In this document: one piece after another, positions 1-64,000 of the stretch
Numbering within the stretch: the first letter of the stretch is position 1
Layout of the letters: every line of letters begins with the position of its first letter
Source of the DNA: a virus
Virus genome (UHGV): UHGV-0042229
Length of the DNA stretch: 64,000 nucleotides
Strand: one strand, 5' to 3'
Made by a program: the position numbers and the translations under genes
The notes under the pieces: generated by a model
The model's input: the letters and a program-made list of their open reading frames with translations, nothing else
What the model was told of the DNA's origin: nothing
Databases searched by the model: none

Positions 1-532
1 CAATTTCGGCTATACGTAACAGGGTGTTATAAGCAATCCCCAGAAATGCCAGATTACGTATATCCTGGCAGCGATCGCTATTTTCCATGAGTGAACGAAC
101 CTGGTCGAAATCAGTGCGTTCGAACGCTAGTGCCTGTTTTGCACGTTCACCGGCATCAACGTTTTCTTTTCGGATCCGCCGCATGACCAGTGAAACAGCA
201 TTGCTGTCACTTGGTCGTGGCAGCCCGGACCGACGATGAAGCATGTTTAGCTGGCCCAAATGTTGCTGGATAGTTTTTACTGCCAGACCGCGCGCCTGAA
301 GATATAGAAGATAATCGCGAACATCTTCAGGTTCTGCGGGAAACCATTTCCGGTTATTCAATTTGCACCATGCCGCCCATGACCGGCAAACGGACAGAAG
401 CATTTTCCAGGTATGCTCAGAAAACGCCTGGCGATCCCTGAACATATCCATCAGGTTCTTGCGAACCTCATCACTCGTTGCATCGACCGGCAATGCAGGC
501 AAATTTTGGTGTACGGTCAGTAAATTGGACAT
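1..532 (-). CDS. cre: Cre site-specific recombinase, N-terminal ~177 codons; gene continues past the window start
   Basis: Reverse translation from ATG at 532 reads MSNLLTVHQNLPALPVDATSDEVRKNLMDMFRDRQAFSEHTWKMLLSVCRSWAAWCKLNNRKWFPAEPEDVRDYLLYLQARGLAVKTIQQHLGQLNMLHRRSGLPRPSDSNAVSLVMRRIRKEN..., recognised as the Cre N-terminus; loxP lies about 420 bp upstream. Absent from ORF track because it is truncated. Confidence 0.95.
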   Translation of the reverse strand, partial: MSNLLTVHQNLPALPVDATSDEVRKNLMDMFRDRQAFSEHTWKMLLSVCRSWAAWCKLNNRKWFPAEPEDVRDYLLYLQARGLAVKTIQQHLGQLNMLHRRSGLPRPSDSNAVSLVMRRIRKENVDAGERAKQALAFERTDFDQVRSLMENSDRCQDIRNLAFLGIAYNTLLRIAEI

Positions 533-539
533 TTAACAC

Positions 540-761
540 TCAGATAATGGTTTTAAGTAAAGTGTACAGGATCGGCTCTGCCTTTACCTGTTTATGGTTC
601 TCGTCATAGAAACGCCAGCGACCGCGCGTGCGTTCTATCTTTTCTTCACCGCGCGATAATGACAGTTGGCAACTATCACGATCAAACCCTTTTGCCCGCC
701 AGTAACCACGATTTTTCTCAAGCTCAAGATGAGTGGACACTTTAGCAGCTGAATATCCCAT
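540..761 (-). CDS. Hypothetical small basic protein (73 aa) between loxP and cre
   Basis: ORF track; GAGGTG Shine-Dalgarno-like motif 4-5 nt upstream of the ATG at 761; ends 8 nt before cre start. No homolog recognised; could be non-coding cre promoter region. Confidence 0.25.
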   Translation of the reverse strand: MGYSAAKVSTHLELEKNRGYWRAKGFDRDSCQLSLSRGEEKIERTRGRWRFYDENHKQVKAEPILYTLLKTII

Positions 762-950
762 TTTTCACCTCTGATTGATTGGTGGTGCTAAGTGCGCTAC
801 GCGAAATCTGGAGCACTAACACTGCCAACATTTCGCAGATTTTACGTAGCGCAACCTTGATCAAATGATCAAGTGATCACTATTTGACCTGATAAGGTAT
901 TGAACTGTATGGATTTACAGGTAAATTGATCATGTTCAATAACCCTTAAG

Positions 951-984
951 ATAACTTCGTATAATGTATGCTATACGAAGTTAT
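951..984. other. loxP: loxP recombination site (34 bp)
   Basis: Exact match ATAACTTCGTATA-ATGTATGC-TATACGAAGTTAT: 13-bp inverted repeats flanking the 8-bp asymmetric spacer. Confidence 0.97.
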
Positions 985-1027
985 CAGGTCCGAAGAGGAG
1001 TTTACGTCCAGCTGTGCACAAAAATCA

Positions 1028-1044
1028 ATAATTATTAGAGCAAT
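1028..1044 (-). promoter_or_regulatory. C1 repressor operator-like site (Op99-type, immC)
   Basis: ataattattagagcaat matches the reverse complement of ATTGCTCTAATAAATTT at 15/17. Confidence 0.6.
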
Positions 1045-1110
1045 AAATTTAGAGAGAAAAATCCCACTCCACCAGCTAAAAACTGGATTGTTTTTCATAG
1101 TTGTTTGACA

Positions 1111-1127
1111 ATTGCTCTAATAAATTA
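1111..1127 (+). promoter_or_regulatory. C1 repressor operator-like site (Op99-type) overlapping a -35-like TTGACA
   Basis: attgctctaataaatta, 16/17 match to ATTGCTCTAATAAATTT; immediately preceded by ttgaca (1105-1110); upstream of coi-c1. Confidence 0.7.
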
Positions 1128-1365
1128 TAGTTTTGCCGTCGTTACGTAATACGACTTTGGATTCACTATTTAATGTGTCTTCAGCGTTGTAGAGCGGCTC
1201 AGAAGGAAATGAGCAAACAGGGAAACCTTATACAACGGCATTACAGCTATGCATTGCTCATCTTACACACAGCGCAATGTTGTTAGATTACCCCAGCATG
1301 GATCATGGGTGAAACAGTAGGTCAGAGCTTCAGGCTCTGTGTTGTCAATACAGTGAGGCATAATT

Positions 1366-1575
1366 ATGGCTTTCATTCAACCAACCATCGACGACGTTAG
1401 ACATTGCTCTAACGCTTTATCTGTAGACCCTGCCGAAACCGACGCTGCCCGCGCCATTGCTGAACACTACTCAAAGATATCCAATCAGGAGTACCGCATC
1501 ACCCAAGACGACCTGGATGACCTCACTGACACAATCGAATATCTCATGGCAACTAACCAGTTAGACTCACAATAA
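1366..1575 (+). CDS. coi: C1 inactivator Coi (69 aa)
   Basis: 69-aa ORF directly upstream of c1, same strand, size and position as P1 coi; operator-like sites upstream. Confidence 0.85.
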   Translation: MAFIQPTIDDVRHCSNALSVDPAETDAARAIAEHYSKISNQEYRITQDDLDDLTDTIEYLMATNQLDSQ

Positions 1576-1685
1576 ATGCACTAATAAATCTATTATTTTT
1601 GTTTGATCCCTCTATAATATAGGTCAGTAATGACCGGTTTTCTCAGCCGGGCGTTATTGACCATGTCAATTCTGGAGGAGGATCA

Positions 1686-2537
1686 ATGATAAATTATGTC
1701 TACGGCGAACAACTGTACCAGGAGTTCGTCAGCTTCAGGGATCTCTTTCTAAAAAAAGCTGTTGCACGCGCCCAACACGTTGATACAGCCAGCGACGGTC
1801 GTCCTGTACGCCCGGTTGTCGTTCTACCGTTCAAAGAAACTGACAGCATTCAGGCTGAAATTGATAAATGGACTTTAATGGCGCGGGAACTGGAACAGTA
1901 CCCAGACCTCAATATCCCAAAGACTATTTTATATCCAGTGCCTAACATCCTTCGCGGTGTGCGTAAGGTTACAACTTATCAGACAGAGGCTGTGAACAGC
2001 GTCAACATGACCGCTGGCCGCATTATTCATCTGATTGATAAGGACATTCGCATCCAAAAAAGCGCGGGGATCAATGAGCACAGTGCGAAATACATAGAGA
2101 ACCTGGAAGCAACAAAAGAGCTAATGAAGCAGTACCCGGAGGATGAAAAATTCCGTATGCGCGTACACGGCTTTAGCGAAACAATGCTGCGCGTCCACTA
2201 CATTTCCAGTAGCCCTAACTACAATGATGGTAAATCAGTTAGTTACCATGTGCCACTGTGTGGCGTGTTTATCTGCGATGAAACTCTCCGTGATGGAATT
2301 ATCATCAACGGTGAATTCGAAAAAGCAAAATTTAGCCTTTATGACTCTATAGATCCGATCATCTGCGACCGCTGGCCGCAGGCAAAAATATATCGCCTGG
2401 CAGATATTGAAAATGTAAAAAAACAAATTGCCATCACTCGCGAAGAGAAAAAGGTCAAATCAGCCGCATCAGTTACGCGCAGCCGTAAAACCAAGAAGGG
2501 GCAGCCAGTAAACGACAACCCCGAAAGCGCGCAATAA
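1686..2537 (+). CDS. c1: C1 repressor of lysis (283 aa)
   Basis: 283-aa ORF starting MINYVYGEQLYQEFVSFRDLFLKKAVARAQHV..., recognised as P1 C1; cognate 17-bp operators recur across the window. Confidence 0.92.
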   Translation: MINYVYGEQLYQEFVSFRDLFLKKAVARAQHVDTASDGRPVRPVVVLPFKETDSIQAEIDKWTLMARELEQYPDLNIPKTILYPVPNILRGVRKVTTYQTEAVNSVNMTAGRIIHLIDKDIRIQKSAGINEHSAKYIENLEATKELMKQYPEDEKFRMRVHGFSETMLRVHYISSSPNYNDGKSVSYHVPLCGVFICDETLRDGIIINGEFEKAKFSLYDSIDPIICDRWPQAKIYRLADIENVKKQIAITREEKKVKSAASVTRSRKTKKGQPVNDNPESAQ

Positions 2538-2569
2538 ATTATGCCCGGCATCAACCGGGCATTCTTCCA

Positions 2570-3685
2570 TTATTCAGCCGCCACCGGTTTTAACAAGCCA
2601 GCATCGAGCAGTTTACGCGTCAACCACTGCTGGCCTTTACCCGTTAATTGAGGCGTCAACCGTATCTGGTAGCCATCTTCATCATCCAGCACCACTTCTT
2701 TCACCGTGAAATACCCCGCGTTGATGTACTGCTGGAACGGCACATTTTTACGTCCACCGGACGCTATCAGGATGCCGTTCTCCCGTAACCAGACAAACAG
2801 CGCGTTTTGCTTAAGTCCAACAACCTTTGCAAAATTCCCAATCAGGATCCCTTTAGCTACTGATACCCGGTCGGCAAAATCGACTTTAGGAGCGGCGGCC
2901 ACCAGCTGCTGATTTAGCTGGTGGGCTTTCTGTTCCAGAAGCTGCTTTTGTTCAGCCAGTTCGGCAGCCAGGCGCAGAGCTTCTGGAAGCGTCTGGGGGA
3001 TTGCAACCGGTTGCTGTTCTTTTTGCCGGAAGTAGCTGTCTTCCAGTTTTTCAAAGAATGCCCATGCCTGATCGGTTTCGAGCATTTTAGCGTGGCGGGC
3101 TGCGCCGCGTTCCGTCCAGAGGATGAGTGAGCGGGCTTTAGGAGAGATAGGATTTTGTGAGTTACTTAAAGTCACCCGCAAATTGTTCAAATCATCTCCA
3201 ATAACTTTATAGAAATGCTTACCTTCACAAAAACGTTCAGCATTACGGGAAAAGTTCTTCTTGATGTTATCCGCATCTGTCCCATACCCCTTAGCAAGGA
3301 TCTTAGTTGTCACTACACGCACTCCCTGCCACTCTAGAACGGGAATTTCATCCGGCTGACTTTGAACAACCACCAGTTCTGATTCCTGAACTAAAGGTGT
3401 ATTAATTTTTTCAGATTTAACGTTAGTAGCTTTCATTCTGTGTGCCTCCTTGCGTGTTTCGGCTGCGACGGTTGCGTAATTCAGATGCCCCTGTTCGAGC
3501 AGGTATTCACGGATATCAGACAGCAGGATACGGTGAACAGCGTTCTTGTCCTTTCTCCGGTAAAGTTGTTTGGTGATCATGAAGTAGTTGGCAATAACGC
3601 CAGGTATATCCCTGGTACTGATACAGGCAGTGTGCTGTTCAATTGCCTCGATCATCTCTTCACGGGTAACTAACGATGTTCTCAT
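2570..3685 (-). CDS. Antirepressor-like protein (371 aa), second ant copy
   Basis: N-terminal ~90 aa and C-terminal ~130 aa (PQTLPEALRLAAELAEQK...GNFAKVVGLKQNALF...QIRLTPQLTGKGQQWLTRKLLDAGLLKPVA) closely resemble the immI Ant at 50874-51917; central domain differs. ATGA overlap with upstream icd-like ORF. Confidence 0.75.
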   Translation of the reverse strand: MRTSLVTREEMIEAIEQHTACISTRDIPGVIANYFMITKQLYRRKDKNAVHRILLSDIREYLLEQGHLNYATVAAETRKEAHRMKATNVKSEKINTPLVQESELVVVQSQPDEIPVLEWQGVRVVTTKILAKGYGTDADNIKKNFSRNAERFCEGKHFYKVIGDDLNNLRVTLSNSQNPISPKARSLILWTERGAARHAKMLETDQAWAFFEKLEDSYFRQKEQQPVAIPQTLPEALRLAAELAEQKQLLEQKAHQLNQQLVAAAPKVDFADRVSVAKGILIGNFAKVVGLKQNALFVWLRENGILIASGGRKNVPFQQYINAGYFTVKEVVLDDEDGYQIRLTPQLTGKGQQWLTRKLLDAGLLKPVAAE

Positions 3686-3903
3686 AGTCCCTCCTGAGCA
3701 GAAGCGTTAACAGGGAGGCACCAGTAACTGAGAGAATTGCGTGAATCAGTGGAAAAACGGGCAGAGAAAATACATGGGGCGTCAGGAAGCTGAGAGCGGG
3801 CCTCATCTTCTGTCGGTGCAATAACGAAGTGATAGTGACGTTTTTGGCAGGAGTAAAAGCGCCAGATAAATTCAGGATGAGTTGGGGTAGGGATAGTAGC
3901 CAT
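3682..3903 (-). CDS. Icd-like protein (73 aa), second copy
   Basis: From ATG at 3903 with AGGAGG RBS: MATIPTPTHPEFIWRFYSCQKRHYHFVIAPTEDEARSQLPDAPCIFSARFSTDSRNSLSYW..., highly similar to the 73-aa icd at 51914-52135. The track ORF 3682-4131 is an in-frame upstream extension. Confidence 0.6.
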   Translation of the reverse strand: MATIPTPTHPEFIWRFYSCQKRHYHFVIAPTEDEARSQLPDAPCIFSARFSTDSRNSLSYWCLPVNASAQEGL

Positions 3904-3959
3904 ATTGGCAGCCTCCTTAGACGTTGGTATGTAACCACCGCAGAAGAGACCAATCTTGC

Positions 3960-4050
3960 TGGCGGTGGACTGTACGGAGTTGGCCTTACTGGCGTCCAAG
4001 GTAACCAGCCTACCCGAAGGTAGCCCCATACAGCCCACCATTGTAGAGGT
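3960..4050 (-). ncRNA. Putative c4-like antisense RNA of the second immunity module (approximate bounds)
   Basis: Segment aaccagcctacccgaaggtagccccatacagcccaccattgta parallels the presumed c4 region aaccagcaggccgaagcctccccatcacgccccaccataattt upstream of icd at 52226-52270; flanking loop sequence differs. Confidence 0.3.
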
Positions 4051-4063
4051 GTGCGTGTACGCC

Positions 4064-4097
4064 GATACAAAAAAAAGACGCGAGCGGCGTCTGTATC
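4064..4097 (-). terminator. Rho-independent terminator downstream of pacB
   Basis: On the minus strand: stem gacgccgctcgcgtc followed by T8 (A-run 4069-4076 on plus), with outer gataca/tgtatc pairing. Confidence 0.6.
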
Positions 4098-4222
4098 GCC
4101 TTAGACTTAAGCGGGAGGCCAATCCCGGCACCCGTTTTAATGAGGTGCCTGATAAGCATAAACCGAAAATGCCTCAAGGCGCAAGAGGTCAGGTTCAATG
4201 TAACATCGGCAGTCAAAAAACA

Positions 4223-4239
4223 CAATTTATTAGAGCAAG
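4223..4239 (-). promoter_or_regulatory. C1 operator-like site just downstream of pacB stop
   Basis: caatttattagagcaag, 15/17 to reverse-complement consensus. Confidence 0.55.
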
Positions 4240-4242
4240 ATT

Positions 4243-5727
4243 TTACTCATTAAGCCATGCCAGAGCTTCATCAACCTGCGCTTCGTCTTCGACGCTAAGC
4301 ACTTCATCCTGGGGAACATAATCCGCCAGCATAGCGAAACAATATGTATCCCAATGGTCTGGTGAGTGCAGGTTGAGTTTTTTCTTCATATCCTCCTTAC
4401 TCATCACCTTCCATTGACCTGCGGAGTTAATCCCTACAGGGATTTTCGACGCTTCCTCAATAGTTTCATTACCCTTATCCAGTCTCATACGACCAGATTT
4501 TACGGCCTCTGCGGCTTGAACGTTGGCATAAGCACGTTTATCAAAGTACAGGCTCTTATCTTCACGGCTATGCATCTTTTTACCCCAGCGTATACGCTGT
4601 ACGGTAATACCATAATACTCGTACATCAGATCCGCCGTTGCTTTACCCAGGCCATCGCCGTCTATCGCTATGGTGATATTTGGGAATCGCTCAGGATTAC
4701 ATTCTGCGAAAATTTTGGCGGCAAGCTGCGTTTCTGTAACGTCTGTGTATTCCAGCATTCGATAGTTGATTACACGGCGTTTATTTCGCTGGCCGGACAC
4801 CATCATGATATTGATAACGGACTTATCCCGTCCCGTACCACCAGCAACGTCCACACATGCAAGCCAGCCCCATCCTTTTGCAATCTTGACTTTCCGCCGC
4901 GTTGCACGTTCAACCTCATCACGTCCAAGAAGGAAGCCATCCTGTGATTTAGGGAATAGGCCGCGTACCTTAATCATGTACATAGGGTTATCGCGCCCGC
5001 CGTACTCCGCCAGCTTCATTTTGATAAATGCTGGCGTTACCAGCGGTGATTCCTCACTGTTAAGCGTGATCGCCGTATAAACGCCATCAGGGTTACCAGG
5101 ACGCTTGGCCAGTTTATGGTGTGTATCGTAGAAATAGCCGCTTGGGCGTGTAGGCTGTGACAGCAATAAGATGCGGTTATCCTGTCCGGTAAGAGCACCG
5201 GTGATGATACCGAAAGCTCTATCACTGACACCGGAGGCTTCATCGATAATATACAGAAGATGATCTGCGTGTTCACCGGCGAGAGCTTCTTCACTTCCCA
5301 GACGAAAGCCCTTCGGTACTACAGTCCATACACCTTTACCAGTAACCTCATAGAAAGCGGTTTCTGTCAGAACAAAATAATCAGCAAGCCATGGAAAACG
5401 GCTGGTGGCAGTAGCCCAGTTTATCTTGATGTACTTGAATATACCGGTCATTACCTGCTGAATTTTGTTCGCAACGATAATGGCTCGGGCACCGGGATAC
5501 ATGATTATGAACAACATGATCATGATAGAAGTCATGTCTGATTTCCCGGTACCGTGGCCAGACGAAACAGATGTCTTGCTACCCTGTTCCTGCACAGACT
5601 CAATAATCAGATCCTGCTGCCAGGTAGGTGTTTTGCCGAACAAAACATCAGCGGCCGCAATCCAGTCATAACGATATAGCGCCACCAGCTCGCGCCAACG
5701 TGGATCCGTTACGCAACTTCTGGCCAT
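4243..5727 (-). CDS. pacB: Terminase large subunit PacB (494 aa)
   Basis: 494-aa ORF immediately downstream of and overlapping pacA; size and position as P1 pacB. Confidence 0.9.
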
Positions 5728-6920
5728 TAATCATCATCCCCGTATAGCTTGCGGGTAACTTCTTCGTCTTCCTCCTCGTCTTCGTCCAGGTCTTGTTCCA
5801 GCCATGGTTCGTTTGATACACCTTCAGTATCAACATCTCCATAACCGCCTGTATCAACGATATCGGCGATTTCTTCCCTACGCTGCTCAATCCACAATGC
5901 GGCATCGGCGCGGCGGTTGGCGGCCCGTTCTCGCGCAACTTTGTCCAGATCTTCAAGAGAAGGGCCACCGACGGCTGTTTGCCTTTCCTCATCATCGGTA
6001 TTGGTCTTCGGAGCACGCAGATCGGCTTTGATTTGCTCCAGCATCAGGGGCGGCACTTTCCCGCCATGCGCCTCGATGAATTCAGCTGCTTCCAGCACTG
6101 ACCAGTTATTTTCACGCTTTCGTTCGTATGCCAGCTTAACAATGCCAGCTTGCCCCATAGACAAAGCGTGCTTTTCCGCCTCCCGGCTTTCTTTTCGATA
6201 GTTATTCCGGATGCTGTAAATGGTGTTGATCAGGCTGCTTATCTGCGCGGAACAGCTGTTTAGCATGCTCGCGATACGATATTCAGGCGGAGTCCCTTCA
6301 TCATCGTCTTTTTGCTGATCGCGCATTTCCTGCACCAGACGAATACACGTATCCCTGGCATTCTCCAGCATAAGGAGATGAGAAAGAGACTTTTCCAGAA
6401 GAGTGGTTTCCAGAACATCGGCCCCGGACCGACGCAACATAGCGCGCGCGGCCTTCCGCGCTTCAACGTTATCTATCAGGTAATCGCCAGCTTCGAATTC
6501 AAAGCGTTCACCATCATCATCCAGGGTGTCGCGTTCCAGGCGATCACGTAAGGTCCGGTGGGCGCGGGTGATCACGTCATGATCATCAGAACGATCATTT
6601 ATGCGCTTATTTTGGCGCTTCGCATTCTCGACTGCGGCACTGACAACGGCATTAACCCTTTGTTTTTCCGCTATTTCAGCCGCAATGTGATCACCTGCAT
6701 GTTGATCATTAGAGTGATCAATGATCATGCTTTTTAGTGGCTTCCTGACTGGCTTATTTGGCTTGCGGCTGTCCGCTGTCCTGGTGTCTTCTTTGAAGGC
6801 ACGGAGATAACGACGTGCAGTATTAGGGTTAAGATTAAACTCGGCGGCATACTGTGCGATGGTGTAACCACCATCTCGCGCCAGGCGAGCAAAATTCTTC
6901 TTGTGATCGTCCCAGGTCAC
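5727..6920 (-). CDS. pacA: Terminase small subunit / pac-recognition protein PacA (397 aa, GTG start)
   Basis: 397-aa ORF with acidic C-terminus; contains the pac hexamer clusters near its 5' end; AAGGAAG RBS upstream of GTG. Confidence 0.9.
6569..6727. other. pac: pac packaging site (Dam-methylatable TGATCA/G hexamer clusters) inside pacA
   Basis: Four TGATCA at 6688-6693, 6703-6708, 6715-6720, 6722-6727; opposite cluster TGATCA 6569-6574, TGATCA 6580-6585, CGATCA 6592-6597. Matches the 4+3 hexamer architecture of P1 pac. Confidence 0.7.
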
Positions 6921-6955
6921 TTATGCTTCCTTTCGTAAAAACTCTTTTTGACGCG

Positions 6956-6978
6956 AGGGTAACGAAAGTCACATGTCA
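6956..6978 (-). promoter_or_regulatory. Late-promoter-like motif upstream of pacA
   Basis: Minus strand reads tgacatgtgac-tttcgt-TACCCT: same box...GTGAC, 6-nt spacer, TANNNT arrangement as the three plus-strand sites; about 30 nt upstream of pacA start. Confidence 0.45.
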
Positions 6979-7005
6979 AAAGGCCCGGAACGGGCAAGCA
7001 ATCAA

Positions 7006-7458
7006 TCAGATACGTGCGGATGTGGCATTACCGTAATGACGGTGCTGACGGGCCACCTTATTGAAAAGTTGACGCGCCATTACCCAAGGCTGGTGCTCCC
7101 GGCGTTCCTTTTCGTCCTGCGTCATATAGAGTTCGTTCTGGAGTTTTTCATCAAACCGGCGCGGAGCGCGGCTACGGCGAAAGAATTCAGGATTCAGAGA
7201 GTGGATCTGAAATCTACGTGGGCGTGTACTGTCATCAATCAAAACAGACGAATACTTAGACACAGCGATAGCCTTTAAGCGCAGATAAACATCGCGCTTA
7301 TCGACATCCAGATGCGGGTATTCCTTTTCAAGAATTGCTGCGAGTTCTTTCGCTGATAGAAGAGATTTAGTGCGGATCATGTAATCCGCAATCTCGTACG
7401 ATGTTATTCGTGAGTGATTTATTTCCATGAAGTGGCGTCCCTGCCAGTTAAGTAACAT
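7006..7458 (-). CDS. lpa: Late promoter activator Lpa-like protein (150 aa)
   Basis: 150-aa ORF immediately upstream of pacA in P1 gene order, preceded by a C1 operator-like site. Confidence 0.6.
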   Translation of the reverse strand: MLLNWQGRHFMEINHSRITSYEIADYMIRTKSLLSAKELAAILEKEYPHLDVDKRDVYLRLKAIAVSKYSSVLIDDSTRPRRFQIHSLNPEFFRRSRAPRRFDEKLQNELYMTQDEKERREHQPWVMARQLFNKVARQHRHYGNATSARI

Positions 7459-7528
7459 CCTGTCACCTACTGATTAGCCCATGTCAACTAATCAACGTGG
7501 AATATAATACCCTCGATTAAAGAAATAG

Positions 7529-7545
7529 CAATACATTAGAGCAAT
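7529..7545 (-). promoter_or_regulatory. C1 operator-like site upstream of lpa
   Basis: caatacattagagcaat, 14/17 to reverse-complement consensus. Confidence 0.45.
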
Positions 7546-7546
7546 T

Positions 7547-8590
7547 TTACCTAACACTCGACGAGTGACTTGTGATAGCGCCGACTCCAAGCGCGTAATC
7601 AAAGAACAATCGTTGATGCATCGCCAGCCTACCGTGCGTCTTCTCCCAATTATCGCGGTCACGCTCAATATCACGCTGGCATGACTGGCACAGAGGAATT
7701 GCGTAAATGTCATGCGCGCATAATCGACTATGACGAACGATATAAGGCGTAATGTGAGCGCCAGCTCCCGCCGCTCCACACCCACAGCATGGACGGGAAG
7801 CAACAAAGTCCATGTACTCAGGTAATTTTAGCGATTGCAGTTTTGGTATTTTGAAATGCGCCATGCCAGGGTCGGAGTCAACATCCACAGGGCATACTTT
7901 TGCACGCATCGGCGCGGCGCGTTCTTCCATCATCTGGACATATGCTGTAGCGCGATCGTCATACGGGCGAATATCCGCCTCTTTCAGAGGTCCGCTATCC
8001 TGCGTTGCGGCTTTCATCTTATTTATTGATATACGGTAAACTTCTTCCGGCATCAGGTGCATCATGTTGCGCATGAAAGCCCACCAGCACAGTTCCTGAA
8101 TACTTAAATCATGGCCATCTGAAAGCCCCATTTCCTGACGGGCGACATCCAGTATCCAGTTAACGCGATTATTATGCAGCGTTTCTTTCAGCTCATTAAA
8201 ACCACGCATCCGGTAATGGTTATCGTGATGCCAGCACAACAACACCGCGCTCTTGTCTCGTTCAGCGTGGACAATATGGTTGTCACACCAACTACGATCT
8301 GCGGCCTGGCATTGCCCCTCTTTCCTGCGCAACCACGCCACCAGCGCGTCAATTCCACCAATACGGCGAAACAGTTCATCGCTGTTAAAAAACGGCTGCA
8401 ACGCCTCATTTGTTGCCATAGTTTGCTCGGAAAAAACGAGGCCGTCGTCCATGTGCTCGATTAACTCACGCGGCACCGGCTCCATAATAAATTTACGGCC
8501 AGCCTCCACCAGCTTTCTGACTTCCTGATCCACTTTGAATGTGGCGACGCCAAGCTCTTTTTGTACAAAGGGAGTAATTACGGCTTTCAC
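7547..8590 (-). CDS. Hypothetical protein (347 aa), Cys-rich C-terminus; pdcB position
   Basis: ORF track; C-terminal CCGCG...H...C..CQSCQ cluster suggests zinc-binding, possibly HNH-like; sits downstream of doc as in P1. Confidence 0.55.
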
Positions 8591-8617
8591 ATCACACCTT
8601 TCATCACTGATTGGGCT

Positions 8618-8797
8618 TTATCTGCTGCCCGGCATTCTCTGTTTAAGCACAACCATTTCCTGACGGCATAACACAGCAATAGCGGTCCTGGCACCAATTT
8701 GCTTACCAACCAGGTATTGCTTTACCTCGCTGCGACTCACGCCATCAAGAAGCATCTTTAACGCTTCACGGGACAATTTGTTGTATTTGCGTGCCAT
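8618..8797 (-). CDS. Hypothetical small protein (59 aa from internal ATG)
   Basis: ORF track 8618-8818 trimmed to MARKYNKLSREALKMLLDGVSRSEVKQYLVGKQIGARTAIAVL...; possible small DNA-binding protein. Confidence 0.35.
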   Translation of the reverse strand: MARKYNKLSREALKMLLDGVSRSEVKQYLVGKQIGARTAIAVLCRQEMVVLKQRMPGSR

Positions 8798-8801
8798 TAA
8801 T

Positions 8802-9182
8802 CTACTCCGCAGAACCATACAATCTACGTAACGTGTCGGCGACAGAAGATACAGATATCTCTCCGGTCGCAGCCCCTACGGTAAGGTCTGCCAGTTCAGG
8901 TGAATCAAATACCTGCACCCCGTTACGGCGTAGAAATAACAGCGCACTGTTTAGCGCGGTACGCTTATTGGCATCATTGAATATATGCCCTCTCGCTGTA
9001 GCCACCAGGTAGGTGGCGGAGACTTCGAAAAGGTCGGTGATCTCTTCGTAGGCAACTCTGGCCTGAACTCTCCCGATAATGGCCTCTGCCCTACCCGGAT
9101 CTGACATTCCCGGCAGGCCGCCGTAGCGGTTTATATTCGCATCATGAAGCGCAATAAGTTCTTCCGGTGATATATGCCTCAT
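8802..9182 (-). CDS. doc: Doc toxin (Fic/Doc family, 126 aa)
   Basis: 126 aa, [39 protein letters not shown]...[11 protein letters not shown]..., overlapping phd stop. Confidence 0.93.
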
Positions 9183-9403
9183 TATCGGTTAACCAGTTCC
9201 TTGTTGGTGGAGTCCAGGGTGTCAAACAGGGATGCAAATTCAGCATCCAGCGCCGCTTTTTTGTAGGCTTCGAAAGTAGCCTTGCTGACAATTACTGCTG
9301 GCTCACGGCCTCTGCGGGTGATTTCAACCTCTTCCCCGGCTTCAACATTGTTGAGCACTTCAGAAAGGTTGCCGCGCGCGGTACGGAAGTTAATGGATTG
9401 CAT
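9182..9403 (-). CDS. phd: Phd antitoxin (73 aa)
   Basis: [73 protein letters not shown] from ATG at 9403; track ORF starts 2 codons earlier at GTG. Confidence 0.93.
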
Positions 9404-9412
9404 AAACACCTC

Positions 9413-9433
9413 GTGTACTCGTTATGTGTACAC
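9413..9433 (-). promoter_or_regulatory. Putative phd-doc operator (GTGTAC palindromes)
   Basis: gtgtac at 9413-9418 and gtgtacac at 9426-9433 directly upstream of phd. Confidence 0.4.
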
Positions 9434-9579
9434 AATTATAAACTTCACAGGCATAAAGCACCAGCACTTTGCGGCTTAACAAACCTCTAGGCAGATCATT
9501 CGTAGCCTAATGTCCGAACTGCTAAAGCATCCAAGTTGCTGTAGAATCACCGCCAATTACATAAGCCTGAAATAAGTGG

Positions 9580-11141
9580 ATGAAAATGACAAGTATTCAA
9601 CAACGTGCAGAGCTTCATCGTCAAATCTGGCAAATTGCTAACGATGTCAGGGGTTCGGTCGATGGATGGGATTTTAAGCAATACGTTCTGGGCGCACTTT
9701 TCTACCGTTTTATCAGCGAAAATTTTTCCAGCCATATGGAAGCCGGTGATGACAGTATCTGTTATGCGAAACTGGATGACAGCGTAATTACTGATGACAT
9801 TAAAGACGATGCCATCAAAACTAAAGGCTACTTCATCTACCCCAGTCAGCTTTTCTGCAACGTAGCTGCGAAAGCAAATACCAATGACAGACTGAATGCG
9901 GATTTAAACAGCATCTTCGTTGCTATCGAAAGTTCTGCTTACGGTTACCCTTCAGAAGCTGACATCAAAGGTTTGTTTGCTGATTTCGATACCACCAGTA
10001 ACCGCCTGGGTAACACCGTTAAGGATAAAAATGCCCGCCTGGCCGCGGTTCTGAAAGGGGTTGAAGGGTTAAAGCTTGGCGACTTTAACGAACATCAGAT
10101 TGACCTGTTCGGCGATGCCTATGAGTTCCTGATTTCTAACTATGCGGCAAATGCCGGTAAGTCAGGCGGTGAGTTCTTTACACCGCAGCACGTCTCCAAG
10201 CTGATTGCACAACTGGCTATGCACGGGCAGACCAGCGTTAACAAAATCTACGACCCGGCAGCGGGTTCCGGCTCACTGTTGTTGCAGGCGAAAAAACAGT
10301 TTGATAACCATATCATCGAAGAAGGTTTTTCGGTCAGGAAATCAACCATACGACCTATAACCTGGCGCGTATGAACATGTTTTTGCACAACATCAACTAC
10401 GACAAGTTTGATATCAAGCTGGGCAATACGCTGACTGAACCGCACTTCAGAGATGAAAAACCGTTTGATGCCATCGTTTCTAACCCGCCGTATTCGGTGA
10501 AATGGATTGGCAGCGATGACCCGACGCTGATTAACGATGAGCGTTTTGCCCCGGCTGGCGTTCTGGCCCCCAAATCCAAAGCTGACTTTGCGTTTGTATT
10601 ACATGCGCTGAACTATCTTTCGGCCAAAGGTCGTGCTGCGATTGTCTGCTTCCCGGGTATTTTTTACCGTGGCGGCGCAGAGCAGAAAATCCGTCAGTAT
10701 CTGGTCGATAATAACTATGTCGAAACCGTAATTTCACTGGCTCCGAACCTGTTCTTTGGCACCACCATTGCCGTAAACATTCTGGTTCTGTCCAAACATA
10801 AAACGGATACCAACGTTCAGTTTATTGATGCCAGCGAACTGTTCAAAAAAGAGACCAACAACAATATCCTGACCGATGCCCATATCGAACAGATTATGCA
10901 GGTATTTGCCAGCAAGGAAGATGTTGCTCATCTGGCGAAATCTGTTGCGTTTGAGACTGTTGTCGCGAATGACTATAACCTGTCGGTAAGCAGCTATGTG
11001 GAAGCCAAAGATACCCGCGAAGTTGTAGATATCACTGAACTGAATGCCGAACTGAAAACCACCGTCAGCAAAATCGACCAATTGCGCAAAGATATTGATG
11101 CGATTGTGGCTGAAATTGAAGGCTGCGAGGTGCAGAAATGA
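9580..11141 (+). pseudogene. hsdM: Type I R-M methyltransferase subunit HsdM (EcoR124-like), split by a -1 frameshift
   Basis: Track ORFs 9580-10374 (motif [11 protein letters not shown]) and 10371-11141 (motif IV NPPYS) are one HsdM. Frame breaks at GGTTTTTCGG (T5, 10326-10330): window reads [18 protein letters not shown], one extra T gives [25 protein letters not shown] joining the fragments. Confidence 0.8.
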
Positions 11142-12412
11142 GCGAGTTGAGTTATCTGGAAAAATTGCTGGATGGGGTTGAGGTTGAGTGGAAATCTTTG
11201 GGTGAAATTGCCACTAAAATTTACTCAGGGGGAACCCCGGATACAAAAAGAAAAGAGTATTGGGAGAATGGAACTATTCCCTGGATGAGTTCTGGCGAAG
11301 TGAACTTAAAAAATATTGAAAGGACAGAGAAATATATTACTGAGGCTGGATTAAATAACTCTAGTGCCAAATTAGTACCGAGAAACTCTGTAGTCATAGC
11401 CTTGGCTGGTCAGGGAAAAACTCGAGGTAAAGTAGCAAGAATCCGTATCGCATTAGCTACTAATCAATCACTTGCAGCACTTACATTTGATGAAAAGAAA
11501 TTCAGTTCCGATTACGTATTCCATTTTTTAGAGACTCAGTATGAGAGTTTGCGTCAAATATCATCTGGAAACAGCGGACGCGGCGGACTAAATCTGCAAA
11601 TGATTTCAGCATACAAAATCCCAATTCCCTGCCCGGATAATCCGGAAAAATCCCTTGCCATCCAGTCTGAAATCGTTCGGATTCTGGACAAATTCAGCGA
11701 GCTTACAGCAGAGCTTACAGCAGAGCTTAACATGCGTAAAAAACAGTACAACTACTATCGCGACCAGTTGTTGCGTTTTAAAGAGGGTGAGGTTGAGTGG
11801 AAGACTTTGGGGGAAATTGGAGATTTTACATATGGATATGCAGCCAAAGCCATGGATTCAGGAGATGCCCGTTTCGTGAGAATTACTGACATAAATAAAG
11901 ACGGGAAGCTATCGAAAGAAAACCCAATGTACGTTGAATTAAATGAGGAAAATGAGAAATATACCTTAGACAAAAATGATTTACTCATGGCAAGAACTGG
12001 GGCAACCTTTGGTAAAACAATGATTTTTGAAGAAGATTATCCAGCAGTATACGCTGGTTTTTTAATAAAGTTGAACCTAAATAAAACGATTATTAATGCC
12101 AAATATTACTGGCACTTTGCACAAAGTGATTTTTTTTGGGAACAGGCTAATAAATTAGTATCTGGTGGTGGGCAACCACAGTTTAATGCTAATGCACTGA
12201 AACAAGTCAGAGTACCTATTCCATACCCATCTCACCCTCAAAAATCTTTAGACGAACAGGGGCGTATTGTGGATATTCTGGATAAGTTTGATGCAATCGC
12301 AGCTTCCATCACCGAAGGTCTCCCGCGTGAAATCGAGTTGCGCCAGAAACAATACGAGTACTATCGTGATTTACTGTTCAGTTTCCCGAAACCTGAAACT
12401 GTCAGTAATTAA
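11138..12412 (+). CDS. hsdS: Type I R-M specificity subunit HsdS (424 aa), EcoR124 family
   Basis: ATGA overlap with hsdM; two target-recognition domains separated by a central region with tandem TAEL repeats. Confidence 0.88.
11705..11728 (+). repeat. Tandem 12-bp repeat (ACAGCAGAGCTT x2) encoding TAEL-TAEL in HsdS
   Basis: acagcagagctt at 11705-11716 and 11717-11728. In EcoR124I/II the TAEL copy number (2 vs 3) sets the spacer length of the recognition sequence. Confidence 0.8.
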
Positions 12413-12533
12413 TTGACCATTGCTACCGACCGGACCACCTTAACATCCGGTCTGTATATAGACTATTTTTTACGTGCCGGAAGTCACCCTTAACTCCCTT
12501 CCGGCCCTTGCCAGACGGCACAAAGGATGCGCT

Positions 12534-15500
12534 ATGACTCATCAGACACACACTATTGCTGAATCCAATAACTTTATCGTCCTTGATAAGTACATCAAAG
12601 CTGAGCCAACAGGCGACAGCTACCAGAGCGAATCGGACCTGGAACGTGAACTGATTCAGGACCTGCGGAATCAGGGCTATGAATTTATATCCGTAAAATC
12701 TCAGTCGGCTATGCTGTCCAATGTTCGGGAACAGCTTCAGAGCCTCAATGGTGTGGTGTTTAATGACAGCGAGTGGCGGCGTTTCACGGAGCAGTATCTG
12801 GACAACCCGAGCGATGGCATTCTGGATAAAACCCGTAAAATCCATATCGACTATATCTGCGACTTTATTTTTGACGACGGGCGACTTGAGAACATCTATT
12901 TGATAGATAAAAAGAATCTCATGCGCAATAAGGTGCAGATTATCCAGCAGTTTGAACAGACGGGTTCTCATGCTAACCGTTATGACGTCACGATCCTGGT
13001 TAATGGCTTACCACTGGTACAAATCGAACTGAAAAAGCGCGGCGTGGCGATTCGTGAGGCTTTCAACCAGATACATCGTTACAGTAAAGAGAGTTTTAAC
13101 AGCGAAAATTCCCTGTTTAAGTATCTGCAACTGTTTGTCATTTCTAACGGCACCGATACCCGTTACTTTGCCAACACCACAAAGCGCGATAAAAACAGTT
13201 TTGATTTCACCATGAACTGGGCGAAATCAGACAACACGCTGATTAAAGACCTCAAAGACTTTACCGCTACCTTTTTCCAGAAACATACTCTGCTGAATGT
13301 TCTGGTGAACTACAGCGTGTTTGACAGTAGTCAGACGTTACTGGTGATGCGACCGTACCAGATTGCCGCCACCGAGCGCATTCTGTGGAAAATTAAGAGC
13401 TCCTTTACAGCGAAGAACTGGTCAAAACCGGAAAGCGGTGGGTATATCTGGCACACTACCGGTTCTGGTAAAACCCTTACCAGCTTTAAAGCCGCGCGTC
13501 TGGCAACAGAGCTGGACTTTATTGATAAAGTCTTCTTTGTGGTCGACAGAAAAGACCTCGATTACCAGACCATGAAGGAATATCAGCGTTTTTCGCCAGA
13601 CAGCGTCAACGGCTCGGAAAATACCGCAGGCCTTAAACGAAATCTGGATAAGGACGATAACAAAATTATCGTCACTACTATTCAGAAACTCAATAACCTG
13701 ATGAAAGCAGAAAGCGACCTGCCTGTATATAATCAGCAAGTGGTGTTCATATTTGATGAATGCCACCGCAGCCAGTTTGGAGAAGCGCAGAAAAACCTGA
13801 AGAAGAAATTCAAACGCTATTATCAGTTTGGTTTTACCGGCACCCCTATTTTCCCGGAAAACGCCTTAGGCTCAGAAACAACCGCCAGCGTATTTGGTCG
13901 TGAATTGCATTCGTATGTAATTACCGATGCGATTCGTGACGAAAAAGTGCTCAAATTCAAGGTGGACTACAACGATGTGCGGCCACAGTTTAAGTCTTTA
14001 GAGACAGAAACTGACGAGAAAAAACTAAGTGCGGCTGAAAATCAGCAGGCGTTTCTTCATCCCATGCGTATTCAGGAAATCACGCAATATATTCTGAATA
14101 ATTTCCGCCAGAAAACTCACCGTACCTTCCCTGGCTCAAAAGGTTTTAATGCTATGTTGGCAGTGAGCAGCGTGGATGCCGCGAAAGCCTATTATGCGAC
14201 GTTTAAACGGTTACAAGAAGAAGCCGCTAATAAATCGGCTACCTATAAACCGCTGCGTATTGCGACAATCTTCTCCTTTGCCGCCAATGAAGAACAAAAT
14301 GCCATTGGTGAAATTTCCGATGAAACTTTTGATACCAGCGCAATGGACAGCAGTGCTAAAGAGTTTCTGGACGCTGCAATTCGTGAATATAACAGCCATT
14401 TTAAAACTAACTTTAGCACCGACAGTAACGGTTTTCAGAACTACTATCGTGATTTAGCCCAGCGGGTTAAAAATCAGGATATCGATCTGCTAATTGTCGT
14501 GGGGATGTTTTTAACCGGCTTCGATGCTCCAACATTGAACACGCTATTCGTCGATAAAAACTTGCGTTTTCACGGCCTGATGCAGGCATTTTCCCGCACC
14601 AACCGTATTTATGATGCAACTAAAACCTTCGGTAATATCGTCACTTTCCGGGATCTGGAACGCTCAACTATTGATGCCATAACGCTGTTTGGTGACAAAA
14701 ACACCAAAAATGTGGTGTTAGAAAAGAGTTATACAGAGTATATGGAAGGCTTTACTGATGCTACTACTGGTGAAGCTAAACGCGGCTTCATGACAGTAGT
14801 TTCAGAACTGGAACAACGGTTCCCTGACCCTACCAGTATTGAAAGTGAAAAAGAGAAGAAAGACTTCGTTAAACTGTTTGGCGAATACCTGCGTGCCGAG
14901 AACATCCTGCAAAACTATGATGAATTTGCCACGCTAAAAGCCCTGCAACAAATCGATCTTAGCGATCCTGTTGCGGTAGAAAAATTCAAAGCAGAACATT
15001 ATGTGGATGATGAAAAGTTCGCTGAATTGCAAACAATTCGTCTCCCTGCTGATCGCAAGATTCAGGATTATCGTTCTGCCTATAACGATATTCGCGACTG
15101 GCAGCGCCGTGAGAAAGAAGCTGAGAAAAAAGAGAAATCAACCACTGACTGGGATGACGTAGTTTTTGAGGTCGATTTGCTGAAGTCTCAGGAAATAAAC
15201 CTGGATTATATCCTTGGACTGATTTTCGAACACAACAGACAAAATAAAGGCAAGGGCGAAATGATCGAAGAGGTCAAACGCTTAATTCGTTCAAGCCTAG
15301 GGAACCGTGCTAAAGAGGGCCTGGTGGTCGATTTTATTCAGCAAACGAACCTGGATGATTTACCGGACAAAGCCAGCATCATTGACGCATTCTTTACGTT
15401 TGCTCAACGCGAACAGCAACGTGAAGCAGAAGCATTGATAAAAGAAGAAAATCTCAATGAAGATGCAGCAAAACGCTATATTCGCACGTCTTTAAAACGC

Positions 15501-15650
15501 GAATATGCCACCGAAAATGGCACAGAATTAAACGAAACATTACCAAAACTTAGTCCGTTGAATCCGCAATATAAAACGAAAAAACAGGCAGTTTTCCAGA
15601 AAATCGTCTCGTTTATTGAGAAGTTTAAAGGGGTAGGCGGAAAAATATAG
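12534..15650 (+). CDS. hsdR: Type I restriction enzyme R subunit HsdR (1038 aa), EcoR124-like
   Basis: From ATG at 12534 with AAGGA RBS: [33 protein letters not shown]...; helicase motifs (TTGSGKT, DECHRSQ). Track ORF starts 20 codons upstream at GTG. Confidence 0.9.
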
Positions 15651-15729
15651 CCCAATTCGTGTTTTTCTTGCGGGTTCTTTATTAAACCCGCAAGAGATCG
15701 TGGGGTTCCAAATGGCTAATATACTCCCC

Positions 15730-15816
15730 TTACCCATGCGCGACGATGCCGCCAAAAGTGATAGAGAACAGCCAGAAATAGATCGTGGCCATAATGATTT
15801 TGAATGCCGTGTTCAT
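15730..15816 (-). CDS. Hypothetical 28-aa hydrophobic peptide MNTAFKIIMATIYFWLFSITFGGIVAHG
   Basis: ATG at 15816 with GGAG RBS 8 nt upstream; single predicted TM helix; lies downstream (minus strand) of the C1 operator at 15899-15915. Confidence 0.3.
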   Translation of the reverse strand: MNTAFKIIMATIYFWLFSITFGGIVAHG

Positions 15817-15844
15817 ATTTTCAGCTCCAGTGATTGATTGGATA

Positions 15845-15875
15845 CATGCCGCGCCTTGCGGCATGTTTTTATTTT
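15845..15875 (+). terminator. Rho-independent terminator after the hsd operon
   Basis: Stem catgccgc/gcggcatg with 5-nt loop followed by tttttatttt. Confidence 0.6.
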
Positions 15876-15898
15876 CACTTTCTCTGTTTTAAAAATCA

Positions 15899-15915
15899 AG
15901 ATTTATTAGAGCAAT
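15899..15915 (-). promoter_or_regulatory. C1 operator-like site
   Basis: agatttattagagcaat, 16/17 to reverse-complement consensus; followed on the minus strand by TTGATT-N17-GAAAAT. Confidence 0.6.
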
Positions 15916-16421
15916 TATTGTTGATGGAGAAGCGCGTTTTCATACTCCCTGACCATTAACGTAAGTACGCCGTGACTCCTGAAAACACGCGCCACTTCAA
16001 TCTTATCTTCCAGCGCGAACGCGATTTTACTTAGACCAATTTTCTTAAGGAGATCAATCTTTGCTGGGCCGTCATTTCTGTCATCGGTGGCAGGACGCAT
16101 AGATAGCAAAGGCTCAGCCCCATTTGTTACGTGCTTACGCAACCAGGCTCGTGTTTTATCCCTGGCTATCTCACAGCGCCCGGTTACAAACCAGAGGGTG
16201 TAAATGCCGGACAACTGGCGCACCATATCAATAACTGGAGTGATGGGAGCATCAGTGTCACAGGCGAGATTAAACTCGTTCCAGTCCTTTGTTAATGCAC
16301 CTTTACCTGGTGGCGGAAGCAAATGCAGTCTGTCTTCAGTTGCCTCTGATATTGTTCCATCAATATCGACTATGACGATATACGGACGTTCCTGGTGTGC
16401 GTGTTTATTGAAAATACTCAA
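15915..16421 (-). CDS. HAD-superfamily phosphatase (168 aa); P1 pap-like position
   Basis: N-terminal VIVDIDGTIS (DxDGT motif I of HAD hydrolases). Confidence 0.65.
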   Translation of the reverse strand: MSIFNKHAHQERPYIVIVDIDGTISEATEDRLHLLPPPGKGALTKDWNEFNLACDTDAPITPVIDMVRQLSGIYTLWFVTGRCEIARDKTRAWLRKHVTNGAEPLLSMRPATDDRNDGPAKIDLLKKIGLSKIAFALEDKIEVARVFRSHGVLTLMVREYENALLHQQ

Positions 16422-16494
16422 ATGCCCTCCTCATTGGACGAAAAAAAATGCTGGTGGGCGCACTCCACCAGCATTAAAAGTGACACTGTAACTA

Positions 16495-17757
16495 TCAGCG
16501 GACGTAAATAGTGCCGCAGTTCTCTTTTTCCCATGCATCGCTACGTGCATAGCAAACATCGAGAAGTCTTCTTGCCGCTGTTTCCTCTAAACCCAATTCG
16601 ACAACCAACTGCTCATGACGGCGGGTAACCACATCAAACAGGGTATGCAACCCTTTAGTTGCCAGATCATCAATGAATTCCGGTTCGAACGGCAGCTCTG
16701 CATCTGCCAACATAACCTCTTGCGCCCACTCAACTCGACGGACCAATTCCGGGCGGCGGCTTTCCATCTCTTTACAGATCAATTCATGGAAGAACTCTAC
16801 CCAACCTTCCGGCTGGAACTCGCGGAAAATTGCCAACGGCTGGAAGTTTGGCATCAACCATTCGTTGATTCGGATATCAATGGCATAGCCCATGTCGCAG
16901 CAGAACTGATAAGCAAAGTCCAGCTTAGAAACGATATAAGGACGCTCGTTATTGAACTCTTTAGGCGATGAGATCCCATAAGCCAGGAGGCGCGGGAAGA
17001 AGGAGATTTGCCCTAACGTCGGATGAAGTTTGCTTGCAGGGAAACGGCGCTCAGTAATGCCATACATTTCCTTCTTGAGCGTCGCAAATTTGGCATTCTC
17101 ATTAACCAGCGCGGTAACCTCTGCTTTTTTATTAGCAAATGCCACGCGCGCTTCGCTTGCATCTTTAATAGTTTTTTTGAGCTGTTGGTTAAGGTCGGCG
17201 ACCTGCTTACGCAGTTCCTGTCGCTCGCTTTTAGCTTTGTTATAGCGTTTCTCAAGGTTAAAAGGATCAAGTTTCATGATCTCTTTATATTGAGATTTTA
17301 GCGTTGAAATCTGTGAGTTCCGCAGTTCAACCATCGCGGTCATTTCATTGAGTTTTGTTTCCAGCTCAATGCTTATACGTTCGGCATTATCAGCACGCTG
17401 GTTGGCGTCATGCGTCGCATCGTCGATCGCGTCCTGTTGCTGGCGTTTCAAATGTTCAATTTGCAGCTGAAGCTCTTCAATTTCTTTACCCTTCAGACCG
17501 AGATCCAACTGCATATTTTCAGCTGCATCTACCAGGGAGTTATGGCTATCAGCTTCTGCGTTATAAACATCAATAAGCTGTGCGTGAAGCATCTCCGCTG
17601 ACTGAACCGCATTATCAAAAAAACGCGCTGTGAGGTCATCACAACTAACGCGGCGTTGCGCGGCCCGGATGTTCTGGATAATGGCCGGGATACCGGCATT
17701 CAGGACGTCAGGGATAGATACATTTTCGATTGATTGGTTTTGTGCTGAAGTGATCAT
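16495..17757 (-). CDS. Hypothetical protein (420 aa), central coiled-coil
   Basis: ORF track; heptad-rich region ~residues 90-200; no family recognised. Confidence 0.55.
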   Translation of the reverse strand: MITSAQNQSIENVSIPDVLNAGIPAIIQNIRAAQRRVSCDDLTARFFDNAVQSAEMLHAQLIDVYNAEADSHNSLVDAAENMQLDLGLKGKEIEELQLQIEHLKRQQQDAIDDATHDANQRADNAERISIELETKLNEMTAMVELRNSQISTLKSQYKEIMKLDPFNLEKRYNKAKSERQELRKQVADLNQQLKKTIKDASEARVAFANKKAEVTALVNENAKFATLKKEMYGITERRFPASKLHPTLGQISFFPRLLAYGISSPKEFNNERPYIVSKLDFAYQFCCDMGYAIDIRINEWLMPNFQPLAIFREFQPEGWVEFFHELICKEMESRRPELVRRVEWAQEVMLADAELPFEPEFIDDLATKGLHTLFDVVTRRHEQLVVELGLEETAARRLLDVCYARSDAWEKENCGTIYVR

Positions 17758-17758
17758 T

Positions 17759-17977
17759 TCAAAGTTCCGTATTAGCTTGTGCTTCGGTCATTTTTCCTAA
17801 GTATGAAGGAGGAAGGACTACGCAATTTGTATCCAGTCCCTCACCTATGGCAGCCTGTAAAATTCTGGCTAAGGTGAGTCTCTTGTTGCGATACCTGGTG
17901 ATGACATGCCTGATACCGCCGGTCGGCGTAACAAAGGCGATCAGCCAGTAGTGATATTTCCGTCGGAATGGCCACAT
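17759..17977 (-). CDS. Hypothetical protein (72 aa)
   Basis: ORF track; first gene downstream of the operator pair at 17992-18057. Confidence 0.35.
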   Translation of the reverse strand: MWPFRRKYHYWLIAFVTPTGGIRHVITRYRNKRLTLARILQAAIGEGLDTNCVVLPPSYLGKMTEAQANTEL

Positions 17978-17991
17978 AGTGCACCTTGTAG

Positions 17992-18008
17992 ATTGCTCTA
18001 ATAAAAAA
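17992..18008 (+). promoter_or_regulatory. C1 operator-like site
   Basis: attgctctaataaaaaa, 14/17. Confidence 0.45.
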
Positions 18009-18032
18009 CGTGATGAGTGTACATCACGTTTT
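18008..18032. terminator. Bidirectional rho-independent terminator
   Basis: Stem acgtgatg/catcacgt, loop agtgta; A6 upstream and T4 downstream. Confidence 0.5.
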
Positions 18033-18040
18033 AAAAATAT

Positions 18041-18057
18041 GGAATTATTAGAGCAAT
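18041..18057 (-). promoter_or_regulatory. C1 operator-like site
   Basis: ggaattattagagcaat, 14/17 to reverse-complement consensus. Confidence 0.45.
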
Positions 18058-18058
18058 A

Positions 18059-18760
18059 TTATTCTGATTCTCGCTCAAAAAATGAGCTGATAAGGGGAAG
18101 CCAATCCTCTGACACTTCGCGAGGTCGCGGTTTGCCGTGGAAAAAGATTATTCGGCAGTCTTTTGGTAATGCCCCATTCCCCCTGGAGTAACGCGCGCTC
18201 GCATATTTTGAACCAGGTTCCACAACATCGGCCTTGTAACTTACAAACCATCCTGGATACAGATCCTGAAATGCTGGTGTATCATCGCCCATAACCTTTC
18301 GTAAGAACCCCTGGTCACCCCAGCACTCAGTAGTGACACAACGAGAAATCCAACCTTCCGGATCTTGCCAGAATGAACTCCAGATATGCGCTTTAACACT
18401 ATTTGGTATCCACAGGGCACCGCTGCCACGATATTGTGGATGGTAAAAATCCCTAAGCATGGTGAAGCTGGTTGGTGGATGCTCTAGGATTGGGCGTATA
18501 TCACCGGCAATAACCGTGTCCAAATCCAGATAGAACAGATCATCGGTTATATCCGGTCGGAACAACTCTATTTTCGCCCACCAGCCACGGCACTTTTGCC
18601 ACTGGTTGATCAATGGGACAACTTTGACGCCAGGTACATGTAAACGCTTCAGGTCTGTCAGGCAAATAATTTCATAGCCTTTTGGCAGTTGATTAACCAG
18701 CCACTGCACATCGGAAGCGTTATAGTCACCACCAGAGCGAAAAACTAAAGCAATCTTCAT
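18059..18760 (-). CDS. Hypothetical protein (233 aa) with DxD-type motif, possible nucleotide-sugar transferase
   Basis: ORF track; FYLDLDTVI motif; weak assignment. Confidence 0.45.
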
Positions 18761-19449
18761 GCTGCACCATCACCTTTCACTTTCATCAATGTCAGGTTTC
18801 CGCAAAATACGGCACCAGTGTCGATATACTGCTGATTCCAGAATGTCTTCGGGCTTTTCACCGGAGTGTGACCAAAGATAAAACGATCTGCGCCCGAAAT
18901 TTCGCCACCAATATCATCCATCGAATCACTGATACGCTCGCGCGCCCAGACAACGTTGAAAAGCGGCACCTCCTTACCGAATTGGTATTCATTATCCGGA
19001 TAGTCGGCATGGGCTATAACGATAGTTTCTTGCCCGGTGTTCAACTCAATGATATAGGGCAGACGCTTTACCAGCTCCACCAGCGCCCAGGCTAATATTT
19101 CCTGATCAGTGTCCAGCATGAAGAACCATTGTCCGCCATTCATTAGCCAGTTATTCACGTTGCCATCTGGACTTAACGCATCAATCATCAGCCGCTCATG
19201 GTTCCCCATCACTGCCCTGAACCAGGGCATCTGCAATAGTTCCAGACATTCGACATTTTCAGTACCGCGATCGATAAGGTCGCCGACCGATATCAGTAAA
19301 TCCTGCGCCGGGTCAAAATCCACACGATGGAGTTCGGACATCAGTCTGGTGTAGCAACCATGCAGATCACCAACAACCCAGACATTCCTGTATTTGGTAC
19401 CGTCGATACGGTGATAAATTGTGGGTGCCATCATGTATTCTTCAGCCAT
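18757..19449 (-). CDS. Ser/Thr protein phosphatase, lambda-PPase-like metallophosphatase (230 aa)
   Basis: Motifs [26 protein letters not shown]; position consistent with P1 ppp. Confidence 0.8.
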
Positions 19450-20057
19450 TCTTTAAGAGTCATCTGCGGAATACCTCCCATTTTCCCGCATGAAACAACG
19501 TCAATCCGTTCACGCGCAGACTGGAATAACAAAGGCAGGTGACTTAGATTTTTTGGCGTGCCGCCGGAGTGAACGCGTGGTTCTTGTGTAGCGTCAACGC
19601 CCACCAGGGCGACATGTTTGAATCCGATATGGAAAGCCAGGTTCAGAGCGCCATATGCACTATTGCCGCTGGCAATTTCATTCTCATCTTCGCAAAGTCC
19701 GAAATGTGCGGACCAGCGCCACGCCCACCACTCGGGAGAATTCGTATTTTTTGGCTCCATGCCACGTTCAGCCACACGACGGAAGCACAGAACGCCGTCT
19801 CTGACTTCACGTTCTTTAACATCGGGTAGTGCCATGCAATAACAAACACCACGGCGACGGCGGCCACGACCAACGCGCCGCATATTGTCTGGCGATGGAT
19901 CAAGTGTGAAAAAATAAGAAGCGCGGTTCAGCCAGTCGATGGCCCCATTGACCGCTATAATCGGCACTCCGCGCGGCGCAACAAAGTTTGCGGCGCTTGG
20001 GCCACTGCCGACGATAATAACGCGATCACTGCCTCTAAATTTATTCTTGGGAAACAT
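19431..20057 (-). CDS. Hypothetical protein (208 aa), paralog of upstream gene
   Basis: N-terminal [14 protein letters not shown]...[11 protein letters not shown] mirrors IFCVGSGPSLTRED...IIAVNNSWQMF of 19955-20617; Rossmann-like GSGPS motif. Confidence 0.5.
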
Positions 20058-20617
20058 TGAATTGCACTGCTCCTACTTGCATTCAAAATATGTAAATCTG
20101 CGTGTTTTTTGCGGGTATCCAGGAACTGCTGTTGCCATTTTGAAATAGACACCTGCGTTGGATTCCGTAGGGCTTGAGGGTGCGCGCCATGCCAATGAAG
20201 GCCGTTTTGCAGAGAACAGTCATAGCCGACTAATACAACTACTTCAGCCCCTGATTCAGCAGCCAGACTGATAGCCTGCGCGCCGCTATTTACCCCTTCC
20301 GCCGGTCCACAATATCGCCTGTACTCCAACGAAAATGATTTCGCCGCCGCCAGGTTGGCTGTCACTTTGCGGAATTTCCCTCCCGGTATGGTGGATCCGT
20401 ATTGCTTCCACCATGACAAATCACCGGCGTATAAGGCATAAATGTCATCGAACATCTGCCAGGAATTGTTAACCGCGATGATTGAACAGCCAGTTTTTTC
20501 TATAGCAGCACAGTCCTCACGAGTGAGTGACGGACCGCTACCGACACAAAAAATAGTCCTAGTCGCCCTGGGTGGTATGTTCATTCTCAGCTGCAAATTC
20601 AGCCTCCAGGCGAGCAT
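19955..20617 (-). CDS. Hypothetical protein (220 aa), paralog of downstream gene
   Basis: See 19431-20057; the two ORFs overlap by about 100 nt. Confidence 0.5.
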   Translation of the reverse strand: MLAWRLNLQLRMNIPPRATRTIFCVGSGPSLTREDCAAIEKTGCSIIAVNNSWQMFDDIYALYAGDLSWWKQYGSTIPGGKFRKVTANLAAAKSFSLEYRRYCGPAEGVNSGAQAISLAAESGAEVVVLVGYDCSLQNGLHWHGAHPQALRNPTQVSISKWQQQFLDTRKKHADLHILNASRSSAIQCFPRINLEAVIALLSSAVAQAPQTLLRRAECRL

Positions 20618-31542: not shown

Positions 31543-34500
31543 ATACCCAAAACGTCATGAGCTACACCTCGAGTGTCCCCCTTACAAGACACAGAACGTC
31601 TGGCAAAAAGAGGTTCCACTCTGAAGCCACTGTCATGATAAAGCTCTCTGATGTTTGGCGCGCCACTGTTAGTAATGAGAACCTTTGCACCTCGACGATG
31701 AGCATCCGTCAACAGAGACACCAGGCGTTTTTGCTCTTCAAACTTAAAGTCATGACCGGAATAGTTCGTGAATCCCTCTGTATTTGGAAGCGGTTCATAC
31801 GGCGGATCGCAAAAGATGACATCTCCTTCTCCGGCAGCTTCAATCACCGCTGCAAAATCACCGCATACAAACTCAGACCGCCCTTCCGCACCGAGGAAGG
31901 CTTCCATCTCCTGTAATGGGAAATACGGAGTTTTATACTTCCCATAACCGACATTGAACTCACCGGCCTGGTTGTAGCGCGTCAATCCGTTAAAACAATG
32001 TCGGTTCAGGAACAAAAACGCCGCTGCGCGATGTAAATCATCATAGACTTGTTTGTTAAACGCATTCCGTACTGCCAAGTATCCCTCCTGGGTGTTGTAG
32101 TCCAGGAAAAAACGATGTGCCAGAGTGATAAGTGAATGCTCCTCGCGTTGCAGAGTCTTGTAAAAGTTAATCAGGTCAGCATTCACATCATTTAGCAGAT
32201 TTTCCTGGTATCCGGCATTCATGAAGACAGCTCCGCCACCGACGAAAGGTTCAATCAGGCGCTTCCCTTCTGGCAAATAGCGAAAGATTTGTTCCAGAAC
32301 ACCAAATTTTCCACCGGCCCATTTGAATATGGACCGTTCGAATTCTGCCGCTGGTTTAACTTTTCGCTCTTTTGTTTCACTTCCTTCTTTCTGCCGACAT
32401 ACGGCCTTAGTAATCCGATCGCCAATCCAGCGCATTACTGGTATTGCCATACTATTGCCGATCGCTTTGTAACGCGGTCCGTCAGCTGCAAGCATTGCGG
32501 CCTCTTCTTCGCTTAAATCTGGATAGTGATTGTGCAGATATGCCAGTTCATCTGAATTAACTTTTTTACGCTTTTCCGTAGGGATCAACGTATGCCAATC
32601 AGGAAAACCTTGCAGCCTTTCACATTCGACAGGGGTAAGACGGCGCATTCTACCGTCGCCGAGCAATACAATTGGTGCTTCATGGTTACATGTCAAAGTT
32701 GGTGCCGAATTATCGGTTTTTATCTCAGCCCCTCCTTGCCCATGTGCCATGGCAATTATGTTTGTATCATCGCAAGTTCTGATAGCGATGTTTGAAGTAT
32801 ATCTGGTAGTTTCCTTCCCCTCGCCTCTGCTCGGCGCAATATTCCGGCGCACGCCTTCGAACTCAAAAAGTACCGTTGCGGGATCGAGGTCTGTTCGAGC
32901 ACTTGCGACAACAAACACGCGTCGGCGTCGTTGTGCCACTCCGAAGTATTGGGCATCAAGGATTCTCCAGGCCACTTTTCGCTGCGGTCCATAAATACAA
33001 CCACACTGCGGCCACTTTGGAGCATGGCAACCGGTTTTGACATCCCACCGCCAGAATGCGTTACTTTTTCCTGATTCAGGTCGATCACCTGGTTCGAATG
33101 GCGCATCTTCTCCAGCCAATCCGGCAAGGAAACATCCGAAGGCGTTATCTGCCGATGACAAGACTCCTGGGACATTTTCCCAGACGATAACGGCTGGTTT
33201 GAGAAATGACTCAGCCCGTTTGTCGTCAATTGCATTTGCAAGCTCCACATACTTTAAAGTTAGCGCGCCACGCTCATCATCAAGCCCACCACGTAATCCA
33301 GCGATACTGAATGCCTGACAGTTATGGACCACCGCACCATTGAGGATATAGGAATGATCACCTTCGACTTCTATGTTGTATACAGTATCTAGGCCTACCG
33401 ATTTAAACTCTTTGACTGTTCGTAAAAGCATTCCATGAGCCAATCTTGATTTACGTGACAATTTCTGCGGGCAGATTGTTACCTGATAATAATTCCGTTG
33501 ATTTACCACGCGATCCTCAATCACTTTTTTGGGCTTAACTTCAATAAAGCTGACCGAAGAAACATAACCACAAGTCTGTGACAACTCCGCAACGCCCCAA
33601 GCAAGCGCAGGACTAACACTATTAATTCTAAATCCCGCTTTACCACTTGGTGTCCCATCAGTATCAAGATAGCCTTGTAAAAACACATGACGCAATGGAT
33701 GCGACATAACCCATGCAGGGATACGCTTAGCATGGCTTAACTCGCCAAAATGTTCATTAAGCCAATTGGCATAACACGTATCATTCAAGGTTACTTTGAT
33801 GCTCCCTCGGATTTCGCTTGCCACGGAAAATATGTTTTCTGGTATGCGGCAATGAAACTTTCTCAATTTCTGGCAATTTATGCCAAAAACAACCGCCTTC
33901 TTAGATTTACCTCTCCATCTCCTAATATATCCATCGCCAACATAAGCGCCCGCAAGATACATAGCCTGTTCTTCAGACAAGAACCGAGAACAAATATCTG
34001 GAGATGCAATATTGAAATTAGTTAGAGCACACCATTGATATCCCGGCATATCACATGCTGCTCGCCATTCCGGTTCAGACAACAACTCTCTCTTAAAATA
34101 TGTGCCATTTTTCCGGGTGTTTTGGGCTTTCCACCGAACCGCCAGGAAGGGATGGTCATTGGTTGTTCTTATACCTAAAGGCTGCCCAACGGCATTAAGT
34201 AACCCCGTATTAGCTATTTTTGAACCAACTCTTTTTACTTGTTGTAACCGCCCGAGATGACTGACTACGTAATCGCCAGGGCAAACATCTTCTATTGGTT
34301 TATAACCATTTTTACAAAGAACCATATGCCCCGCGGTAAAACATGGTGTCCCTCCCACCAGCACATCAGGGGCTTCAATTTCTCCAGCCTGGACTTTTTG
34401 GGCGAGTTTTGTCATGTCGCCAAGGTTGGCGACATGGGGCCAGTGGTACGCAAGAACGGCAGATGGAAAAGGCTCGATTTCAGCAAACCACGCCGGACGC

Positions 34501-34574
34501 ATACCCAACGGTTCCCAGGCAATACTCGCGGCTTCAATTCCACTGCAAACAGATCCATAGCACAGCTCTTTCAC
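31533..34574 (-). CDS. dmt: Bifunctional DNA methyltransferase Dmt (C5-cytosine MTase N-domain + Dam-like N6-adenine MTase C-domain), interrupted by an in-frame intein; 1013 codons
   Basis: N-domain C5-MTase motifs (VLVGGTP|CQAFSIAG split, [16 protein letters not shown]); C-domain Dam-like ([26 protein letters not shown]). GTG start overlaps upstream gene stop. Confidence 0.85.
33321..34343 (-). mobile_element. Intein (341 codons) with LAGLIDADG homing-endonuclease domain, inserted in the PCQ motif of the Dmt C5-MTase domain
   Basis: Begins [13 protein letters not shown]... (block A Cys1), contains IRTTNDH (block B TxxH), LAGLIDADG-like [13 protein letters not shown] and [13 protein letters not shown], ends ...[11 protein letters not shown] followed by +1 Cys of CQAFSIAG. 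Residues 78-418 of the ORF; in frame, no stops. Confidence 0.8.
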
Positions 34575-35476
34575 TGCTTAGCCTCTCCGCCAAGGGCATT
34601 TACCAGAGCATCAACCAGGCACGAAATTTCACTGGTTAACAGGAAGAAATCTGCGTCCAGTCGCTGCGCAACATCTTCACTATCAATATCAGAGTTCTGC
34701 TCAAGCAATTCATCCGCAAATTTGACGCTGGTAAGGCTGAAGTTATGGTCCAGTGTAAATTTAATGCGGTTCTGCCAGTCGAGTGCCAACTTAGTGACGA
34801 GCTTGCCAGCTTCCAGGTGTGTGGAAATTTCATCGCTTCCCAAATCCTGCTTTTTCACTCGGGCAATACCGCCATCCTCAAGCACTGCCTTAAGTTCTGC
34901 CGCATCCCCCATTTGAAATCCCTGTGGAGCACTACCATCACGTACCCAGTCGGTCAGCGTTAATTCAATGGGATTTTCAACACTCAGGGGAACAACAGGA
35001 AGAGAACCAAGAGACTTACGCATAAGCGCGAGCATATCCTCTGCCTGCCGCGCGCTGGCATTGATATAGATACGTTTAGTTGAACCGTCGTAGATCGCCT
35101 GGATAACAGAAAACTTTGAAAAAGCCCGTGGCAGAAGAGAATGCAGAACTTCGTCTTTCAGGGAGTCCTTCTCTGTTTTCTTCAGTTTACGCGCTTGTTC
35201 TTGCTCAAGTTTTTCAATTTTTTCTTGAATAGCTCGCTGGATAACCGGCGGGGGAAGAATTTTTGTTTCGCGCTTTGCTTCAACAAGGATAAAACCATTT
35301 CCATGCATAGCGATAACTTCGGAATTATCACCAAATGGCGATACAAAACCGAACTTGGCCATATCCTGACTACCGCATGGCGTGAAAAGGATCATTTTCT
35401 TTTTATCTTCTAAGTCGGTCAGATCCGCCTCACGAGAAAGTTTATAAATAGTAATGTTTTTCCAGTGCTTAAACAT
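34571..35476 (-). CDS. RdgC-like recombination-associated protein (302 aa from ATG at 35476)
   Basis: [17 protein letters not shown]...[17 protein letters not shown]...[27 protein letters not shown]... resembles E. coli RdgC; position matches P1 hrdC upstream of dmt. Track ORF extends upstream to 35590. Confidence 0.8.
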
Positions 35477-35825
35477 GTTGTAACCCTTGAATATCAACCA
35501 CAGAAAGCTCGTCTTTGTAGAAAAAGGCCAGGTTGTGGCACCCCCTCGTTTGAGCGTATGAGCTGGGACCAATTTCGTTCTTCCAGACAAATGGCTTCAA
35601 ATCCGTACGGCGAAGCATAAAAACGCGATTTGTTCCGCTCTGATTCCCAATGAGGCAAAAGCCTTCTTTCACCTTGATAGCCTGCAAGTTGTCGAGTTCA
35701 CCGCTGGTTACACGGCTATCGAACTCCTTGCGGCTTATTAGCTCCATCTGCATCTGACGACTCCAAACAAATGCCCATTGAAGGGCGATGGCTGAATGGT
35801 ACCGAAAATACGACATAAAAAACAA
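35469..35825 (-). CDS. Hypothetical protein (up to 118 aa) between operator and rdgC-like gene
   Basis: ORF track; start uncertain (several in-frame Met). Confidence 0.4.
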
Positions 35826-35841
35826 TATTTATTAGAGCAAT
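35825..35841 (-). promoter_or_regulatory. C1 operator-like site upstream of the rdgC-dmt operon
   Basis: atatttattagagcaat, 16/17 to reverse-complement consensus. Confidence 0.6.
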
Positions 35842-35922
35842 TTTGCAATAGTTGAACTCCATGTAGACCACAAACAACCTGAGTTAAAATAACGAAAATC
35901 AGAGCAAATAATTGGTGATAAC

Positions 35923-36207
35923 GTGGCAAGTATTGCAACAAAAGACAGCATTTGTTCGGGGCACGGAGGATTCCCATCCAGGCCTCCTGTAGAGAGTGAA
36001 GCACTACTTAAAGTCAACGGAGTCGAAGTGTTAGTTGATGGTAAGCAATATGCACAGCATACCGATGGAAACAGTACGCACGGTGGGCAAGCTATATCAA
36101 CCAGGGCATGGTTTACCGTCAATGGTAAAGGGATCGTATGCGTTGGTGACCCTGTTTCATGCGGATCTACCGTAGCGTCCGGAGACGGCCTGGTTCAGGT
36201 AAGTTAG
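35923..36207 (+). CDS. PAAR-like protein (94 aa, GTG start)
   Basis: Repeated xHGG / GD motifs (CSGHGGF..., THGGQAIS..., VCVGDPVSCGS...) typical of PAAR spike-tip proteins. Confidence 0.45.
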   Translation: MASIATKDSICSGHGGFPSRPPVESEALLKVNGVEVLVDGKQYAQHTDGNSTHGGQAISTRAWFTVNGKGIVCVGDPVSCGSTVASGDGLVQVS

Positions 36208-36215
36208 GAGATATC

Positions 36216-37004
36216 ATGCTGGAAAAAGACTACCAGTTATCCGCATATAAAAAATTGGCCGCCGCCGGTGGGATGAAAACACCTGGTGCCATAACATCGG
36301 CACGAAACAGTGCTAACACAGCAAAACTGCTTGCAGAAGAATTGACCGGATTAATTCTGGATACAATTGTCTATCCCGACACTATTACCAGCTATGTTTC
36401 AACGATCAGAACAACCACAACCGGCTTAACGAACATTGGAGAACTGGCAACTAAGCACGCGGACCTGTTGGCTGGTTATGCAGATCTGTCAATGCTGCTT
36501 CAACTCGATATTGGTTGGGATGTTTACTGCCGTGCTAATGAGCGAGAAGTATCAGAACTGCCGATCTCTATTGCCATTGGTGACGCGACTACAACGAAAT
36601 CGCTTGAGGACGCTGTAAATGCGCTTAATGCGTCGAGTTTAGTCGCTGCTATGGGTGACGTTAACCAGACCCTTAACACAGGCTCAGGAAGCTCGTCAGG
36701 CTCTGATTCAGGTGGCGGCGCAGTCACTCCCCCACCAGCACTGACAGAACAACAAGTTGAAGCACTGAAGGAAGCTACTGAACAATTTGGTGCTTTTTTC
36801 GACCAGACAACAGTACCGGTAGCAGCATTGCAACAGCAGTATGAACGAGCGAAGGAAAGCGCCAGCGTAGCCATAACTGCTTATAACCATGCTATCGGAA
36901 CCGCGCTGGCGGAAGCATCAGCAAATAAGGCCAGCACCGCCAGCGCAGTCGCAGCTTTGGTTCCTGATTCTGTTCTTGATGAATTAAACAAGGCGACACT
37001 TTAA
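36216..37004 (+). CDS. Hypothetical protein (262 aa from ATG with AGGAG RBS)
   Basis: Track ORF 36159-37004 trimmed to MLEKDYQL...; Ser/Gly-rich linker, Ala-rich C-terminus. Confidence 0.5.
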   Translation: MLEKDYQLSAYKKLAAAGGMKTPGAITSARNSANTAKLLAEELTGLILDTIVYPDTITSYVSTIRTTTTGLTNIGELATKHADLLAGYADLSMLLQLDIGWDVYCRANEREVSELPISIAIGDATTTKSLEDAVNALNASSLVAAMGDVNQTLNTGSGSSSGSDSGGGAVTPPPALTEQQVEALKEATEQFGAFFDQTTVPVAALQQQYERAKESASVAITAYNHAIGTALAEASANKASTASAVAALVPDSVLDELNKATL

Positions 37005-37043
37005 CAAAGGACTTCACAGATAATTTTTCTTCAGGAGGAAGAA

Positions 37044-37466
37044 ATGTCGTTTTTTTCAACGTTAAAAACAGCTTTGTCTTTGAAGGAGAAACTTGCTGTT
37101 ACTGGTGTTCTTGTCCTGATTTGCGCACTTGTTGGTGCTGGGTTTGCATGGGAACGTTATCAGTTAAAGCAAGCCTTGGAAAAAATTGGCAGCCTTGATC
37201 AGGCTGTTAAGGAGCGCGATAAGTCAATCATTGATCTTAACCAGACCATTGAGACGATGAATAAAGCGGATCAACATTTTCACAGCCAGGAAGTGAAAAA
37301 TGAATCAGAACAAGCGAAGTATGCAGACAGACAAATGGAACGAAAAGCTGAAGTTCAGAAACAACTGGTTGCGTCGGGTAGTGTTCGCCAGCGCATTCCT
37401 GTTGACACTCAGCGGTTGCTCCGGGAGTCGATCAGCGAATTTAACGCCGACGCCGACAAAGGTTAA
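37044..37466 (+). CDS. i-spanin-like protein (140 aa): N-terminal TM helix plus coiled-coil
   Basis: TM LAVTGVLVLICALVGAGFAW followed by charged coiled-coil region; 3' end overlapped out of frame by a lipoprotein ORF. Confidence 0.45.
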   Translation: MSFFSTLKTALSLKEKLAVTGVLVLICALVGAGFAWERYQLKQALEKIGSLDQAVKERDKSIIDLNQTIETMNKADQHFHSQEVKNESEQAKYADRQMERKAEVQKQLVASGSVRQRIPVDTQRLLRESISEFNADADKG

Positions 37467-37632
37467 TCACCCTGCCCCCAAAAGTGCATTTATGTGCAGG
37501 ATGCCAGAGTTTAGCAGTGAATATTTTGATGATCTGCCAGCCTATATCCTTGATACAGAAACGATGCTGATGGGGATTAACAGGAAGAATCGCAACGTTA
37601 ATGATTACAACCGCGCTATCAGCGGTAACTAA
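37300..37632 (+). CDS. o-spanin-like lipoprotein, overlapping the i-spanin-like gene (start uncertain)
   Basis: Signal peptide with lipobox LLTLSGC, mature part Pro/Thr-rich; overlaps 37044-37466 in the +1 frame. Confidence 0.4.
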   Translation: MNQNKRSMQTDKWNEKLKFRNNWLRRVVFASAFLLTLSGCSGSRSANLTPTPTKVNHPAPKSAFMCRMPEFSSEYFDDLPAYILDTETMLMGINRKNRNVNDYNRAISGN

Positions 37633-37643
37633 AAGGGATTTTT

Positions 37644-38036
37644 ATGTCTGATAAAGTAACAGTAAAGCAAACTATCAACAAAGCGACTTCAATCTACAAA
37701 ATTGAGCAAATCACTGTTGGCAAGCCAGGATCTGAACAATACCGTCGTGCTTTCGAGCTTGCCGATCAGCTTGGTTTAAAACACCCGGATTGCATTGAGC
37801 ATGTATTTCCGACCTATGCTGATGAGCAATGTACTCATGTTCTTACCGAAGAGGATTTTTTCTGCACTGAAGAACGAGAAGGAGTTGATCGCTGCATTGG
37901 TGTGATTTGCTCTTCAGTGAGTTATGAGTTATTCCCTAATGTCCATGAAGATGGTGGTGTTGGATACCAATTCCTGTACGAAGGCGATGAGCTTAAATGT
38001 TATGAACATGGTCTTCTTATCGAAAGCGTAGAATAA
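37644..38036 (+). CDS. Hypothetical protein (130 aa)
   Basis: ORF track; followed by hairpin aaccggc/gccggtt at 38050-38070. Confidence 0.5.
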   Translation: MSDKVTVKQTINKATSIYKIEQITVGKPGSEQYRRAFELADQLGLKHPDCIEHVFPTYADEQCTHVLTEEDFFCTEEREGVDRCIGVICSSVSYELFPNVHEDGGVGYQFLYEGDELKCYEHGLLIESVE

Positions 38037-38078
38037 TACCCTTCCTTCCAACCGGCTATGTTGGCCGGTTTATTCAAC

Positions 38079-38186
38079 TTATCCACAGCATAGATCCAAT
38101 AAACAGATCCTAAAGAGAACCTAGGAAGATCCAAAGAAGATCCCGGATCGCTGTAAGCCGCGTCATTACTGGCCTGAAATGGGATC
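38079..38186. other. oriR: Plasmid origin oriR core: DnaA box plus GATC cluster
   Basis: Perfect DnaA box TTATCCACA at 38079-38087; six GATC at 38093, 38106, 38128, 38139, 38146, 38183 (four as AGATCC); directly upstream of iterons and repA. Confidence 0.65.
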
Positions 38187-38190
38187 AACA

Positions 38191-38294
38191 TTGACTATAC
38201 GCGATTTTATGTTGACTGTGCACGATTTATTGTTGACTGCACGCGATTTATTGTTGACTATACGCGACAGAAACATTGACTGTAAGCGATTTTA
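38191..38294 (+). repeat. Five direct iterons (origin-proximal array, incC-like)
   Basis: Starts 38191, 38212, 38233, 38254, 38276 (21-22 bp period): TTGACTATACGCGA, TTGACTGTGCACGA, TTGACTGCACGCGA, TTGACTATACGCGA, TTGACTGTAAGCGA. Confidence 0.8.
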
Positions 38295-38370
38295 GAGTCT
38301 GAATATTCACAGCTGTTGATAACAGCCATCCAAATTGACGTCAGGCCGCGCCACACATGGAGAAACCGTG

Positions 38371-39255
38371 ATGCCGGAAGAAAGTAAAGGCTTCCTTAGC
38401 GTTGAAGAAGTTGCAGGAAATACAGGAGAAATCCACAGCCTGAAGCCCAATAACAACAGCACTATACAACCCATCGCTTTGTTGCGCTTAGGTGTGTTTG
38501 TGCCAACCTTAAAATCTACCAATGTGGCGCTACGTCGCGGATCGTCAGTTACAACAAACACAACGAACGCAACTGAAGAACTATCAAGCCTCAAAATTGT
38601 TGAGCAGGAAGGCTATGAGGGAATTGAAATTCATGGTCCACGCCTGGATATGGATACTGATTTTAAGGTGTGGGTGGGCATAACCTCCGCGTTGTTTGAC
38701 TACGCACCTGATGATGACGGCATAATCACCCTGCCATTCTCCGAGTTTGCCGATCGATGCGGCTATCCACGTAAGCGCCTTTCAAAGGCGTTCCGTAAAA
38801 GTATTGATGACTCTCTGACACGCATTCAGCAGACAGTTGTCAAATTCCGCTTCCCGGCGGCAAAAGGTCATCTCAATAACATTAACGTCAACTTGTTGGC
38901 ATATAGCAGCCTGAATACCGAGCTTGATGTTATCGAGATCCAGCCGCAGAAACAGCTATCTGAACTTTACTATGTTGACTATAAGCGAATCCTGAAGCTG
39001 AAGATGCTGGATAAACTAGGGCGCAAAGAGACGGCCAAGGTACTGTATACATTCTTTGAGGCTCTACCCGCCAACCCGGCACCTGTCAGCATTGAGCGCC
39101 TTAGAGCGAGGCTTAATCTCAAATCATCCGTTAGCGTGCAAAATAGCGTTATCAGAAAAGCCATGAAAGATTTGGAAGCTATTGAATATCTTAAATTTTC
39201 AGAGATAAAAAACGGCAGGAAAATCGGCTTCCAGATCCATAAGCGCAATCCATAA
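38371..39255 (+). CDS. repA: Replication initiator RepA (iteron-binding)
   Basis: From ATG at 38371 with GGAG RBS; shares blocks with my recollection of P1 RepA (TIQPIALLRLGVFVP, GPRLDMDTDFKVWVG, VLYTFFEALPANPAPVSIERLRARL) but overall diverged; flanked by iteron arrays. Confidence 0.85.
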   Translation: MPEESKGFLSVEEVAGNTGEIHSLKPNNNSTIQPIALLRLGVFVPTLKSTNVALRRGSSVTTNTTNATEELSSLKIVEQEGYEGIEIHGPRLDMDTDFKVWVGITSALFDYAPDDDGIITLPFSEFADRCGYPRKRLSKAFRKSIDDSLTRIQQTVVKFRFPAAKGHLNNINVNLLAYSSLNTELDVIEIQPQKQLSELYYVDYKRILKLKMLDKLGRKETAKVLYTFFEALPANPAPVSIERLRARLNLKSSVSVQNSVIRKAMKDLEAIEYLKFSEIKNGRKIGFQIHKRNP

Positions 39256-39257
39256 TA

Positions 39258-39512
39258 TTGACTATATGCGATAGCGAGAAGTTGACTATAGGCGACATTC
39301 GTTGACGCTGGTGGATTTTTGCTGGCGTCAATATTCTGCAAGTCGCTATTGAGATGGCTTTTAGGGGCATTTCATCGCGTATAGTCAACGTTTCTCCCGA
39401 CAATATCTTACATAGTCGATCTTTGGTGGAGTTAAATCGACTACAGTCAACTTTTGACTGTAGTCACATCGCGCATAGTCAACTATTCACATTAACCTTC
39501 GCGCATAGTCAA
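39258..39512. repeat. Iteron array downstream of repA (incA-like), both orientations
   Basis: About nine copies of TTGACTAT(A/G)(T/G)GCGA / TCGCG(C/T)ATAGTCAA, e.g. 39258, 39282, 39376 (rev), 39437 (rev), 39454, 39471 (rev), 39501 (rev). Confidence 0.75.
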
Positions 39513-39547
39513 CATTTGCGCGGTTCTCATCAAGCAGTGGTATTGAT

Positions 39548-40357
39548 ATGCAAGAAGAGAAACAACACTACCTCTACGTTCTGGTGCCAGAGAACGGAGA
39601 TACTTTTAAAATCGGCATTTCATGTGGTCCATTGGCACGGTTTAAAGGGCTACAAGTGAGTCCCGATTTTGCGCTTTCACGGGTCTATCGTGGTACGCGT
39701 TTGGTAATGGTTAATCTTGAGCGGGCTTTACACGCAACCTTTTTCCCCTGGAATGCGCCGTGGGAGAAAAGCGTCGGTGGCGGGCATACTGAATGGTTTA
39801 CACGAGAGTGTCTTGATAAGGTTTTGGCTCATATCGAATATCTAAATGATATGTGGGGAGGGATTCTCGAGCGCATTAAGTCGAATGATTTACTTCAGCG
39901 TCCAGTAGATGCTGCTTGCTCTTTCGAAAAAGAGCTGGATGTTACTTCTATCGTGACTTTCAAAGATGACGCAGGAATGAGGGACGTGGCTTATGTCTCC
40001 ATATCTGGCTATGAACCGGACGCGATCCGCGCTCAATGTGAATTGCTGAAAGCAATGTTTATGCTTCGGACTAAATATCCCTGGGATACAGGGCGGGTGT
40101 GCTTCCCTATGGAAGAGTTAACCGCCACCATTGATTCCCAGCTTTACCACGATAATCCAGAGAAGTTTTTTAGCCTTTTAGCCGGTAATGGGCTTAACTG
40201 TGTGTCCGGGCTGGGGCGAAGTAGAATCCAACATGCCTCGCTCTTCGGTCCCTTCTTTTACGATCGACACGGGTACTTTGAGGCTGAACTTCCGGCGCTT
40301 ACGCGTGCTATAGATACTATCGATTTCGAACGATTATTCGCTGCTCTTAGCAAATAA
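39548..40357 (+). CDS. T5orf172 (GIY-YIG-like) domain protein (269 aa)
   Basis: N-terminal HYLYVLVPENGDTFKIGIS...RFKGLQV...GGGHTEWF pattern of the T5orf172 domain; about 170 aa C-terminal region of unknown function; own terminator. Confidence 0.6.
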   Translation: MQEEKQHYLYVLVPENGDTFKIGISCGPLARFKGLQVSPDFALSRVYRGTRLVMVNLERALHATFFPWNAPWEKSVGGGHTEWFTRECLDKVLAHIEYLNDMWGGILERIKSNDLLQRPVDAACSFEKELDVTSIVTFKDDAGMRDVAYVSISGYEPDAIRAQCELLKAMFMLRTKYPWDTGRVCFPMEELTATIDSQLYHDNPEKFFSLLAGNGLNCVSGLGRSRIQHASLFGPFFYDRHGYFEAELPALTRAIDTIDFERLFAALSK

Positions 40358-40364
40358 CACTGAT

Positions 40365-40385
40365 GCCCCTGAACGGGGCTTTTTT
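40365..40385 (+). terminator. Rho-independent terminator after the T5orf172 gene
   Basis: gcccc-tgaac-ggggc followed by T6. Confidence 0.75.
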
Positions 40386-40469
40386 GTGCCCTCCTTGTAA
40401 CTCTCAATCGTGCAAAATGAACCAAACATGCAGAGAATGCTATGTACAAGCATCTACGCATACATTATT

Positions 40470-40515
40470 ATTTTATGCAGCATTTTTAATTAAATTCAAA
40501 AATACAGCATAAAGG
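40470..40515 (+). promoter_or_regulatory. Putative par promoter/operator (imperfect inverted repeat)
   Basis: ttttatgcagcattttt-aattaaattc-aaaaatacagcataaa directly upstream of parA. Confidence 0.4.
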
Positions 40516-40525
40516 ATGACTTTCG

Positions 40526-41722
40526 ATGAGTGATTCCAGCCAGCTTCACAAGGTTGCTCAAAGAGCAAATAGAATGCTCAATGTTCTGACTGAACAAGTA
40601 CAGTTGCAAAAGGATGAGCTACACGCGAACGAGTTTTACCAGGTCTATGCGAAAGCGGCACTGGCAAAATTGCCTCTACTGACTCGTGCGAACGTTGACT
40701 ATGCCGTAAGTGAAATGGAAGAAAAGGGTTATGTTTTCGATAAACGCCCTGCTGGCTCTTCAATGAAATATGCGATGTCAATTCAGAACATCATTGACAT
40801 ATATGAACATCGCGGAGTGCCAAAATACCGGGATCGCTACAGCGAAGCGTATGTGATTTTCATCTCCAATCTTAAAGGCGGTGTGTCAAAAACTGTATCG
40901 ACGGTTTCTCTGGCGCATGCAATGCGTGCCCACCCTCATCTTCTGATGGAAGATTTAAGGATTCTGGTTATTGACCTTGATCCGCAATCTTCAGCAACGA
41001 TGTTTTTAAGCCATAAACACTCTATTGGTATCGTAAACGCAACATCTGCACAGGCTATGTTGCAGAATGTAAGCCGTGAAGAGCTGTTAGAGGAGTTTAT
41101 TGTTCCTTCTGTTGTACCTGGGGTTGACGTTATGCCTGCGTCGATTGACGATGCCTTTATTGCATCCGATTGGAGAGAGCTGTGCAATGAGCATCTACCG
41201 GGTCAGAACATCCATGCTGTCCTGAAAGAGAATGTGATTGATAAGCTGAAGAGCGATTATGACTTTATCCTCGTTGATAGTGGTCCTCACCTTGACGCCT
41301 TCCTGAAAAATGCTTTGGCCTCGGCCAATATACTGTTTACACCTCTGCCGCCTGCAACGGTTGATTTCCACTCATCGCTTAAATACGTTGCCCGCCTTCC
41401 TGAGTTGGTGAAACTCATTTCGGATGAAGGCTGCGAGTGTCAGCTTGCAACTAACATTGGTTTTATGTCCAAGTTGAGTAACAAGGCAGACCATAAGTAT
41501 TGCCATAGCCTGGCTAAAGAAGTGTTCGGTGGGGATATGCTTGATGTTGTCCTCCCTCGCCTTGACGGTTTTGAACGCTGCGGCGAGTCTTTTGACACTG
41601 TTATTTCAGCTAACCCGGCAACGTATGTTGGTAGTGCTGATGCATTGAAGAACGCGCGAATTGCTGCGGAAGATTTTGCTAAAGCAGTTTTTGACCGTAT
41701 TGAATTTATCAGATCTAACTGA
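40526..41722 (+). CDS. parA: Partition ATPase ParA (398 aa)
   Basis: Starts MSDSSQLHKVAQRANRMLNVLTEQVQLQKDELHANEFYQVYAKAAL...; Walker A ISNLKGGVSKT; recognised as P1 ParA. Confidence 0.95.
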   Translation: MSDSSQLHKVAQRANRMLNVLTEQVQLQKDELHANEFYQVYAKAALAKLPLLTRANVDYAVSEMEEKGYVFDKRPAGSSMKYAMSIQNIIDIYEHRGVPKYRDRYSEAYVIFISNLKGGVSKTVSTVSLAHAMRAHPHLLMEDLRILVIDLDPQSSATMFLSHKHSIGIVNATSAQAMLQNVSREELLEEFIVPSVVPGVDVMPASIDDAFIASDWRELCNEHLPGQNIHAVLKENVIDKLKSDYDFILVDSGPHLDAFLKNALASANILFTPLPPATVDFHSSLKYVARLPELVKLISDEGCECQLATNIGFMSKLSNKADHKYCHSLAKEVFGGDMLDVVLPRLDGFERCGESFDTVISANPATYVGSADALKNARIAAEDFAKAVFDRIEFIRSN

Positions 41723-41738
41723 GGAGTAAGAAACCCCC

Positions 41739-42740
41739 ATGTCAAAGAAAAACAGACCAACAATTGGGCGAACCCTTAATCCTTCAATATTAAGCGGATT
41801 TGATAGTTCTTCAGCCTCTGGCGATCGAGTCGAGCAGGTATTCAAGTTATCAACTGGTCGCCAGGCCACATTTATTGAAGAGGTAATACCTCCGAACCAG
41901 GTAGAAAGCGATACCTTTGTTGATCAGCATAACAACGGGCGTGACCAGGCATCTCTTACGCCAAAATCATTAAAAAGTATCCGAAGCACTATTAAGCATC
42001 AGCAATTTTACCCTGCAATAGGTGTCAGACGGGCTACAGGGAAAATTGAAATTTTGGATGGTTCCCGGCGTCGAGCTTCTGCCATCTTAGAGAACGTAGG
42101 GTTGCGGGTTTTAGTCACGGACCAGGAGATCAGCGTTCAGGAAGCGCAAAATTTAGCGAAAGACGTTCAGACAGCATTGCAGCACAGCATTCGAGAAATA
42201 GGTCTGCGTTTGATGCGAATGAAAAATGATGGGATGAGTCAGAAGGATATTGCAGCCAAAGAAGGGCTGTCTCAGGCGAAGGTCACGCGTGCTCTCCAGG
42301 CAGCGAGTGCTCCGGAAGAATTAGTCGCCCTTTTCCCTGTGCAGTCGGAATTAACCTTTTCGGACTACAAAACGCTTTGTGCTGTTGGCGACGAAATGGG
42401 GAACAAGAATTTAGAGTTTGATCAGCTTATTCAAAACATATCCCCGGAAATAAACGACATCTTATCCATTGAAGAAATGGCCGAAGATGAAGTTAAAAAT
42501 AAAATCCTGCGCTTGATAACAAAGGAAGCCTCACTACTCACGGATAAAGGTTCTAAAGATAAGTCCGTAGTTACTGAATTATGGAAATTTGAGGACAAGG
42601 ATCGCTTTGCAAGGAAGCGCGTGAAAGGCCGTGCATTTTCTTATGAGTTTAATCGACTTTCAAAAGAGCTACAGGAAGAACTCGACAGGATGATTGGGCA
42701 TATCCTTAGAAAGAGCCTCGATAAAAAGCCGAAGCCTTAA
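41739..42740 (+). CDS. parB: Centromere-binding protein ParB (333 aa)
   Basis: 333-aa ORF downstream of parA followed by parS boxes. Confidence 0.93.
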   Translation: MSKKNRPTIGRTLNPSILSGFDSSSASGDRVEQVFKLSTGRQATFIEEVIPPNQVESDTFVDQHNNGRDQASLTPKSLKSIRSTIKHQQFYPAIGVRRATGKIEILDGSRRRASAILENVGLRVLVTDQEISVQEAQNLAKDVQTALQHSIREIGLRLMRMKNDGMSQKDIAAKEGLSQAKVTRALQAASAPEELVALFPVQSELTFSDYKTLCAVGDEMGNKNLEFDQLIQNISPEINDILSIEEMAEDEVKNKILRLITKEASLLTDKGSKDKSVVTELWKFEDKDRFARKRVKGRAFSYEFNRLSKELQEELDRMIGHILRKSLDKKPKP

Positions 42741-42743
42741 ACT

Positions 42744-42830
42744 TTCGCCATTTAAATTTCACTATTAACCTACTGTTTTTAAAGTAAATCCCTCTAAAAT
42801 TTCAAGGTGAAATCGCCACGATTTCACCTT
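42744..42830. other. parS: parS centromere (boxA heptamers / boxB hexamers)
   Basis: TCGCCA at 42746 and 42813; ATTTCAC / ATTTCAA / inverted GTGAAAT at 42756, 42799, 42806, 42822 around an AT-rich IHF-like region. Confidence 0.7.
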
Positions 42831-42890
42831 GGATTTTACCTTCCTCCCCTACTCCCGAAAAAAATAAAAAAATTGCTTGTCACGAGAAAG

Positions 42891-42914
42891 TCAACAAGTG
42901 ACTTTCAATAAAAT
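42891..42914 (+). promoter_or_regulatory. Late-promoter-like motif upstream of the head/tail operon
   Basis: tcaacaagtgac-tttcaa-TAAAAT; box has internal inverted repeat aagtca/tgactt. Confidence 0.5.
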
Positions 42915-42965
42915 CTCTTCCGAAAAGGGATTCACACAAGTGCCTTGTGTTTAAGGAAGAGTAAA

Positions 42966-44672
42966 TTGAGTAACTTACGCGAATACCAGAATCGTATTGC
43001 AGATATCGCAAAACGCTCTAAAGCTGTGCTTGGCTGGGCAAGCACTGCGCAGTTCGGTACTGATAACCAATTCATTAAAGATGATGCCGCGCGTGCCGCA
43101 TCTATCCTTGAAGCTGCACGTAAAGACCCGGTTTTTGCGGGTATCTCTGATAATGCCACCGCTCAAATCGCTACAGCGTGGGCAAGTGCACTGGCTGACT
43201 ACGCCGCAGCACATAAATCTATGCCGCGTCCGGAAATTCTGGCCTCCTGCCACCAGACGCTGGAAAACTGCCTGATTGAGTCCACCCGCAATAGCATGGA
43301 TGCCACTAATAAAGCGATGCTGGAATCCGTCGCAGCAGAGATGATGAGCGTTTCTGACGGTGTTATGCGTCTGCCTTTATTCCTCGCGATGATCCTGCCT
43401 GTTCAGTTGGGGGCCGCTACCGCTGATGCGTGTACCTTCATTCCGGTTACGCGTGACCAGTCAGACATCTATGAAGTCTTTAACGTGGCAGGTTCCTCTT
43501 TTGGTTCTTATGCTGCTGGTGATGTTCTGGACATGCAATCCGTCGGGGTGTACAGCCAGTTACGCCGCCGCTATGTGCTGGTGGCAAGCTCCGATGGCAC
43601 CAGCAAAACCGCAACCTTCAAGATGGAAGACTTCGAAGGCCAGAATGTACCAATCCGAAAAGGTCGCACTAACATCTACGTTAACCGTATTAAGTCTGTT
43701 GTTGATAACGGTTCCGGCAGCCTACTTCACTCGTTTACTAATGCTGCTGGTGAGCAAATCACTGTTACCTGCTCTCTGAACTACAACATTGGTCAGATTG
43801 CCCTGTCGTTCTCCAAAGCGCCGGATAAAGGCACTGAGATCGCAATTGAGACGGAAATCAATATTGAAGCCGCTCCTGAGCTGATCCCGCTGATCAACCA
43901 CGAAATGAAGAAATACACCCTGTTCCCAAGTCAGTTCGTTATCGCGGCTGAGCACACGGTACAGGCGGCGTATGAAGCACAGCGTGAATTTGGTCTGGAC
44001 CTGGGGTCCCTACAGTTCCGCACCCTGAAGGAATACCTGTCTCATGAACAGGATATGCTGCGTCTTCGCATCATGATCTGGCGCACTCTTGCGACCGACA
44101 CCTTTGACATCGCTCTGCCGGTTAACCAGTCCTTTGATGTATGGGCAACCATCATTCGTGGCAAATTCCAGACTGTATATCGCGACATTATTGAGCGCGT
44201 TAAATCTTCTGGTGCGATGGGGATGTTTGCTGGTGCTGATGCAGCATCTTTCTTCAAACAGTTGCCGAAGGATTTCTTCCAGCCAGCCGAAGACTATATC
44301 CAGACTCCGTATGTTCACTACATCGGTACCCTGTTCGGTAACGTGAAAGTGTACGAAGTACCTGCTGGTATTTGTAAGAACTTAACGACAGAGAACATTC
44401 AGTTCAGCTCGATGGATGTGCTGTGCTACGTCCGTGATGAAAATCCGGGTAAAGCAGGCTTCGTGACTGGTGATGCTGTCCCGGCCATCCCGTTCCAGCA
44501 TCCGACCACTCCGGCGCTGGTCAACCGTACCACGCTGTGGGGTTCGGCTATCAACGATATGCACCCACGCAACGGCGCTGATTACTTCACTCGTGTAACG
44601 CTGACAATGGCCAAAAAAGGCGGGCTTAACTTCATAAGCGGCGACACGATTGATGCCGGTGACTCTGAGTAA
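42966..44672 (+). CDS. Putative major head protein, gene 23-like (569 aa from TTG; track ORF starts at 42945)
   Basis: Large late ORF adjacent to parS as P1 gene 23; AGGAAG RBS 5 nt before TTG at 42966. Confidence 0.55.
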   Translation: MSNLREYQNRIADIAKRSKAVLGWASTAQFGTDNQFIKDDAARAASILEAARKDPVFAGISDNATAQIATAWASALADYAAAHKSMPRPEILASCHQTLENCLIESTRNSMDATNKAMLESVAAEMMSVSDGVMRLPLFLAMILPVQLGAATADACTFIPVTRDQSDIYEVFNVAGSSFGSYAAGDVLDMQSVGVYSQLRRRYVLVASSDGTSKTATFKMEDFEGQNVPIRKGRTNIYVNRIKSVVDNGSGSLLHSFTNAAGEQITVTCSLNYNIGQIALSFSKAPDKGTEIAIETEINIEAAPELIPLINHEMKKYTLFPSQFVIAAEHTVQAAYEAQREFGLDLGSLQFRTLKEYLSHEQDMLRLRIMIWRTLATDTFDIALPVNQSFDVWATIIRGKFQTVYRDIIERVKSSGAMGMFAGADAASFFKQLPKDFFQPAEDYIQTPYVHYIGTLFGNVKVYEVPAGICKNLTTENIQFSSMDVLCYVRDENPGKAGFVTGDAVPAIPFQHPTTPALVNRTTLWGSAINDMHPRNGADYFTRVTLTMAKKGGLNFISGDTIDAGDSE

Positions 44673-44732
44673 TCAGGGGAAGTTCTCCGTTTAACATAGC
44701 GCCCCCGTGCGGGGCGCATAACAGGGAAAGTT

Positions 44733-46322
44733 ATGTCTCAATATTCAATTCAACAGTCATTAGGTAATGCATCCGGCGTCGCGGTTAGCCCGATCAATGC
44801 CGATGCGACGTTATCTACCGGTGTTGCATTAAATAGCAGCTTGTGGGCTGGTATTGGCGTATTTGCGCGTGGCAAGCCGTTTACTGTTCTGGCGGTTACT
44901 GAGTCCAATTACGAAGATGTTCTCGGCGAACCGCTGAAGCCGTCTTCCGGCTCACAGTTCGAACCAATTCGTCATGTGTACGAAGCTATTCAGCAAACGT
45001 CTGGTTATGTTGTTCGTGCTGTTCCGGATGATGCGAAGTTCCCGATTATTATGTTCGATGAATCAGGCGAACCGGCTTACAGTGCGTTGCCATACGGTTC
45101 TGAAATTGAACTTGATAGTGGCGAAGCCTTTGCTATCTACGTTGATGATGGTGATCCGTGTATTTCACCTACCCGTGAGTTAACCATCGAAACGGCAACA
45201 GCGGATAGCGCGGGTAATGAACGCTTCCTCTTAAAACTGACCCAGACGACTTCGCTCGGCGTGGTAACGACCCTGGAGACACACACTGTATCTTTGGCGG
45301 AAGAAGCGAAAGATGACATGGGCCGCTTGTGTTATCTGCCTACGGCTCTGGAAGCCCGTTCTAAATATCTGCGCGCGGTTGTTAATGAAGAGCTGATTTC
45401 GACGGCGAAAGTAACAAATAAAAAATCGCTGGCGTTCACTGGTGGTACCAACGGTGATCAGTCGAAAATCTCAACCGCTGCGTACCTACGTGCGGTTAAA
45501 GTGCTGAATAATGCGCCGTACATGTACACCGCTGTTCTTGGCCTGGGCTGCTATGACAATGCGGCTATCACCGCATTAGGTAAAATCTGTGCAGATCGCC
45601 TGATTGATGGCTTCTTTGATGTCAAACCGACATTGACGTACACGGAAGCGATCTCTGCTGTTGAAGATACCGGTTTACTTGGTACCGATTATGTAAGCTG
45701 TGCTGTCTATCACTTCCCGTTCTCCTGCAAAGACAAATGGACCCAATCCCGTGTGGTCTTCGGTCTGTCTGGCGCGGCGTATGCGGCGAAAGCTCGCGGC
45801 GTCAAGAAAAACTCTGATGTCGGCGGTTGGCATTACTCACCGGCTGGTGAAGAACGTGCCGTCATTGCTCGTGCGTCAATTCAACCGCTGTATCCGGAAG
45901 ATACCCCGGACGAAGAAGCAATGGTCAAGGGCCGTCTCAATAAAGTATCTGTTGGCACCTCTGGCCAGATGATCATCGACGATGCTTTAACTTGCTGCAC
46001 GCAGGATAACTATCTGCACTTCCAGCACGTCCCATCCCTGATGAATGCAATCAGCCGTTTCTTTGTCCAGTTAGCCCGACAGATGAAGCATAGCCCGGAC
46101 GGTATTACTGCGGCTGGCCTGACTAAAGGGATGACCAAACTTTTAGATCGCTTTGTCGCCTCCGGCGCTCTGGTGGCTCCTCGTGATCCTGATGCTGACG
46201 GTACAGAACCGTATGTGCTGAAAGTTACGCAGGCGGAATTCGATAAATGGGAAGTAGTCTGGGCCTGCTGCCCGACTGGCGTAGCCCGTCGTATCCAGGG
46301 CGTACCGCTGCTTATTAAGTAA
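44733..46322 (+). CDS. Putative tail sheath protein, gene 22-like (529 aa)
   Basis: Second large late ORF; size and position consistent with contractile-tail sheath; GC-rich hairpin 44699-44717 upstream. Confidence 0.5.
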   Translation: MSQYSIQQSLGNASGVAVSPINADATLSTGVALNSSLWAGIGVFARGKPFTVLAVTESNYEDVLGEPLKPSSGSQFEPIRHVYEAIQQTSGYVVRAVPDDAKFPIIMFDESGEPAYSALPYGSEIELDSGEAFAIYVDDGDPCISPTRELTIETATADSAGNERFLLKLTQTTSLGVVTTLETHTVSLAEEAKDDMGRLCYLPTALEARSKYLRAVVNEELISTAKVTNKKSLAFTGGTNGDQSKISTAAYLRAVKVLNNAPYMYTAVLGLGCYDNAAITALGKICADRLIDGFFDVKPTLTYTEAISAVEDTGLLGTDYVSCAVYHFPFSCKDKWTQSRVVFGLSGAAYAAKARGVKKNSDVGGWHYSPAGEERAVIARASIQPLYPEDTPDEEAMVKGRLNKVSVGTSGQMIIDDALTCCTQDNYLHFQHVPSLMNAISRFFVQLARQMKHSPDGITAAGLTKGMTKLLDRFVASGALVAPRDPDADGTEPYVLKVTQAEFDKWEVVWACCPTGVARRIQGVPLLIK

Positions 46323-46331
46323 GGGAATACA

Positions 46332-47147
46332 ATGAGCAAAAACTTTTTTCAATCCGGGGCATTTTTGGGGAATGGACTGTCCCGTTTCGCTTTGAACTCT
46401 GATCCTGTGCAGCTGATGGAGTCTGCCCGAGCAAGCGCCGAACCGCCAACAGATCCGGTTATTAATAATAATCCGGAACCGGCGGCACAGACTAACGATA
46501 ACGTTCCATCTGCCCCGGCTCCTGAGCAAATCCTGGAAGGGAAAGACGGTAAAGAATGGACCGTCGAACAGGCGCACCAGATGATTCTGGAAGCTGCAAA
46601 TCGAAGTGCTATGCAGAATGCGTTGAGTGATGCGGCCGACGCCGTTTTCGCCTGGGCTGATAGCGGTGATCTGACTTTCGACTCCCTTGATGGTTTCGTT
46701 CAGGCTATCGCTGGTATCTCTGATGACGACGACGCCGAAGTTACAGAAGAACAGGACGATGCCTATAACGAAGCATGGGCAAATGTTGCTGACTTCCTCG
46801 CAGCATGCGGTGTAGATGATGACCTGATCGAAGCACTGGCTGACGATGAAGACGACGACGCAGCCGCTGATGTTGGTGCCTCTATCGCTGGTTTAGATAG
46901 CGACGACCGTGACGAACTGGAAGCGGCGTTTGTTGTAGCTGGCACTTCTGATGAAATGCTGACTGAAGCATTTAAGAAGGTTGTTCGTAACGGTGAGATC
47001 AAACTCATCCGTAAACGCCTGCGTAAAAAACGTCTGACTGCGGCTCAAAAATCGGCGCTGAAAAAAGCGCGTCGAAAAGCCCAGACCGGCGCGGCAAAAC
47101 TTGCCCGCAAAAAGTCAATGAAACTGCGCCGTAAGCGCCTTGGCTAA
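46332..47147 (+). CDS. Hypothetical acidic protein with basic C-terminal tail (271 aa)
   Basis: Asp/Glu-rich core, K/R-rich C-terminus (RKRLRKKRLTAAQKSALKKARRKAQ...). Confidence 0.5.
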   Translation: MSKNFFQSGAFLGNGLSRFALNSDPVQLMESARASAEPPTDPVINNNPEPAAQTNDNVPSAPAPEQILEGKDGKEWTVEQAHQMILEAANRSAMQNALSDAADAVFAWADSGDLTFDSLDGFVQAIAGISDDDDAEVTEEQDDAYNEAWANVADFLAACGVDDDLIEALADDEDDDAAADVGASIAGLDSDDRDELEAAFVVAGTSDEMLTEAFKKVVRNGEIKLIRKRLRKKRLTAAQKSALKKARRKAQTGAAKLARKKSMKLRRKRLG

Positions 47148-47182
47148 AGGAGGAGGCCGGAGAACTCCGGCCTTTAACTTGA

Positions 47183-47764
47183 ATGGCACCTATACCTTAT
47201 GGGGTTTACAGCCAGGCTGACGGTGTATCGCCATTTCTGAAAGTTACTTTAACGAACTCTCAGTACCAGGTTACCGGATATATCAGCCAGGGGGCAGCAA
47301 TGAATATGGCCCAGAATTGGGAAGCGCCGTTTACCGGTATGTCCATGGGGTCTGTTGCTGGTGCTTTCAGTGGTTTTGCGCAGGTTGGTACTGAAACAAC
47401 GTCGGTGGCCCGTTGGAACAGCTTAATGGTTTGGGAGGGGGGAACACCGCCGACTTTCACGCTGCCAGTAACTTTCATCGCTTTGTTTGACCCATTCACG
47501 GAGGTTTCAGGAGCTATCGCCGCATTGTCAGCGATGATTAGCCCGGAACTTAAAGATGCCAGTATTGGTGGTCGAATCCCGGAGCGTGTGACGCTAAACA
47601 TTGGTCGCCGGATCAACATCATTGATGTCGCTATCCAGGACATAAGTTTCGATCTCGATGCGCCCAGGGACAGCAATGGGCATTTCCTGAAAAACACCGT
47701 CAACCTCCAGTTGACCGGTTCTTCGATATATAACAGCTCCGATATTGTTCGGGCGTTCCAGTAA
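47183..47764 (+). CDS. Hypothetical structural protein (193 aa)
   Basis: ORF track; late operon context. Confidence 0.5.
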   Translation: MAPIPYGVYSQADGVSPFLKVTLTNSQYQVTGYISQGAAMNMAQNWEAPFTGMSMGSVAGAFSGFAQVGTETTSVARWNSLMVWEGGTPPTFTLPVTFIALFDPFTEVSGAIAALSAMISPELKDASIGGRIPERVTLNIGRRINIIDVAIQDISFDLDAPRDSNGHFLKNTVNLQLTGSSIYNSSDIVRAFQ

Positions 47765-47775
47765 AAGGATTTTAT

Positions 47776-48285
47776 ATGGGGCACAATAACACTAAGGGAA
47801 ACCGTAAATTTATTAAGGGCCGCTATACTGCCAACGCGGCCAAAGGCGAACGACTGGTATCTTCTGAATTCCAGCTCACTTTTGCAGGCCATGAAGATAT
47901 CAGCGTACTGGTTCGCACGTCGCAAATTCCTGAAATGACCCGCGAGGATGTGGAGGACTATGGTCCGAATGGTGTGAAGTTCAACCAGCACGGACCAATT
48001 CGAAACTCTGGGGAAATCCAGGTCCAGTGCGTGGAGACTATCGAAGGCGATATTCTTCAGTTCATCAAGGATCGCATTGCGGCGAAGGACTATGTTGATA
48101 TCACGATGGCTGCTACCCCTGAATCCAAATCTTCCGGGGTTAACGCTGTAACAAAAGCTGCTACAACAATTGAAATGTTGGACTGCAAAATCTACAGTGA
48201 TGCAATCGACTTTAGTACCGAAGATGTGACTGCCGCTGTGCGCCCGTCACTTCGTATCGTCTACAACTGGATTGAGTGGGATTAA
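47776..48285 (+). CDS. Putative tail tube or baseplate protein (169 aa)
   Basis: ORF track; last gene before strong terminator; assignment weak. Confidence 0.4.
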   Translation: MGHNNTKGNRKFIKGRYTANAAKGERLVSSEFQLTFAGHEDISVLVRTSQIPEMTREDVEDYGPNGVKFNQHGPIRNSGEIQVQCVETIEGDILQFIKDRIAAKDYVDITMAATPESKSSGVNAVTKAATTIEMLDCKIYSDAIDFSTEDVTAAVRPSLRIVYNWIEWD

Positions 48286-48304
48286 GAGTCATCCCTTGTA
48301 TTTT

Positions 48305-48328
48305 AAAGCTCCTTCGGGAGCTTTTTTA
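48305..48328 (+). terminator. Rho-independent terminator ending the head/tail operon
   Basis: aaagctcc-ttcg-ggagcttt followed by tttttatt. Confidence 0.8.
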
Positions 48329-48401
48329 TTTGGAGATGAAAGGGTGCATTGAGGATACCTGACACACTAAGAGTGGCGGAGATCTCTCCCCGCCAGGTCT
48401 C

Positions 48402-48557
48402 TTACCTTTCAGATTCGTAGGCTGTGAAGACAGTGACCTCCGTCTGGCCGGTTCGGATTCGTACCTCGCAGAGGTCTTTCCTCGTTACCAGTGCCGTCAC
48501 AATGACGGTTAAACAGATGACGATCAGAGCGATTAACATCGCTTTTTGCTGCTTCAT
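48402..48557 (-). CDS. Hok/Gef-family type I toxin (51 aa)
   Basis: MKQQKAMLIALIVICLTVIVTALVTRKDLCEVRIRTGQTEVTVFTAYESER, near-identical in pattern to E. coli Gef (MKQHKAMIVALIVICITAVVAALVTRKDLCEVHIRTGQTEVAVFTAYESE). Confidence 0.75.
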   Translation of the reverse strand: MKQQKAMLIALIVICLTVIVTALVTRKDLCEVRIRTGQTEVTVFTAYESER

Positions 48558-48615
48558 AGCCTGCTTCTCCTTGACCTTTTGGTCGGTAAGAGGCTAATCT
48601 ACGTATGCTAAGCAT
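48409..48615 (-). CDS. mok-like overlapping reading frame (68 aa)
   Basis: Track ORF in a different frame covering almost all of the hok-like gene, as mok does in hok/sok loci. Confidence 0.4.
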   Translation of the reverse strand: MLSIRRLASYRPKGQGEAGYEAAKSDVNRSDRHLFNRHCDGTGNEERPLRGTNPNRPDGGHCLHSLRI

Positions 48616-48738
48616 AGATATGGCCTCAGATTAATGTTAAGCGTCTTGCAGGACGCGTAATGTTATCTGGGGCTTTCTTCTATCTGCTTTTCGGGTAATG
48701 CCTGAAGCAGATAGCCTCAAGCACCCGCAACGATTGTA

Positions 48739-48984
48739 TCAATGTCTGGCTTTTTTTCTATAGAAATCACCTGGAAGGGTGAATATCCACATCAGAAGAA
48801 ATGTTGCAGCAAACATGATCCCTAATGGCCAGACCGCGCCAAAGAAAATCCATACTAAGATCTCCTCTGCTCGTTCTTTGCGGTCGATATCGACAAGCAT
48901 TTTTCGGCTGATCATGTATACACAGAAGCCAATACAAACATATCCTGCAAAAGCGATCGCTAACTGTAAAAAATTAGATTGCAT
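48739..48984 (-). CDS. Small membrane protein (81 aa from internal ATG) downstream of repL
   Basis: Track ORF 48739-49065 trimmed to avoid overlap with repL; two predicted TM helices. Confidence 0.35.
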   Translation of the reverse strand: MQSNFLQLAIAFAGYVCIGFCVYMISRKMLVDIDRKERAEEILVWIFFGAVWPLGIMFAATFLLMWIFTLPGDFYRKKARH

Positions 48985-49034
48985 CTCCGACCTCAAACTG
49001 AAAACGCCAGGTGACTCCAGATTAGAGCAATCTA

Positions 49035-49880
49035 TCACCCTCTGAATCCTGCCGGTATACCCCATTGTTCGTTATCTTTATTTTTGGCTAAAACCGCATT
49101 AAGAGCTTCGTTTACCGTCATGCAATGCGGCAGATTATCGAAGTTTGATATCCCGCCAATATCAGGAGAACGCTTGTCCTTCAGGTAAGCATATTTCCGC
49201 GCTGCCGCCTCTACTTTCTGCTTGAACTCATGTTTTTGAGCGCGTTTTTTGGATAACCGCAGATTGTCAGCCTTTGCTTTTGCCTCAGCGATCCATGAAG
49301 TCAATTTTTTGAGTCTGGTCGTTCCGGCACCGCCGGAAACTGATCTTTTTGTTTTTTTAACTTGTGACTTCTTATTCTTTATTGCCACGTCATCCTGACA
49401 GGGGGAGGGGGTATCATTTTGACATGGGGGTGTGGATAAAAAATTAAATAAAGCCAATGTCTTAGCGAGAACAGCTTTAACCTTGGTTGCCGCTGAAGAG
49501 ATCTTTAATTTGCTTTCAATCAGCGCATTTTTGGCTTGTTGTGCGAAGGCCAAAAAGGATGGTGTAAACCGGTACAGGTTAGCGCGACGTTCACGGTGAT
49601 CGCCGATAACAATCTCTACAGACAGAATTCCTTTGTTTACAGCTTCACGGAATGCACGAACGACGGTTGATTGGCTATAACCAGTTTCTGCCGCGATCAG
49701 GCGGTGAGGCTTGTGAATGAAGTATTCACTGGTTGTTGCCGCTAGATTTGCACATTGCGACAGGATATGCCCGGCGCTACGGGATAGACCGGAGTGTGTT
49801 ACAAAGCAGGCCAATTCATAGCCAGAAAAAGTAAAATCGCTCATCGTTATACAGCTCAGGAAAGTGACTTTAGCCAGCAT
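49035..49880 (-). CDS. repL: Lytic replication initiator RepL (281 aa)
   Basis: 281-aa ORF downstream of kilA in an operon with an upstream C1 operator; size and order as P1 kilA-repL. Confidence 0.88.
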   Translation of the reverse strand: MLAKVTFLSCITMSDFTFSGYELACFVTHSGLSRSAGHILSQCANLAATTSEYFIHKPHRLIAAETGYSQSTVVRAFREAVNKGILSVEIVIGDHRERRANLYRFTPSFLAFAQQAKNALIESKLKISSAATKVKAVLAKTLALFNFLSTPPCQNDTPSPCQDDVAIKNKKSQVKKTKRSVSGGAGTTRLKKLTSWIAEAKAKADNLRLSKKRAQKHEFKQKVEAAARKYAYLKDKRSPDIGGISNFDNLPHCMTVNEALNAVLAKNKDNEQWGIPAGFRG

Positions 49881-49909
49881 TACAATGCTGGTGGTTCTTA
49901 CTACGTCTG

Positions 49910-50710
49910 TTAGCGCGTTGCCGCGACAGGTACCAGCACACCAGTATCAAGCAATCGCTTCATCAGCCACTGCTGACCTTTGCCGGTTATACGAGTCGTG
50001 AAAGAAATCCTGCTTCCATTGCTTGTATCGATCACGGTTTCTTTAAGGGTGAAATACCCACGGGATATGTATTCTTGTTTGGGGACGTTCCTGCGTTCAC
50101 CGGTTGCGATCAGAATTCCGTTATCACGCAACCAGGTGAAGAGATAGTTTTGGCCCAGACCGAGCACTTTGGCATAGTTGCCGATTAGAACCCCGCTGGC
50201 GGTAGCAACGCGTTCGGCGAATTCGACTTTAGGTGCATCCATAAGCATTTTTTGTTCCAGCCGTTGCTTTTGCTCTGCCAGGTCGGCAGCCAAACGGAGA
50301 GCTTCAGGGAGACTCTGCGGAATAGCAGGTTGTAATCTTCCGGCTCGATAGTCGATAAATGTCTGGTTTACCTTCAGCCGAAACGCGGGAGAAATCCAAC
50401 CAGCGTACTCCACTGCGAGCAATTCATGGGCAAAAGTGCCGCCGCCACGGCCTTCGAACGAAACTATGCAATTCTGCATAGTTTCTTTTTCAAGCTCTTC
50501 GATGAGCTGTTTAGCTGACAGCGTTCTTAGCCATTGAGCTGGCGCTTTATGGGCACCGAGTCCGCTCGCTCTGTGTAGAGCATTAAGGTTGTAACGGCCA
50601 GCGCGGTCGGTCGTAATTTCAACACCACAAATAACGGGCAGAGTGGTTGAAGGATCGACATTTTGATGAAGGTTTGATATATTCATATCCGCATTGAATG
50701 TTTGTTGCAT
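49910..50710 (-). CDS. kilA: KilA (266 aa): KilA-N domain plus Ant-like C-terminal domain
   Basis: N-terminal KilA-N pattern; C-terminal PQSLPEALRLAADLAEQKQRLE...GNYAKVLGLGQNYLFTWLRDNGIL... related to the Ant C-termini. Confidence 0.85.
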   Translation of the reverse strand: MQQTFNADMNISNLHQNVDPSTTLPVICGVEITTDRAGRYNLNALHRASGLGAHKAPAQWLRTLSAKQLIEELEKETMQNCIVSFEGRGGGTFAHELLAVEYAGWISPAFRLKVNQTFIDYRAGRLQPAIPQSLPEALRLAADLAEQKQRLEQKMLMDAPKVEFAERVATASGVLIGNYAKVLGLGQNYLFTWLRDNGILIATGERRNVPKQEYISRGYFTLKETVIDTSNGSRISFTTRITGKGQQWLMKRLLDTGVLVPVAATR

Positions 50711-50779
50711 TTTTTCTCCAAATTTGCATCAACCTTCAATCACCAGCTCGAAATGGTGATTCTTTGCACTTAGAAAACG

Positions 50780-50796
50780 AAATTTATTAGAGCAAA
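50780..50796 (-). promoter_or_regulatory. C1 operator-like site (Op53-like) upstream of kilA-repL
   Basis: aaatttattagagcaaa, 16/17 to reverse-complement consensus. Confidence 0.65.
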
Positions 50797-50873
50797 TTTT
50801 TCTGACTCGATCCAGATCGGGTTGGTCGATCTGCTCAGAAACCTGCCAGTTTGCTGGCAGGTTTTTTCTTTTG

Positions 50874-51917
50874 TTAACCTATTGCTACTGGTTTTAACAA
50901 ACCAGCATCAAGTAGCTTGCGAGTTAACCACTGCTGGCCTTTACCCGTTAATTGGGGCGTCAGCCGTATCTGGTAGCCATTTTCATCATCCAGCACCACT
51001 TCTTTCACCGTGAAATACCCGGCGTTAATGTACTGCTGGCGCGGTACGTTTTTGCGCGCACCAAAAGCCATGAGAATGCCGTTCTGGCGCAACCATGAGA
51101 AAAGGGCGTTTTGCTTAAGTCCAACGACCTTTGCAAAGTTCCCGATCAGGATTCCATTAGCCGCTGATACCCGGTCGGCAAAATCGACTTTAGGGGCTGC
51201 GGCCACCAGCTGTTGTTCCAACTGCATTTTCTGTTCTGCCAACTCGGCAGCCAGGCGTAGAGCGTCTGGTAATGTTTGGGGGATCGATGGGGCAGGGGAG
51301 TTTGCCTGCTGCAATTCTTCCAGTTTGTCGATCAGCGAACGGCGGACTGCTTTTGACTCGCGCGCGGCGACTCGCAGGGCTTGTTTGTAGGTCATGGTTA
51401 TGACAACCATAGGCGTACCGCCACCTGGCGGCACGGTTGCACTTTTTGTGTAACCGTCCTCACCTTCTAATTCGTCGAGTATTTTTTTGATGAATTTGTT
51501 GTTCCGAACCTCTGGTTCCCCACATAACTTACGCGCTTCATTGACCATCTTTAACAGCGTCTGGCTGTCGATTGTGTCTCCAGTGTTGGAGATAACATTC
51601 ACAGCTGGTGATGGCGTAGCTGAAGCAACAGATGCTGGTTTTTTAACATTCAAATTATTACTGGTCATTCTATGTGCCTCCTTTCTCATTTCTGCTGCCA
51701 CCGTTGCGTAACGTAGACGTCCTTGTTCAATCAAATAATCCCTGATCTCGGCTATCAGTAGCCTGTTGATCACAGCCTTATCTGTTCGGGTATAAAAACG
51801 TCTGGTTATCATGAAATAGTTGGCAATTGCGCCGGGGATCTCCCGTGTCGGCATACAGGCAGTATGCAGTGCGATCGCTTCGGCTATGTCATTACGGGTG
51901 ACGAGAGGTTTTTTCAT
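50874..51917 (-). CDS. ant: Antirepressor Ant (347 aa) of immI
   Basis: ATGA overlap with icd; C-terminal Ant domain; order c4-icd-ant-kilA-repL as in P1. Confidence 0.8.
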   Translation of the reverse strand: MKKPLVTRNDIAEAIALHTACMPTREIPGAIANYFMITRRFYTRTDKAVINRLLIAEIRDYLIEQGRLRYATVAAEMRKEAHRMTSNNLNVKKPASVASATPSPAVNVISNTGDTIDSQTLLKMVNEARKLCGEPEVRNNKFIKKILDELEGEDGYTKSATVPPGGGTPMVVITMTYKQALRVAARESKAVRRSLIDKLEELQQANSPAPSIPQTLPDALRLAAELAEQKMQLEQQLVAAAPKVDFADRVSAANGILIGNFAKVVGLKQNALFSWLRQNGILMAFGARKNVPRQQYINAGYFTVKEVVLDDENGYQIRLTPQLTGKGQQWLTRKLLDAGLLKPVAIG

Positions 51918-52135
51918 AAAACCCCCTGAACGTCGGAAGAGAAGGGGAGGTTCCAGTAACTAAGTGAATTGCGCGAGTTAGTTGAAAAACGGGCAGTAAA
52001 AATGCAGGGGCCATCAGGCAATTGAGAGCGTGCTTCGTCTTCTGTTGCTGCGATGACGAAGTGATAGTGGTGTTTTTTGCAGGAATAGAAACGCCAGATG
52101 AATTCTTGGCGTGCGCAAGGATTGGCATTAACCAT
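51914..52135 (-). CDS. icd: Icd (73 aa)
   Basis: MVNANPCARQEFIWRFYSCKKHHYHFVIAATEDEARSQLPDGPCIFTARFSTNSRNSLSYWNLPFSSDVQGVL; 73 codons, coupled to ant. Confidence 0.8.
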   Translation of the reverse strand: MVNANPCARQEFIWRFYSCKKHHYHFVIAATEDEARSQLPDGPCIFTARFSTNSRNSLSYWNLPFSSDVQGVL

Positions 52136-52194
52136 AGTTACGGCCTCACAATCAGGTTTAACAACCTGCTACCCGCTGCTAAACAGGTGGCAGG

Positions 52195-52300
52195 ACGTGA
52201 CGGGGTTAGCAGACTGGCGATTGTGAAACCAGCAGGCCGAAGCCTCCCCATCACGCCCCACCATAATTTGGGCGTAACGCAGTTTTACGGACACAAAAAT
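52195..52300 (-). ncRNA. c4: Putative c4 antisense RNA region (approximate bounds)
   Basis: Between operator and icd; direct repeats gctgctaaac at 52175-52184 and 52344-52353 (candidate targets) flank a segment whose transcript carries the complementary ctgctaac (plus strand gttagcag, 52205-52212). Exact ends not determined. Confidence 0.4.
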
Positions 52301-52449
52301 ACCGCAATATCGGATATCTGCGGCTGTCCGCACAATCATTCAGGCTGCTAAACCCGGTCGCAGAATTTGCTACGACGGCGAAACTATAAGCCTGAACGAT
52401 TAAAAGGTCAATATGATGCAAAAAGATAGCATTCGCGACTTAAAAATAC

Positions 52450-52466
52450 AAATTTATTAGAGCAGA
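52450..52466 (-). promoter_or_regulatory. C1 operator-like site (Op51-like) upstream of immI
   Basis: aaatttattagagcaga, 15/17 to reverse-complement consensus. Confidence 0.6.
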
Positions 52467-52747
52467 TTAGTGTCGTGCAATAGATATATTATTTGTGATG
52501 AAAAATAATGCAGAGGGATATTGTAACTTTAAGATGGATATCAATAGTCGATACATAAATTAAGTTAGCAATAAACTATTAACTTAAGAAATAATGCAGA
52601 TGGTGAACTTGTCTCTGACTTTTCAGCTATACACAATAAGTTAGGGATAGCTTATAAAAAGTTGATTAATTGATATAAGTCAATGGGAGTATTCTTGTTT
52701 ACTTTCCGTTCTCGTGGTAACTTCTCGCCGGTTTTTGTTTTTCTGGG

Positions 52748-53269
52748 ATGATTCTTATGTCTAAAAAGTATACTTTATGCGCTCTTGTTGTATCTGCAAT
52801 TCTTCTTTCTGGGTGTCAATCTAGCGGTGCTGATTATGCTGCCGATGTTTATGATACCGCTCAATTGAATTCGAAGCAGGAAACAAAGACAGTCAATATT
52901 ATCTCTGTGCTTCCAGCTAAAGTGAAAGTTGATAATAAAGCTAATAAAGAAGCGGCACAGACATTTGGTGCGGTACTGGGAGCTGTTGCTGGGGGCGTTG
53001 CCGGTTATAATGTTAAAGGCACATCGACACTGGGTGCTGTAGCTGGCGGTACTGGTGGTGCGGCTCTTGGTGCAGCGGCTGGTTCTTTGGTTAGTGATAA
53101 AACAATTGTTGAAGGTGTTTCACTGACTTATAAAGAAGGAACTAAGGTGTTCACTTCAACTCAAGTTGGTAAAGCATGCCAGTTTACAACGGGGCTTGCT
53201 GTGCTTATTTCAACTAAAGATAATGAAACTCGAATTCAGCCAAATGCTACTTGTCCAGAAAAGAAATAA
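52748..53269 (+). CDS. Outer-membrane lipoprotein with glycine-zipper (173 aa)
   Basis: Signal peptide with lipobox LLSGC; Gly-zipper GAVLGAVAGGVAGY...LGAVAGGTGGAALGAAAGSL; AT-rich codon usage. Confidence 0.65.
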   Translation: MILMSKKYTLCALVVSAILLSGCQSSGADYAADVYDTAQLNSKQETKTVNIISVLPAKVKVDNKANKEAAQTFGAVLGAVAGGVAGYNVKGTSTLGAVAGGTGGAALGAAAGSLVSDKTIVEGVSLTYKEGTKVFTSTQVGKACQFTTGLAVLISTKDNETRIQPNATCPEKK

Positions 53270-53272
53270 TTT

Positions 53273-53812
53273 ATGAATAAAATTATTTTATTTCTAATCT
53301 TTTCTACGTTTAGTGTAGGCACTGCCTTGGCTAACTCGTTGCAAAGTCAAATTGCTGCTATTGCTCAAGCGGAAAATGAAGGGCGAGCTAAAGAGCAGCA
53401 AGCTGAGGATGCCAGAAAAGAACTTATTCGCCAACAAGCACAAGCTGAACGTATTAGAAGAGAAAAAGCAGCATCTGCCGCTGCTGCACGCGAAAAACAG
53501 CGTGTTGCTGCAGAAAATGAACGTAGAGCGAAACGAGAAGCCGAGCTAGCAAATGACAAGAAGCGAGATCAAGCTTATGAGGATGAGCTTCGCAAGCTGC
53601 AACTCGAAAGCATGAAACTCGAACTGCAAGCAAAAGCGGCTCGTGTCCAGCGAGAAAACGATTTTATAGAGCAGGAGTTGAAGGAGAGAGCAGCTAAGAC
53701 AGATGTAATTCAGTCTGAGGCTGATGCAAATAGAAATATTTCTACAGGAAGTAAAGATTTACTGCAAAGCGAAGGAAAAGCTAGAGAGAAGAAAGCTAGC
53801 AGTTGGTGGTAG
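53273..53812 (+). CDS. Secreted charged coiled-coil protein (179 aa)
   Basis: N-terminal signal peptide MNKIILFLIFSTFSVGTALA; remainder K/R/E/A-rich coiled coil. Confidence 0.6.
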   Translation: MNKIILFLIFSTFSVGTALANSLQSQIAAIAQAENEGRAKEQQAEDARKELIRQQAQAERIRREKAASAAAAREKQRVAAENERRAKREAELANDKKRDQAYEDELRKLQLESMKLELQAKAARVQRENDFIEQELKERAAKTDVIQSEADANRNISTGSKDLLQSEGKAREKKASSWW

Positions 53813-53838
53813 TAATCGCTACGATTGCGAGCATACTG

Positions 53839-53861
53839 TCACAAATGACAACTCGTAGAAT
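53839..53861 (+). promoter_or_regulatory. Late-promoter-like motif upstream of the tail/baseplate operon
   Basis: tcacaaatgac-aactcg-TAGAAT; -10 is 32 nt upstream of the ATG at 53893 and overlaps one arm of a 12-bp inverted repeat. Confidence 0.5.
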
Positions 53862-53868
53862 CTGTTAA

Positions 53869-54459
<591 letters not shown>

Positions 54460-54469
54460 GGGGGCTGAT

Positions 54470-55081
54470 ATGGGGCTTAATGTTGCTTCAGTAAAGTCTT
54501 ATGTATCTTCGGCATTAACGACGACATTATTTGGCTCCGGCGTTGGTGAGCGGGAAGTTGGTAAGCTGACGTCAATCATCATGAACAAAATGCTGTTCGC
54601 GCAAGGATGGCAGTTCTCTGTCGAAGTTGATGGTCTGGAAGGGGCAGACTTCTTTGCTAAAGACATTACCTACCACGATTACAGCATCGAATATGAAACG
54701 ATTAAAATCGGCGGAGGGAATATCCTTCAGCCAACGGAGCGTTCGCCTGGGCAGATAACAATGATGGTCAGGGATACCGTTGATGGCCTCGTTTTGGACT
54801 GGTTTAAGACGGCAAAAGGTCGGGTGATCAATCCGGACGGTACCGGGAATATACCGTCTAAATATTTGCTCAATGTGCGTATTTATCGGTTGCTGTCCTC
54901 CGGTTTAACCAAACTGGAAAATGAGATGACGGTATTCCCGGTCACTACCGGCGATGTCACCTATGCGCGGGATCAGGTTACGGAATTTAAGTCATTCCCA
55001 ATGACCTTCGCATTGCACAGCACGTTTAACCAATCCTCAAGTTCTTTAGCTTCCCTTCTGGGCTTTAGTTTTTCTCTTTGA
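54470..55081 (+). CDS. Putative tail tube-like protein (203 aa)
   Basis: ORF track; position between late promoter and sit; assignment weak. Confidence 0.4.
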   Translation: MGLNVASVKSYVSSALTTTLFGSGVGEREVGKLTSIIMNKMLFAQGWQFSVEVDGLEGADFFAKDITYHDYSIEYETIKIGGGNILQPTERSPGQITMMVRDTVDGLVLDWFKTAKGRVINPDGTGNIPSKYLLNVRIYRLLSSGLTKLENEMTVFPVTTGDVTYARDQVTEFKSFPMTFALHSTFNQSSSSLASLLGFSFSL

Positions 55082-55095
55082 ATTAAGGAGCAAGG

Positions 55096-55977
55096 ATGCT
55101 TTTACCTCTTTTCCCGCTACCATCGCGGCCAACTGAATTGATCCAGTTCCGTCAGCCAAATATTGCTGATGCGATGCGTTTCAACTCGATAACACCGGAG
55201 GAACAAGAACAACAGACAACGGCGTATTTAAAAGTCTTGCTGGCTGAACCCGCGAAATATGATCCCCTGACATGGACGGCGCAGGACCGGATTACCGCGT
55301 TATGGTGGATATTTACTGGCTCCCGTGAAACACCGGTCGAGACATTCACCTACACCTGTAAACATTGCGGTAAAGAGCATTATTACGATTGCGATATGAA
55401 TGCTCTGGCTGAAGATATCCAGGTCCTGGAAGTGGAACCGTTCATTGACGATATTGAGGTGTCTGTAGAGGGCGTGCCTTATCAATGGCGTATCGTGCCG
55501 CTTGATGGTTGGGCAATGGAAATGCTGGAGATGCGCCGTGCAGCATTGCCACCTGAAGACGACGCGGAATTCAAAGAAGCGATCGTTGATTTGCGTTTTT
55601 GGGAATTCGCTTATCAGTGTGAACTTTATAACGATGTTAGCGGTACTCGTGAAGAGCAGGCTGAGCGTCGTTATGAAACGATCAAACGGATGGCCATTGA
55701 TACTGAATTTATGAAGCTGGCGGCACACATCCGGCTGGCTCATGAAAAGCTCGAACATGGTTTACCGTGCTACATCGATAAAGGCGAAATGCGTCTTCGT
55801 CTCCCGCCGCACAAATGCCCAAACCAGGATACAAAGGAGTCCACAGAGGGTGCGTATACCCGTCTGTGGGTGCCCTTTCGGGCTACCGACTTCATTCCAC
55901 AGGTGGGGATTGAAAAGCTATCAGACCTTAGTGTCCAACCTGGTTTTGTATGGGGGTATACCGATTCAGGACGCTGA
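55096..55977 (+). CDS. Hypothetical late protein (293 aa)
   Basis: ORF track; CxxC...C pattern (CKHCGKEHYYDC). Confidence 0.5.
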   Translation: MLLPLFPLPSRPTELIQFRQPNIADAMRFNSITPEEQEQQTTAYLKVLLAEPAKYDPLTWTAQDRITALWWIFTGSRETPVETFTYTCKHCGKEHYYDCDMNALAEDIQVLEVEPFIDDIEVSVEGVPYQWRIVPLDGWAMEMLEMRRAALPPEDDAEFKEAIVDLRFWEFAYQCELYNDVSGTREEQAERRYETIKRMAIDTEFMKLAAHIRLAHEKLEHGLPCYIDKGEMRLRLPPHKCPNQDTKESTEGAYTRLWVPFRATDFIPQVGIEKLSDLSVQPGFVWGYTDSGR

Positions 55978-56058
55978 AAGGCTCACTGAATCCTATGCGT
56001 TTTTCCTGTTGGAGAAACTGGAAGAAAAACTTAAACCGAAGCGGTAGGCGATAAGATC

Positions 56059-59000
56059 ATGGAAAGAAAAAACGCCAACATTGACGATGTGATAAGGACG
56101 GTTGAAACCGCCAGCGCAAAAGAGCTGGAAGAGCTTGCAGGTATTCGGGAAGCCGTTGAAGATTTGAAAGGGGGGCGAGTTGCTACAGTTGATCCTGTCT
56201 CTCGCAGTGTGTCGGCATTAAATCGCACAATCGAAAATTCCCGGCCAGACTTTGTGGCCAATGCGCCATCAGTGGACCCTATTGTTGAGGCAATGAAACG
56301 GCTTAATTTAGGGGACGTTTCTCGTGTAGTTCAGGAGGATGTTGCTCTACAGGAACCGCAGGCCAAATCAACTACGCGAAAGGGTAAAAAACGACGCAAG
56401 AAGGCTATAACAGAAGATGTAAAGGCGCAACGGACCGAAGCAGCCGAACACGCTCGCGAAATGTTCGGTCAAAAAGGCGGTGCGCAAAAAAGCCAAAACC
56501 AACGCGATGCGCGTGGTCGTTTTATTGGAAAGTCAGGGAGTAAGGCCGCAGCGGAAGATGCCCGTGCTGAACGTGCTGAAAAGGCTAGGCGCAAAGAGGA
56601 TGATGAGCGTCTAAATGCTGAATCAGGTTTATTAAAAAAACTGTCAAAAGTAGCTGAAGGCATAGGTAACCCTTCAGAGACTCGTGCCGTCGATGCGTTA
56701 GGTTATGCCGTTGCTGGTCCATTGTGGGCAGCAGGGAAGGAGCTTGGCGGGATATCAAAAGAAGTTGGTGGATCGCTTAATGGTGCCAGAAAGTCTATTG
56801 CCGATGTGATTCGTGGCAATGACGATAACAGCCGTAGAAAAGGTTTTTTTAGGCGTAAATCGCAAAATAGTGCCGATGTCGTTCAGGTTAACACCCAAAA
56901 ACGGACGGTTCAGGAACTTCAGGAGCAGACCAGCGAAATTAAAGAGGGCAATGACAAGATTCTCCGCGCCCTTGATCAGATAGCCAAAAACACCGGGAAA
57001 AAGAAGGGCGGCTTGCTGTCCAAACTATTTAGCCTGTTAGGGAAGGGGGCCGGTGGCGTCGCGTCGTTGTTAATGGGGCGTGGCATGCTGAAAAAAGCTG
57101 GAGCACTCGCTTTTGGCGCTCTGGGGGCAAAGAAACTTGTAGGAATGCTACGCGGTGGTGGCAAGAAGACTCTCGCCCATGAAGGCGGAGATTTGGCTGC
57201 CCGGGCAGCAGGTAAACTTGGATTAAAGGCAGTTGGTAAAGGGGCGTTACGCGCAATTCCCCTAGTCGGCACAGTGGCTGGAGGTATTTATGATGCGGTA
57301 ACCGGTTGGAATGATACAGAAGCGCAACGTCGAGCGTTTGGGCTTAAATCAGGACAAGATCCATCATTCCAGCAAAAAGCCGCTTATACGTTAGCTAATG
57401 TTCTTGATATGGGGGGACTGGTATCTGGTATTAGCAGCGCCATTGGTGAGGTTCTCAAATCACTTGGATTTGAGGATATCGGCAATATGTTGCAATCATT
57501 TTCGACGGAAAGTATTGCCCAGGCCATTGATAGTGGGATTACCAACTTAGAAACATATATTTCTAACCTTGGCGACACCATTTCTACCAAGTTCGATGAT
57601 TACACAGCAAAGATTGGTGATGCTGTTTCAGCATGGTTTAGCGATACATCTAATAAGCTGCTTGAAAAGCTGGATGCCATCAAAGACTTCTTTACTGTCG
57701 ATAACCTGAAACAGGTTTTCAGTGATGCAATTGATAGTGCAATTGATTTCATTAAGAACCCAGGGAAACATATTAAAGAGGCGGCTGGTAATATTTGGGA
57801 TGGGGTTAAAAATTTCCCCGGTAAAGCATTAGATGCAGCGGTTGATGCCGTTAAAAATACCCCTGCGGCAATGATTGTATCAAAAATACCCAATCCGATC
57901 GGCGAGGCTAATGCGAAAGAAATCACTCCAGAGTTAAAAGCTCCGGTTAATAGCCACCAGGAGACATCTGATTCTAAAACTGAATCCGATGCCAAACAGA
58001 CTAATATTGTTACCCGCGTGATAAATGCGGCACTGGACACGGCGAAAGATAGCAATAAAACAGTTAAAGAAACTGCTAATCAGATTATCAATGCAAATGC
58101 CGTAGAAACGGGCAATAGCGCGTTGCAGAAAATTGATAAAGCTATTGGTCAAAATAGCTCGTCATCATCGTCGCTTAATACCACTGGCACCAGGAATGAC
58201 ATTCAGAAAGCTGCGGATACCTACAACAATGGCAACTTGGATGTAAAAGTCGGAAGTCTTGGCGCTGAAGGTAAGGCAAATCTCGATAAGTTGGCTCCGT
58301 ATTTTGCCGAACTAGAGAATAAATACGGTCTTCCAGAAGGCACTCTTTACGCGATTGCTGCAACTGAATCTGGTGGTAATCCGTATGCAAAATCCCAAAC
58401 CGGTGCTCTGGGGATGTTTCAGTTCACGGGGATTGCTCGTGAAGAGACTGGCTTAGCTGAAGGTGAATCGTTTGATCCTGTGAAATCGGCAGAAGCTGCG
58501 GCTCTTCTCATGAGCAAATATCTGAAGCAAGCCAATGGAGACTTAAACGAGGCCATCACTGCATATAATGCTGGGTTTGGCACTATCAATAAGTGGAAAA
58601 AAGGCACAGGTGACTTATCGAAAGAAAACCGTGAGTACGCGATCAAGGTCAATACTCATCGTGCTCGCTATTTAGGTGGTGAAATCTATACACCTGGAGC
58701 AGGAGCACAGGGTGGGGCGCAATATGGAGTGAGGGGACCACTGCCTGATAACGCTGTTATCGATCAGTCTACTGGCCTGGCGTTTACCCCTGGTGATAGC
58801 CCGTTTGAGAAAGGCGGTCTGGTAGACAAAATTGGCAATGCTGTTGGCGTTAACGATCTGGTCAACAAATTCATGAATGGCCGGGGTATGCGTCGGGAAG
58901 TCGTTCAGGGAACGCTCGAAGAACGTGCACGAGGGAAGGGGACCGCAACAGCAGCTGGCAATGTGTATGTTGATACTCCGATGCCAGTTGAAGAGGCGCG

Positions 59001-59451
59001 TCCGGTGGCCAGCAACTCAAGTTACTTTGACCAACTCGGCGCACAAATGGGGATTGATGGACTATTTGATAAACTCCGCAACTCGCCGGGGATGCGGAAA
59101 AATAATGCGCCTGAACCAGCCTCCACGTCCCAGGTGACGACTGCCGCCAACGATTTGCAGCAACCAACCGGTCGTATGCAGATAGACGGACAGGTTATTA
59201 GTGACCTTGGCGGCTCCGGTGCCAAGCCGACAATGCAGTTGGCTGATAATACCGTTTCACTTGATGGTGAAACGAAGCGGCTGTTTGCGCAGATGACCTC
59301 ATTGCTTGCCAGGATTGAAGAGCACACTAAAGACTCGGCGAAAGGCCAGGGAACTGTCGTAAAGGTCAGCACGCCTCAACCGGGCGTTATGCGCACGGTG
59401 CCACTGTCAATTGATGATCCGTTGATGAATGACTACGCGAGAGTTGATTGA
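56059..59451 (+). CDS. sit: Tail tape-measure-like protein with lytic transglycosylase domain (1130 aa), Sit-like
   Basis: SLT-like motif ...LYAIAATESGGNPYAKSQTGALGMFQF...; long Gly/Ala/Lys-rich repeats; position upstream of baseplate and fibre genes. Confidence 0.75.
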   Translation: MERKNANIDDVIRTVETASAKELEELAGIREAVEDLKGGRVATVDPVSRSVSALNRTIENSRPDFVANAPSVDPIVEAMKRLNLGDVSRVVQEDVALQEPQAKSTTRKGKKRRKKAITEDVKAQRTEAAEHAREMFGQKGGAQKSQNQRDARGRFIGKSGSKAAAEDARAERAEKARRKEDDERLNAESGLLKKLSKVAEGIGNPSETRAVDALGYAVAGPLWAAGKELGGISKEVGGSLNGARKSIADVIRGNDDNSRRKGFFRRKSQNSADVVQVNTQKRTVQELQEQTSEIKEGNDKILRALDQIAKNTGKKKGGLLSKLFSLLGKGAGGVASLLMGRGMLKKAGALAFGALGAKKLVGMLRGGGKKTLAHEGGDLAARAAGKLGLKAVGKGALRAIPLVGTVAGGIYDAVTGWNDTEAQRRAFGLKSGQDPSFQQKAAYTLANVLDMGGLVSGISSAIGEVLKSLGFEDIGNMLQSFSTESIAQAIDSGITNLETYISNLGDTISTKFDDYTAKIGDAVSAWFSDTSNKLLEKLDAIKDFFTVDNLKQVFSDAIDSAIDFIKNPGKHIKEAAGNIWDGVKNFPGKALDAAVDAVKNTPAAMIVSKIPNPIGEANAKEITPELKAPVNSHQETSDSKTESDAKQTNIVTRVINAALDTAKDSNKTVKETANQIINANAVETGNSALQKIDKAIGQNSSSSSSLNTTGTRNDIQKAADTYNNGNLDVKVGSLGAEGKANLDKLAPYFAELENKYGLPEGTLYAIAATESGGNPYAKSQTGALGMFQFTGIAREETGLAEGESFDPVKSAEAAALLMSKYLKQANGDLNEAITAYNAGFGTINKWKKGTGDLSKENREYAIKVNTHRARYLGGEIYTPGAGAQGGAQYGVRGPLPDNAVIDQSTGLAFTPGDSPFEKGGLVDKIGNAVGVNDLVNKFMNGRGMRREVVQGTLEERARGKGTATAAGNVYVDTPMPVEEARPVASNSSYFDQLGAQMGIDGLFDKLRNSPGMRKNNAPEPASTSQVTTAANDLQQPTGRMQIDGQVISDLGGSGAKPTMQLADNTVSLDGETKRLFAQMTSLLARIEEHTKDSAKGQGTVVKVSTPQPGVMRTVPLSIDDPLMNDYARVD

Positions 59452-59807
59452 TGGCCAACAATAACGAAATTGATCCTTTGCTGACGCTGGAGTTATCCGG
59501 CGTAAAAACGTATGAGTCCCAGGAGGAGGCCTGGGGCGCTCGTTTATATGAGTGGCTAAACACTTATCAGGGTGAGGTATACGGAGATCCGTCATGGGGC
59601 AATGTTTTACCGCAGTTTAAACACGAACCGACCAACTTGTCGCATGTTCAAATTGCGGTTGAGGCAATGCTTTTGCAAAAACTGACGGTAGATTTACCCG
59701 ACATACCGATTTCTGGCTTGTCAGTAGCCGAGGGAGATGCTTTTGATAAGTTGAAAATATCCATTCGTATCAGGGATATAACTATCACACAGGACGTGGT
59801 GCTATGA
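59448..59807 (+). CDS. Hypothetical morphogenetic protein (119 aa)
   Basis: ORF track; start overlaps sit stop (ATGA). Confidence 0.5.
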   Translation: MMANNNEIDPLLTLELSGVKTYESQEEAWGARLYEWLNTYQGEVYGDPSWGNVLPQFKHEPTNLSHVQIAVEAMLLQKLTVDLPDIPISGLSVAEGDAFDKLKISIRIRDITITQDVVL

Positions 59808-61237
59808 GTAAAACAACACCTACTAAAGACAGTATTCGTGCAGAGTTTGAAGAGCTTGTCGAGAAAGATTCATTCTGGTCGAAGTTTGTCGGCTCTCAAT
59901 TTGTCTCGATGCTGACATTGTTTATTACCCAGATTGTCTACAGGTGCTTTCAGTATGCCGATGCGGCGCTGGCTGAAGGCTTTATATCGACCGCGACGCG
60001 GCGTTCTTCTATCCTGGCAGCGGCAGAAACGAATAGTTACGTTGGTACCAAGCCAACACCGTCATCGGGGATGATTGAGATCACCGCCACAAGTGAAGAT
60101 GCCCCAGCGGTAATCCCCAAAAACATGCCTTTAATATCTGACGACCAGTATCCTTACATGACTATGGATGTATGCAGGTTGGTTGACGGCACCGGTACGG
60201 TAGAAGTGGCACAGTTGGAAATCCAGGAGGTGACATATACCGTTACGGCAGCCAAAGAATTTCTGGAAGTCGTGTTATCAAAGGCTCTCACTGCTGTCTG
60301 CTATAAGCTGGAAGTATTCGTGACGACCGATGGTAAGACCACGCAGTGGTCTTCCAGCACTATGTTCCGGTTAGCCGGTAGTAAAAGCCAGGTCTACGTT
60401 GAGTTTTATAAACCATCCGAGCAGTTGGGGGTTCGATTCGGTGATGGGCTAATTGGGCAAATACCGCCAGAAGGCTCGACCATTACGCTTAAGGTATGGT
60501 GCACCAACGGCGATATAACCCTGGTTGCTGGCCAAAACCTGACGCCTGTCGATTCTGCGGCTAATTTAGCTAATTTGATTTCAGTTAAGACAACGACACC
60601 TATAACCGCAGGTACCGATGCCGAAACAACGGAGATCACACGTAACCGTGCACAATATTACCTTGCCTATGATGATCAGGTCGTATGGGGCGGGGACTAT
60701 ACGTATTTTCTGGTGCGTAACATCCCGGGACTGTCCTGGGTAAAGGCATGGGGCGAAGGCCAGCAAGAGAAATTAGATGGTGCTTATAATGTTCGGAATA
60801 TCAATAAGATATTTATTTCAGGATGGCATCCAAACAAAAGCCAGTCAGAGCTTGAAGAAATGATCCTGGCTGCCTTTAAGAAGGTGCCGAATGAGTTGAA
60901 CAAGAAATTCTCGTATAAAGAGGTCAGAAAACTCCCCTTTAAGATCACCATCACTGGGCGGATATCGGCAAGCCTGACCATTGAGAACGTGACTGATGAG
61001 CTGAAGTCGGCACTGGAAACAAAATTTGGGCGTGACTCAACTTTCTTTGATCCGAACCGTGTCGGCAAGTACATCCTAATCAAGAAAAAAGACGTTTGGG
61101 CATTTATCGAAACGCTGGGTTATTTCCGCGACTTTTATCTGGAATTTGTCGAGTGGAATGAGTCCAACGGCTTTTACGATTTCGTTTATCTGGATACAGA
61201 AAACTCCACCTTTAATATTTCGTATGAGGAGGAGTGA
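59804..61237 (+). CDS. Putative baseplate protein (477 aa), BplA-like
   Basis: ORF track; overlapping start/stop with neighbours. Confidence 0.55.
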   Translation: MSKTTPTKDSIRAEFEELVEKDSFWSKFVGSQFVSMLTLFITQIVYRCFQYADAALAEGFISTATRRSSILAAAETNSYVGTKPTPSSGMIEITATSEDAPAVIPKNMPLISDDQYPYMTMDVCRLVDGTGTVEVAQLEIQEVTYTVTAAKEFLEVVLSKALTAVCYKLEVFVTTDGKTTQWSSSTMFRLAGSKSQVYVEFYKPSEQLGVRFGDGLIGQIPPEGSTITLKVWCTNGDITLVAGQNLTPVDSAANLANLISVKTTTPITAGTDAETTEITRNRAQYYLAYDDQVVWGGDYTYFLVRNIPGLSWVKAWGEGQQEKLDGAYNVRNINKIFISGWHPNKSQSELEEMILAAFKKVPNELNKKFSYKEVRKLPFKITITGRISASLTIENVTDELKSALETKFGRDSTFFDPNRVGKYILIKKKDVWAFIETLGYFRDFYLEFVEWNESNGFYDFVYLDTENSTFNISYEEE

Positions 61238-62073
61238 TGCAGCGTTCCTGGTTTAATAACCGGCTTACATCAGCTAAGCAAAAGTCATTGCTCTATAAAT
61301 CATTGGCTGATTTGGTTCAGTCAATGATGGATACCTTTGTTGACCCATGGTTGGAGCGAATTACCAACCGGAAGTCTATTTTTTCCATGAGCAAGGAGGA
61401 TCTGGAGACTAGGACAAATGAACTTGGCCAGTTTTTTACTATCAGAACGTCGAATTCATCTTCCGTTCCGATGTTGTTACAACAGCGGTTTGATGAGATC
61501 CATTTTAAGGGTACTGAACGCCCTATAAACCAGACAATTTATCGCGAATTTAACGGTATATCGGTTTTATGGGATCCCATATATGCTCCGGTGGACTTTG
61601 AACGTCATCCCTATGGCACGGTCCTGATTCCAGAAAGCACACTGGAAACCACCGGCGGCACATTCGGCGAGATGTTTCTGACTTCCAGAGGAATGATCAG
61701 TATTCCCATAAACGACCTGGCCCGGACAATGGGTATTACTGGAACGATAGATCAGTCCGCAATTACAGAAGAAATTCTCAGAAAGTTTAATCAGTTCGTA
61801 AAGCCTCTACTGCCACTGCATATAGTGTTTGATGGGCTTACGCTCTATTTGTCGGTTGTTGTAAATGAACAGGCCGACATGATCACTTTGAATGAGATTT
61901 CTGATACCGAAAAAGCATTCTGCTGGTTTGAAACTTCGGATACAACTTCGCTTACTGAAGTTACGTCGATTAACGCCCCGATCACTGCAACGCCGGGCGG
62001 CACTATTGTGAAAGCAACGCCTACGTTTGATCGCACCCGCGCAGATGATTTGCTGTTGGATAGCGATGCGTGA
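61234..62073 (+). CDS. Putative baseplate / fibre-attachment protein (279 aa), gene 16-like
   Basis: ORF track; ATGA overlap with upstream gene; GC-rich hairpin 62077-62101 downstream. Confidence 0.5.
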   Translation: MMQRSWFNNRLTSAKQKSLLYKSLADLVQSMMDTFVDPWLERITNRKSIFSMSKEDLETRTNELGQFFTIRTSNSSSVPMLLQQRFDEIHFKGTERPINQTIYREFNGISVLWDPIYAPVDFERHPYGTVLIPESTLETTGGTFGEMFLTSRGMISIPINDLARTMGITGTIDQSAITEEILRKFNQFVKPLLPLHIVFDGLTLYLSVVVNEQADMITLNEISDTEKAFCWFETSDTTSLTEVTSINAPITATPGGTIVKATPTFDRTRADDLLLDSDA

Positions 62074-62151
62074 CAATCACCCCGTCCGCAGGGCGGGGTG
62101 ACAAGTTACTTATCTTACAATGAGGCTTCACAACATTGATTAGGGAAAATC

Positions 62152-62586
62152 ATGTCTGACGTCTCAACAAACCTCTATAAGAGTCAGTTGTTGGACTATT
62201 ACTATCAGCGGCGCGCTGAATCGTCCATTAACAAAGGCTCTCGATTTTTAATCAGCAAGGCCGTTTTCGGTACCAGTTCACTGGTTACTAAGAAAGGAGA
62301 TGGCACTTATGAGATTGGAGAACTGCCAAAGGCTTTCGATCTGGCAGAACTGACCAGTCAATTTTGCACCATCAACCTCGTCCCAACCTACTCAGGCGGG
62401 ATAATTACTGTCCGAATGGACCTTGATCAAAGTCAGTTGCAGGAAGGGAAAAACTACCCATTCAACACTCTGGTTGTTCTGGATAACGAGAATAAGCCAA
62501 TCGCCATTATTTGTGTCCAAGAAGACTCGCTGTATGTGGGCAAAACATATACCGCAGTTATGGCCATAAACTCGACTACAGCATAA
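62152..62586 (+). CDS. Tail fibre-associated protein R-like (144 aa)
   Basis: 144-aa ORF immediately upstream of the fibre gene, as P1 gene R. Confidence 0.55.
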   Translation: MSDVSTNLYKSQLLDYYYQRRAESSINKGSRFLISKAVFGTSSLVTKKGDGTYEIGELPKAFDLAELTSQFCTINLVPTYSGGIITVRMDLDQSQLQEGKNYPFNTLVVLDNENKPIAIICVQEDSLYVGKTYTAVMAINSTTA

Positions 62587-62597
62587 GGATATGCTTG

Positions 62598-64000
62598 ATG
62601 AATGACGTTACAGTTGTTACATCGGTTACTTACCCATCACCCGAGTCGTTGGCTCTGGTGGCTGATGTGCAATACCACGAACCATATCTGTCAGCCGCTC
62701 TAAACCGAAAATTCAGGGGAATTGTTGACCCGGGATTTTATGCTGGTTTCTTGCCTAAGCCTGGCGGTGGAATGAACCTGTTAATCACCTCAGTGGATGG
62801 AGATAAAACCGCTGGCGCGGCGTCAGTGGATATTGGTGAATTCTACCAGGTAACTATTCAGCATCGTAAGGATATCTCTCTTGCACTTAACGCAGGCAAG
62901 AAATATGCAATTGTGCTGAAGGGAAGATACCTTCTTGGAGAAGATACCTATCAGGTGAATACCGCGTCACATATTCATGCAGCTGAATTTGTTGCCAGAA
63001 CCTATACCGATTCATATCAGTTAGGTGATGGGGAACTGCTGGTTTGTACGGTGAATATCCCTGCTGGCGTATCTACCATTACTCAAGAGATGATTGATAC
63101 ATCCGAGCGTATCAACCGCACGATCGGCATTGATATTTCAGACTCTGTAACCAGTACCAGAAGTGATGTTGCTGCGAGTTCGCTGGCAGTTAAAAAAGCC
63201 TACGATCTGGCGAAAAGCAAGTATACGGCGCAGGATGCAAGCACAACGCAAAAGGGATTAGTTCAGCTCAGTAGTGCCACTAACAGTACGTCCGAAGTGC
63301 TGGCCGCCACACCGAAAGCTGTCAAGGCTGCATATGACCTGGCTAACGGGAAGTATACAGCCCAGGATGCAACCACGACACAAAAAGGGATAGTTCAGCT
63401 CAGTAGCGACACCAACAGCACTTCTGAAACATTAGCTGCAACTCCAAAAGCGGTTAAAGCTGCATACGATCTAGCAGCCGGAAAGGCACCATCCAGTCAT
63501 ACACATCCCTGGAATCAGATCACTGGTGTGCCAACAGCTTCATTGACAGCGAAAGGCATCACTCAGCTCAGTAGTGCCACTAACAGCACGTCCGAAGTGC
63601 TGGCCGCCACACCGAAAGCTGTCAAGGCTGCATATGACCTGGCTAACGGGAAGTATACAGCCCAGGATGCAACCACGGCTCAAAAAGGGATAGTCCAACT
63701 CAGCAGTGCTACCAATAGCACGTCCGAAGTGCTGGCCGCCACACCGAAAGCTGTCAAGGCTGCATATGATTTGGCTAATGGAAAGCAAGCGGCAGACGCT
63801 ACGCTCACTGCTCTAGCGGCACTAGCTACAGCAGCAGATAAACTCCCTTATTTCACAGGTGTTGATCGTGCCGCGTTAACTGCATTGACAAGTGTTGGAC
63901 GCGCCATTCTTGGTAAGACCAGTATTCAGAGCGTTCTTGATTACCTTGGTTTAGGGGAAGGCTCGGCGCTGCCCGTTGGTGTACCTGTTCCATGGCCCTC
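62598..64000 (+). CDS. Tail fibre protein S, N-terminal ~467 codons (continues past window end)
   Basis: ATG at 62598 with AAGGA RBS; open to window end; four copies of a ~40-aa fibre repeat (T(A/T)QKGxVQLSSxTNSTSExLAATPKAVKAAYDLAxGK). Not in ORF track because truncated. Confidence 0.8.
   Translation, partial: MNDVTVVTSVTYPSPESLALVADVQYHEPYLSAALNRKFRGIVDPGFYAGFLPKPGGGMNLLITSVDGDKTAGAASVDIGEFYQVTIQHRKDISLALNAGKKYAIVLKGRYLLGEDTYQVNTASHIHAAEFVARTYTDSYQLGDGELLVCTVNIPAGVSTITQEMIDTSERINRTIGIDISDSVTSTRSDVAASSLAVKKAYDLAKSKYTAQDASTTQKGLVQLSSATNSTSEVLAATPKAVKAAYDLANGKYTAQDATTTQKGIVQLSSDTNSTSETLAATPKAVKAAYDLAAGKAPSSHTHPWNQITGVPTASLTAKGITQLSSATNSTSEVLAATPKAVKAAYDLANGKYTAQDATTAQKGIVQLSSATNSTSEVLAATPKAVKAAYDLANGKQAADATLTALAALATAADKLPYFTGVDRAALTALTSVGRAILGKTSIQSVLDYLGLGEGSALPVGVPVPWP
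63264..63677 (+). repeat. Near-identical 114-bp direct repeats inside the fibre gene (63264-63377 and 63564-63677), plus a 49-bp third copy at 63721-63769
   Basis: The two 114-bp copies differ at one position and lie exactly 300 bp apart. Confidence 0.8.

Follow-up and report, generated by a model that had tools for sequence, protein, structure and literature searches.

A probable LAGLIDADG intein at the catalytic motif of the Dmt methyltransferase in P1-like phage-plasmids

Introduction

P1 is among the most used phages in bacterial genetics, and its relatives, the P1-like phage-plasmids, commonly carry resistance genes in Enterobacteriaceae. Inteins, for their part, are usually studied in E. 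coli as the standard host. The locus described here raises the question of what the 341 residues are that split the catalytic Pro-Cys motif of Dmt, the methyltransferase of these elements, and whether they may still be spliced out and still spread. It lies in a window of 64,000 nucleotides, the whole stretch of DNA analyzed, from virus genome UHGV-0042229. The initial annotation had proposed, at positions 33321-34343, an in-frame intein carrying a LAGLIDADG homing endonuclease; it gave no strand for the intein, which is the minus strand.

The Pro-Cys junction of motif IV in C5-methyltransferases is a major and widely used insertion site for inteins, and phage C-5 DNA methylases have already been reported as intein hosts (bioRxiv 10.1101/2025.01.02.630785). 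The P1 dmt intein adds to this known group and leaves the understanding of how inteins work unchanged, but it is itself undescribed in the literature that we found. The initial annotation knew of no intein described in a P1-family dmt gene, and our full-text literature searches agreed: no published description was found, the matches being papers on engineered toxin-intein constructs, IMPACT purification, and unrelated inteins. Annotation pipelines name the intein-bearing gene simply a Dam-family methyltransferase, and because of this the predicted size and domain structure of the Dmt product are wrong in hundreds of records.

The dmt gene and its product

The dmt product combines a C5-cytosine methyltransferase domain, into which the intein is inserted, and, fused to it, a Dam-type N6-adenine methyltransferase, as assigned by Pfam (DNA_methylase, 1.5e-29, matched in split stretches; MethyltransfD12, 4.6e-56, aa 752-984) and NCBIfam (dam, TIGR00571, 1e-73). 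It is 98% identical to the annotated dmt of P1-like phages. The gene is organized as follows.

31533..34574, minus strand: dmt open reading frame, 1013-aa precursor with a GTG start (open reading frame list)
34344..34574, minus strand: N-extein, aa 1-77, ending ...VLVGGTP (alignment with the intein-less P7 Dam and P1 Dmt); motif I, GSVCSGIE, at 34533-34556
33318..33320, minus strand: TGT codon of the +1 Cys, predicted splice-junction nucleophile and catalytic Cys of motif IV, where CQAFSIAG starts
31536..33320, minus strand: C-extein, aa 419-1013, the remainder of the C5-methyltransferase and then the Dam domain (motifs, Pfam, NCBIfam)
33165-33182, minus strand: ENV motif of the C-extein (motif position)
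32913-32933, minus strand: QRRRRVF motif of the C-extein (motif position)
About 32655-32828, minus strand: variable specificity region of the C-extein (alignment with P7 Dam and P1 Dmt)
32598-32645, minus strand: motif IX of the C-extein (motif position)
32436-32459, minus strand: GN motif (GNSMAIPV) of the C-extein (motif position)
About 31548-32339, minus strand: Dam domain, with DPPY at 31797-31808 (Pfam, NCBIfam, motif position)

Read without the insert, the exteins hold the C5-methyltransferase motifs I, IV (PC), VI (ENV), VIII (QxRxR), IX, and X (GN), all present and in order, and the last codon of the N-extein encodes the Pro of the PC dipeptide in motif IV. The catalytic nucleophile of C5-methyltransferases is the Cys of this motif, PCQxFSxAG. 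The +1 Cys of the insert is this very residue, as the initial annotation had claimed, and the C5 domain is thus, judging from the sequence, very probably inactive before splicing. The Dam domain, located downstream of the insert, is probably independent of splicing. The P1 and P7 records annotate the C5 activity of Dmt as "perhaps" only.

Intein anatomy and predicted structure

The reverse complement of 33321-34343 translates without a stop into exactly 341 residues (CFTAGHMVL...ILNGAVVHN), and the plus strand of the same interval contains many stops. Ahead of the insert Dmt reads ...VLVGGTP, up to Pro77, and after it the protein continues from Cys419 with CQAFSIAG; in the alignment with P7 Dam and P1 Dmt, the insert corresponds to a clean gap. 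An IS element or another kind of DNA insertion was ruled out, since the insert is in frame and stop-free and its ends are intein splice junctions. Every motif quoted in the initial annotation (Cys1, TxxH, two LAGLIDADG-like motifs, terminal HN, and +1 Cys) is present, with the following layout.

33321..34343, minus strand: intein, 341 aa, Cys1 to His340-Asn341 (translation, gap in the P7 and P1 alleles, profiles, model, fold matches, GC content)
34014..34343, minus strand, boundary approximate: N-terminal splicing (Hint) half (Pfam Hint_2 on aa 77-126; beta-strand region 1-107 in the model)
34326-34343, minus strand: block A, CFTAGH, in the N-terminal Hint half
34146-34166, minus strand: block B, TTNDHPF (TxxH: T61-N-D-H64), in the N-terminal Hint half
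33459..33986, minus strand, boundaries approximate: LAGLIDADG homing endonuclease domain (LAGLIDADG_3; alpha/beta region 124-292 in the model)
33930-33956, minus strand: LAGLIDADG motif 1, LAGAYVGDG, in the endonuclease domain
33717-33734, minus strand: conserved HAKRIP with Lys206, in the endonuclease domain
33654-33680, minus strand: LAGLIDADG motif 2, LQGYLDTDG, in the endonuclease domain
33321..33458, minus strand: C-terminal splicing half (TIGR01443; phmmer match to the C-terminus of the Spl DnaX mini-intein)
33348-33383, minus strand: conserved splicing block of the C-terminal half, before block G
33321-33341, minus strand: block G, NGAVVHN, in the C-terminal half

In intein numbering, TTNDH occupies residues 60-64, LAGAYVGDG residues 130-138, LQGYLDTDG residues 222-230, and HN residues 340-341 counted from Cys1; both LAGLIDADG motifs end with an acidic residue followed by Gly (D137-G138 and D229-G230). 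The profile search returned Pfam LAGLIDADG_3 (33.0 bits, cut-off 22.5), NCBIfam TIGR01443 for the intein C-terminal region (28.9 bits, cut-off 15.6), and Pfam Hint_2, which is borderline at 28.5 bits for a cut-off of 28.4. A sequence search of PDB chains gave a weak match only, to the C-terminus of the Spl DnaX mini-intein. The AlphaFold2 model of the intein (pLDDT 92.1, pTM 0.89) agrees with the profiles: each of its top Foldseek matches is an intein that contains an endonuclease (PI-SceI, 3e-17; TliVMA, 2e-16; PhoVMA; PI-PfuI; PI-TkoII), the intein crystal structures being matched with a probability of 1.00, and further matches comprise the free LAGLIDADG enzymes I-SceI, I-AniI, and I-OnuI and also WhiA. 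The GC content is 42.6% in the intein versus 54.5% and 48.5% in the exteins. The resemblance to intein motifs is not due to chance. Altogether, and in line with the initial annotation, we consider it highly likely that the insert is a class-1 intein of canonical layout, intact by sequence, in which a LAGLIDADG endonuclease is embedded.

The intein family at motif IV

A family search among 1.84 billion representatives gave 4580 matches, 197 of them at E<1e-30, and 121 of about 150 best relatives show the P/C...HN/C junctions (the slash marking the splice point) with CQxFSxAG downstream. By these junctions, the P1 intein belongs to a large allelic family at the motif IV P/C of C5-methyltransferases, most members of which are without a Dam fusion. 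In the family alignment C1, T61, H64, and N341 are invariant, as are V321, N323, V339, G138, and G230; D137 and D229 are nearly invariant, and Lys206 is kept in nearly all members. The residues involved in splicing are conserved although the family has diverged to 30-57% identity. Position 4 of block F is Asn (VYN), whereas Asp is found there in many class-1 inteins; this Asn is invariant in the family alignment, which argues for function without being proof of it.

Homologous inteins, 27-57% identical, were found in Mannheimia phage vB_MhS_587AP2, M. haemolytica prophages, Propionibacterium phage B22, Lactobacillus phage Nyseid, the jumbo coliphages ph0011, UE-S1, A4, and TH47, and many metagenomic proteins. 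In the metagenomic and Mannheimia proteins examined, the insertion point is P/C followed by CQxFSxAG, as in the dmt gene of the window. For the named phages, the likeness was assessed by gene annotation: the matches lie in genes labeled as cytosine or DNA methyltransferases. These uncharacterized motif IV inteins bear at most the database labels "Hint domain-containing protein" or "DOD-type homing endonuclease," and looking up the cluster names of ten relatives yielded almost nothing beyond "Hint domain-containing protein" (Mannheimia).

The P1 intein shares its design, in which a LAGLIDADG endonuclease interrupts the Hint splicing domain, with its best structural matches, PI-SceI (the Sce VMA1 intein), the archaeal VMA inteins, PI-PfuI, and PI-TkoII (Foldseek E values of 3e-17 to 2e-9). 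They have in common Cys1, TxxH, the terminal HN, and the +1 Cys, and all of them interrupt their host protein at a conserved catalytic site. Nevertheless, sequence identity to them is only 12-17%, the P1 intein is smaller (341 aa versus 360-540 aa), its host is, unlike theirs, a DNA methyltransferase in a bacterial phage-plasmid, and its activity is a predicted one. Closer in setting are the actinobacteriophage methylase inteins (PMC5050341; bioRxiv 10.1101/2025.01.02.630785), likewise phage-borne, equipped with a LAGLIDADG endonuclease, and located in DNA methyltransferase genes, but they are distant in sequence and come from a different bacterial phylum. The "DNA methylase" inserts of Cluster F mycobacteriophages are homologues of the P1 intein (tblastn, about 26.6% identity, E about 1e-14), and the hosts of the mycobacteriophage DNMT-1/2 inteins have been described as N6/N4 methylases (Kelley et al. 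2016, PMC5050341). The searchable text of these two sources (PMC5050341 and bioRxiv 10.1101/2025.01.02.630785) makes no mention of P1, dmt, or enterobacterial phage-plasmids.

Occupied and empty alleles in P1-like elements

Extein continuity across the insert, which the initial annotation had predicted, is seen directly in intein-minus alleles. P7 Dam and the reference P1 Dmt read GGTP/CQAFSIAG unbroken, joined exactly at the junction, in a colinear alignment with a clean gap of 341 residues between P77 and C419. The DNA of the empty site is GGTACGCCT/TGTCAGGCATTC in P7 and P1, and a further version reads GGAACACCT/TGTCAGGC. Surveying databases for such alleles, we found the site empty in 153 of the 278 PLSDB records that contain it and in 119 of 263 complete E. 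coli genomes with the site; conversely, 133 plasmids in PLSDB have a copy with at least 95% identity to the intein, which is also present in the published genome of a laboratory P1vir stock (OP279344). The intein is thus polymorphic, present in roughly half of P1-like elements, and both main alleles of the specificity domain occur with and without it. An ordinary conserved domain is ruled out by the abundance of exact empty alleles; homologous Dmt proteins exist without these residues, where the initial annotation would have given way had they carried them as a regular domain.

Does the insert still splice? It could be an intein by descent that now splices poorly or not at all, a permanent insertion that kills the C5 domain and is tolerated as the Dam domain works and E. 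coli Dam substitutes. Such tolerance is conceivable: dmt is not required when the host is Dam+ (EcoSal review, PMC12707154) and was scored as nonessential by CRISPRi in P1vir (PMC10695390). Selection for splicing could moreover be weak, given that the C5 activity is annotated as "perhaps," and block F has Asn instead of the common Asp. The copies themselves point the other way. All 26 P1-like copies examined are open, without stop or frameshift, and C1, T61, H64, H340, N341, and the +1 Cys are invariant among them; pN/pS is about 0.30, a value resting on few events (31 segregating sites, low diversity within P1). Decay should first show as disrupted copies, of which there is none among the P1-like copies examined. 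The same residues are conserved across the diverged family, and the exteins have kept their C5 motifs intact. We therefore regard a non-splicing remnant as improbable.

An intein seated on the catalytic residue would make methyltransferase activity strictly dependent on splicing, and this invites the idea of a co-opted posttranslational switch, in which conditional splicing (one that responds to redox state via Cys1 and Cys+1, for example) would delay or gate the lytic cytosine methylation of P1. Conditional protein splicing is documented in other inteins, e.g., that of RadA (PMC4513877), and the intein family is maintained at a single site in many methyltransferases. However, half of the P1-like elements do without the intein, which is hence not needed, and insertion at a conserved catalytic site is the usual outcome of endonuclease target choice. 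A regulatory role appears very improbable.

Flanking markers and homing

The codon of Pro(-1) is CCA in 24/24 occupied alleles and CCT in 43/43 empty ones (Fisher, 1e-18), and other synonymous markers are linked to the intein out to about -250 and +170 nt but not farther. This linkage, fading within about 250 nt, is as homing with co-conversion would predict. It is equally compatible with common descent followed by ordinary homologous recombination, which would give the same gradient, and the gradient is for that reason not proof of endonuclease-driven homing.

In a rival reading, the intein splices but has an inactive endonuclease, and its scattered occurrence in P1-like elements would go back to vertical inheritance and to general homologous recombination when phage-plasmids reside in one cell, not to homing. 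The genomes of P1-like elements are mosaic, the adjoining specificity region also assorts freely, linked markers decaying with distance are what plain recombination would leave, and the one junction marker common to all occupied alleles (CCA) is consistent with a single origin. On the other hand, the acidic LAGLIDADG residues and the conserved Lys are kept in all 26 P1-like copies and in nearly all family members, and the endonuclease domain is confidently folded in the model. Endonuclease domains that have become useless usually degrade or are deleted, leaving mini-inteins. Furthermore, an element whose invasion is still under way would be expected to show an occupancy of ~50% and to occur on more than one flank and specificity background, as this intein does. 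Taken together, we hold an inactive endonuclease to be rather unlikely.

Two other histories were considered and rejected. As to precise loss of the intein, its linked codon, CCA, was found at no empty site in PLSDB. Recent transfer from a close donor lacks support: the inteins of the P1 group cluster tightly among themselves (at least 95% identity), our search found no near-identical donor outside the P1 group, the nearest non-P1 relative being 57% identical, and inteins are more diverged than exteins.

Operon and proposed model

The uhr-hrdC-dmt operon is bracketed by C1 operators; a pattern search for the C1 operator gave 7 matches versus 0 expected, among them the following.

35825..35841, minus strand: Odmt, operator of the C1 repressor, located upstream of uhr-hrdC-dmt and matching the P1 operator exactly (P1 annotation)
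31526-31542: second C1 operator, overlapping the dmt stop, 1 mismatch

The promoter LPdam2 annotated in P7, which might allow separate expression of the Dam domain, has no exact match within the dmt gene of the window.

We tentatively propose a currently active intein and homing endonuclease that invades P1-family dmt genes during lytic encounters and makes C5 methylation dependent on splicing. The model would comprise the following steps: (i) lytic growth would turn on the uhr-hrdC-dmt operon, otherwise repressed by C1, and the 1013-aa precursor would be made; (ii) Cys1 would begin an N-S acyl shift, and attack by the +1 Cys would form a branched intermediate; (iii) cyclization of Asn341 would release the 341-aa intein, the exteins being ligated into a 672-aa Dmt whose C5-methyltransferase would be active once the Pro-Cys dipeptide is restored; (iv) the free intein could then cleave the motif IV coding sequence of intein-less dmt in co-resident or coinfecting P1-like genomes; and (v) repair templated by the occupied allele would copy the intein together with a short flanking stretch of extein, i.e., homing.

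If this model is true, phage cytosine methylation, with its likely antirestriction function and swappable specificity domains, hangs on protein splicing. An intein both active and invading would provide a native E. coli model for intein homing, co-conversion, and splicing-gated DNA modification. With both alleles at hand and easy genetics, this native E. coli system could serve to measure homing, the length of co-conversion tracts, and the cost or benefit of splicing-dependent methylation.

The dmt alleles of 754, 808, and 863 aa were also considered for a second intein, and they contain none; their extra length is variable specificity region of the C5 domain.

An intein at the catalytic site of Dmt

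Judged from its sequence, the window is a P1-like element; its dmt gene is preceded by hrdC and shares 98% identity with the dmt genes annotated in P1-family phages. The in-frame insert of 341 residues reported by the initial annotation was confirmed on the minus strand, where it is read without stops between ...PDVLVGGTP and the C-extein; the plus-strand translation of the same stretch holds many stops. The motifs quoted for an intein (Cys1, TxxH, two LAGLIDADG-like motifs, HN, and a +1 Cys) all lie where they had been placed.

Features of dmt and of its intein (motifs read from the sequence)
31533..34574, minus strand: dmt ORF, 1013 aa (ORF list)
33321-34343, minus strand: intein-coding stretch, 341 residues, ending in ILNGAVVHN (stop-free translation of the reverse complement)
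33318-33320, minus strand: +1 Cys codon
Intein residue 1: Cys1
Intein residues 60-64: TTNDH
Intein residues 130-138: LAGAYVGDG
Intein residues 222-230: LQGYLDTDG
Intein residues 321-332: 12-residue motif
Intein residues 340-341: HN

On the insert, Pfam LAGLIDADG_3 scored 33.0 bits (cut-off, 22.5), NCBIfam TIGR01443, the intein C-terminal splicing region, 28.9 bits (cut-off, 15.6), and Pfam Hint_2 a borderline 28.5 bits (cut-off, 28.4); Pfam Intein_splicing matched below threshold, and weak matches extended to several intein-containing equivalogs (RNR, GyrA, RFC, and DnaB). The AlphaFold2 model of the intein, built from an 11-sequence alignment, was confident (mean pLDDT 92.1, pTM 0.89) and comprises an alpha/beta core flanked by beta-rich N- and C-terminal parts. 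In Foldseek comparisons with the PDB, the top matches were all endonuclease-containing inteins (PI-SceI, 3e-17; TliVMA, 2e-16; PhoVMA; PI-PfuI; and PI-TkoII), followed by free LAGLIDADG enzymes (I-SceI, I-AniI, and I-OnuI) and mini-inteins, and the sole match in a sequence search of PDB chains was the C-terminus of the Spl DnaX mini-intein. Profiles and fold matches, together with Cys1, TxxH, HN, and the +1 Cys, thus place the insert among class-1 inteins with a two-motif LAGLIDADG endonuclease, and its first identification as an intein with a LAGLIDADG domain is almost certainly right. The GC content is 42.6% in the intein versus 54.5% and 48.5% in the exteins.

The Cys of the motif IV Pro-Cys dipeptide is the catalytic nucleophile of C5-cytosine methyltransferases. 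Once the insert is taken out, all C5 motifs, GNSMAIPV among them, are found in order in the N-terminal half of Dmt, and the +1 Cys falls on the motif IV Pro-Cys, so that the catalytic residue doubles as the intein +1 residue, as initially annotated. With 341 residues separating Pro from Cys, the C5 domain should be inactive before splicing. The Dam-type N6-adenine methyltransferase that follows the C5 domain (Pfam MethyltransfD12, 4.6e-56; TIGR00571, 1e-73) lies >300 residues downstream, within the C-extein, and is probably independent of splicing.

Occupied and empty dmt alleles

We aligned the window Dmt with four annotated alleles. P7 Dam (672 aa) and the reference P1 Dmt (754 aa) are extein-continuous across the site, GGTP (VWGTP in the P1 reference) running uninterrupted into the C-extein, and the RCS47 and OP279344 alleles hold the 341 residues seen in the window. 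The alternative that homologues carry the insert as an ordinary Dmt domain is ruled out because P7 Dam and P1 Dmt run straight through without a gap. With a 120-nt empty-site query (contiguous match, empty; split match, occupied), intein-minus alleles at this codon were found in 153 of the 278 PLSDB records and 119 of the 263 complete E. coli genomes holding the site, the remainder being split by the insert, so that occupancy is about one half. Intein DNA at at least 95% identity was present in 133 PLSDB plasmids.

For integrity and marker comparisons, P1-like loci with both flanks were taken from IMG/VR. All 26 intein copies examined there are open reading frames with invariant catalytic residues, and their 31 segregating sites (15 synonymous, 16 non-synonymous) give a pN/pS of ~0.30. 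Both main alleles of the adjoining variable (specificity) region are found together with the intein: 595-aa C-exteins were occupied in 14 cases and empty in 16, and 677-aa C-exteins in 9 and 33, respectively.

This specificity cassette lies between motifs VIII and IX of the C5 domain (window ~32655-32828, minus strand; Dmt aa ~583-640), where the target-recognition domain of a C5-methyltransferase is expected. At least five length classes exist in P1-like elements (database records L002, L004, L029, L071, and L083), with C-exteins of 595, 638, 677, 730, and 785 aa and cassette flanks at least 95% identical, a pattern suggesting that methylation specificities are exchanged, with restriction systems of the host as a possible selective force.

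Linked flank markers and a proposed model of homing

The Pro(-1) codon ends in A in 24/24 occupied alleles and in T in 43/43 empty ones (Fisher 1e-18). Synonymous markers at -3, -21, -47, -103, and -117 and from +24 to +160 are strongly associated with the insert, the association being gone past about -250 and +170 nt, and several N-side markers, including the window's CTGGTGGGAGGG haplotype, are exclusive to occupied alleles. CCA, the codon linked to the intein, is absent from all empty sites in PLSDB, so that precise intein loss was not seen. Homing that co-converts short tracts of extein would be expected to leave this pattern; shared ancestry together with ordinary recombination could also give it, and we therefore rate an endonuclease that is still active as likely, not proven.

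Across the final 15 nt of the N-extein (34344-34358, minus strand), the window haplotype CTGGTGGGAGGGACACCA differs from the common CTCGTCGGGGGAACACCA at four synonymous third positions. Found in 5 of the 24 intein-carrying alleles and in 0 empty alleles, it may stem from the extein of the original donor.

A search with the 17-nt P1 C1-repressor operator consensus (up to two mismatches) gave seven matches in the window versus 0 expected by chance, in keeping with a full P1-type immunity regulon that spans the window. Two of them bracket the dmt gene region.

C1 operator matches in the window
35825-35841: exact copy of P1 Odmt
31526-31542: one mismatch, over the dmt stop codon
1028-1044: operator match
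1111-1127: operator match
15899-15915: operator match
17992-18008: operator match
50780-50796: operator match

Starting from what is observed (intein anatomy and intactness, empty alleles, family membership, polymorphism, and linked flank markers), we propose the following model. If the uhr-hrdC-dmt operon is C1-repressed as in P1, precursor and endonuclease would be made in lytic growth. The intein probably splices, and would do so via the standard class-1 pathway, yielding a bifunctional Dmt of 672 aa. Once released, the intein would cleave the empty motif IV sites of other P1-like genomes sharing the cell, and repair would copy the intein into the cleaved site.

Intein relatives, literature, and laboratory P1 strains

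A search of 5.8 billion proteins revealed relatives in other PF00145 proteins (47-52% identity) and in Actinobacteria and Alphaproteobacteria (29-32%). Exhaustive HMMER comparison with 1.84 billion cluster representatives gave 4580 matches (197 at E<1e-30), most with the intein 70-90 residues from the N-terminus; P/C...HN/C junctions occur in 121 of the ~150 best matches, the C-extein starting with CQxFSxAG or a near variant. The family alignment shows no variation at Cys1, T61, H64, G138, K206, G230, and N341 and almost none at the two LAGLIDADG Asp residues. Among named phages, tblastn found homologues in annotated cytosine or DNA methyltransferase genes, namely in Mannheimia phage vB_MhS_587AP2 (47.7% identity), Propionibacterium phage B22, Lactobacillus phage Nyseid, Pseudomonas phage Lana, several 350-kb coliphages, and the "DNA methylase" genes of cluster F mycobacteriophages (~26.6% identity). 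The catalytic Cys of C5-methyltransferases is a heavily used intein insertion hotspot. The nearest relatives are 50-76% identical to Dmt in their exteins and 37-57% identical in their inteins, values that do not point to recent transfer from a close donor.

In Mannheimia haemolytica prophages (578 contigs; relative cluster P0011 and its members), the C-extein downstream of a homologous intein (47% identity) ends just past the +1 Cys (HN/CQSDKGGT...stop), and the vB_MhS_587AP2 record (KP137435, 27587-28606) annotates two separate CDSs. This locus may be a disrupted host gene with its intein still intact.

Inteins with LAGLIDADG endonucleases are textbook elements. They have been reported in mycobacteriophage DNA methylases (PMC5050341), and a 2025 survey counts C-5 methylases among earlier-reported actinobacteriophage intein hosts (bioRxiv 10.1101/2025.01.02.630785). 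As the initial annotation had supposed, full-text literature searches gave no description of an intein in dmt of P1, P7, RCS47, or any P1-like element. GenBank and RefSeq name the gene "Dmt," "DNA methyltransferase," or "Dam family ... methyltransferase," and "Hint domain-containing protein" is given to truncated copies only. The P1-family dmt intein is real, correctly interpreted, and mechanistically not new, and it is useful as an intein native to a model E. coli-phage system.

The intein is present in a laboratory P1vir stock genome (OP279344; bioRxiv 10.1101/2022.09.09.507302) and absent from the P1 reference. Upstream of dmt, 22/1500 nt (~1.5%) differ between the two, so that this "P1vir" is not simply of the reference P1 lineage in this region. 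Its record (L001, OP279344.1) is labeled "Escherichia phage P1 isolate del res del mod," and its dmt combines the intein with the short specificity allele. A P1vir CRISPRi table holds dmt in two entries, "dmt-B" and "dmt-A," each scored as non-essential (PMC10695390). At Dmt codon 74 (window 34353-34355, minus strand), three residues ahead of the catalytic Cys, the P1 reference (L004, NC_005856) reads VLVWGTPC, and the window, P7, RCS47, and OP279344 read VLVGGTPC. The position is not polymorphic in the 67 IMG/VR alleles compared, and G74W may be a laboratory-strain mutation affecting C5 activity.

Follow-up and report, generated by a model that had tools for sequence, protein, structure and literature searches.

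A P1-type phage-plasmid locus with a PAAR-tipped tail module, a predicted overlapped spanin pair, and a candidate late promoter

Introduction

The tail tip of phage P1 has been described by cryo-EM, in which a monomer of UpfC sits on trimeric gp5 and UpfB is assigned to the ‘tripod’ on the spike tip, a density of medium resolution fitted with an AlphaFold3 model (PMC12810830). UpfC has also been tied to gp5.4 by HHpred, and deletion of upfC is viable (PMC9024508). Together with ppfA and mlp, upfC belongs to 21 genes that are extremely conserved across 77 P1-like phage-plasmids. Kongari 2018 catalogues P1 gp064 and gp063 as i-spanin and o-spanin of the overlapped class, and Bednarek 2022 names ppfA and mlp as the P1 spanin genes, with attribution to a 2007 survey, and documents the scattering of lysis genes as a P1 peculiarity. 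CRISPRi knockdown of either ppfA or mlp causes no plaque defect; for spanin genes, too, none would be expected under standard plating. The main texts of P1vir transcriptome studies do not mention the genes of this unit, and a literature search on the name ‘ppfA’ returned unrelated acronyms only.

Here we analyse a locus at positions 35923-37632 of a 64,000-nucleotide stretch of UHGV virus genome UHGV-0042229 (hereafter, the window), and compare it with these P1 genes and with the spanin pairs of phages P2 and lambda.

Results

The locus and its relation to phage P1

The locus is approximately 95.5% identical by megablast to NC_005856 62900-65186 of P1, with an identical gene order, and the 64-kb window corresponds to P1 coordinates 37.2-94.8 kb. 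Together with its flanks, the region very probably represents the known upfC-upfB-ppfA-mlp-upfA transcription unit of a P1-like (Punavirus) phage-plasmid, comprising a tail-tip module and a predicted lysis module. The features of the region are as follows.

35825-35841, minus strand: C1 repressor operator with the minus-strand sequence ATTGCTCTAATAAATAT, homologous to P1 Odmt/Op68 and identical to the annotated P1 operator
35884-35912, plus strand: weak sigma-70-like promoter candidate for upfC, TTAAAA-17-AATAAT, 9/12 matches
35923-36207, plus strand: upfC, 94 aa, GTG start, PAAR-type spike tip, 92/94 residues identical to PDB 9vyi_A ‘UpfC’
36216-37004, plus strand: upfB, 262 aa, P1-lineage-specific, matching PHROG 1559 end to end (262/263 positions)
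37006-37024, plus strand: candidate Lpa-type late promoter for ppfA-mlp, AAAGGACTT-CACA-GATAAT, with a degenerate left half-site
37044-37466, plus strand: ppfA, 140 aa, predicted i-spanin with an N-terminal TM segment and a helical periplasmic domain, PHROG 89
37300-37632, plus strand: mlp, 110 aa, predicted o-spanin precursor in the +1 frame, with a 167-nt overlap with ppfA and an LSGC lipobox
37644-38036, plus strand: upfA, 130 aa, acidic and Cys-rich, final gene of the unit, PHROG 1453 (function unknown)
38048-38074, plus strand: terminator-like hairpin with a T-rich tail, 3′ of upfA, a consensus match only
38189-38289, no strand assigned: plasmid origin oriR, five TGTTGACTATACGCGA-like iterons at 21-22 bp spacing
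38335-39255, after oriR: repA, Rep3-type, with Rep3_N and Rep3_C domains

A preliminary description made from the window’s sequence had reported a PAAR-like gene followed by a 140-aa TM plus coiled-coil protein and an out-of-frame LSGC lipoprotein, upstream of oriR. All of these ORFs are present, and the placement holds, with the five iterons and then the Rep3-type repA lying downstream; that account passed over upfB, the gene separating the PAAR gene from the spanin pair. Residues identical to P1 number 92/94 for UpfC, 254/262 for UpfB, 132/140 for PpfA, 105/110 for Mlp, and 125/130 for UpfA. The genes, their order, and the 167-nt overlap are common to the window and to P1 (NC_005856 gp066-gp062), P7, RCS47, and SJ46, at 94-96% DNA identity and 94-98% protein identity, and the flanks of the P1-type locus match as well, with the Odmt operator on one side and oriR on the other. 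The gene set is already known from P1, where the PAAR tip structure has been solved and the spanin pair catalogued. Differences from P1 include a few substitutions (for example, five in the Mlp signal region and eight in PpfA), an intein in the adjacent dmt gene that P1 dmt lacks, and a different oriR/repA replicon: megablast across 38165-40427 gave no P1 match, which indicates that the replicon has diverged from the one adjacent to the P1 locus.

Upstream of upfC, the rdgC/dmt genes and the C1 operator follow directly on the opposite strand; the leftward uhr-hrdC-dmt operon is under the control of this operator, and the intergenic region that it marks is divergent. At the other end, upfA is accessory: in a locus of a diverged clade (L093), gene calling left the stretch from ppfA/mlp to repA empty, and in phage JL22 blaCTX-M-55 is inserted at upfA. 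The hairpin at 38048-38074 likely ends the transcription unit before oriR, judging from its consensus match and position; terminator-like sites as a class show no enrichment in this sequence over shuffled sequence.

Scans of viral contigs recovered approximately 100 loci that fall into two clades, while a scan of genome contigs recovered three close loci only, and tblastn against phages matched only P1-like phages and Cronobacter phage JK004. For comparison, 94 related loci were combined with the window (95 sequences, encoding 31 distinct Mlp proteins). The order of PAAR gene, tripod gene, and spanin pair is co-linear in both clades, and by sequence similarity all relatives from these searches that carry this linkage are within the P1-type lineage.

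The tail-tip genes upfC and upfB

The PAAR-like character proposed for the first gene was borne out by several matches. UpfC aligns with P1 UpfC from cryo-EM (PDB 9vyi_A; E 2e-59, 98% identity), with T4 gp5.4 (5iv5 and 4ku0; E about 5e-8, 4.6e-8 at best), with the T6SS PAAR protein 4jiv_D (E 6e-5), and with PHROG 281 ‘PAAR motif’ (3.7e-30). The Pfam PAAR_motif model scored 26.5 bits, just below its 27-bit cutoff, and the T6SS PAAR model NF033420 scored 35.3 bits, below its cutoff of 124. A role for UpfC as a T6SS component was rejected, given the missed NF033420 cutoff and a context that is a phage-plasmid and not a T6SS locus. Like T4 gp5.4 and T6SS PAAR proteins, UpfC forms one small cone-shaped domain, is about 95 residues long, and has His/Cys at conserved positions, and both UpfC and gp5.4 are dispensable for plaque formation. 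For T4, a fitness defect of a 5.4am mutant is reported (PMC12407873). Unlike gp5.4, UpfC is encoded approximately 9.4 kb from the spike gene and has an additional, lineage-specific partner, UpfB, that T4 lacks. The spike gene itself lies in the window’s baseplate gene cluster.

25873-26505, plus strand: gene 5 homologue, 210 aa, spike trimer predicted to be capped by UpfC

This ORF is inside a 98.4% identical block that is colinear with P1, where gene 5 occupies 73704-74336. The capping of the gp5 trimer of the contractile tail by UpfC is a structure seen in P1, and we infer the same arrangement here from the 97-98% identity of UpfC and UpfB to their P1 counterparts.

The ATG of upfB at 36216 is preceded by a strong AGGAG, and the longer 281-aa ORF from 36159 given in the P1 record is the less likely start; in the diverged clade, upfB starts after the upfC stop. 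Protein searches with UpfB, reaching down to 50% identity, gave homologues in P1-like elements alone, mostly 255-262 aa in length, and a sequence search of the PDB with UpfB returned zero matches.

A predicted overlapped i-spanin/o-spanin pair

The PpfA protein contains a single strongly hydrophobic segment at residues 17-35 (LAVTGVLVLICALVGAGFA; Kyte-Doolittle 2.48 over 19 residues) and an N-terminal segment of net charge +2, features of a type II inner-membrane topology. The periplasmic domain of 105 residues is 35% charged and contains no Cys. Heptad-compatible windows at starts 1-55 are in keeping with the helical or coiled-coil character of i-spanins, and an AlphaFold2 model (mean pLDDT 71) consists of a helix at 13-110, a break at 111-119, and a second helix at 120-138, in line with the helix-linker-helix layout that is typical of i-spanins. 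PpfA matches PHROG 89 at 6.6e-23, the family to which P2 LysB belongs (5.8e-61), and reaches 18.4 bits with NCBIfam TIGR03495 phage_LysB against a cutoff of 92.75. Direct alignment gave E 0.061 with P2 LysB and E 0.025 at 2% probability with lambda Rz (hhalign), neither of them significant; the link between PpfA and LysB rests on the PHROG profiles because the PpfA alignment itself is too shallow (13 sequences, Neff 1.6). A PpfA profile search of the PDB returned a lone ribosomal-protein match (E 0.027), which was judged spurious.

Mlp has the make-up of a small lipoprotein: its lipobox Cys is residue 40, position +2 is Ser and not Asp, as expected for sorting to the outer membrane, and the mature chain of 71 aa carries five of its six Pro within the first 30 residues. 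Cys66 (mature position 27) is present in 31/31 distinct sequences, as is Cys40, and supplies the periplasmic Cys expected in at least one spanin subunit for covalent homodimerisation, PpfA having none. Lambda Rz, by comparison, has two periplasmic Cys. The signal region is unusually long at 39 residues, and codon 24 (TTG at 37369, ATG in the diverged clade) is an alternative start. P1 Mlp is described in Kongari 2018 as an overlapped o-spanin with a LipoP cleavage at residue 39, no PROSITE match, and a ‘too long signal sequence’. Members of the diverged clade carry LNGC or LNAC as their lipobox, where the Asn at -2 is atypical. Mlp matches PHROG 456 at 6e-5, the family of P2 LysC (1.7e-31), in addition to PHROG 30284, and BLASTP aligned it with LysC at 37% identity over 68 residues (E 2e-8), from the signal peptide through the Pro-rich segment to the second Cys. 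The score with NCBIfam NF038368 P2_Rz1 was 14.3 bits, against a cutoff of 27.

These profile and alignment results identify PpfA and Mlp as a predicted overlapped i-/o-spanin pair that is distantly related to P2 LysB/LysC, and not as equivalogs of those proteins. The two pairs share PHROG families 89 and 456 and are of similar size (141/96 aa in P2, 140/110 aa here), and in both the o-spanin gene lies in the +1 frame and runs past the i-spanin stop. Mlp differs from LysC in a 23-residue N-terminal extension. P2 lysB/lysC come straight after holin, endolysin, and lysA in a lysis cassette, while tens of kilobases separate the P1-type pair from other lysis genes. The predicted topology is also that of lambda Rz/Rz1, a helical type II inner-membrane protein with a Pro-rich +1-frame outer-membrane lipoprotein, and both pairs match the weak cross-family PHROGs 739, 214, and 456; lambda Rz1, however, is wholly embedded in Rz, while mlp overlaps ppfA and extends beyond it. 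The spanin-like nature of the pair put forward in the preliminary description is supported by PHROG 89/456, the similarity to LysC, and Kongari 2018, but its label of a ‘classic’ overlap does not fit, the lambda arrangement being embedded and this one overlapped, as in P2. The remark that the pair stands away from any lysis cassette was correct: P1 lyz/lydD/lydE (20.0-20.9 kb) and lydA/B/C (30.4-31.5 kb) fall outside the P1 span of the window, and no hidden lysis cassette turned up in those stretches of the window that are not P1-like, which hold a type I restriction-modification system and antirepressor and Ash-like genes but no lysis genes.

The mlp reading frame is conserved and under selection

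A lack of conservation of the lipoprotein frame in relatives would have counted against the pair, and the opposite was observed: the mlp frame is open in 95/95 sequences, including the clade at 58% PpfA identity, and the length of the 167-nt, +1 overlap is kept in 94/95. In the 54 codons beyond the ppfA stop, pN is 0.12 against a pS of 0.84-0.90 relative to the diverged clade (Nei-Gojobori), and the same codons differ from P1 by five synonymous and zero non-synonymous changes. This substitution pattern indicates that mlp is under strong purifying selection outside ppfA and is a real gene.

An alternative in which ppfA is the only gene and the 110-aa lipoprotein frame is open by chance could draw on the omission of mlp by gene callers in several relatives and on a dN/dS of approximately 1.5-1.7 for the mlp frame within the overlap, a value that indicates that ppfA dominates the constraint there. 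The low pN of the mlp-only codons speaks against it, as do the retention of the frame, start region, hydrophobic core, Cys40, and Cys66 across the 31 distinct sequences even at 58% PpfA identity, and the significant similarity of Mlp to P2 LysC. The overlapped C-terminal part of PpfA is also more conserved than the N-terminal part (nucleotide identity approximately 0.74-0.76 vs. 0.59), as expected for dual coding. The chance that mlp is not a gene is vanishingly small, and this reading was ruled out by the conservation and Nei-Gojobori analyses.

A candidate late promoter upstream of ppfA

The weight matrix used to score potential late promoters was derived from 10 late promoters annotated in P1. 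Only six of 128,000 window positions score at least 14, five of which are homologues of known late promoters, and nothing near upfC or ppfA in the window reaches that value. The candidate at 37006-37024, which ends 20 nt before the ppfA ATG, scores 8.6 in the window and 8.5 in P1. At the equivalent position in diverged relatives the score is 17.4 (L093), 18.6 (L085), and 15.2 (L087), and in L085 and L087 the site upstream of ppfA is the top match of the locus. L093 and L085 share AAGTGACTT-N4-GAGAAT at the same distance from ppfA, within intergenic sequence that differs between the clades, and the L093-type equivalent of the candidate reads AAGTGACTTACCGGAGAAT. The weak 8.6 site in the window is noteworthy because its counterparts in the diverged clade score 15-19. 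The NC_005856 annotation includes neither the candidate nor any canonical late promoter for the unit.

Taken together, the position and the scores across clades suggest that ppfA-mlp is probably expressed from an Lpa-dependent late promoter just upstream, with a strong version in diverged relatives and a weakened one in the P1 clade. Ahead of upfC, the position of the TAAAAT hexamer at 35885-35890 is kept in the diverged clade, and the L094 counterpart of the putative upfC promoter scores 12.7 with the weight matrix as a late-promoter-like site; sigma-70-like matches such as 35884-35912 are no commoner here than in shuffled sequence.

Discussion

The anatomy of PpfA and Mlp and their homology to P2 LysB/LysC are established here by sequence comparison, from which we infer spanin activity. 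In the proposed mechanism, a single UpfC cone of PAAR fold would top the gp5 spike and sharpen it to pierce the outer membrane at infection, with three UpfB trimers (the tripod) anchored at the UpfC/gp5 tip, a role carried over from P1 on the strength of 97-98% identity. Later in the cycle, PpfA would act as a type II inner-membrane i-spanin with a long helical periplasmic domain, and Mlp, translated from the +1 frame and lipidated at Cys40, would be sorted to the outer membrane as the o-spanin, so that the C-terminal parts of the two proteins could bind each other across the periplasm. Once the holin and the SAR endolysin Lyz had cleared the peptidoglycan mesh, the PpfA-Mlp complex would draw the inner and outer membranes together and fuse them, and thereby complete lysis.

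Two other roles for PpfA and Mlp were weighed against lysis. They could mainly be envelope proteins expressed from the prophage through sigma-70 promoters beside the plasmid maintenance region, for example for superinfection exclusion or lysogenic conversion, comparable to lambda Bor or T5 Llp. Such a role would agree with the P1 record, which gives only the predicted sigma-70 promoters P1ppfA and P2ppfA and no late promoter (the window sequence is identical to P1 at P2ppfA and nearly so at P1ppfA), with the position of the genes next to oriR/repA/par and apart from other lysis genes, with their non-essentiality in knockdowns, and with the weakness of the late-promoter-like site in this clade. 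It is nevertheless improbable, since both proteins belong to the P2 LysB/LysC spanin families, their conserved +1 overlapped architecture is a spanin hallmark (Kongari 2018), the diverged clade has a strong late-promoter match at exactly the position upstream of ppfA, and the genes share a unit with the virion proteins UpfC and UpfB, which are products of the lytic cycle.

The entire unit might instead form one envelope-crossing module, in which PpfA and Mlp aid the UpfC/UpfB tip at infection, through membrane fusion or a DNA-entry channel, and have no part in lysis. The co-linearity of the PAAR-tripod-spanin order in both clades would be compatible with such a module, and P1 gp5, unlike T4 gp5, has no lysozyme domain, with the cryo-EM authors speculating on a distinct membrane-piercing apparatus (PMC12810830). 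Against this, PpfA and Mlp are unmentioned in the main text of the P1 virion paper, including its tabulated LC-MS/MS proteome (PMC9024508), and the baseplate as resolved by cryo-EM does not include them (PMC12810830); a lipoprotein would need Lgt/Lsp/Lol of the producer cell and would end in the outer membrane of the dying host, not in the particle, and the homology indicates lysis proteins. We consider a dedicated entry role very improbable. The more general proposition, that the late promoter of the P1 clade has decayed and that PpfA and Mlp are not, or not only, lysis spanins and would be made by the prophage to act in the envelope or in exclusion, or would work with the UpfC/UpfB entry apparatus, with which they are invariably co-linear, also appears quite unlikely. 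More likely is a weaker version, in which P1-type spanins may have an unannotated Lpa-dependent late promoter of their own, strong in the diverged Salmonella/Klebsiella/Cronobacter clade but weakened in P1.

The late-promoter-like site ahead of ppfA is a small new lead. If true, the accepted set of 11 P1 late promoters would grow by one, and there would be a simple answer to the timing of a lysis function that is not linked to the operons of the holin and endolysin.

Organization of the locus and identity with P1

Direct reading of 35500-38200, together with ORF listing, resolved five plus-strand genes in the same orientation, bounded on one side by a divergent intergenic region and on the other by an iteron-type plasmid origin, with the following features:

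35825-35841: C1 operator sequence
35923-36207 (+): upfC (PAAR-type spike tip), 94-aa ORF with a GTG start
36216-37004 (+): upfB (proposed tripod), 262-aa ORF with a strong AGGAG Shine-Dalgarno
37044-37466 (+): ppfA (predicted i-spanin), 140-aa ORF
37300-37632 (+): mlp (predicted o-spanin lipoprotein), 110-aa ORF in the +1 frame, overlapping ppfA by 167 nt
37644-38036 (+): upfA, 130-aa ORF
38048-38064: terminator-like hairpin, 3' of upfA
38189-38289: oriR, five iterons at 21-22 bp spacing, ahead of a Rep3-type repA

Upstream, on the opposite strand, lie an RdgC-family gene and a gene for a Dam/Dcm fusion methyltransferase (dmt). The preliminary description had placed a PAAR-like gene and an overlapping spanin-like pair upstream of oriR; its ORFs, flanks and placement proved accurate and the genes it described are present, although it omitted the 262-aa upfB between the PAAR gene and the pair.

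The region 35800-38100 is 94-96% identical over its full length (megablast) to P1, P7, RCS47, SJ46 and other P1-like phages, and the window is colinear, in reverse, with P1 37.2-94.8 kb, with a few segments replaced. In the P1 reference record (NC_005856), upfC, upfB, ppfA, mlp and upfA lie between Odmt/Pdmt and oriR/repA. Residue differences between the window and P1 number 2/94 in UpfC, 8/262 in UpfB, 8/140 in PpfA, 5/110 in Mlp and 5/130 in UpfA. The initial observation is confirmed and its interpretation supported, and the feature is already known: very probably, the locus encodes the UpfC/UpfB tail tip and a predicted PpfA/Mlp spanin pair of a P1-like phage-plasmid.

UpfC and UpfB, predicted tail-tip proteins

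UpfC is identical at 92 of 94 residues to PDB chain 9vyi_A, itself named UpfC, and is related to T4 gp5.4 (5iv5, 4ku0; E about 5e-8) and to the T6SS PAAR protein 4jiv_D (E 6e-5). It matches PHROG 281 'PAAR motif' at 3.7e-30 and scores 26.5 bits against Pfam PAAR_motif, slightly under the 27-bit cutoff; together these matches bear out the PAAR-like assignment made from the sequence. The T6SS PAAR equivalog model is far from matched (35 bits vs a cutoff of 124).

Gonzales et al. 2022 (PMC9024508) tied UpfC to gp5.4 by HHpred and found upfC deletion to be viable, and a 2026 cryo-EM study (PMC12810830) resolved UpfC of P1 as a monomer seated on the gp5 spike trimer. This capping role, demonstrated in P1, is carried over by near-identity to the predicted window protein; a gene 5 homologue lies at 25873-26505. 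The same study assigned UpfB as a novel 'tripod' decorating the spike tip as three trimers, from an AlphaFold3 model fitted into medium-resolution density. UpfB has no Pfam family match above cutoff and no PDB relative, and homologues were found only among P1-like elements. The P1 record gives upfB as a 281-aa ORF overlapping the end of upfC, which in the window would add 36159-36215. The 262-aa form, starting at 36216 behind AGGAG, fits the PHROG profile end to end and agrees with most database homologues, as well as with the diverged clade of related loci, where upfB starts after the upfC stop.

Anatomy and family of the predicted spanin pair

PpfA has a short basic N-terminus, one strongly hydrophobic helix (residues 17-35) and a charged periplasmic part of 105 residues without cysteine. 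AlphaFold2, run with a 13-sequence alignment, predicts at moderate confidence a long helix (13-110) separated by a break from a C-terminal helix (120-138). Mlp contains a basic N-region, a hydrophobic core and the lipobox LSGC, with Cys40 and Ser at +2; the mature form of 71 residues has a Pro-rich start and a second cysteine, Cys66. The first description, of a TM plus coiled-coil protein overlapped by an LSGC lipoprotein, fits these features.

Comparison with lambda Rz/Rz1 and P2 lysB/lysC placed the pair with P2. PpfA matches PHROG 89 (6.6e-23) and Mlp PHROG 456 (6e-5), of which P2 LysB and LysC, respectively, are strong members; lambda Rz and Rz1 fall into different families. P2 LysC shares 37% identity with Mlp over 68 residues spanning the signal peptide, Pro-rich stretch and second Cys. 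Against the NCBIfam equivalog models for LysB and LysC, matches stay below cutoff, so PpfA/Mlp are a distant relative of the P2 pair rather than its equivalog. As in P2, an example of the 'overlapped' class, the o-spanin gene lies in the +1 frame and extends beyond the i-spanin stop, unlike the embedded arrangement of lambda. The proposed spanin-type overlap thus stands in its P2-like form, not in that of lambda.

The Mlp signal region is unusually long (39 residues). Codon 24 (37369-37371), which reads TTG in the P1-like clade and ATG in the diverged one, aligns with Met1 of P2 LysC. Translation may possibly start here, which would give a shorter precursor whose signal peptide has a canonical length of 16 residues. 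The upstream mlp ATG and its Shine-Dalgarno are also conserved, with a one-codon shift in the diverged clade, where the lipobox is LNGC or LNAC.

Conservation of the mlp frame

The 94 related loci compared fall into two clades, one P1-like (PpfA 87-100% identical) and one diverged (about 58% PpfA identity), whose proteins carry database names that include Salmonella, Klebsiella and Cronobacter. Every locus has both ppfA and mlp, and 94 of the 95 sequences share an overlap of 167 nt. None of the 31 distinct Mlp sequences interrupts the frame or lacks Cys40 or Cys66, and conservation is good over the C-terminal two thirds (AFMCRMPE..SEYFDDLPAYI...INRKNRNVN.YNRAI). In the 54 mlp codons past the ppfA stop, Nei-Gojobori estimates against most of the diverged clade gave pN 0.12 vs pS 0.84-0.90 (pS 0.50 against one member, L085), and all five changes relative to P1 are synonymous. 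Within the overlap, constraint comes mostly from the ppfA frame (dN/dS 0.14-0.19), and the N-region of the Mlp signal peptide can vary freely. At the nucleotide level the overlap is more conserved (identity about 0.74-0.76) than the remainder of ppfA (0.59), as expected under dual coding. Lack of conservation of the lipoprotein frame in relatives had been named as evidence that would count against the pair; since the frame is conserved, the finding survives.

Prior knowledge and proposed function

Bednarek et al. 2022 (PMC9025707) named ppfA and mlp as the P1 spanin genes, partially overlapping and in an unlinked operon, and described them, with reference to Summer 2007, as recognized by predicted features and without experimental verification as of 2022; we found no experimental test of P1 spanins in papers from 2019 onward. 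The labels in that paper are swapped, with ppfA as o-spanin and mlp as i-spanin, the reverse of what the PpfA transmembrane helix and Mlp lipobox indicate. The Kongari 2018 supplement has them the right way round (P1 gp064, overlapped i-spanin; gp063, overlapped o-spanin), with the remarks 'one [Cys] in TMD', 'too long signal sequence' and LipoP cleavage at residue 39. All five genes, upfC to upfA, were non-essential for plaques in genome-wide CRISPRi, and mlp, ppfA and upfC belong to a set of 21 genes that are extremely conserved across 77 P1-like phage-plasmids.

The separation of ppfA/mlp from other lysis genes is a documented P1 peculiarity (PMC9025707). Both P1 lysis gene groups, lyz-lydD-lydE (20.0-20.9 kb) and lydC-lydA-lydB (30.4-31.5 kb), fall outside the P1 range covered by the window, and the two largest window segments without P1 homology (type I restriction-modification; antirepressor and Ash-like proteins) contain no lysis genes, in agreement with the earlier remark that the pair lies away from any visible lysis cassette.

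This analysis shows directly how PpfA and Mlp are built, how they are conserved and to which families they are related. By analogy with lambda Rz/Rz1, inner-membrane PpfA and lipidated, outer-membrane Mlp would bind through their periplasmic ends and, once endolysin has degraded the murein, would fuse the two membranes.

Neighbouring differences from P1

The dmt ORF (31533-34574, minus strand) encodes a 1013-aa protein, compared with 754 aa (2265-nt CDS) in P1. The extra length is a 341-aa intein (Hint_2 and LAGLIDADG_3; 33321-34343, minus strand), inserted directly before the Cys of the conserved PC motif in the C5-methylase domain (GGTP/CFTAGH...VVHN/CQAFS, slashes marking the junctions). 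The same intein (98.5-99.4% identical) occurs in 20 of 94 related loci and is absent from P1.

At 9580-15650 (+), a type I restriction-modification cassette (hsdM, hsdS and an EcoR124-like hsdR) replaces the P1 humD-pmgT segment, whose flanks are noted in the P1 record as homologous to hsd loci. Here hsdM is divided between two ORFs (9580-10374 and 10371-11141), an indication of a frameshift or pseudogene. Between the c1 repressor region and pacB, 2570-4131 (minus strand) carries genes for an antirepressor-like protein of the ANT/ORF6N type (371 aa) and for an Ash-family protein (149 aa); P1 lacks an equivalent at this place, except that about 340 nt match P1 ant1 at 87%.

The plasmid replicon (38165-40427) differs from that of P1, with no megablast match to P1 across oriR, repA and incA; its iterons (TGTTGACTATACGCGA) number five before repA, with more after repA at 39256-39295 and inverted copies at 39373-39518. 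The repA/upfA region is known to vary among P1-like phage-plasmids. In diverged-clade locus L093 (5423-5978) no gene is called at the upfA position, and the origin and repA come straight after mlp; phage JL22 carries a blaCTX-M-55 cassette inserted at upfA. On this basis upfA is dispensable cargo at a hot spot.

A candidate late promoter upstream of ppfA

P1 late genes are transcribed from Lpa-dependent promoters, 11 by the literature count, which consist of a palindromic -22 box (AAGTNACTT), a 4-nt spacer and a -10 hexamer; NC_005856 annotates none near the upfC-upfA genes. A weight matrix built from 10 annotated P1 late promoters recovered the LP23, LPs, LP26, LPpac and LPsit homologues in the window (scores 14.5-22.2), beyond which one window site scored 14 or more. 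Some 50 nt into the gene 7 homologue, and upstream of genes 24, 6 and 5, a site at 23411-23429 (+) (AAGTGACTGGTGATAACCT) scores 17.3, a value that falls among those of genuine P1 late promoters; the P1 record annotates no late promoter at the matching position (about 76779-76797).

The best site upstream of ppfA in the window is weak (37006-37024, AAAGGACTTCACAGATAAT, score 8.6; 8.5-8.6 in the P1-like clade). It ends 20 nt 5' of the ppfA ATG, immediately before AGGAGG. At the equivalent position, three diverged-clade loci have late-promoter-like sites:

L093 4964-4982: AAGTGACTTACCGGAGAAT, score 17.4
L085 3964-3982: AAGTGACTTTCCAGAGAAT, score 18.6
L087 3964-3982: ATATGACTTGTCAGAAAAT, score 15.2

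This is the top-scoring site of the entire locus in L085 and L087, and in L093 is second only to an LP23-like site just before the last gene; the surrounding intergenic sequence differs between the clades as printed. Candidate sites for upfC were limited to a weak sigma-70-like one (35884-35912) and a TAAAAT conserved in position.

Additions to the known picture are limited to this candidate late promoter and a possible start of Mlp further downstream, at codon 24. From the matrix scores we infer that a separate late promoter may serve the spanin pair, one that is clear in the diverged clade but weakened in both P1 and the window. If so, the ppfA/mlp promoter would be of the same kind as those of the lyz and lydA-lydB operons (LPlyz and LPdar).

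Follow-up and report, generated by a model that had tools for sequence, protein, structure and literature searches.

The closest described systems are P1-like elements typed as p0111, a PlasmidFinder replicon type whose reference sequence is AP010962.1 (PMC11165635). The p0111 type was reported in 24 of 55 P1-like elements, and JL22, which was typed as p0111, carries 'repA' (p0111) and an unknown gene, gp57, in place of repA (IncY) (PMC9603915). In Salmonella, 132 p0111 replicons were counted against 94 of IncY, with about 17 replicon-type switches inferred on one phage-plasmid tree (PMC11165635), and the RepA of SJ46 was found to be 42% identical to that of P1 (PMC5241659). The term 'iteron' is absent from PMC11165635 and PMC5241659 and receives one generic mention in PMC6906374, and no description of the iteron anatomy, the junctions or an intragenic iteron was found in these three p0111 papers.

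The DNA analyzed here, a stretch of 64,000 nucleotides from UHGV virus genome UHGV-0042229 (the window), belongs with high confidence to a P1-like (Punavirus) phage-plasmid in which the maintenance region is a mosaic of a p0111-type replication cassette and a P1-type parA-parB-parS module. Comparison with P1 by blastn gave 96% identity over 34341-38173 and 99.2% over 40424-44932, separated by a break at 38174-40423 in which the sole alignable part is 59 nt within repA. The cassette between these junctions, 2.25 kb in length, takes the place of 1.49 kb of P1 and sits between upfA and parA, the same genome slot as the P1 replicon; it contains repA between five direct iterons and a bidirectional downstream iteron array, followed by an additional gene of the T5orf172/GIY-YIG-like type. 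On the left side of the cassette, identity to P1 falls as a gradient from 100% to 60%. The right side has a sharp edge: P1 identity is back at 40424, 19 nt before the place where the −35 hexamer of Ppar lies in P1, and the par promoter and operator that follow this junction (40424-40525, + strand) are as in P1. This junction to P1-type parA is identical in 411 of the 415 E. coli genomes with a p0111 repA, and in E. coli elements without the T5orf172 half, the matches begin at the same breakpoint (query base 275-278). The cassette was probably exchanged through recombination. The left side of the exchange would run through the 3′ end of upfA, which is conserved, and through the host-factor sites of the origin, which are homologous; the right side would stop at a fixed point, 19 nt before the par promoter.

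The replication module is the published and very common p0111 replicon variant, so that the pairing of a non-P1 replicon with P1-type partition genes noted in the initial annotation is real but already known, and the finding is an ordinary one given that the replicon is already described and so widespread. The label p0111 was derived here through JL22, RCS47, and the published papers, and no contradiction to this identification was met. The locus is 98-99.9% identical to phi456, SJ46, JL22, RCS47, and hundreds of plasmids, and the p0111 repA is present in 415 complete E. coli genomes out of 5,426 (418 places, 410 of them on plasmids) and on about 390 PLSDB plasmids, whose size is roughly 80-100 kb. 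This carriage indicates that the replicon is sufficient for plasmid life. Two more distant relatives were used for alignment. The first, L004, is a more diverged P1-like contig (ParA 89%, ParB 67%, and RepA 84% identical) with the same replicon type and a T5orf172 homologue in the same slot; the second, L005, is an unrelated 91-kb E. coli contig with an 85% identical RepA in a non-P1 context, and a donor search with that context against a phage collection gave no match. The minor new details added here are the exact junctions, a DNA-conserved intragenic iteron, and the strict linkage of the T5orf172 gene to the replicon. The initial annotation mentioned neither the iteron inside repA (38975) nor the p0111 type.

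The origin begins with two DnaA boxes (38070-38087, + strand), identified by direct reading and a regex scan, of which the first is a degenerate copy, TTATTCAAC, at 38070-38078, followed by a perfect TTATCCACA at 38079-38087. In P1 oriR, the aligned position is an annotated DnaA site; the boxes are kept in both L004 and L005 and would be bound by host DnaA. They are followed by a GATC (Dam) cluster of six sites (38093-38186), four of them within AGATCC heptamers, as seen by scanning and by comparison with P1. This is the sole 100-nt stretch with at least five GATC sites in the 64-kb window, where the background is 4.0 per kb. This stretch is the host-factor part of the origin and has a homologous counterpart in P1 oriR (about 60-79% identity); in PhiR41_1, an SSU5-like phage, the DnaA-box/GATC module is 83% identical over 110 nt. 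The heptamer cluster, once Dam-methylated, would serve as the methylation-dependent opening and sequestration region.

Five direct, incC-like iterons come next (38185-38295, + strand), defined by a position-weight matrix and alignment, with the consensus aaatG TTGACT R T R c G CGA Ttt and cores at 38191, 38212, 38233, 38254, and 38276, for a spacing of 21, 21, 21, and 22 bp. Their number and spacing are kept in L004 and L005, and alignment of the iteron region with P1 showed no similarity to the P1 iterons. RepA would bind these five 21-bp-spaced repeats, leading to opening of the origin. Between the last iteron and repA, the three-replicon alignment revealed an inverted DnaA-box-like site, TTATCAACAG (38313-38323, − strand), that is a perfect TTATCCACAG in both relatives. 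When the iteron region was scanned with the sigma-70 consensus for a promoter of repA, no convincing match appeared on the + strand; every iteron starts with TTGACT, a near-consensus −35, and none could be paired with a good −10.

The iteron core is TTGACTRTRCGCGA, and its clustering is not a product of chance. The 14-mer TTGACTATACGCGA, allowing up to three mismatches, occurs 14 times in the window; 13 of these occurrences lie within 38191-39512, of which 12 score as iterons, while shuffled windows contained 4.6 ± 2.1 and none of 100 reached 14. Position-weight scores were 23-31 for the 12 iteron copies, as compared to 14.5 for the best site elsewhere in the window. Downstream of the origin copies, an incA-like array at 39252-39518, delimited by the position-weight matrix and the three-way alignment, holds two strong copies (39258 and 39282) and one variant on the + strand, and four strong copies (39375, 39437, 39469, and 39499) and one degenerate copy (about 39411) on the − strand. 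The variant, TTGACGCTGGTGGA at 39302, is kept in the relatives. The array totals eight copies, or nine when an overlapping + copy at 39454 is counted, so the 'about nine' bidirectional iterons of the initial annotation was a fair estimate; the P1 architecture that it described was also borne out, as every element is present and each is non-random. Like P1 incA, the downstream array would keep copy number low by titrating RepA and by pairing with the origin ('handcuffing').

One further iteron, GTTGACTATAAGCGAAT, lies inside the repA coding sequence (38974-38990, + strand; position-weight score 23.4), where it codes for V-D-Y-K-R. Across the repA genes of the window, L004, and L005, no longer run of nucleotides is perfectly shared by all three, and three-way identity is only 63.5% overall. 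When these replicons are aligned, the iterons stand out as conserved islands among three replicons with RepA proteins 84-85% identical, a pattern that suggests functional constraint on the iterons. The intragenic copy probably also titrates RepA and takes part in handcuffing, and may represent a third control site without an annotated counterpart in P1.

The repA gene (38371-39255, + strand), preceded by a Shine-Dalgarno GGAG at 38359-38362, encodes a predicted iteron-binding initiator of 294 aa, assigned to the p0111 type by homology, profiles, and structure modeling. The protein is 100% identical to RCS47 RepA and has 42% local identity (BLASTP, E 9e-71) and 39.5% global identity to P1 RepA, with the same result for P7, which, together with iterons that could not be aligned with those of P1, upholds the earlier reading that both components differ from P1. 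It is 44-49% identical over its full length to the RepA proteins of IncFIB and the SSU5 group, and GenBank annotators call it 'RepFIB replication protein A'. A search of 5.8 billion proteins returned no RepA relative between 53% and 85% identity, the closest protein outside the lineage being a 53% identical one from Proteus. RepA matches Pfam Rep3_C (27.3 bits, cut-off 21.1) and, marginally, Rep3_N (22.0 bits, 0.4 bit short of the 22.4 cut-off), and belongs to PHROG 775 (2.6e-134); neither RepA nor P1 RepA nor the T5orf172 protein gave a match in NCBIfam. Searches of PDB sequences, with RepA alone or with a 21-sequence profile, gave only noise, and the link from RepA to RepE, pi, and RctB emerged only in a fold search. 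In that search, all Foldseek matches to the AF2 model (pLDDT 73) were iteron initiators, at probabilities of 0.9-1.0, with E-values of 1.5e-7 for RctB domains 2-3, 1.9e-6 for RepE, 5.6e-4 for pi, 3e-3 for the pPS10 RepA WH1 domain, and 1e-2 for TrfA. The model thus points, with medium confidence, to a two-winged-helix initiator of the Rep_3 (WH1-WH2) type. Taken as a whole, the cassette forms an iteron replicon that is self-contained and falls in the P1/RepFIB family. RepA presumably represses its own gene, given that iterons lie directly upstream of repA; with no clean sigma-70 promoter from the consensus scan, this step is drawn from analogy with P1.

The partition module is of the P1 type, as the initial annotation had read from ParA. 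ParA (40526-41722, + strand) is identical to the P1 protein at 397 of 398 residues (99.7%) and ParB (41739-42740, + strand) at all 333, while the P7 proteins are only 57% and 40% identical, respectively. In parS (42745-42827, + strand), the alignment read against the P1 annotation showed that all six annotated ParB sites, the box A heptamers and box B hexamers (TCGCCA), are identical to P1, and that the five substitutions fall in the IHF site (two) and in spacers (three). From these identities, the partition system is predicted to be a ParABS (type Ia) of P1 specificity. parS is the incB determinant, and partition-mediated incompatibility is established in P1 genetics.

Given these two halves of the maintenance region, the different incompatibility specificity suggested in the initial annotation fits one and not the other. 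Since the iterons and RepA are wholly unlike those of P1, incompatibility of the incA/incC type should be lost, and replication control should be orthogonal to that of P1 (IncY). The partition determinant, however, is identical to that of P1, and because ParB and the parS boxes are shared, partition-mediated incompatibility with P1 should remain. p0111 and IncY repA occur together in two of 5,426 complete E. coli genomes, compared to about 27.5 expected under independence. The shared partition site and this rarity of co-residence indicate that a different replicon type alone does not predict coexistence, which could matter where p0111 and IncY are taken to be compatible. For typing and surveillance, they are the two markers by which P1-like phage-plasmids, which carry ESBL and other resistance genes, are detected.

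The extra gene of the cassette (39548-40357, + strand), assigned from Pfam and PHROG, encodes a protein of 269 aa with an N-terminal T5orf172 (GIY-YIG-like) domain (residues 8-85; Pfam 26.5 bits, cut-off 20) and an uncharacterized C-terminal half. It matches PHROG 2876 over its full length and PHROG 681 'endonuclease' at the N-terminus (E 4.8e-9), keeps the GIY-YIG-type motif residues, and is named 'gp57' or 'GIY-YIG nuclease family protein' in relatives, with 97% identity in RCS47. A sequence scan found an intrinsic-terminator-like hairpin, GCCCCTGAACGGGGC, followed by TTTTTT, after the gene (40365-40385, + strand). The gene was seen only alongside the p0111 RepA, in strict linkage (401 as compared to about 398 PLSDB records); its homologue in L004 is 44% identical and in the same slot, and L005 has the replicon without it. 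A PDB sequence search with the protein found nothing, and the AF2 model, built from a three-sequence alignment and of low confidence (pLDDT 62), gave no significant Foldseek match, the best being WH1 domains of Rep proteins at E 0.08-0.5. A Rep-like DNA-binding domain is not proposed, as a profile-profile comparison with the RepA family was negative (probability 0.4%).

The sharp right junction, together with flanks 96-99% identical to P1 around a core without P1 DNA homology, supports a replicon swap, as do the extra gene within the cassette and the occurrence of the same replicon type in L005, outside a P1 context. The swap may have run in either direction; L004, a P1-like contig more diverged from P1, already has the replicon type and the T5orf172 gene. 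It is possible, if doubtful, that the P1-like lineage had the p0111 cassette first and that classical P1 and P7 (IncY) received the swap. L004 speaks for this polarity, as the replicon type (RepA 84%) and the T5orf172 homologue (44%) occupy the same slot beside partition proteins of 89% and 67% identity, which indicates that the cassette has long been associated with P1-like backbones. Set against it, nothing in the present data points to one polarity, L005 places an 85% identical RepA in an element that is not P1-like, and IncY repA has been reported on non-phage plasmids as well (bioRxiv 10.1101/2025.09.12.675607, screening methods).

From the predicted domain of the T5orf172 protein, it is conceivable but quite unlikely that the gene has a function in the p0111 cassette as a putative nuclease directed against a rival IncY replicon or co-resident P1-like plasmid, in the manner of homing or plasmid competition. 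Such a nuclease would explain the strict linkage and the fast divergence of the gene (44% as compared to 84-89% for its neighbors), the frequent replicon switches, and the scarcity of dual-replicon genomes even where partition systems should differ. The cassette could spread actively if the protein, as a nuclease of a homing or competitor-targeting kind, cut the IncY allele of a rival or a co-resident P1-like plasmid, after which repair would copy the cassette in or the rival would be lost; this account we consider very unlikely. The strict linkage and the same junction in 411 of 415 genomes are consistent with it, as are the position of the gene right at the sharp recombination edge, a rate of divergence far above that of RepA (84%) and ParA (89%), the kept motif residues, the frequency of replicon switching (PMC11165635), and the near absence of co-residence of the two types. 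However, both the nuclease activity and the target site are purely putative, the structure model is of low confidence, and L005 has the replicon without the gene. Ordinary homologous recombination between flanks of 96-99% identity suffices for switching, and for mutual exclusion the shared parS and a P1-like C1 immunity region (about 96% DNA identity) offer a simpler explanation.

Divergence of the P1 replicon in place, through accelerated co-evolution of initiator and sites, would fit an architecture that matches P1 element for element and a DnaA-box/GATC part still 60-79% identical to P1, but is highly improbable in view of the sharp right edge between near-identical flanks and a core without DNA homology, the additional 810-bp gene, a RepA no nearer to P1 (40-42%) than to IncFIB/SSU5 (44-49%), the presence of the same replicon in the non-P1 L005, the finding of both types on phage-plasmid backbones that are closely related, for which about 17 switches were inferred (PMC11165635), and the lack of RepA intermediates of 53-85% among 5.8 billion proteins.

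The junctions, the iteron map, and the intragenic iteron should be helpful for building and testing a p0111 miniplasmid, while the understanding of iteron replicons is unchanged by these results. Compared to P1 and P7 (IncY), the window has the same order of DnaA boxes, Dam GATC heptamers, five 21-bp-spaced direct iterons, a repA of about 290 codons encoding a homologous protein, and a control array; in the incA annotation of P7/P1, three copies in one orientation are followed by six inverted ones, and in the window about three are followed by five to six. The locus thus shares the IncY architecture and has neither a near-identical RepA nor the 19-bp P1 iterons, as the P1 iteron is a 19-mer of the GATGTGTGCTGGAGGGAAA type to which the iteron of the window is unrelated in sequence. 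It differs also in the iteron inside repA and in the T5orf172 gene and terminator inserted between the control array and the par promoter. The RepFIB/IncFIB replicons of F-like and Klebsiella plasmids and the replicons of the SSU5 group have RepA proteins 44-49% identical to that of the window and the same DnaA-box/GATC module followed by direct iterons, but their RepA proteins carry a C-terminal extension (330-364 aa as compared to 294 in the window), and the iterons of PhiR41_1 are of the ATGCTGTCAGCGG type, unlike those described here. The nearest match is to the p0111 relatives, which have the T5orf172 gene in the same place and differ from the window by a few SNPs and nothing substantial. 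Over the 1.6 kb of origin, repA, and iteron DNA, identity is 97.9% for RCS47 and 98.3% for JL22 and SJ46, or 97.9-99.8% with phi456 included, and the RepA, ParA, and ParB proteins of RCS47 (p0111) are 100% identical to those of the window.

The region 38079-39512 is an iteron replicon. It begins with a perfect DnaA box, TTATCCACA (38079-38087), preceded by a degenerate copy, and continues with six GATC sites (38093-38186), four of them within AGATCC heptamers; this is the sole stretch in the 64-kb window with at least five GATC per 100 nt, against a background of 4.0 per kb. Five direct iterons follow, with core starts at 38191, 38212, 38233, 38254 and 38276 (spacing 21, 21, 21 and 22 bp), then repA (38371-39255, 294 codons), with GGAG eight bases 5′ of its ATG. 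The same repeat recurs in both orientations in a downstream array 3′ of repA, with strong copies at 39258(+), 39282(+), 39375(-), 39437(-), 39469(-) and 39499(-), a variant, TTGACGCTGGTGGA, at 39302(+) that is kept in relatives, and a decayed copy at about 39411(-). The initial annotation had described this architecture, and the DnaA box, GATC cluster, five direct iterons and repA were each found where it had placed them; its "about nine bidirectional iterons" and its core, TTGACT(A/G)T(A/G)CGCGA, were also accurate.

With up to three mismatches allowed, the 14-mer TTGACTATACGCGA has 14 matches in the window, of which 13 fall within 38191-39512; shuffled sequence averaged 4.6 ± 2.1, and in 100 shuffles the count never reached 14. 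Twelve of the 13 score as iterons, with 38535(-) scoring only 9.2. When the 12 strong copies were used to derive a position-weight matrix, they scored 23-31 bits, and the rest of the window no more than 14.5. In three-way alignments of the window with L004, a more diverged P1-like contig, and L005, an unrelated 91-kb E. coli contig (GCA_013513435.1), the iterons stand as conserved islands among spacers that have drifted, which is evidence of selection on the repeats.

RepA is a member of the two-winged-helix iteron initiators. Pfam placed Rep3_C above threshold and Rep3_N 0.4 bit under its own, and a PDB fold search with an AlphaFold model (26 homologues, pLDDT 73, first 70 residues disordered) returned only iteron initiators as top matches, namely RctB domains 2-3, RepE, pi, the WH1 domain of pPS10 RepA, and TrfA. 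A further iteron, GTTGACTATAAGCGAAT, falls within repA itself at 38974-38990. No other stretch of the gene stays perfectly identical in nucleotide sequence for so long across the window, L004 and L005, whose RepA proteins are 84-85% identical; over the whole gene the three sequences agree at 63.5% of nucleotides, and where an amino acid with degenerate codons is conserved, all three use the same codon in only 25% of cases. Such a run amid drifted codons argues for selection on the DNA itself, and the intragenic iteron is probably a functional RepA site that may serve as an extra control site.

Over 1.6 kb the locus shares 97.9-99.8% identity with phages phi456, SJ46, JL22, RCS47 and Ro157c2YLVW, and more than 500 PLSDB plasmids carry it at 95% identity or above; RepA, ParA and ParB of RCS47 are 100% identical to those of the window. 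JL22 has been described as P1 in which repA (IncY) gives way to repA (p0111) together with gp57, an unknown gene, and 31 of 55 P1-like elements were IncY versus 24 p0111 (PMC9603915). In Salmonella, 94 IncY and 132 p0111 elements were counted, with 17 replicon-type changes inferred on a core-gene tree (PMC11165635), and SJ46 RepA was previously reported as 42% identical to P1 RepA (PMC5241659). Taken together, the near-identity to these phages and the published descriptions make the replicon, by its sequence, the already published p0111 variant of P1-like phage-plasmids. In PLSDB, the MOB-suite replicon label of the p0111-type P1-like plasmid pQ502 (NZ_CP127257.1) is "IncHI1B", which looks like a typing artefact.

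Comparison with P1 (NC_005856) and P7 upheld the proposal that RepA and the iterons have diverged from P1 while ParA is of the P1 type. For RepA, local alignment with the P1 protein gave 42% identity (E 9e-71) and global alignment 39.5%, with the same values for P7 RepA, whereas ParA and ParB match P1 at 397/398 and 333/333 residues. Every annotated box A and box B site of parS equals that of P1, and five substitutions are confined to the spacers and the IHF site. Identity to the P7 proteins is far lower, 57% for ParA and 40% for ParB, indicating that the partition module is P1-specific and not P7-like. ParA and ParB of RCS47 were relayed as P7-type (PMC5241659); in the RefSeq records (RCS47 7027-9241 versus window 40526-42740) they are 100% identical to those of the window and P1, with those of P7 at 57% and 40%.

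DNA homology to P1 covers 34341-38173 (96%) and 40424-44932 (99.2%), and between 38173 and 40424 only 59 nt inside repA align, encoding an LDMDTDFK motif; the exchange replaces 1,491 bp of P1 with 2,250 bp. The right junction is sharp, with identity to P1 rising from 53% to 100% at about 40424-40430, 19 nt before the site that the -35 hexamer of Ppar occupies in P1. On the left, identity declines gradually, from 100% in mid-upfA through 88-94% at the upfA 3′ end to 79%, 72% and 60% across the DnaA-box and GATC part, and homology is lost at the first iteron. Divergence in place is excluded by the sharp right edge, by an extra gene in the cassette, by the presence of the replicon outside P1-like elements, and by the equal distance of RepA to P1 RepA and IncFIB RepA; the replicon swap proposed initially, a module exchange, is thus borne out.

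Elsewhere, the window differs from P1 at several loci. In place of the P1 pmgT-humD variable region, 9580-15650 holds a type I restriction-modification locus with hsdM, hsdS and an EcoR124-like hsdR; hsdM is broken into two ORFs that overlap (9580-10374 and 10371-11141), through either a frameshift or a sequencing error. A 1.7-kb insertion between c1 and pacB (2570-4131, minus strand) encodes an antirepressor with ORF6N and ANT/KilAC domains and an Ash-family protein; a similar insertion is mentioned for other P1-like plasmids (Venturini et al., PMC6906374). In the dmt/hrdC region, 32646-32829 and 33321-34359 gave no megablast alignment to P1, between flanks 96-98% identical.

The p0111 replicon is one lineage of the P1/RepFIB initiator family, in which a host-factor module is common to all members and the iterons are lineage-specific, and this explains the left homology gradient. 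In the SSU5-like phage PhiR41_1, RepA is 45% identical to that of the window and the DnaA-box and GATC module 83% identical, while the iterons are quite different. PLSDB holds RepA at 99% identity or more in 392 records and at 80-99% in a handful, all others being below 50% (IncFIB-type); among 5.8 billion proteins, the nearest outside RepA (53%) is from Proteus mirabilis, with hundreds next at 44-49%. L004 encodes RepA, ParA and ParB 84%, 89% and 67% identical to those of the window and carries both the same replicon and, in the corresponding slot, a T5orf172 homologue, which shows that the cassette has been tied to P1-like backbones for a long time; the swap could have run in either direction. 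L005 encodes a RepA 85% identical, and its positions 5690-7140 hold the same replicon type, with iteron TTGACTATGTGCGA and the same ori layout, in a non-P1 context adjoining large genes with Big_2-like domains. No par or T5orf172 gene is adjacent to the L005 replicon, and its context had no match in the phage collection.

The extra gene (39548-40357, 269 codons) separates the downstream iterons from the par promoter and is followed by a hairpin and T-run terminator (40365-40385). The N-terminal 85 residues of its product match Pfam T5orf172, a GIY-YIG-superfamily domain (26.5 bits, cut-off 20); the full length matches PHROG 2876 (unknown function) and the N-terminus PHROG 681 (endonuclease). 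Linkage of the gene to the p0111 replicon is strict: 401 PLSDB records carry it, none below 90% identity, a set about the size of that for p0111 RepA. Among 5.8 billion proteins its one distant homologue is the L004 product, 44% identical, so that the gene, by these identities, evolves much faster than the flanking RepA (84%) and ParA (89%), and since L005 has the replicon without it, it is dispensable for replication. The structure model is poor (pLDDT 62), its top fold matches, to Rep WH1 domains, were non-significant (E 0.08-0.5), and a profile comparison with RepA was negative. A role in homing or plasmid competition seems very improbable.

The differences in iterons and RepA argue for replication control orthogonal to that of P1, and for this reason typing schemes keep p0111 apart from IncY. 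The different incompatibility proposed in the initial annotation is nevertheless an incomplete reading, since the incB determinant (parS with ParB) is that of P1, and incompatibility with P1 at the level of partition should be retained. By inclusion-exclusion across 5,426 complete E. coli genomes, p0111 repA is present in 415, P1 (IncY) repA in 359 and either in 772, so that 2 genomes contain both, compared to 27.5 expected under independence (Poisson P(≤2) ~ 5e-10), a depletion whose size is approximate as the genome sampling lacks phylogenetic independence. No single record carries both types (775 = 415 + 360 records). A junction probe (window 40150-40750) is intact in 411 genomes, that is, 411 of the 415 p0111 genomes share the junction to P1-type parA, and nearly all p0111 elements carry P1-type par. 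A further 153 genomes match only the P1-par half of the probe, starting at the same breakpoint; if these are IncY, about 40% of IncY elements appear to carry P1-type par, and the remaining IncY genomes (~ 206) would still predict about 16 co-residences. Other functions that the two types share probably contribute to the exclusion as well, a candidate being the C1 immunity region (window 968-2536, DNA 95.9% identical to P1). This depletion sits badly with the suggested compatibility of the p0111 and IncY types (PMC11165635, introduction).

By analogy with the established P1/RepFIB mechanism, the left part of the origin would be the target of DnaA and Dam/SeqA, and RepA monomers would bind the five direct iterons, leading to origin opening, while the downstream array would limit copy number through RepA titration and handcuffing. 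RepA presumably also represses repA, since the five direct iterons lie directly upstream; a sigma-70 consensus scan found no clean repA promoter, which leaves the autoregulation step to analogy only. The architecture matches the P1 oriR-repA-incA region element for element and, as in the P7 annotation, three copies of the control array in origin orientation are followed by inverted copies. In contrast to P1, which has no gene between the control array and the par promoter, the window carries the T5orf172 gene there.

Follow-up and report, generated by a model that had tools for sequence, protein, structure and literature searches.

The window analysed here, 64,000 nucleotides of the virus genome UHGV-0042229, belongs with the P1-like phage-plasmids of the SJ46/JL22/RCS47 type, with 99-100% identity over positions 39200-40600; to SJ46 and JL22 the identity in this region is 99.9%. 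On its + strand, an open reading frame (ORF) of 269 codons runs from an ATG at 39548 to a stop codon at 40355-40357, between the control iterons that follow repA and the partition gene parA, exactly where a preliminary description of the region had placed it (39548-40357). The predicted protein begins with a T5orf172/GIY-YIG nuclease domain (aa 1-105, 39548-39862, + strand). A low-confidence linker follows (aa 106-127, 39863-39928; AlphaFold2 pLDDT below 50 at residues 115-127), and then a C-terminal domain (aa 128-269, 39929-40357 with the stop codon), predicted to be an acidic winged helix with a Rep-WH1-like fold and private to a family of four members. The gene had been credited with its own terminator, and a terminator scan indeed located an intrinsic one at 40365-40389 (+ strand; GCCCC-TGAAC-GGGGC followed by T6), the hairpin of which folds at -11.9 kcal/mol with a z value of -2.45. 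Further rightward, a promoter scan recognized a TGTACA-17-TATTAT promoter at 40443-40471, which is the annotated Ppar of P1 and belongs to the P1 backbone. It precedes the parA-parB operon (40526-42740, + strand; Pfam HTH_54/AAA_31 for ParA, and ParB), whose proteins are 100% identical to those of P1.

Existing records annotate the gene product as a GIY-YIG nuclease family protein, and earlier publications mention that the gene is present. Among PHROGs, its full-length match is phrog_2876, of unknown function, and its N-terminus matches phrog_681, 'endonuclease'. No NCBIfam model matched the ORF, and no Rfam family was found in 37500-41000. The GC content of the ORF, 0.473, is that of the window, and a foreign origin judged from base composition was ruled out. 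The terminator scan detected no terminator between repA and the ORF, and the promoter scan no consensus sigma-70 promoter dedicated to it from the repA stop to the ATG. Read-through from the RepA-autoregulated repA promoter would therefore be the simplest expression model.

A p0111-type replicon cassette in place of the P1 block

P1 was said in the preliminary description to have no gene between incA and the par operon, which agrees with the reference annotation, where no CDS lies between repA/incA and parA. The gene was then presented as an insertion at that place, but comparison with P1 (NC_005856) by blastn gave a different picture. The flanks are 95.7% (35001-38173) and 99.2% (40424-45000) identical to P1. 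Between them, the 2,250 bp of a p0111-type replicon cassette (38174-40423) stand where P1 has its 1,491-bp incC-repA-incA-spacer block, and only 59 bp, at 76%, could be aligned; P1 homology picks up again at 40424. A solo insertion into P1 was thus rejected, the whole block having been replaced. No remnant of the nuclease gene was detected in the P1 incA-Ppar spacer by blastn-short or tblastn. Such a replacement is already on record for phage JL22, in which 'repA' (p0111) together with gp57, an unknown gene, stands in place of repA (IncY) (PMC9603915).

The cassette opens with five incC-like origin iterons (38187-38294, + strand; repeat search, families D1-D3), spaced by 21 bp and with the consensus TGTTGACTATACGCGA. 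Then comes repA (38371-39255, + strand), a p0111-type initiator of the Rep3 family (Pfam Rep3_C, 27.1 bits; Rep3_N, 21.8 bits), annotated as a RepB/RepFIB-type initiator in approximately 400 plasmids. Its product shares only 42% identity with P1 RepA. Two direct incA-like iterons directly follow the repA stop (39254-39300, + strand; D1/D2), and four inverted ones, reading TCGCGCATAGTCAAC on the + strand, occupy 39375-39517 (- strand; D5, inverted pairs I1-I25), the last of them ending 31 bp upstream of the ORF ATG. These control iterons, of the TTGACTATACGCGA type, are unrelated to the P1 incA iterons, of the GATGTGTGCTGGAGGGA type, and so are not the incA of P1. The overall arrangement, with origin iterons, a Rep3-family RepA and control iterons ahead of parAB, is that of the P1 replicon. 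An additional iteron-like 16-mer, TGTTGACTATAAGCGA, matching the iteron consensus at 94%, lies inside the repA coding sequence (38973-38988). The mechanical ORF of repA starts at a TTG at 38335, whereas annotated records use an 885-nt CDS starting at the ATG at 38371 (MPEESKG...); the neighbourhood coordinates of the preliminary description may be affected by this difference.

On the left, the P1-derived part of oriR, a GATC-rich stretch with the DnaA-box region, is kept upstream of the swap boundary (38100-38173). From its retention, the alternative cassette would reuse the origin-opening region of P1 together with foreign iterons. On the right, DNA alignment revealed a conserved non-coding stretch at the cassette edge (40390-40423), common to the window and to the otherwise very different locus L006. 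The non-coding DNA past the terminator, 40380-40423 in the window and about 6020-6070 in L006, is approximately 70% identical. It is better conserved between the two than the nuclease gene, the proteins being 22-39% identical and the iteron types different.

Distribution and exchange of the cassettes

In PLSDB, the gene was present in 401 records and the p0111-type repA in 408, and some 390 of the approximately 546 plasmids matching the region carry the p0111 cassette with the nuclease gene. The alternative named in the preliminary description, that of a conserved backbone component of P1-like replicons, thus holds for one of the two P1-like replicon types and fails for reference P1, from which the gene is absent.

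An exhaustive profile search over 1.84 billion representatives returned 158 matches to the ORF. Only P0004, P0009 and P0011 are full-length relatives, the rest matching the N-terminal ~100 residues only. All three belong to diverged P1-like elements and occupy the same slot, in the order RepA, control iterons, nuclease, parA-parB. The loci compared with the window have different initiators: RepA is of the p0111 type in L003 (84% identical to the window RepA), of the P1/IncY type in L004 (83% identical to P1 RepA) and of a third type in L006. The control-iteron layout of the window is repeated in all three, each with an iteron family of its own, and in every cassette type the nuclease ORF begins 20-35 bp past the last control iteron. 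This systematic membership of the nuclease gene in several P1-like replicon cassette types appears to be new. In the searchable literature, no link of a GIY-YIG/T5orf172 gene to P1-like replicons was found, and the role of the gene is not addressed.

L003 (Logan ERR2144811) and L004 (with L005, Salmonella GCA_007478465.1) come from a diverged P1-like lineage, whose gp23 and ParB are 80% and 67% identical to those of P1. Their backbones are 94-99% identical to each other, with 100% identity for ParA, and the lineage exists in two versions, one with a p0111-like and the other with an IncY-like cassette, each having its own nuclease allele. The differing block (6831-9019 in L003, 6656-8944 in L004) has the same edges as the swap between the window and P1. 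Each of these two independent cassette swaps begins shortly ahead of the first origin iteron and ends 63-84 bp past the nuclease stop codon. These coinciding edges indicate that the exchange unit is formed by the origin iterons, repA, the control iterons and the nuclease gene, the last of which marks its right boundary.

Presence of the nuclease gene was always coupled to a different repA/iteron set, P1 being without it and SJ46-type elements with it, and its presence or absence was not seen to vary independently of the cassette around it. Alternative nuclease alleles are rare; a scan of genome collections brought only one further close allele, and the P0009-type allele was absent from PLSDB and from IncY E. 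coli plasmids. The repA of L002 (NZ_CP085065.1, 72751-83606), a phage-plasmid that is not P1-like, is 77% identical to that of the p0111 type; it is followed by approximately 480 bp of non-coding DNA and by tail genes, and no nuclease gene is present.

The two domains and their known counterparts

The N-terminal T5orf172 domain announced in the preliminary description was supported by profile search, Pfam PF10544 matching aa 8-85 with 26.5 bits (E = 9.5e-6) against a gathering cut-off of 20 bits. The Pfam GIY-YIG model, PF01541, did not match the ORF. Residues Y10, K21, G23, R31, E58, H62, G79 and E82 are all present in the window protein, and among 143 relatives they are invariant or at least 90% conserved. 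The predicted fold of the domain is the GIY-YIG alpha/beta fold. The ORF most probably encodes a GIY-YIG/T5orf172 nuclease, its catalytic activity being predicted from these features.

The C-terminal half had been called uncharacterised, and it yielded no sequence match in Pfam, NCBIfam or PDB; its sequence relatives are confined to the four-member family. An AlphaFold2 model built from a four-sequence alignment showed two domains (pLDDT 72.8) separated by a disordered linker at residues 115-127; an earlier model from 3 sequences (pLDDT 57.6) was too poor to be used. For aa 128-269, the predicted fold is a winged helix, and two independent programs gave WH1 domains of Rep initiators as best matches. 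With Foldseek, Rep-initiator WH1 families were the top matches, at modest scores (E only 0.025-1). In Rep3 initiators, WH1 is the dimerisation domain of RepA. At the sequence level, the ORF had no Pfam match to Rep3_N/Rep3_C or RepA_N at E up to 1, the neighbouring RepA matching Rep3. Alignment of the C-domain with the local RepAs and the Rep3 parts of fusion proteins by hhalign gave probabilities of 0.1-0.3%, a negative of little weight and low power, as the positive control (fusion Rep3 against local RepA) failed too. None of the DNA-binding modules known from homing endonuclease genes (HEGs), namely Zn finger, CapR, NUMOD and HTH, was detected in the ORF.

All four homologues have an acidic C-domain (pI 4.6-5.1), and the whole 269-aa protein is acidic as well, whereas the RepAs are basic (pI 9.3-9.5). 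This acidity argues against simple DNA binding, and leaves docking onto RepA possible. The acidic, Rep-WH1-like domain appears not to have been described before.

A T5orf172 nuclease with a domain of initiator origin has a precedent in Odn, the origin-directed nuclease of phage ICP1 (gp88), in which T5orf172 is joined to a RepA-derived domain and which cuts the origin iterons of a rival (PMC8263062). Related proteins combining T5orf172 and RepA_N are ICP1 gp5 and those of coliphages Inny, Muut and Mt1B1_P17 (PMC8263062; PMC10448857). Like Odn, the window protein joins its nuclease domain to one resembling the origin-binding domain of an initiator, in a setting of modular RepA/origin swapping, and its model retrieved the Odn structure (ICP1 ORF88) at rank 44. 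However, Odn has its targeting domain at the N-terminus; that domain is a member of the RepA_N family and can be related by sequence to the RepA of the element that Odn targets. The window domain is C-terminal and acidic, and its resemblance to Rep3 WH1 is one of fold only, no similarity being detected in sequence. Odn acts from a lytic phage against a satellite; the window gene is part of the replicon cassette of a plasmid-prophage and adjoins its own iterons. Judged by its missing RepA_N and initiator sequence similarity, its reversed domain order and its place in a replicon, the window protein is not a strict member of the Odn family.

Free-standing GIY-YIG/T5orf172 HEGs offer another comparison. 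T5orf172 HEGs are common in phages, and those of ICP1 bracket exchanged modules and 'HEG islands' (PMC10448857). With T4 Seg proteins, the I-TevI architecture and the ICP1 HEGs, the window protein shares the succession of catalytic domain, linker and, putatively, targeting domain, and the gene shares an intergenic place beside essential genes, at the edge of an exchanged block, together with rapid evolution and recurrent decay. Unlike them, its presence is tied to the cassette, and it has no recognizable HEG DNA-binding module. As no cassette-independent polymorphism was seen, the gene is not demonstrably a classical HEG.

Among the 143 nearest relatives of the N-domain, the only recurrent partner domains were Rep3_N/Rep3_C, found in four. 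Three metagenomic proteins, P0051, P0120 and P0018, carry an N-terminal T5orf172 domain followed by a complete Rep3 initiator (WH1+WH2), and may be Rep3-based analogues of Odn. They share with the window protein the N-domain subclade and the domain order, but contain bona fide Rep3 WH1+WH2 recognized by Pfam Rep3_N/Rep3_C, whereas the window protein has a single winged-helix-like domain with no such match. A general linkage of the T5orf172 subclade to plasmid replication genes was not found for P0155, P0163 and P0157.

Evolutionary rate, decay and possible roles

Between the window and L003, identity is 84% for RepA and 89% for ParA, and only 44% for the nuclease (64% for the N-domain, 33% for the C-domain). 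Across the homologues, which are 18-44% identical, both domains are nevertheless conserved. Selection was estimated on 45 close loci from IMG/VR and GTDB. The pN/pS ratio was 0.021 for repA, 0.002 for parA and about 0.334-0.36 for the nuclease gene, the latter being below neutral (p = 3e-5) and far above repA and parA (Fisher p = 2.5e-8 and 4e-11). Constraint on the nuclease gene is thus 15-150 times weaker than on these two neighbours.

Premature stops were found in the nuclease gene at 7 of the 45 loci. They derive from three independent mutations, established from DNA: Q228*, in SJ46 itself, S112*, in a clade of five members, and W68*. At one locus, L049 (IMGVR_UViG_2645727563_000002), the gene has undergone both an IS200/IS605 insertion and a deletion. 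The inserted DNA (5295-7057 of L049) encodes a TnpA Y1 transposase of approximately 144 aa and a TnpB of 392 aa inside the T5orf172 gene, and the deletion is equivalent to window positions 39842-40070. In loci with a disrupted nuclease gene, repA and parA are intact, and full-size elements, the functional phage SJ46 among them, retain the disrupted alleles. In the protein database, clusters of 111, 181 and 95-98 aa gather approximately 420 members, as compared to 1,241 intact ones, and approximately 80% of the alleles are intact. The 'partial' cluster P0003 was rejected as evidence of decay, being a contig-start artefact. Taken together, disrupted alleles, pN/pS below neutral and mostly intact clusters indicate a gene that is probably functional in most carriers, not required for replication or maintenance, and recurrently lost. 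To our reading, this pattern of selection and decay also appears to be new.

Our leading, though still tentative, proposal is that the gene encodes a homing-endonuclease-derived, site-specific nuclease of P1-like replicon cassettes, acting on the homologous locus of competing replicons. The intact nuclease domain, the private and fast-evolving Rep-like domain, the place at the cassette edge and the weak constraint with decay all fit such a conflict nuclease of mobile elements. The protein, not needed for replication or partition, would have its T5orf172/GIY-YIG catalytic domain joined by a flexible linker to a targeting domain of the Rep-WH1-like kind, and would be produced from low-level read-through transcription from the RepA-autoregulated promoter across the incA-like iterons. 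The C-domain would guide the nuclease to DNA or, given its acidity, to a complex of RepA and iterons at the homologous position in a rival P1-like replicon. The resulting break would either eliminate the rival or be repaired with the nuclease-carrying element as template. As rep cassettes of different types cannot be aligned, repair would have to draw on the closest homology that the two elements share, to the left of the origin iterons and rightward at Ppar, so that the whole cassette would be copied. This would explain why the nuclease gene is always exchanged together with repA and the two iteron sets, in a single block that has the nuclease 3' end as right edge. The homology needed for such repair, the left part of oriR and Ppar, would correspond to the swap edges observed.

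A more specific form of the proposal, which we regard as improbable in its details, has the protein dock its acidic domain, as a mimic of RepA WH1, onto rival RepA-iteron complexes or iterons and cut the origin or control region. This would amount to a nuclease-based incompatibility or exclusion, with cassette conversion by break repair. If true, such a replicon weapon would account for the IncY/p0111 dimorphism among P1-like elements.

The preliminary description had seen in the gene a single-gene defence or exclusion cargo. Exclusion survives in modified form, as conflict with competing replicons; such a role is suggested by the fast evolution and repeated inactivation of the gene, by the Rep-WH1-like C-domain and by the precedent of Odn. 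The defence part fared less well. A stand-alone nuclease degrading the DNA of incoming, unrelated phages and merely linked to the replicon would suit a nuclease domain from a superfamily used in defence, a temperate phage-plasmid as carrier, the gene's own terminator, and a rate of evolution and loss seen in many defence genes. However, the gene came with a whole rep cassette, and the same family fills the same slot in the three other cassettes, four in all, rather than a hotspot of changing content. At E up to 1, no family of PADLOC-DB v2 matched the ORF, which is accompanied by neither a partner nor a sensor gene, and the Rep-like C-domain, like the Rep3 fusions, designates replicons as the object. 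Classic anti-phage defence is unlikely and found no specific support. The position of the ORF, which in each type of cassette starts 20-35 bp past the last control iteron, its probable co-transcription with repA, the inheritance of its allele with the RepA type and an acidic WH1-like domain that could pair with basic RepA would also suit an accessory of replication control. In that case, the protein, a nickase or a non-cutting binder, would dock on the cognate RepA or iterons and modulate initiation, handcuffing or copy number. We hold this for quite unlikely, since reference P1 and the 77%-related p0111-like replicon work without the gene, nonsense and IS-disrupted alleles persist even in functional SJ46, and constraint is so much weaker than on repA and parA.

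Repeated pseudogenisation, high pN/pS, a site at a recombination boundary and the abundance of T5orf172 HEGs in phages (PMC10448857) could also suggest a purely selfish homing endonuclease or a decaying relic, of no benefit to the element and kept by past homing and linkage to repA. This explanation overlaps with the conflict nuclease that we favour; as a full account it is rather doubtful, pN/pS being significantly below neutral (0.36, p = 3e-5), some 80% of alleles intact and both domains conserved across distant homologues. Finally, the repressor CapR of PLE derives from T5orf172 (bioRxiv 10.1101/2020.11.28.402263), and with a gene directly upstream of Ppar, a domesticated, non-cutting regulator binding Ppar or the iterons could be imagined. 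The core residues Y10, R31 and E82 of GIY-YIG are kept, however, the whole protein is acidic, and the P1 par operon is already autoregulated by ParA/ParB according to the P1 annotation, which makes this last possibility very improbable.

If competing replicons are indeed what the nuclease acts on, it would represent a counterpart of Odn encoded by a plasmid instead of a phage, and would provide a mechanism for the block exchange of replication cassettes. It would also explain why a single phage lineage contains two types of replicon side by side and how one phage-plasmid can displace another. P1-like phage-plasmids are widespread and carry ESBL and mcr genes, and such an activity would be relevant to plasmid incompatibility typing and to the curing or displacement of resistance plasmids. 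If, on the other hand, it is only a decaying selfish nuclease, the locus would be an ordinary case of an HEG at a module boundary. A reduced form of the element is found in pF1200-1 (OY842570.1, 17,067 bp; PLSDB type IncHI1B), an IS-bounded P1-like mini-derivative that keeps only upfA-repA-T5orf172-parAB and a few structural genes.

Follow-up and report, generated by a model that had tools for sequence, protein, structure and literature searches.

The closest described systems

Post-segregational killing is the established role of the hok/sok (parB) locus of plasmid R1, known from the work of the Gerdes laboratory. The locus described here lies in a 64,000-nucleotide stretch of the virus genome UHGV-0042229 (hereafter the window), where the elements of the R1 locus recur in the same order: tac, leader, mok, hok, 3' hairpin and fbi. 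In both systems the mok start codon is located 58 nt upstream of the hok start codon and out of frame with it, the Sok promoter lies inside mok on the opposite strand, and the host is a low-copy plasmid. The helix between tac and fbi, GGCGC/GCGCC in R1, reads GGGUGC/GCACCC in the window and is thus kept via compensatory changes. In contrast, the two Hok proteins are 42–43% identical, much of the leader sequence differs, and the window contains no dedicated counterpart of the terminator that R1 hok/sok possesses. The alignment with R1, proposed in a first-pass annotation of the window, and with the annotated hokW/mokW/sokW locus of 933W placed the classical elements by homology; its R1 hok mRNA reference agrees at 100% identity over 433 nt with many IncF plasmids in which Hok is annotated.

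The closest characterized relative is hokW-sokW of the Stx2 phages 933W and Sakai prophage 5, which is 88.1% identical at the nucleotide level over 394 nt to positions 48342–48729 of the window and has the leader, tac, fbi and the Sok hairpin in common with it. HokW of phage 933W shares 47 of 51 residues (92%) with the Hok protein of the window, and its toxicity on expression has been demonstrated (PMC8621323). The two loci differ in four respects. The mok ATG of hokW shares the reading frame of hok, which starts 57 nt further on, so that an extended Hok of 70 aa ('MokW') results, whereas a 1-nt indel gives the window the 58-nt, out-of-frame arrangement. The Sok promoter is TTGCCT-17-TAACCT in sokW and TTGACC-18-TAATCT in the window. 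The lambdoid copies carry an intrinsic terminator after fbi, for which the window has a bplB terminator in reverse orientation. Lastly, the host of hokW-sokW is an integrated lambdoid prophage and that of the window copy a plasmid prophage.

The hokD (relF) gene of Escherichia coli K-12 affiliates to the same lineage. K-12-type strains are 91% identical to the window at the nucleotide level; their copies match positions 15–244 of the query only, i.e. the hok ORF and its 3' region, and lack the leader, the mok start and sok, while the window copy is complete. Judged by sequence, the window module is a member of the prophage hokD/hokW lineage and not of the R1 plasmid lineage.

A different system with the same logic, phd-doc of P1, resides on the same replicon: an unstable antidote is combined with a stable poison, and plasmid-free segregants are killed. 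In phd-doc, ClpXP degrades the antitoxin, which is a protein, and the toxin Doc is a Fic-family kinase. Neither an RNA antitoxin nor a membrane peptide takes part, and phd-doc has no sequence relationship to hok/sok.

Architecture of the module

The locus is best explained as an intact hok/mok/sok type I module of the hokD/hokW lineage that has its place at the variable bplB-repL site of a P1-like phage-plasmid and would act by the classical mechanism; we assign this reading a probability of about 0.88. Its elements are compiled in Table 1. The first-pass annotation had placed the locus at 48402–48660, and the features it named do lie there, but the locus is larger, covering approximately 48300–48760: the leader extends to about 48726, the hok promoter to 48760, and fbi is found at 48342–48354.

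Table 1 Features of the hok/sok locus and its surroundings in the window (MFE, minimum free energy structure)
Feature	Position	Strand	Basis or description
hok toxin gene, 51 aa	48402–48557	−	ORF list, Pfam PF01848, PHROG 251
mok reading frame, 68 codons	48409–48615	−	ORF list; frame differs from hok
hok mRNA promoter	48733–48760	−	−35 TAGAAA (48760–48755), 16-nt spacer, extended −10 TGaTACAAT (48738–48733)
Predicted full-length hok mRNA, ~427 nt	48300–48726	−	MFE fold and alignment
Structured hok leader containing the Sok target region	48552–48726	−	Rfam RF01794
tac element GGGUGCUUGAGG, mRNA 5' end	48715–48726	−	Pairs with fbi in MFE
fbi element CCUCAAUGCACCC	48342–48354	−	Pairs with tac in MFE
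Hairpin UAGCCUCUU (ucb-like) with AAGGAG..AGGCUA (dcb-like)	48557–48596	−	MFE of full-length RNA
GC-rich 3' hairpin GGCGGGGAGAGAUCUCCGCC, 3' of hok stop	48375–48394	−	MFE
Hairpin AAAGCTCC-TTCG-GGAGCTTT	48305–48324	both	bplB terminator (+), sole hok terminator candidate (−)
Sok promoter	48571–48600	+	−35 TTGACC (48571–48576), 18-nt spacer, −10 TAATCT (48595–48600)
Predicted Sok antisense RNA, ~71 nt	48607–48677	+	Transferred from annotated 71-nt sokW of 933W
orf81, small hydrophobic protein, 81 aa	48739–48984	−	PHROG 3772, E 2.8e-53
Variable cassette, 693 bp	48328–49020		Replaces 1826-bp pmgF-rlfB-rlfA of reference P1

The Hok protein (MKQQKAMLIALIVICLTVIVTALVTRKDLCEVRIRTGQTEVTVFTAYESER, translated from 48402–48557 on the minus strand) had been likened to Gef/Hok from its 51-aa ORF, an assignment borne out by two family models and by the identity with HokW. 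It matched the complete Pfam model PF01848 (HOK_GEF; positions 1–42 of 42) with 78.7 bits and an E-value of 2.4e-22, against a gathering score of 22 bits, and PHROG 251 ('MokW-like host killing') with an E-value of 4.9e-32. An N-terminal hydrophobic helix (LIALIVICLTVIVTALV) is followed by TRKDLCEV. The conserved TRK-LCE core with two cysteines is present, and residues C15, C30, T25, R26, K27 and E31 are invariant in an alignment of Hok from the window, HokW and R1 Hok. Two NCBIfam models remained below their cut-offs, namely NF007279 (Hok family toxin, a subfamily model; 49.5 bits, curated cut-off 73) and the HokA equivalog (38.1 bits, cut-off 89). The low scores concern these two models only; on sequence grounds the Pfam and PHROG membership of the protein is clear. 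A chance ORF is ruled out by the Pfam match, the E-value of the Rfam match in the leader and the z-score of the RNA fold (both given below).

The mok frame overlaps hok except for the final 7 nt of hok. It had been recognized before as a 68-aa mok-like frame, which agrees with the ORF list and with the R1-like spacing and frame offset. A Shine-Dalgarno sequence (GAGG) lies 8 nt 5' of its ATG (at 48615 on the minus strand), and this ATG is invariant in the three-way alignment of window, 933W and R1. The 58-nt, out-of-frame arrangement is kept in all 18 copies of the P1 lineage (the window and 17 others), and the 57-nt, in-frame arrangement was found in 56 lambdoid-type loci; the in-frame, 70-aa 'MokW' type is absent from the window copy. 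P1-type and lambdoid mok forms are distinguished by a 1-nt indel in the loop of the hairpin that is predicted to sequester the hok Shine-Dalgarno sequence. The Mok peptides of the two forms are identical at 11 of 25 positions in the N-terminal stretch and show no sequence likeness beyond it, which fits the established view that the translation of mok matters and its product does not.

On the plus strand, an ORF of 57 aa (48424–48597) runs antisense to hok and mok.

In a generic promoter scan the hok promoter matched the consensus at 9 of 12 positions and contained the TG of an extended −10 element. Its −10 element aligns with TAGAAT of the 933W hokW locus, and the promoter overlaps the stop codon of orf81. 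G48726, located 7 nt 3' of the −10 element, corresponds to position 1 of the Rfam model; we infer that the transcript starts at this nucleotide and ends at the hairpin shared with bplB. The resulting 427-nt transcript (48726–48300) can be aligned over its whole length with both the R1-type hok mRNA and the hokW locus of 933W and has a predicted folding energy of −164.6 kcal/mol (z = −8.8), which none of 100 shuffled sequences equalled. The leader matched the Rfam family RF01794 ('sok') with 114.9 bits and an E-value of 6.3e-27 (gathering score 59 bits); the match comprises model positions 1–157 of 157 and spans 175 nt, with a 16-nt insertion relative to the Rfam consensus in the region of the Sok hairpin. 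Since it is the sense strand of hok that is matched, up to the hok AUG, the match marks the leader and sok region and not the Sok transcript itself. Together with the z-score of the fold the match corroborates the inverted-repeat-rich leader described in the first-pass annotation.

Further candidates in the region were rejected. The Rfam matches to CRISPR-DR46, ceN48 and sbrA and a plus-strand match to 'sok' (21 bits) were far under the gathering scores. A second minus-strand promoter match inside the leader (48640–48611) has no counterpart in known systems and was treated as a chance occurrence.

In the MFE structure of the 427-nt RNA, the first 12 nt are paired with fbi. The tac element hardly varies among the aligned sequences of the window, R1 and 933W, and the local complementarity score of the pair in the window (36) was reached by none of 40 shuffles. 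Relatives from viral contigs, with 94–100% amino acid identity, are too close for covariation, and hence the survey was made on 54 distinct hok loci, taken from a single scan of genomes at species level, in which the region 135–215 nt upstream of hok was compared with that 15–115 nt downstream by local complementarity. Both sites came up again at consistent positions, with compensatory changes across genera: the helix is GGGUGC/GCACCC in the window lineage, GGGCGC/GCGCCC in Photorhabdus, GGCGC/GCGCC in R1-type loci and GGGUGCUCUGGAUC/GAUCCAUGAGCACCC in Mixta. No such pair was found by this survey in the truncated K-12-type hokD copies, and many helices of R1-type and hokC-type loci are too short to beat shuffles singly; the family-wide argument is therefore drawn from the consistent positions and the compensatory changes and not from per-locus significance. 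An unrestricted RNAduplex search of upstream against downstream regions in the 54 loci returned whole-length duplexes with z near 0.

A hairpin at 48557–48596 is predicted to sequester the hok Shine-Dalgarno sequence AAGGAG (48572–48567) in the full-length RNA. Both arms are conserved in R1 and 933W; we take them to be the equivalents of ucb and dcb and name them after the R1 system. When the 3' 62 nt were removed in silico, the 5' end formed a local tac hairpin, and the mok start was not clearly exposed in the MFE structure. In this model the 5' refolding upon 3' removal goes in the direction expected of a hok refolding switch. The hairpin at 48305–48324 was called as a terminator on the plus strand only, and on the minus strand 3 U follow its stem. 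It lies within DNA common with reference P1, to which homology ends at 48327. With the left junction of the cassette just past this bplB terminator hairpin, the hok mRNA would be devoid of the dedicated terminator of the lambdoid copies.

The Sok promoter aligns with TTGCGC-17-TATCCT of R1 and TTGCCT-17-TAACCT of sokW and is the same in 18 of 18 P1-lineage copies. A Sok-like promoter on the plus strand had been anticipated at 48560–48640, and the candidate, located by homology, does fall inside that interval. The generic consensus scan did not call it, since its −10 element TAATCT has only three of six consensus positions. This element aligns with the −10 element TAACCT of sokW, whose mutation in the promoter-less construct (primer YO-421) abolished the antitoxin activity (Takada et al. 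2021, PMC8621323). The coordinates of the putative Sok RNA were carried over through the gap-free part of the alignment between the window and 933W. This RNA is predicted to fold (−33.2 kcal/mol, z = −5.8) into a single-stranded 5' tail, a long hairpin and a U-rich tail, the 5' tail being complementary to the start codon and Shine-Dalgarno region of mok.

Genomic setting and distribution

In this P1-like phage-plasmid the cassette is flanked by bplB on one side and repL on the other. Its breakpoints were determined by blastn against reference P1 (NC_005856) and 933W. On the left, window positions 46300–48327 are 96.3% identical to gene 21-pmgG-bplB of P1, and on the right, positions 49021–50750 are 98.7% identical to repL-kilA. 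The right junction cuts the C1 operator Orlf: ATTGCTCTAAT is retained in the window, and the sequence diverges thereafter. Within the cassette, homology to prophage hok loci is limited to 48342–48729.

The first-pass annotation had described the toxin locus as next to repL. This holds for the neighbourhood, but orf81 intervenes, and the repL stop codon starts at 49035. By tblastn, orf81 was found in P1-like phages only, including the hok-less SJ46 (46% identity) and RCS47 (partial); it is part of the context and outside the toxin-antitoxin module. The module is directly downstream of, and co-directional with, the kilA-repL operon, and no convincing terminator lies between them. Elsewhere in the window, phd-doc is intact (8805–9403, minus strand), which makes hok/sok the second toxin-antitoxin module of the replicon and one of a different type, as the first-pass annotation had maintained.

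Neither an IS element nor a frameshift interrupts the locus in the window. In NZ_CP081699.1, bplB and hok are separated by a transposase gene of the IS421 family, and the match with the window sets in again at 48381. In pSvP1, IS186B is inserted at the site of the 3' hairpin, with the direct repeat GGATCTCTCC (PMC6906374).

A 551-nt query spanning the left junction and the module (48250–48800) matched 227 PLSDB plasmids at at least 80% coverage, many of them with 100% identity and among them plasmids from Klebsiella and E. fergusonii. The P1-type cassette pmgF-rlfB-rlfA was found in 99 PLSDB plasmids at the same coverage of at least 80%. The hok/sok cassette is thus the commoner allele at the bplB-repL site in public plasmids. 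Among 5426 complete E. coli genomes, 230 contain the full hok/sok cassette and 4739 contain hokD-type loci with 80–91% nucleotide identity, the chromosomal copies reaching 87–91%; most of the latter are chromosomal (10174 of the 10986 hokD-type places in these genomes).

The module as such is already known: it belongs to a textbook family, and hundreds of public plasmids contain an identical copy with the annotation 'HokD toxin'. The RefSeq entry for the identical protein (WP_001313475.1) reads 'type I toxin-antitoxin system toxin HokD', HokD being the name assigned by PGAP, and a GenBank record of P1 names the same protein MokW. Within P1-like elements, rlfA-rlfB-pmgF has been listed among eight hypervariable regions (Yao et al. 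2022, PMC9603915), and an 'antibacterial toxin' has been noted in its place (Venturini 2019). The latter was the nearest statement in a literature search on hok/sok in P1-like elements, which retrieved no explicit description and no functional study (expression, toxicity, stability) of these copies.

Proposed mechanism and biological role

The mechanism is almost certainly the classical one, in which a stable toxin mRNA is combined with an unstable antisense RNA. Its steps follow the R1 and hokW paradigms; the sequence features were computed in the window, and kinetics and toxicity are inferred from R1 and hokW-sokW. A weak minus-strand promoter (48760–48733) would give rise to a stable hok mRNA of about 430 nt, in which 5' tac pairs with 3' fbi and a hairpin masks the ribosome-binding site of hok. 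As a consequence of this closure and masking, the full-length mRNA would be neither translated nor bound by Sok. Slow trimming from the 3' end would remove fbi and permit refolding of the 5' end, whereupon mok would become translatable and hok translation would be coupled to that of mok. While the plasmid is present, the short, unstable Sok RNA would pair with the mok start region and block the translation of mok and hok. In R1 and hokW, the Sok duplex is cut by RNase III. Once Sok synthesis is stopped, be it by plasmid loss, a general shut-off of transcription or prophage induction, the stored mRNA would yield Hok, a 51-aa inner-membrane peptide expected to collapse the membrane potential. 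For a low-copy plasmid prophage the direct consequence would be post-segregational killing, beside that by phd-doc, and the same switch upon loss of Sok could fire upon induction or superinfection, too.

Several observations speak against this explanation. The Sok promoter combines an 18-nt spacer with a −10 element that has three of six consensus positions, and the generic scan did not call it. A dedicated terminator after fbi is absent, its place being taken by the reversed bplB terminator with 3 U. The mok start is not clearly free in the MFE structure of the shortened RNA, the NCBIfam Hok models remain under their curated cut-offs, and the nearest tested relative was shown to act in lysis on induction and not in stabilization. 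Nonetheless, the role of an extra stabilization module, as put forward in the first-pass annotation, is a reasonable inference. Stabilization is retained as the leading reading because the plasmid is near single copy, so that killing of plasmid-free segregants would follow if the module is active.

The same module may have been selected for faster killing or lysis of the host and a larger release of phage after induction. This role is compatible with stabilization, which would then be secondary, and we consider it possible, albeit clearly short of probable. It is suggested foremost by hokW-sokW, the closest characterized relative at 88% nucleotide and 92% amino acid identity: upon induction of prophage Sp5, sokW RNA disappears and HokW is produced, and in a deletion of hokW-sokW the growth arrest comes about 40 min later and half as many phages are released (PMC8621323). 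The lineage occurs almost entirely in integrated prophages, as the count of chromosomal places given above indicates, and segregational loss is no issue there. The position of the module directly downstream of the C1-controlled lytic operon kilA-repL, in the same direction and with no convincing terminator in between, points the same way. Yet the gain in Sp5 was a modest 2-fold, observed in a lambdoid rather than a P1-like phage, and the window copy differs from hokW in mok frame, Sok promoter and terminator. Moreover, P1 already possesses its own system for the timing of lysis, consisting of holin, antiholin and endolysin. A further reading, which we regard as speculative and improbable, is that the module is wired to the lytic switch of P1, with read-through from kilA-repL silencing Sok and coupling Hok to induction. 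If this were true, the read-through would meet the Sok promoter from the opposite direction and shut it down by transcriptional interference. The 5'-extended hok RNAs that it yields would be unable to form the tac-fbi closure, and the disappearance of sokW RNA on Sp5 induction, itself unexplained, would gain a mechanism.

Somewhat less likely than a role in lysis, and unlikely in itself, is that the module is kept to exclude other phages or to abort their infections: when superinfection brings host transcription to a halt, the decay of Sok would let Hok kill the cell at an early stage. The part of the literature that bears on this, as cited in PMC8621323, attributes to R1 hok/sok on a high-copy plasmid a reduction of the T4 plating efficiency by 42% and of the plaque size by about 85%; this effect is weak and depended on a high copy number, in contrast to the near single copy of P1-like plasmids. 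In reference P1, the products of rlfA-rlfB match the PADLOC candidate defence system PDC-M04A/B (E-values 1e-95 and 1e-51), and the rlfA-rlfB cassette is dispensable for the growth of P1 (PMC10695390). From these two observations the bplB-repL slot looks like a hot spot for accessory or defence genes. For hok/sok this amounts to guilt by association; PDC-M04 is itself a candidate system, and PADLOC contains no Hok model, so that the PADLOC search gives no direct support.

An inactive relic that hitch-hikes like the chromosomal hok loci of E. coli K-12 is very improbable: relatives are often damaged, be it by absence of the leader and sok (K-12-type strains, query positions 15–244) or by IS421 and IS186 elements at the 3' hairpin (NZ_CP081699.1 and pSvP1, PMC6906374), and the native terminator is absent from the window copy, but in this copy both promoters, tac, fbi, mok, hok and the Sok hairpin are intact and uninterrupted, all 18 P1-lineage copies retain the mok frame and the Sok promoter, and the allele is the commoner one in plasmids.

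The importance of the finding is limited. It shows that two unrelated poison-antidote modules, phd-doc and hok/sok, are present in most natural P1-like phage-plasmids, and that the laboratory reference P1, in which rlfA-rlfB-pmgF fills the site, represents the minority. The finding is of relevance to the use of reference P1 as a model of plasmid-prophage stability and to the persistence of those P1-like plasmids by which resistance genes, e.g. mcr-1 and blaCTX-M, are disseminated. The locus appears suited for testing stabilization, lysis timing and phage exclusion against each other in an element that is both phage and plasmid.

Alleles of the bplB-repL gap

Comparison of the window with reference P1 and with SJ46 and RCS47, two P1-like phages without hok, revealed at least three alleles between bplB and repL, the P1 genes flanking this variable cassette in P1-like elements. 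In PLSDB, the hok allele was counted 227 times versus 99 for the allele of reference P1. The segment of P1 replaced at window positions 48328-49020 includes rlfB and rlfA (L004:2832-4000), which are traditionally annotated as 'possibly associated with lytic replication'. Both genes were non-essential in a CRISPRi screen of P1 (PMC10695390). In PADLOC, rlfA matched PDC-M04A (E 1e-95) and rlfB matched PDC-M04B (E 1e-51) of a candidate anti-phage system, and no mention of PDC-M04 was found in the literature searched.

The third allele combines an ORF of ~200 aa and an orf81 homologue with a different third component in SJ46 and RCS47. In SJ46, the gene J46_0018 (L005:3245-3760, -), annotated as 'replication protein RepL', affiliates with PF13505 (E 2.2e-24) and PF06316 (E 1.3e-22) and is an Ail/Lom-type outer-membrane beta-barrel protein. 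Homologues of the hydrophobic protein Orf81 were restricted to P1-like phages (tblastn). In the window, the hok promoter shares part of its extended -10 with the stop codon of orf81; a mechanical ORF list gave the gene as a 108-aa version starting inside repL.

Features of the variable cassette and examples of C1 operator matches (window positions unless a reference locus is named)
Feature	Position	Strand	Remark
Allele pmgF-rlfB-rlfA	L004:2329-4154		P1, P7
Allele hok/sok + orf81	48328-49020
Third allele, SJ46 form	L005:1987-3855		with Ail/Lom-like gene
Third allele, RCS47 form	L006:1987-4419		with ISEc46 element
orf81	48739-48984	-	81 aa, PHROG 3772
Insertion at hok 3' hairpin	L166:1332-2444		NZ_CP081699.1
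C1 operator match	31526-31542
C1 operator match	1111-1127
C1 operator match	50780-50796

Variation in and around hok

A 1-nt indel toggles the mok frame relative to hok (window 48557-48615 versus L001:1718-1775 of phage 933W). In P1-type copies and R1, mok lies 58 nt upstream of hok and out of frame, whereas in the lambdoid hokW/hokD type it lies 57 nt upstream, in frame with hok, and carries the annotation MokW (70 aa). Each of the two arrangements is widespread.

The GC-rich hairpin directly 3' of hok (48375-48394) is an insertion site of IS186/IS421 in relatives, where the insertion separates fbi from hok. Similarly, chromosomal hok loci of K-12 have adjacent IS insertions. The relatives with an insertion at the GC-rich hairpin are NZ_CP081699.1 and pSvP1 (PMC6906374). 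On the hok strand, the sole terminator-like structure past fbi is the bplB terminator hairpin (48305-48324), which in this direction is followed by just 3 U.

The scan of bacterial genome contigs yielded Hok genes under four further species labels (L100, L115, L090 and L155). Identical or near-identical genes were located on tiny contigs from assemblies labelled Acinetobacter idrijaensis (275 bp) and Xanthomonas pisi (431 bp). Hok genes with lower similarity (42-96% identity) were located on contigs bearing the labels Veillonella parvula MAG and Streptomyces morookaense. All four probably represent enterobacterial contamination.

C1 operators and the right junction

With the P1 C1 operator consensus ATTGCTCTAATAAATTT and up to 3 mismatches, 14 sites were detected in the window versus 0.34 expected by chance, consistent with a P1-type immunity network. 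On its right side, the variable cassette joins the P1 backbone within the C1 operator Orlf (Op55), at 49021-49037 (-): ATTGCTCTAAT is retained in the window and is then followed by CTGGAG, versus TATAAC in P1. Downstream of repL, C1 control is probably altered in the window.
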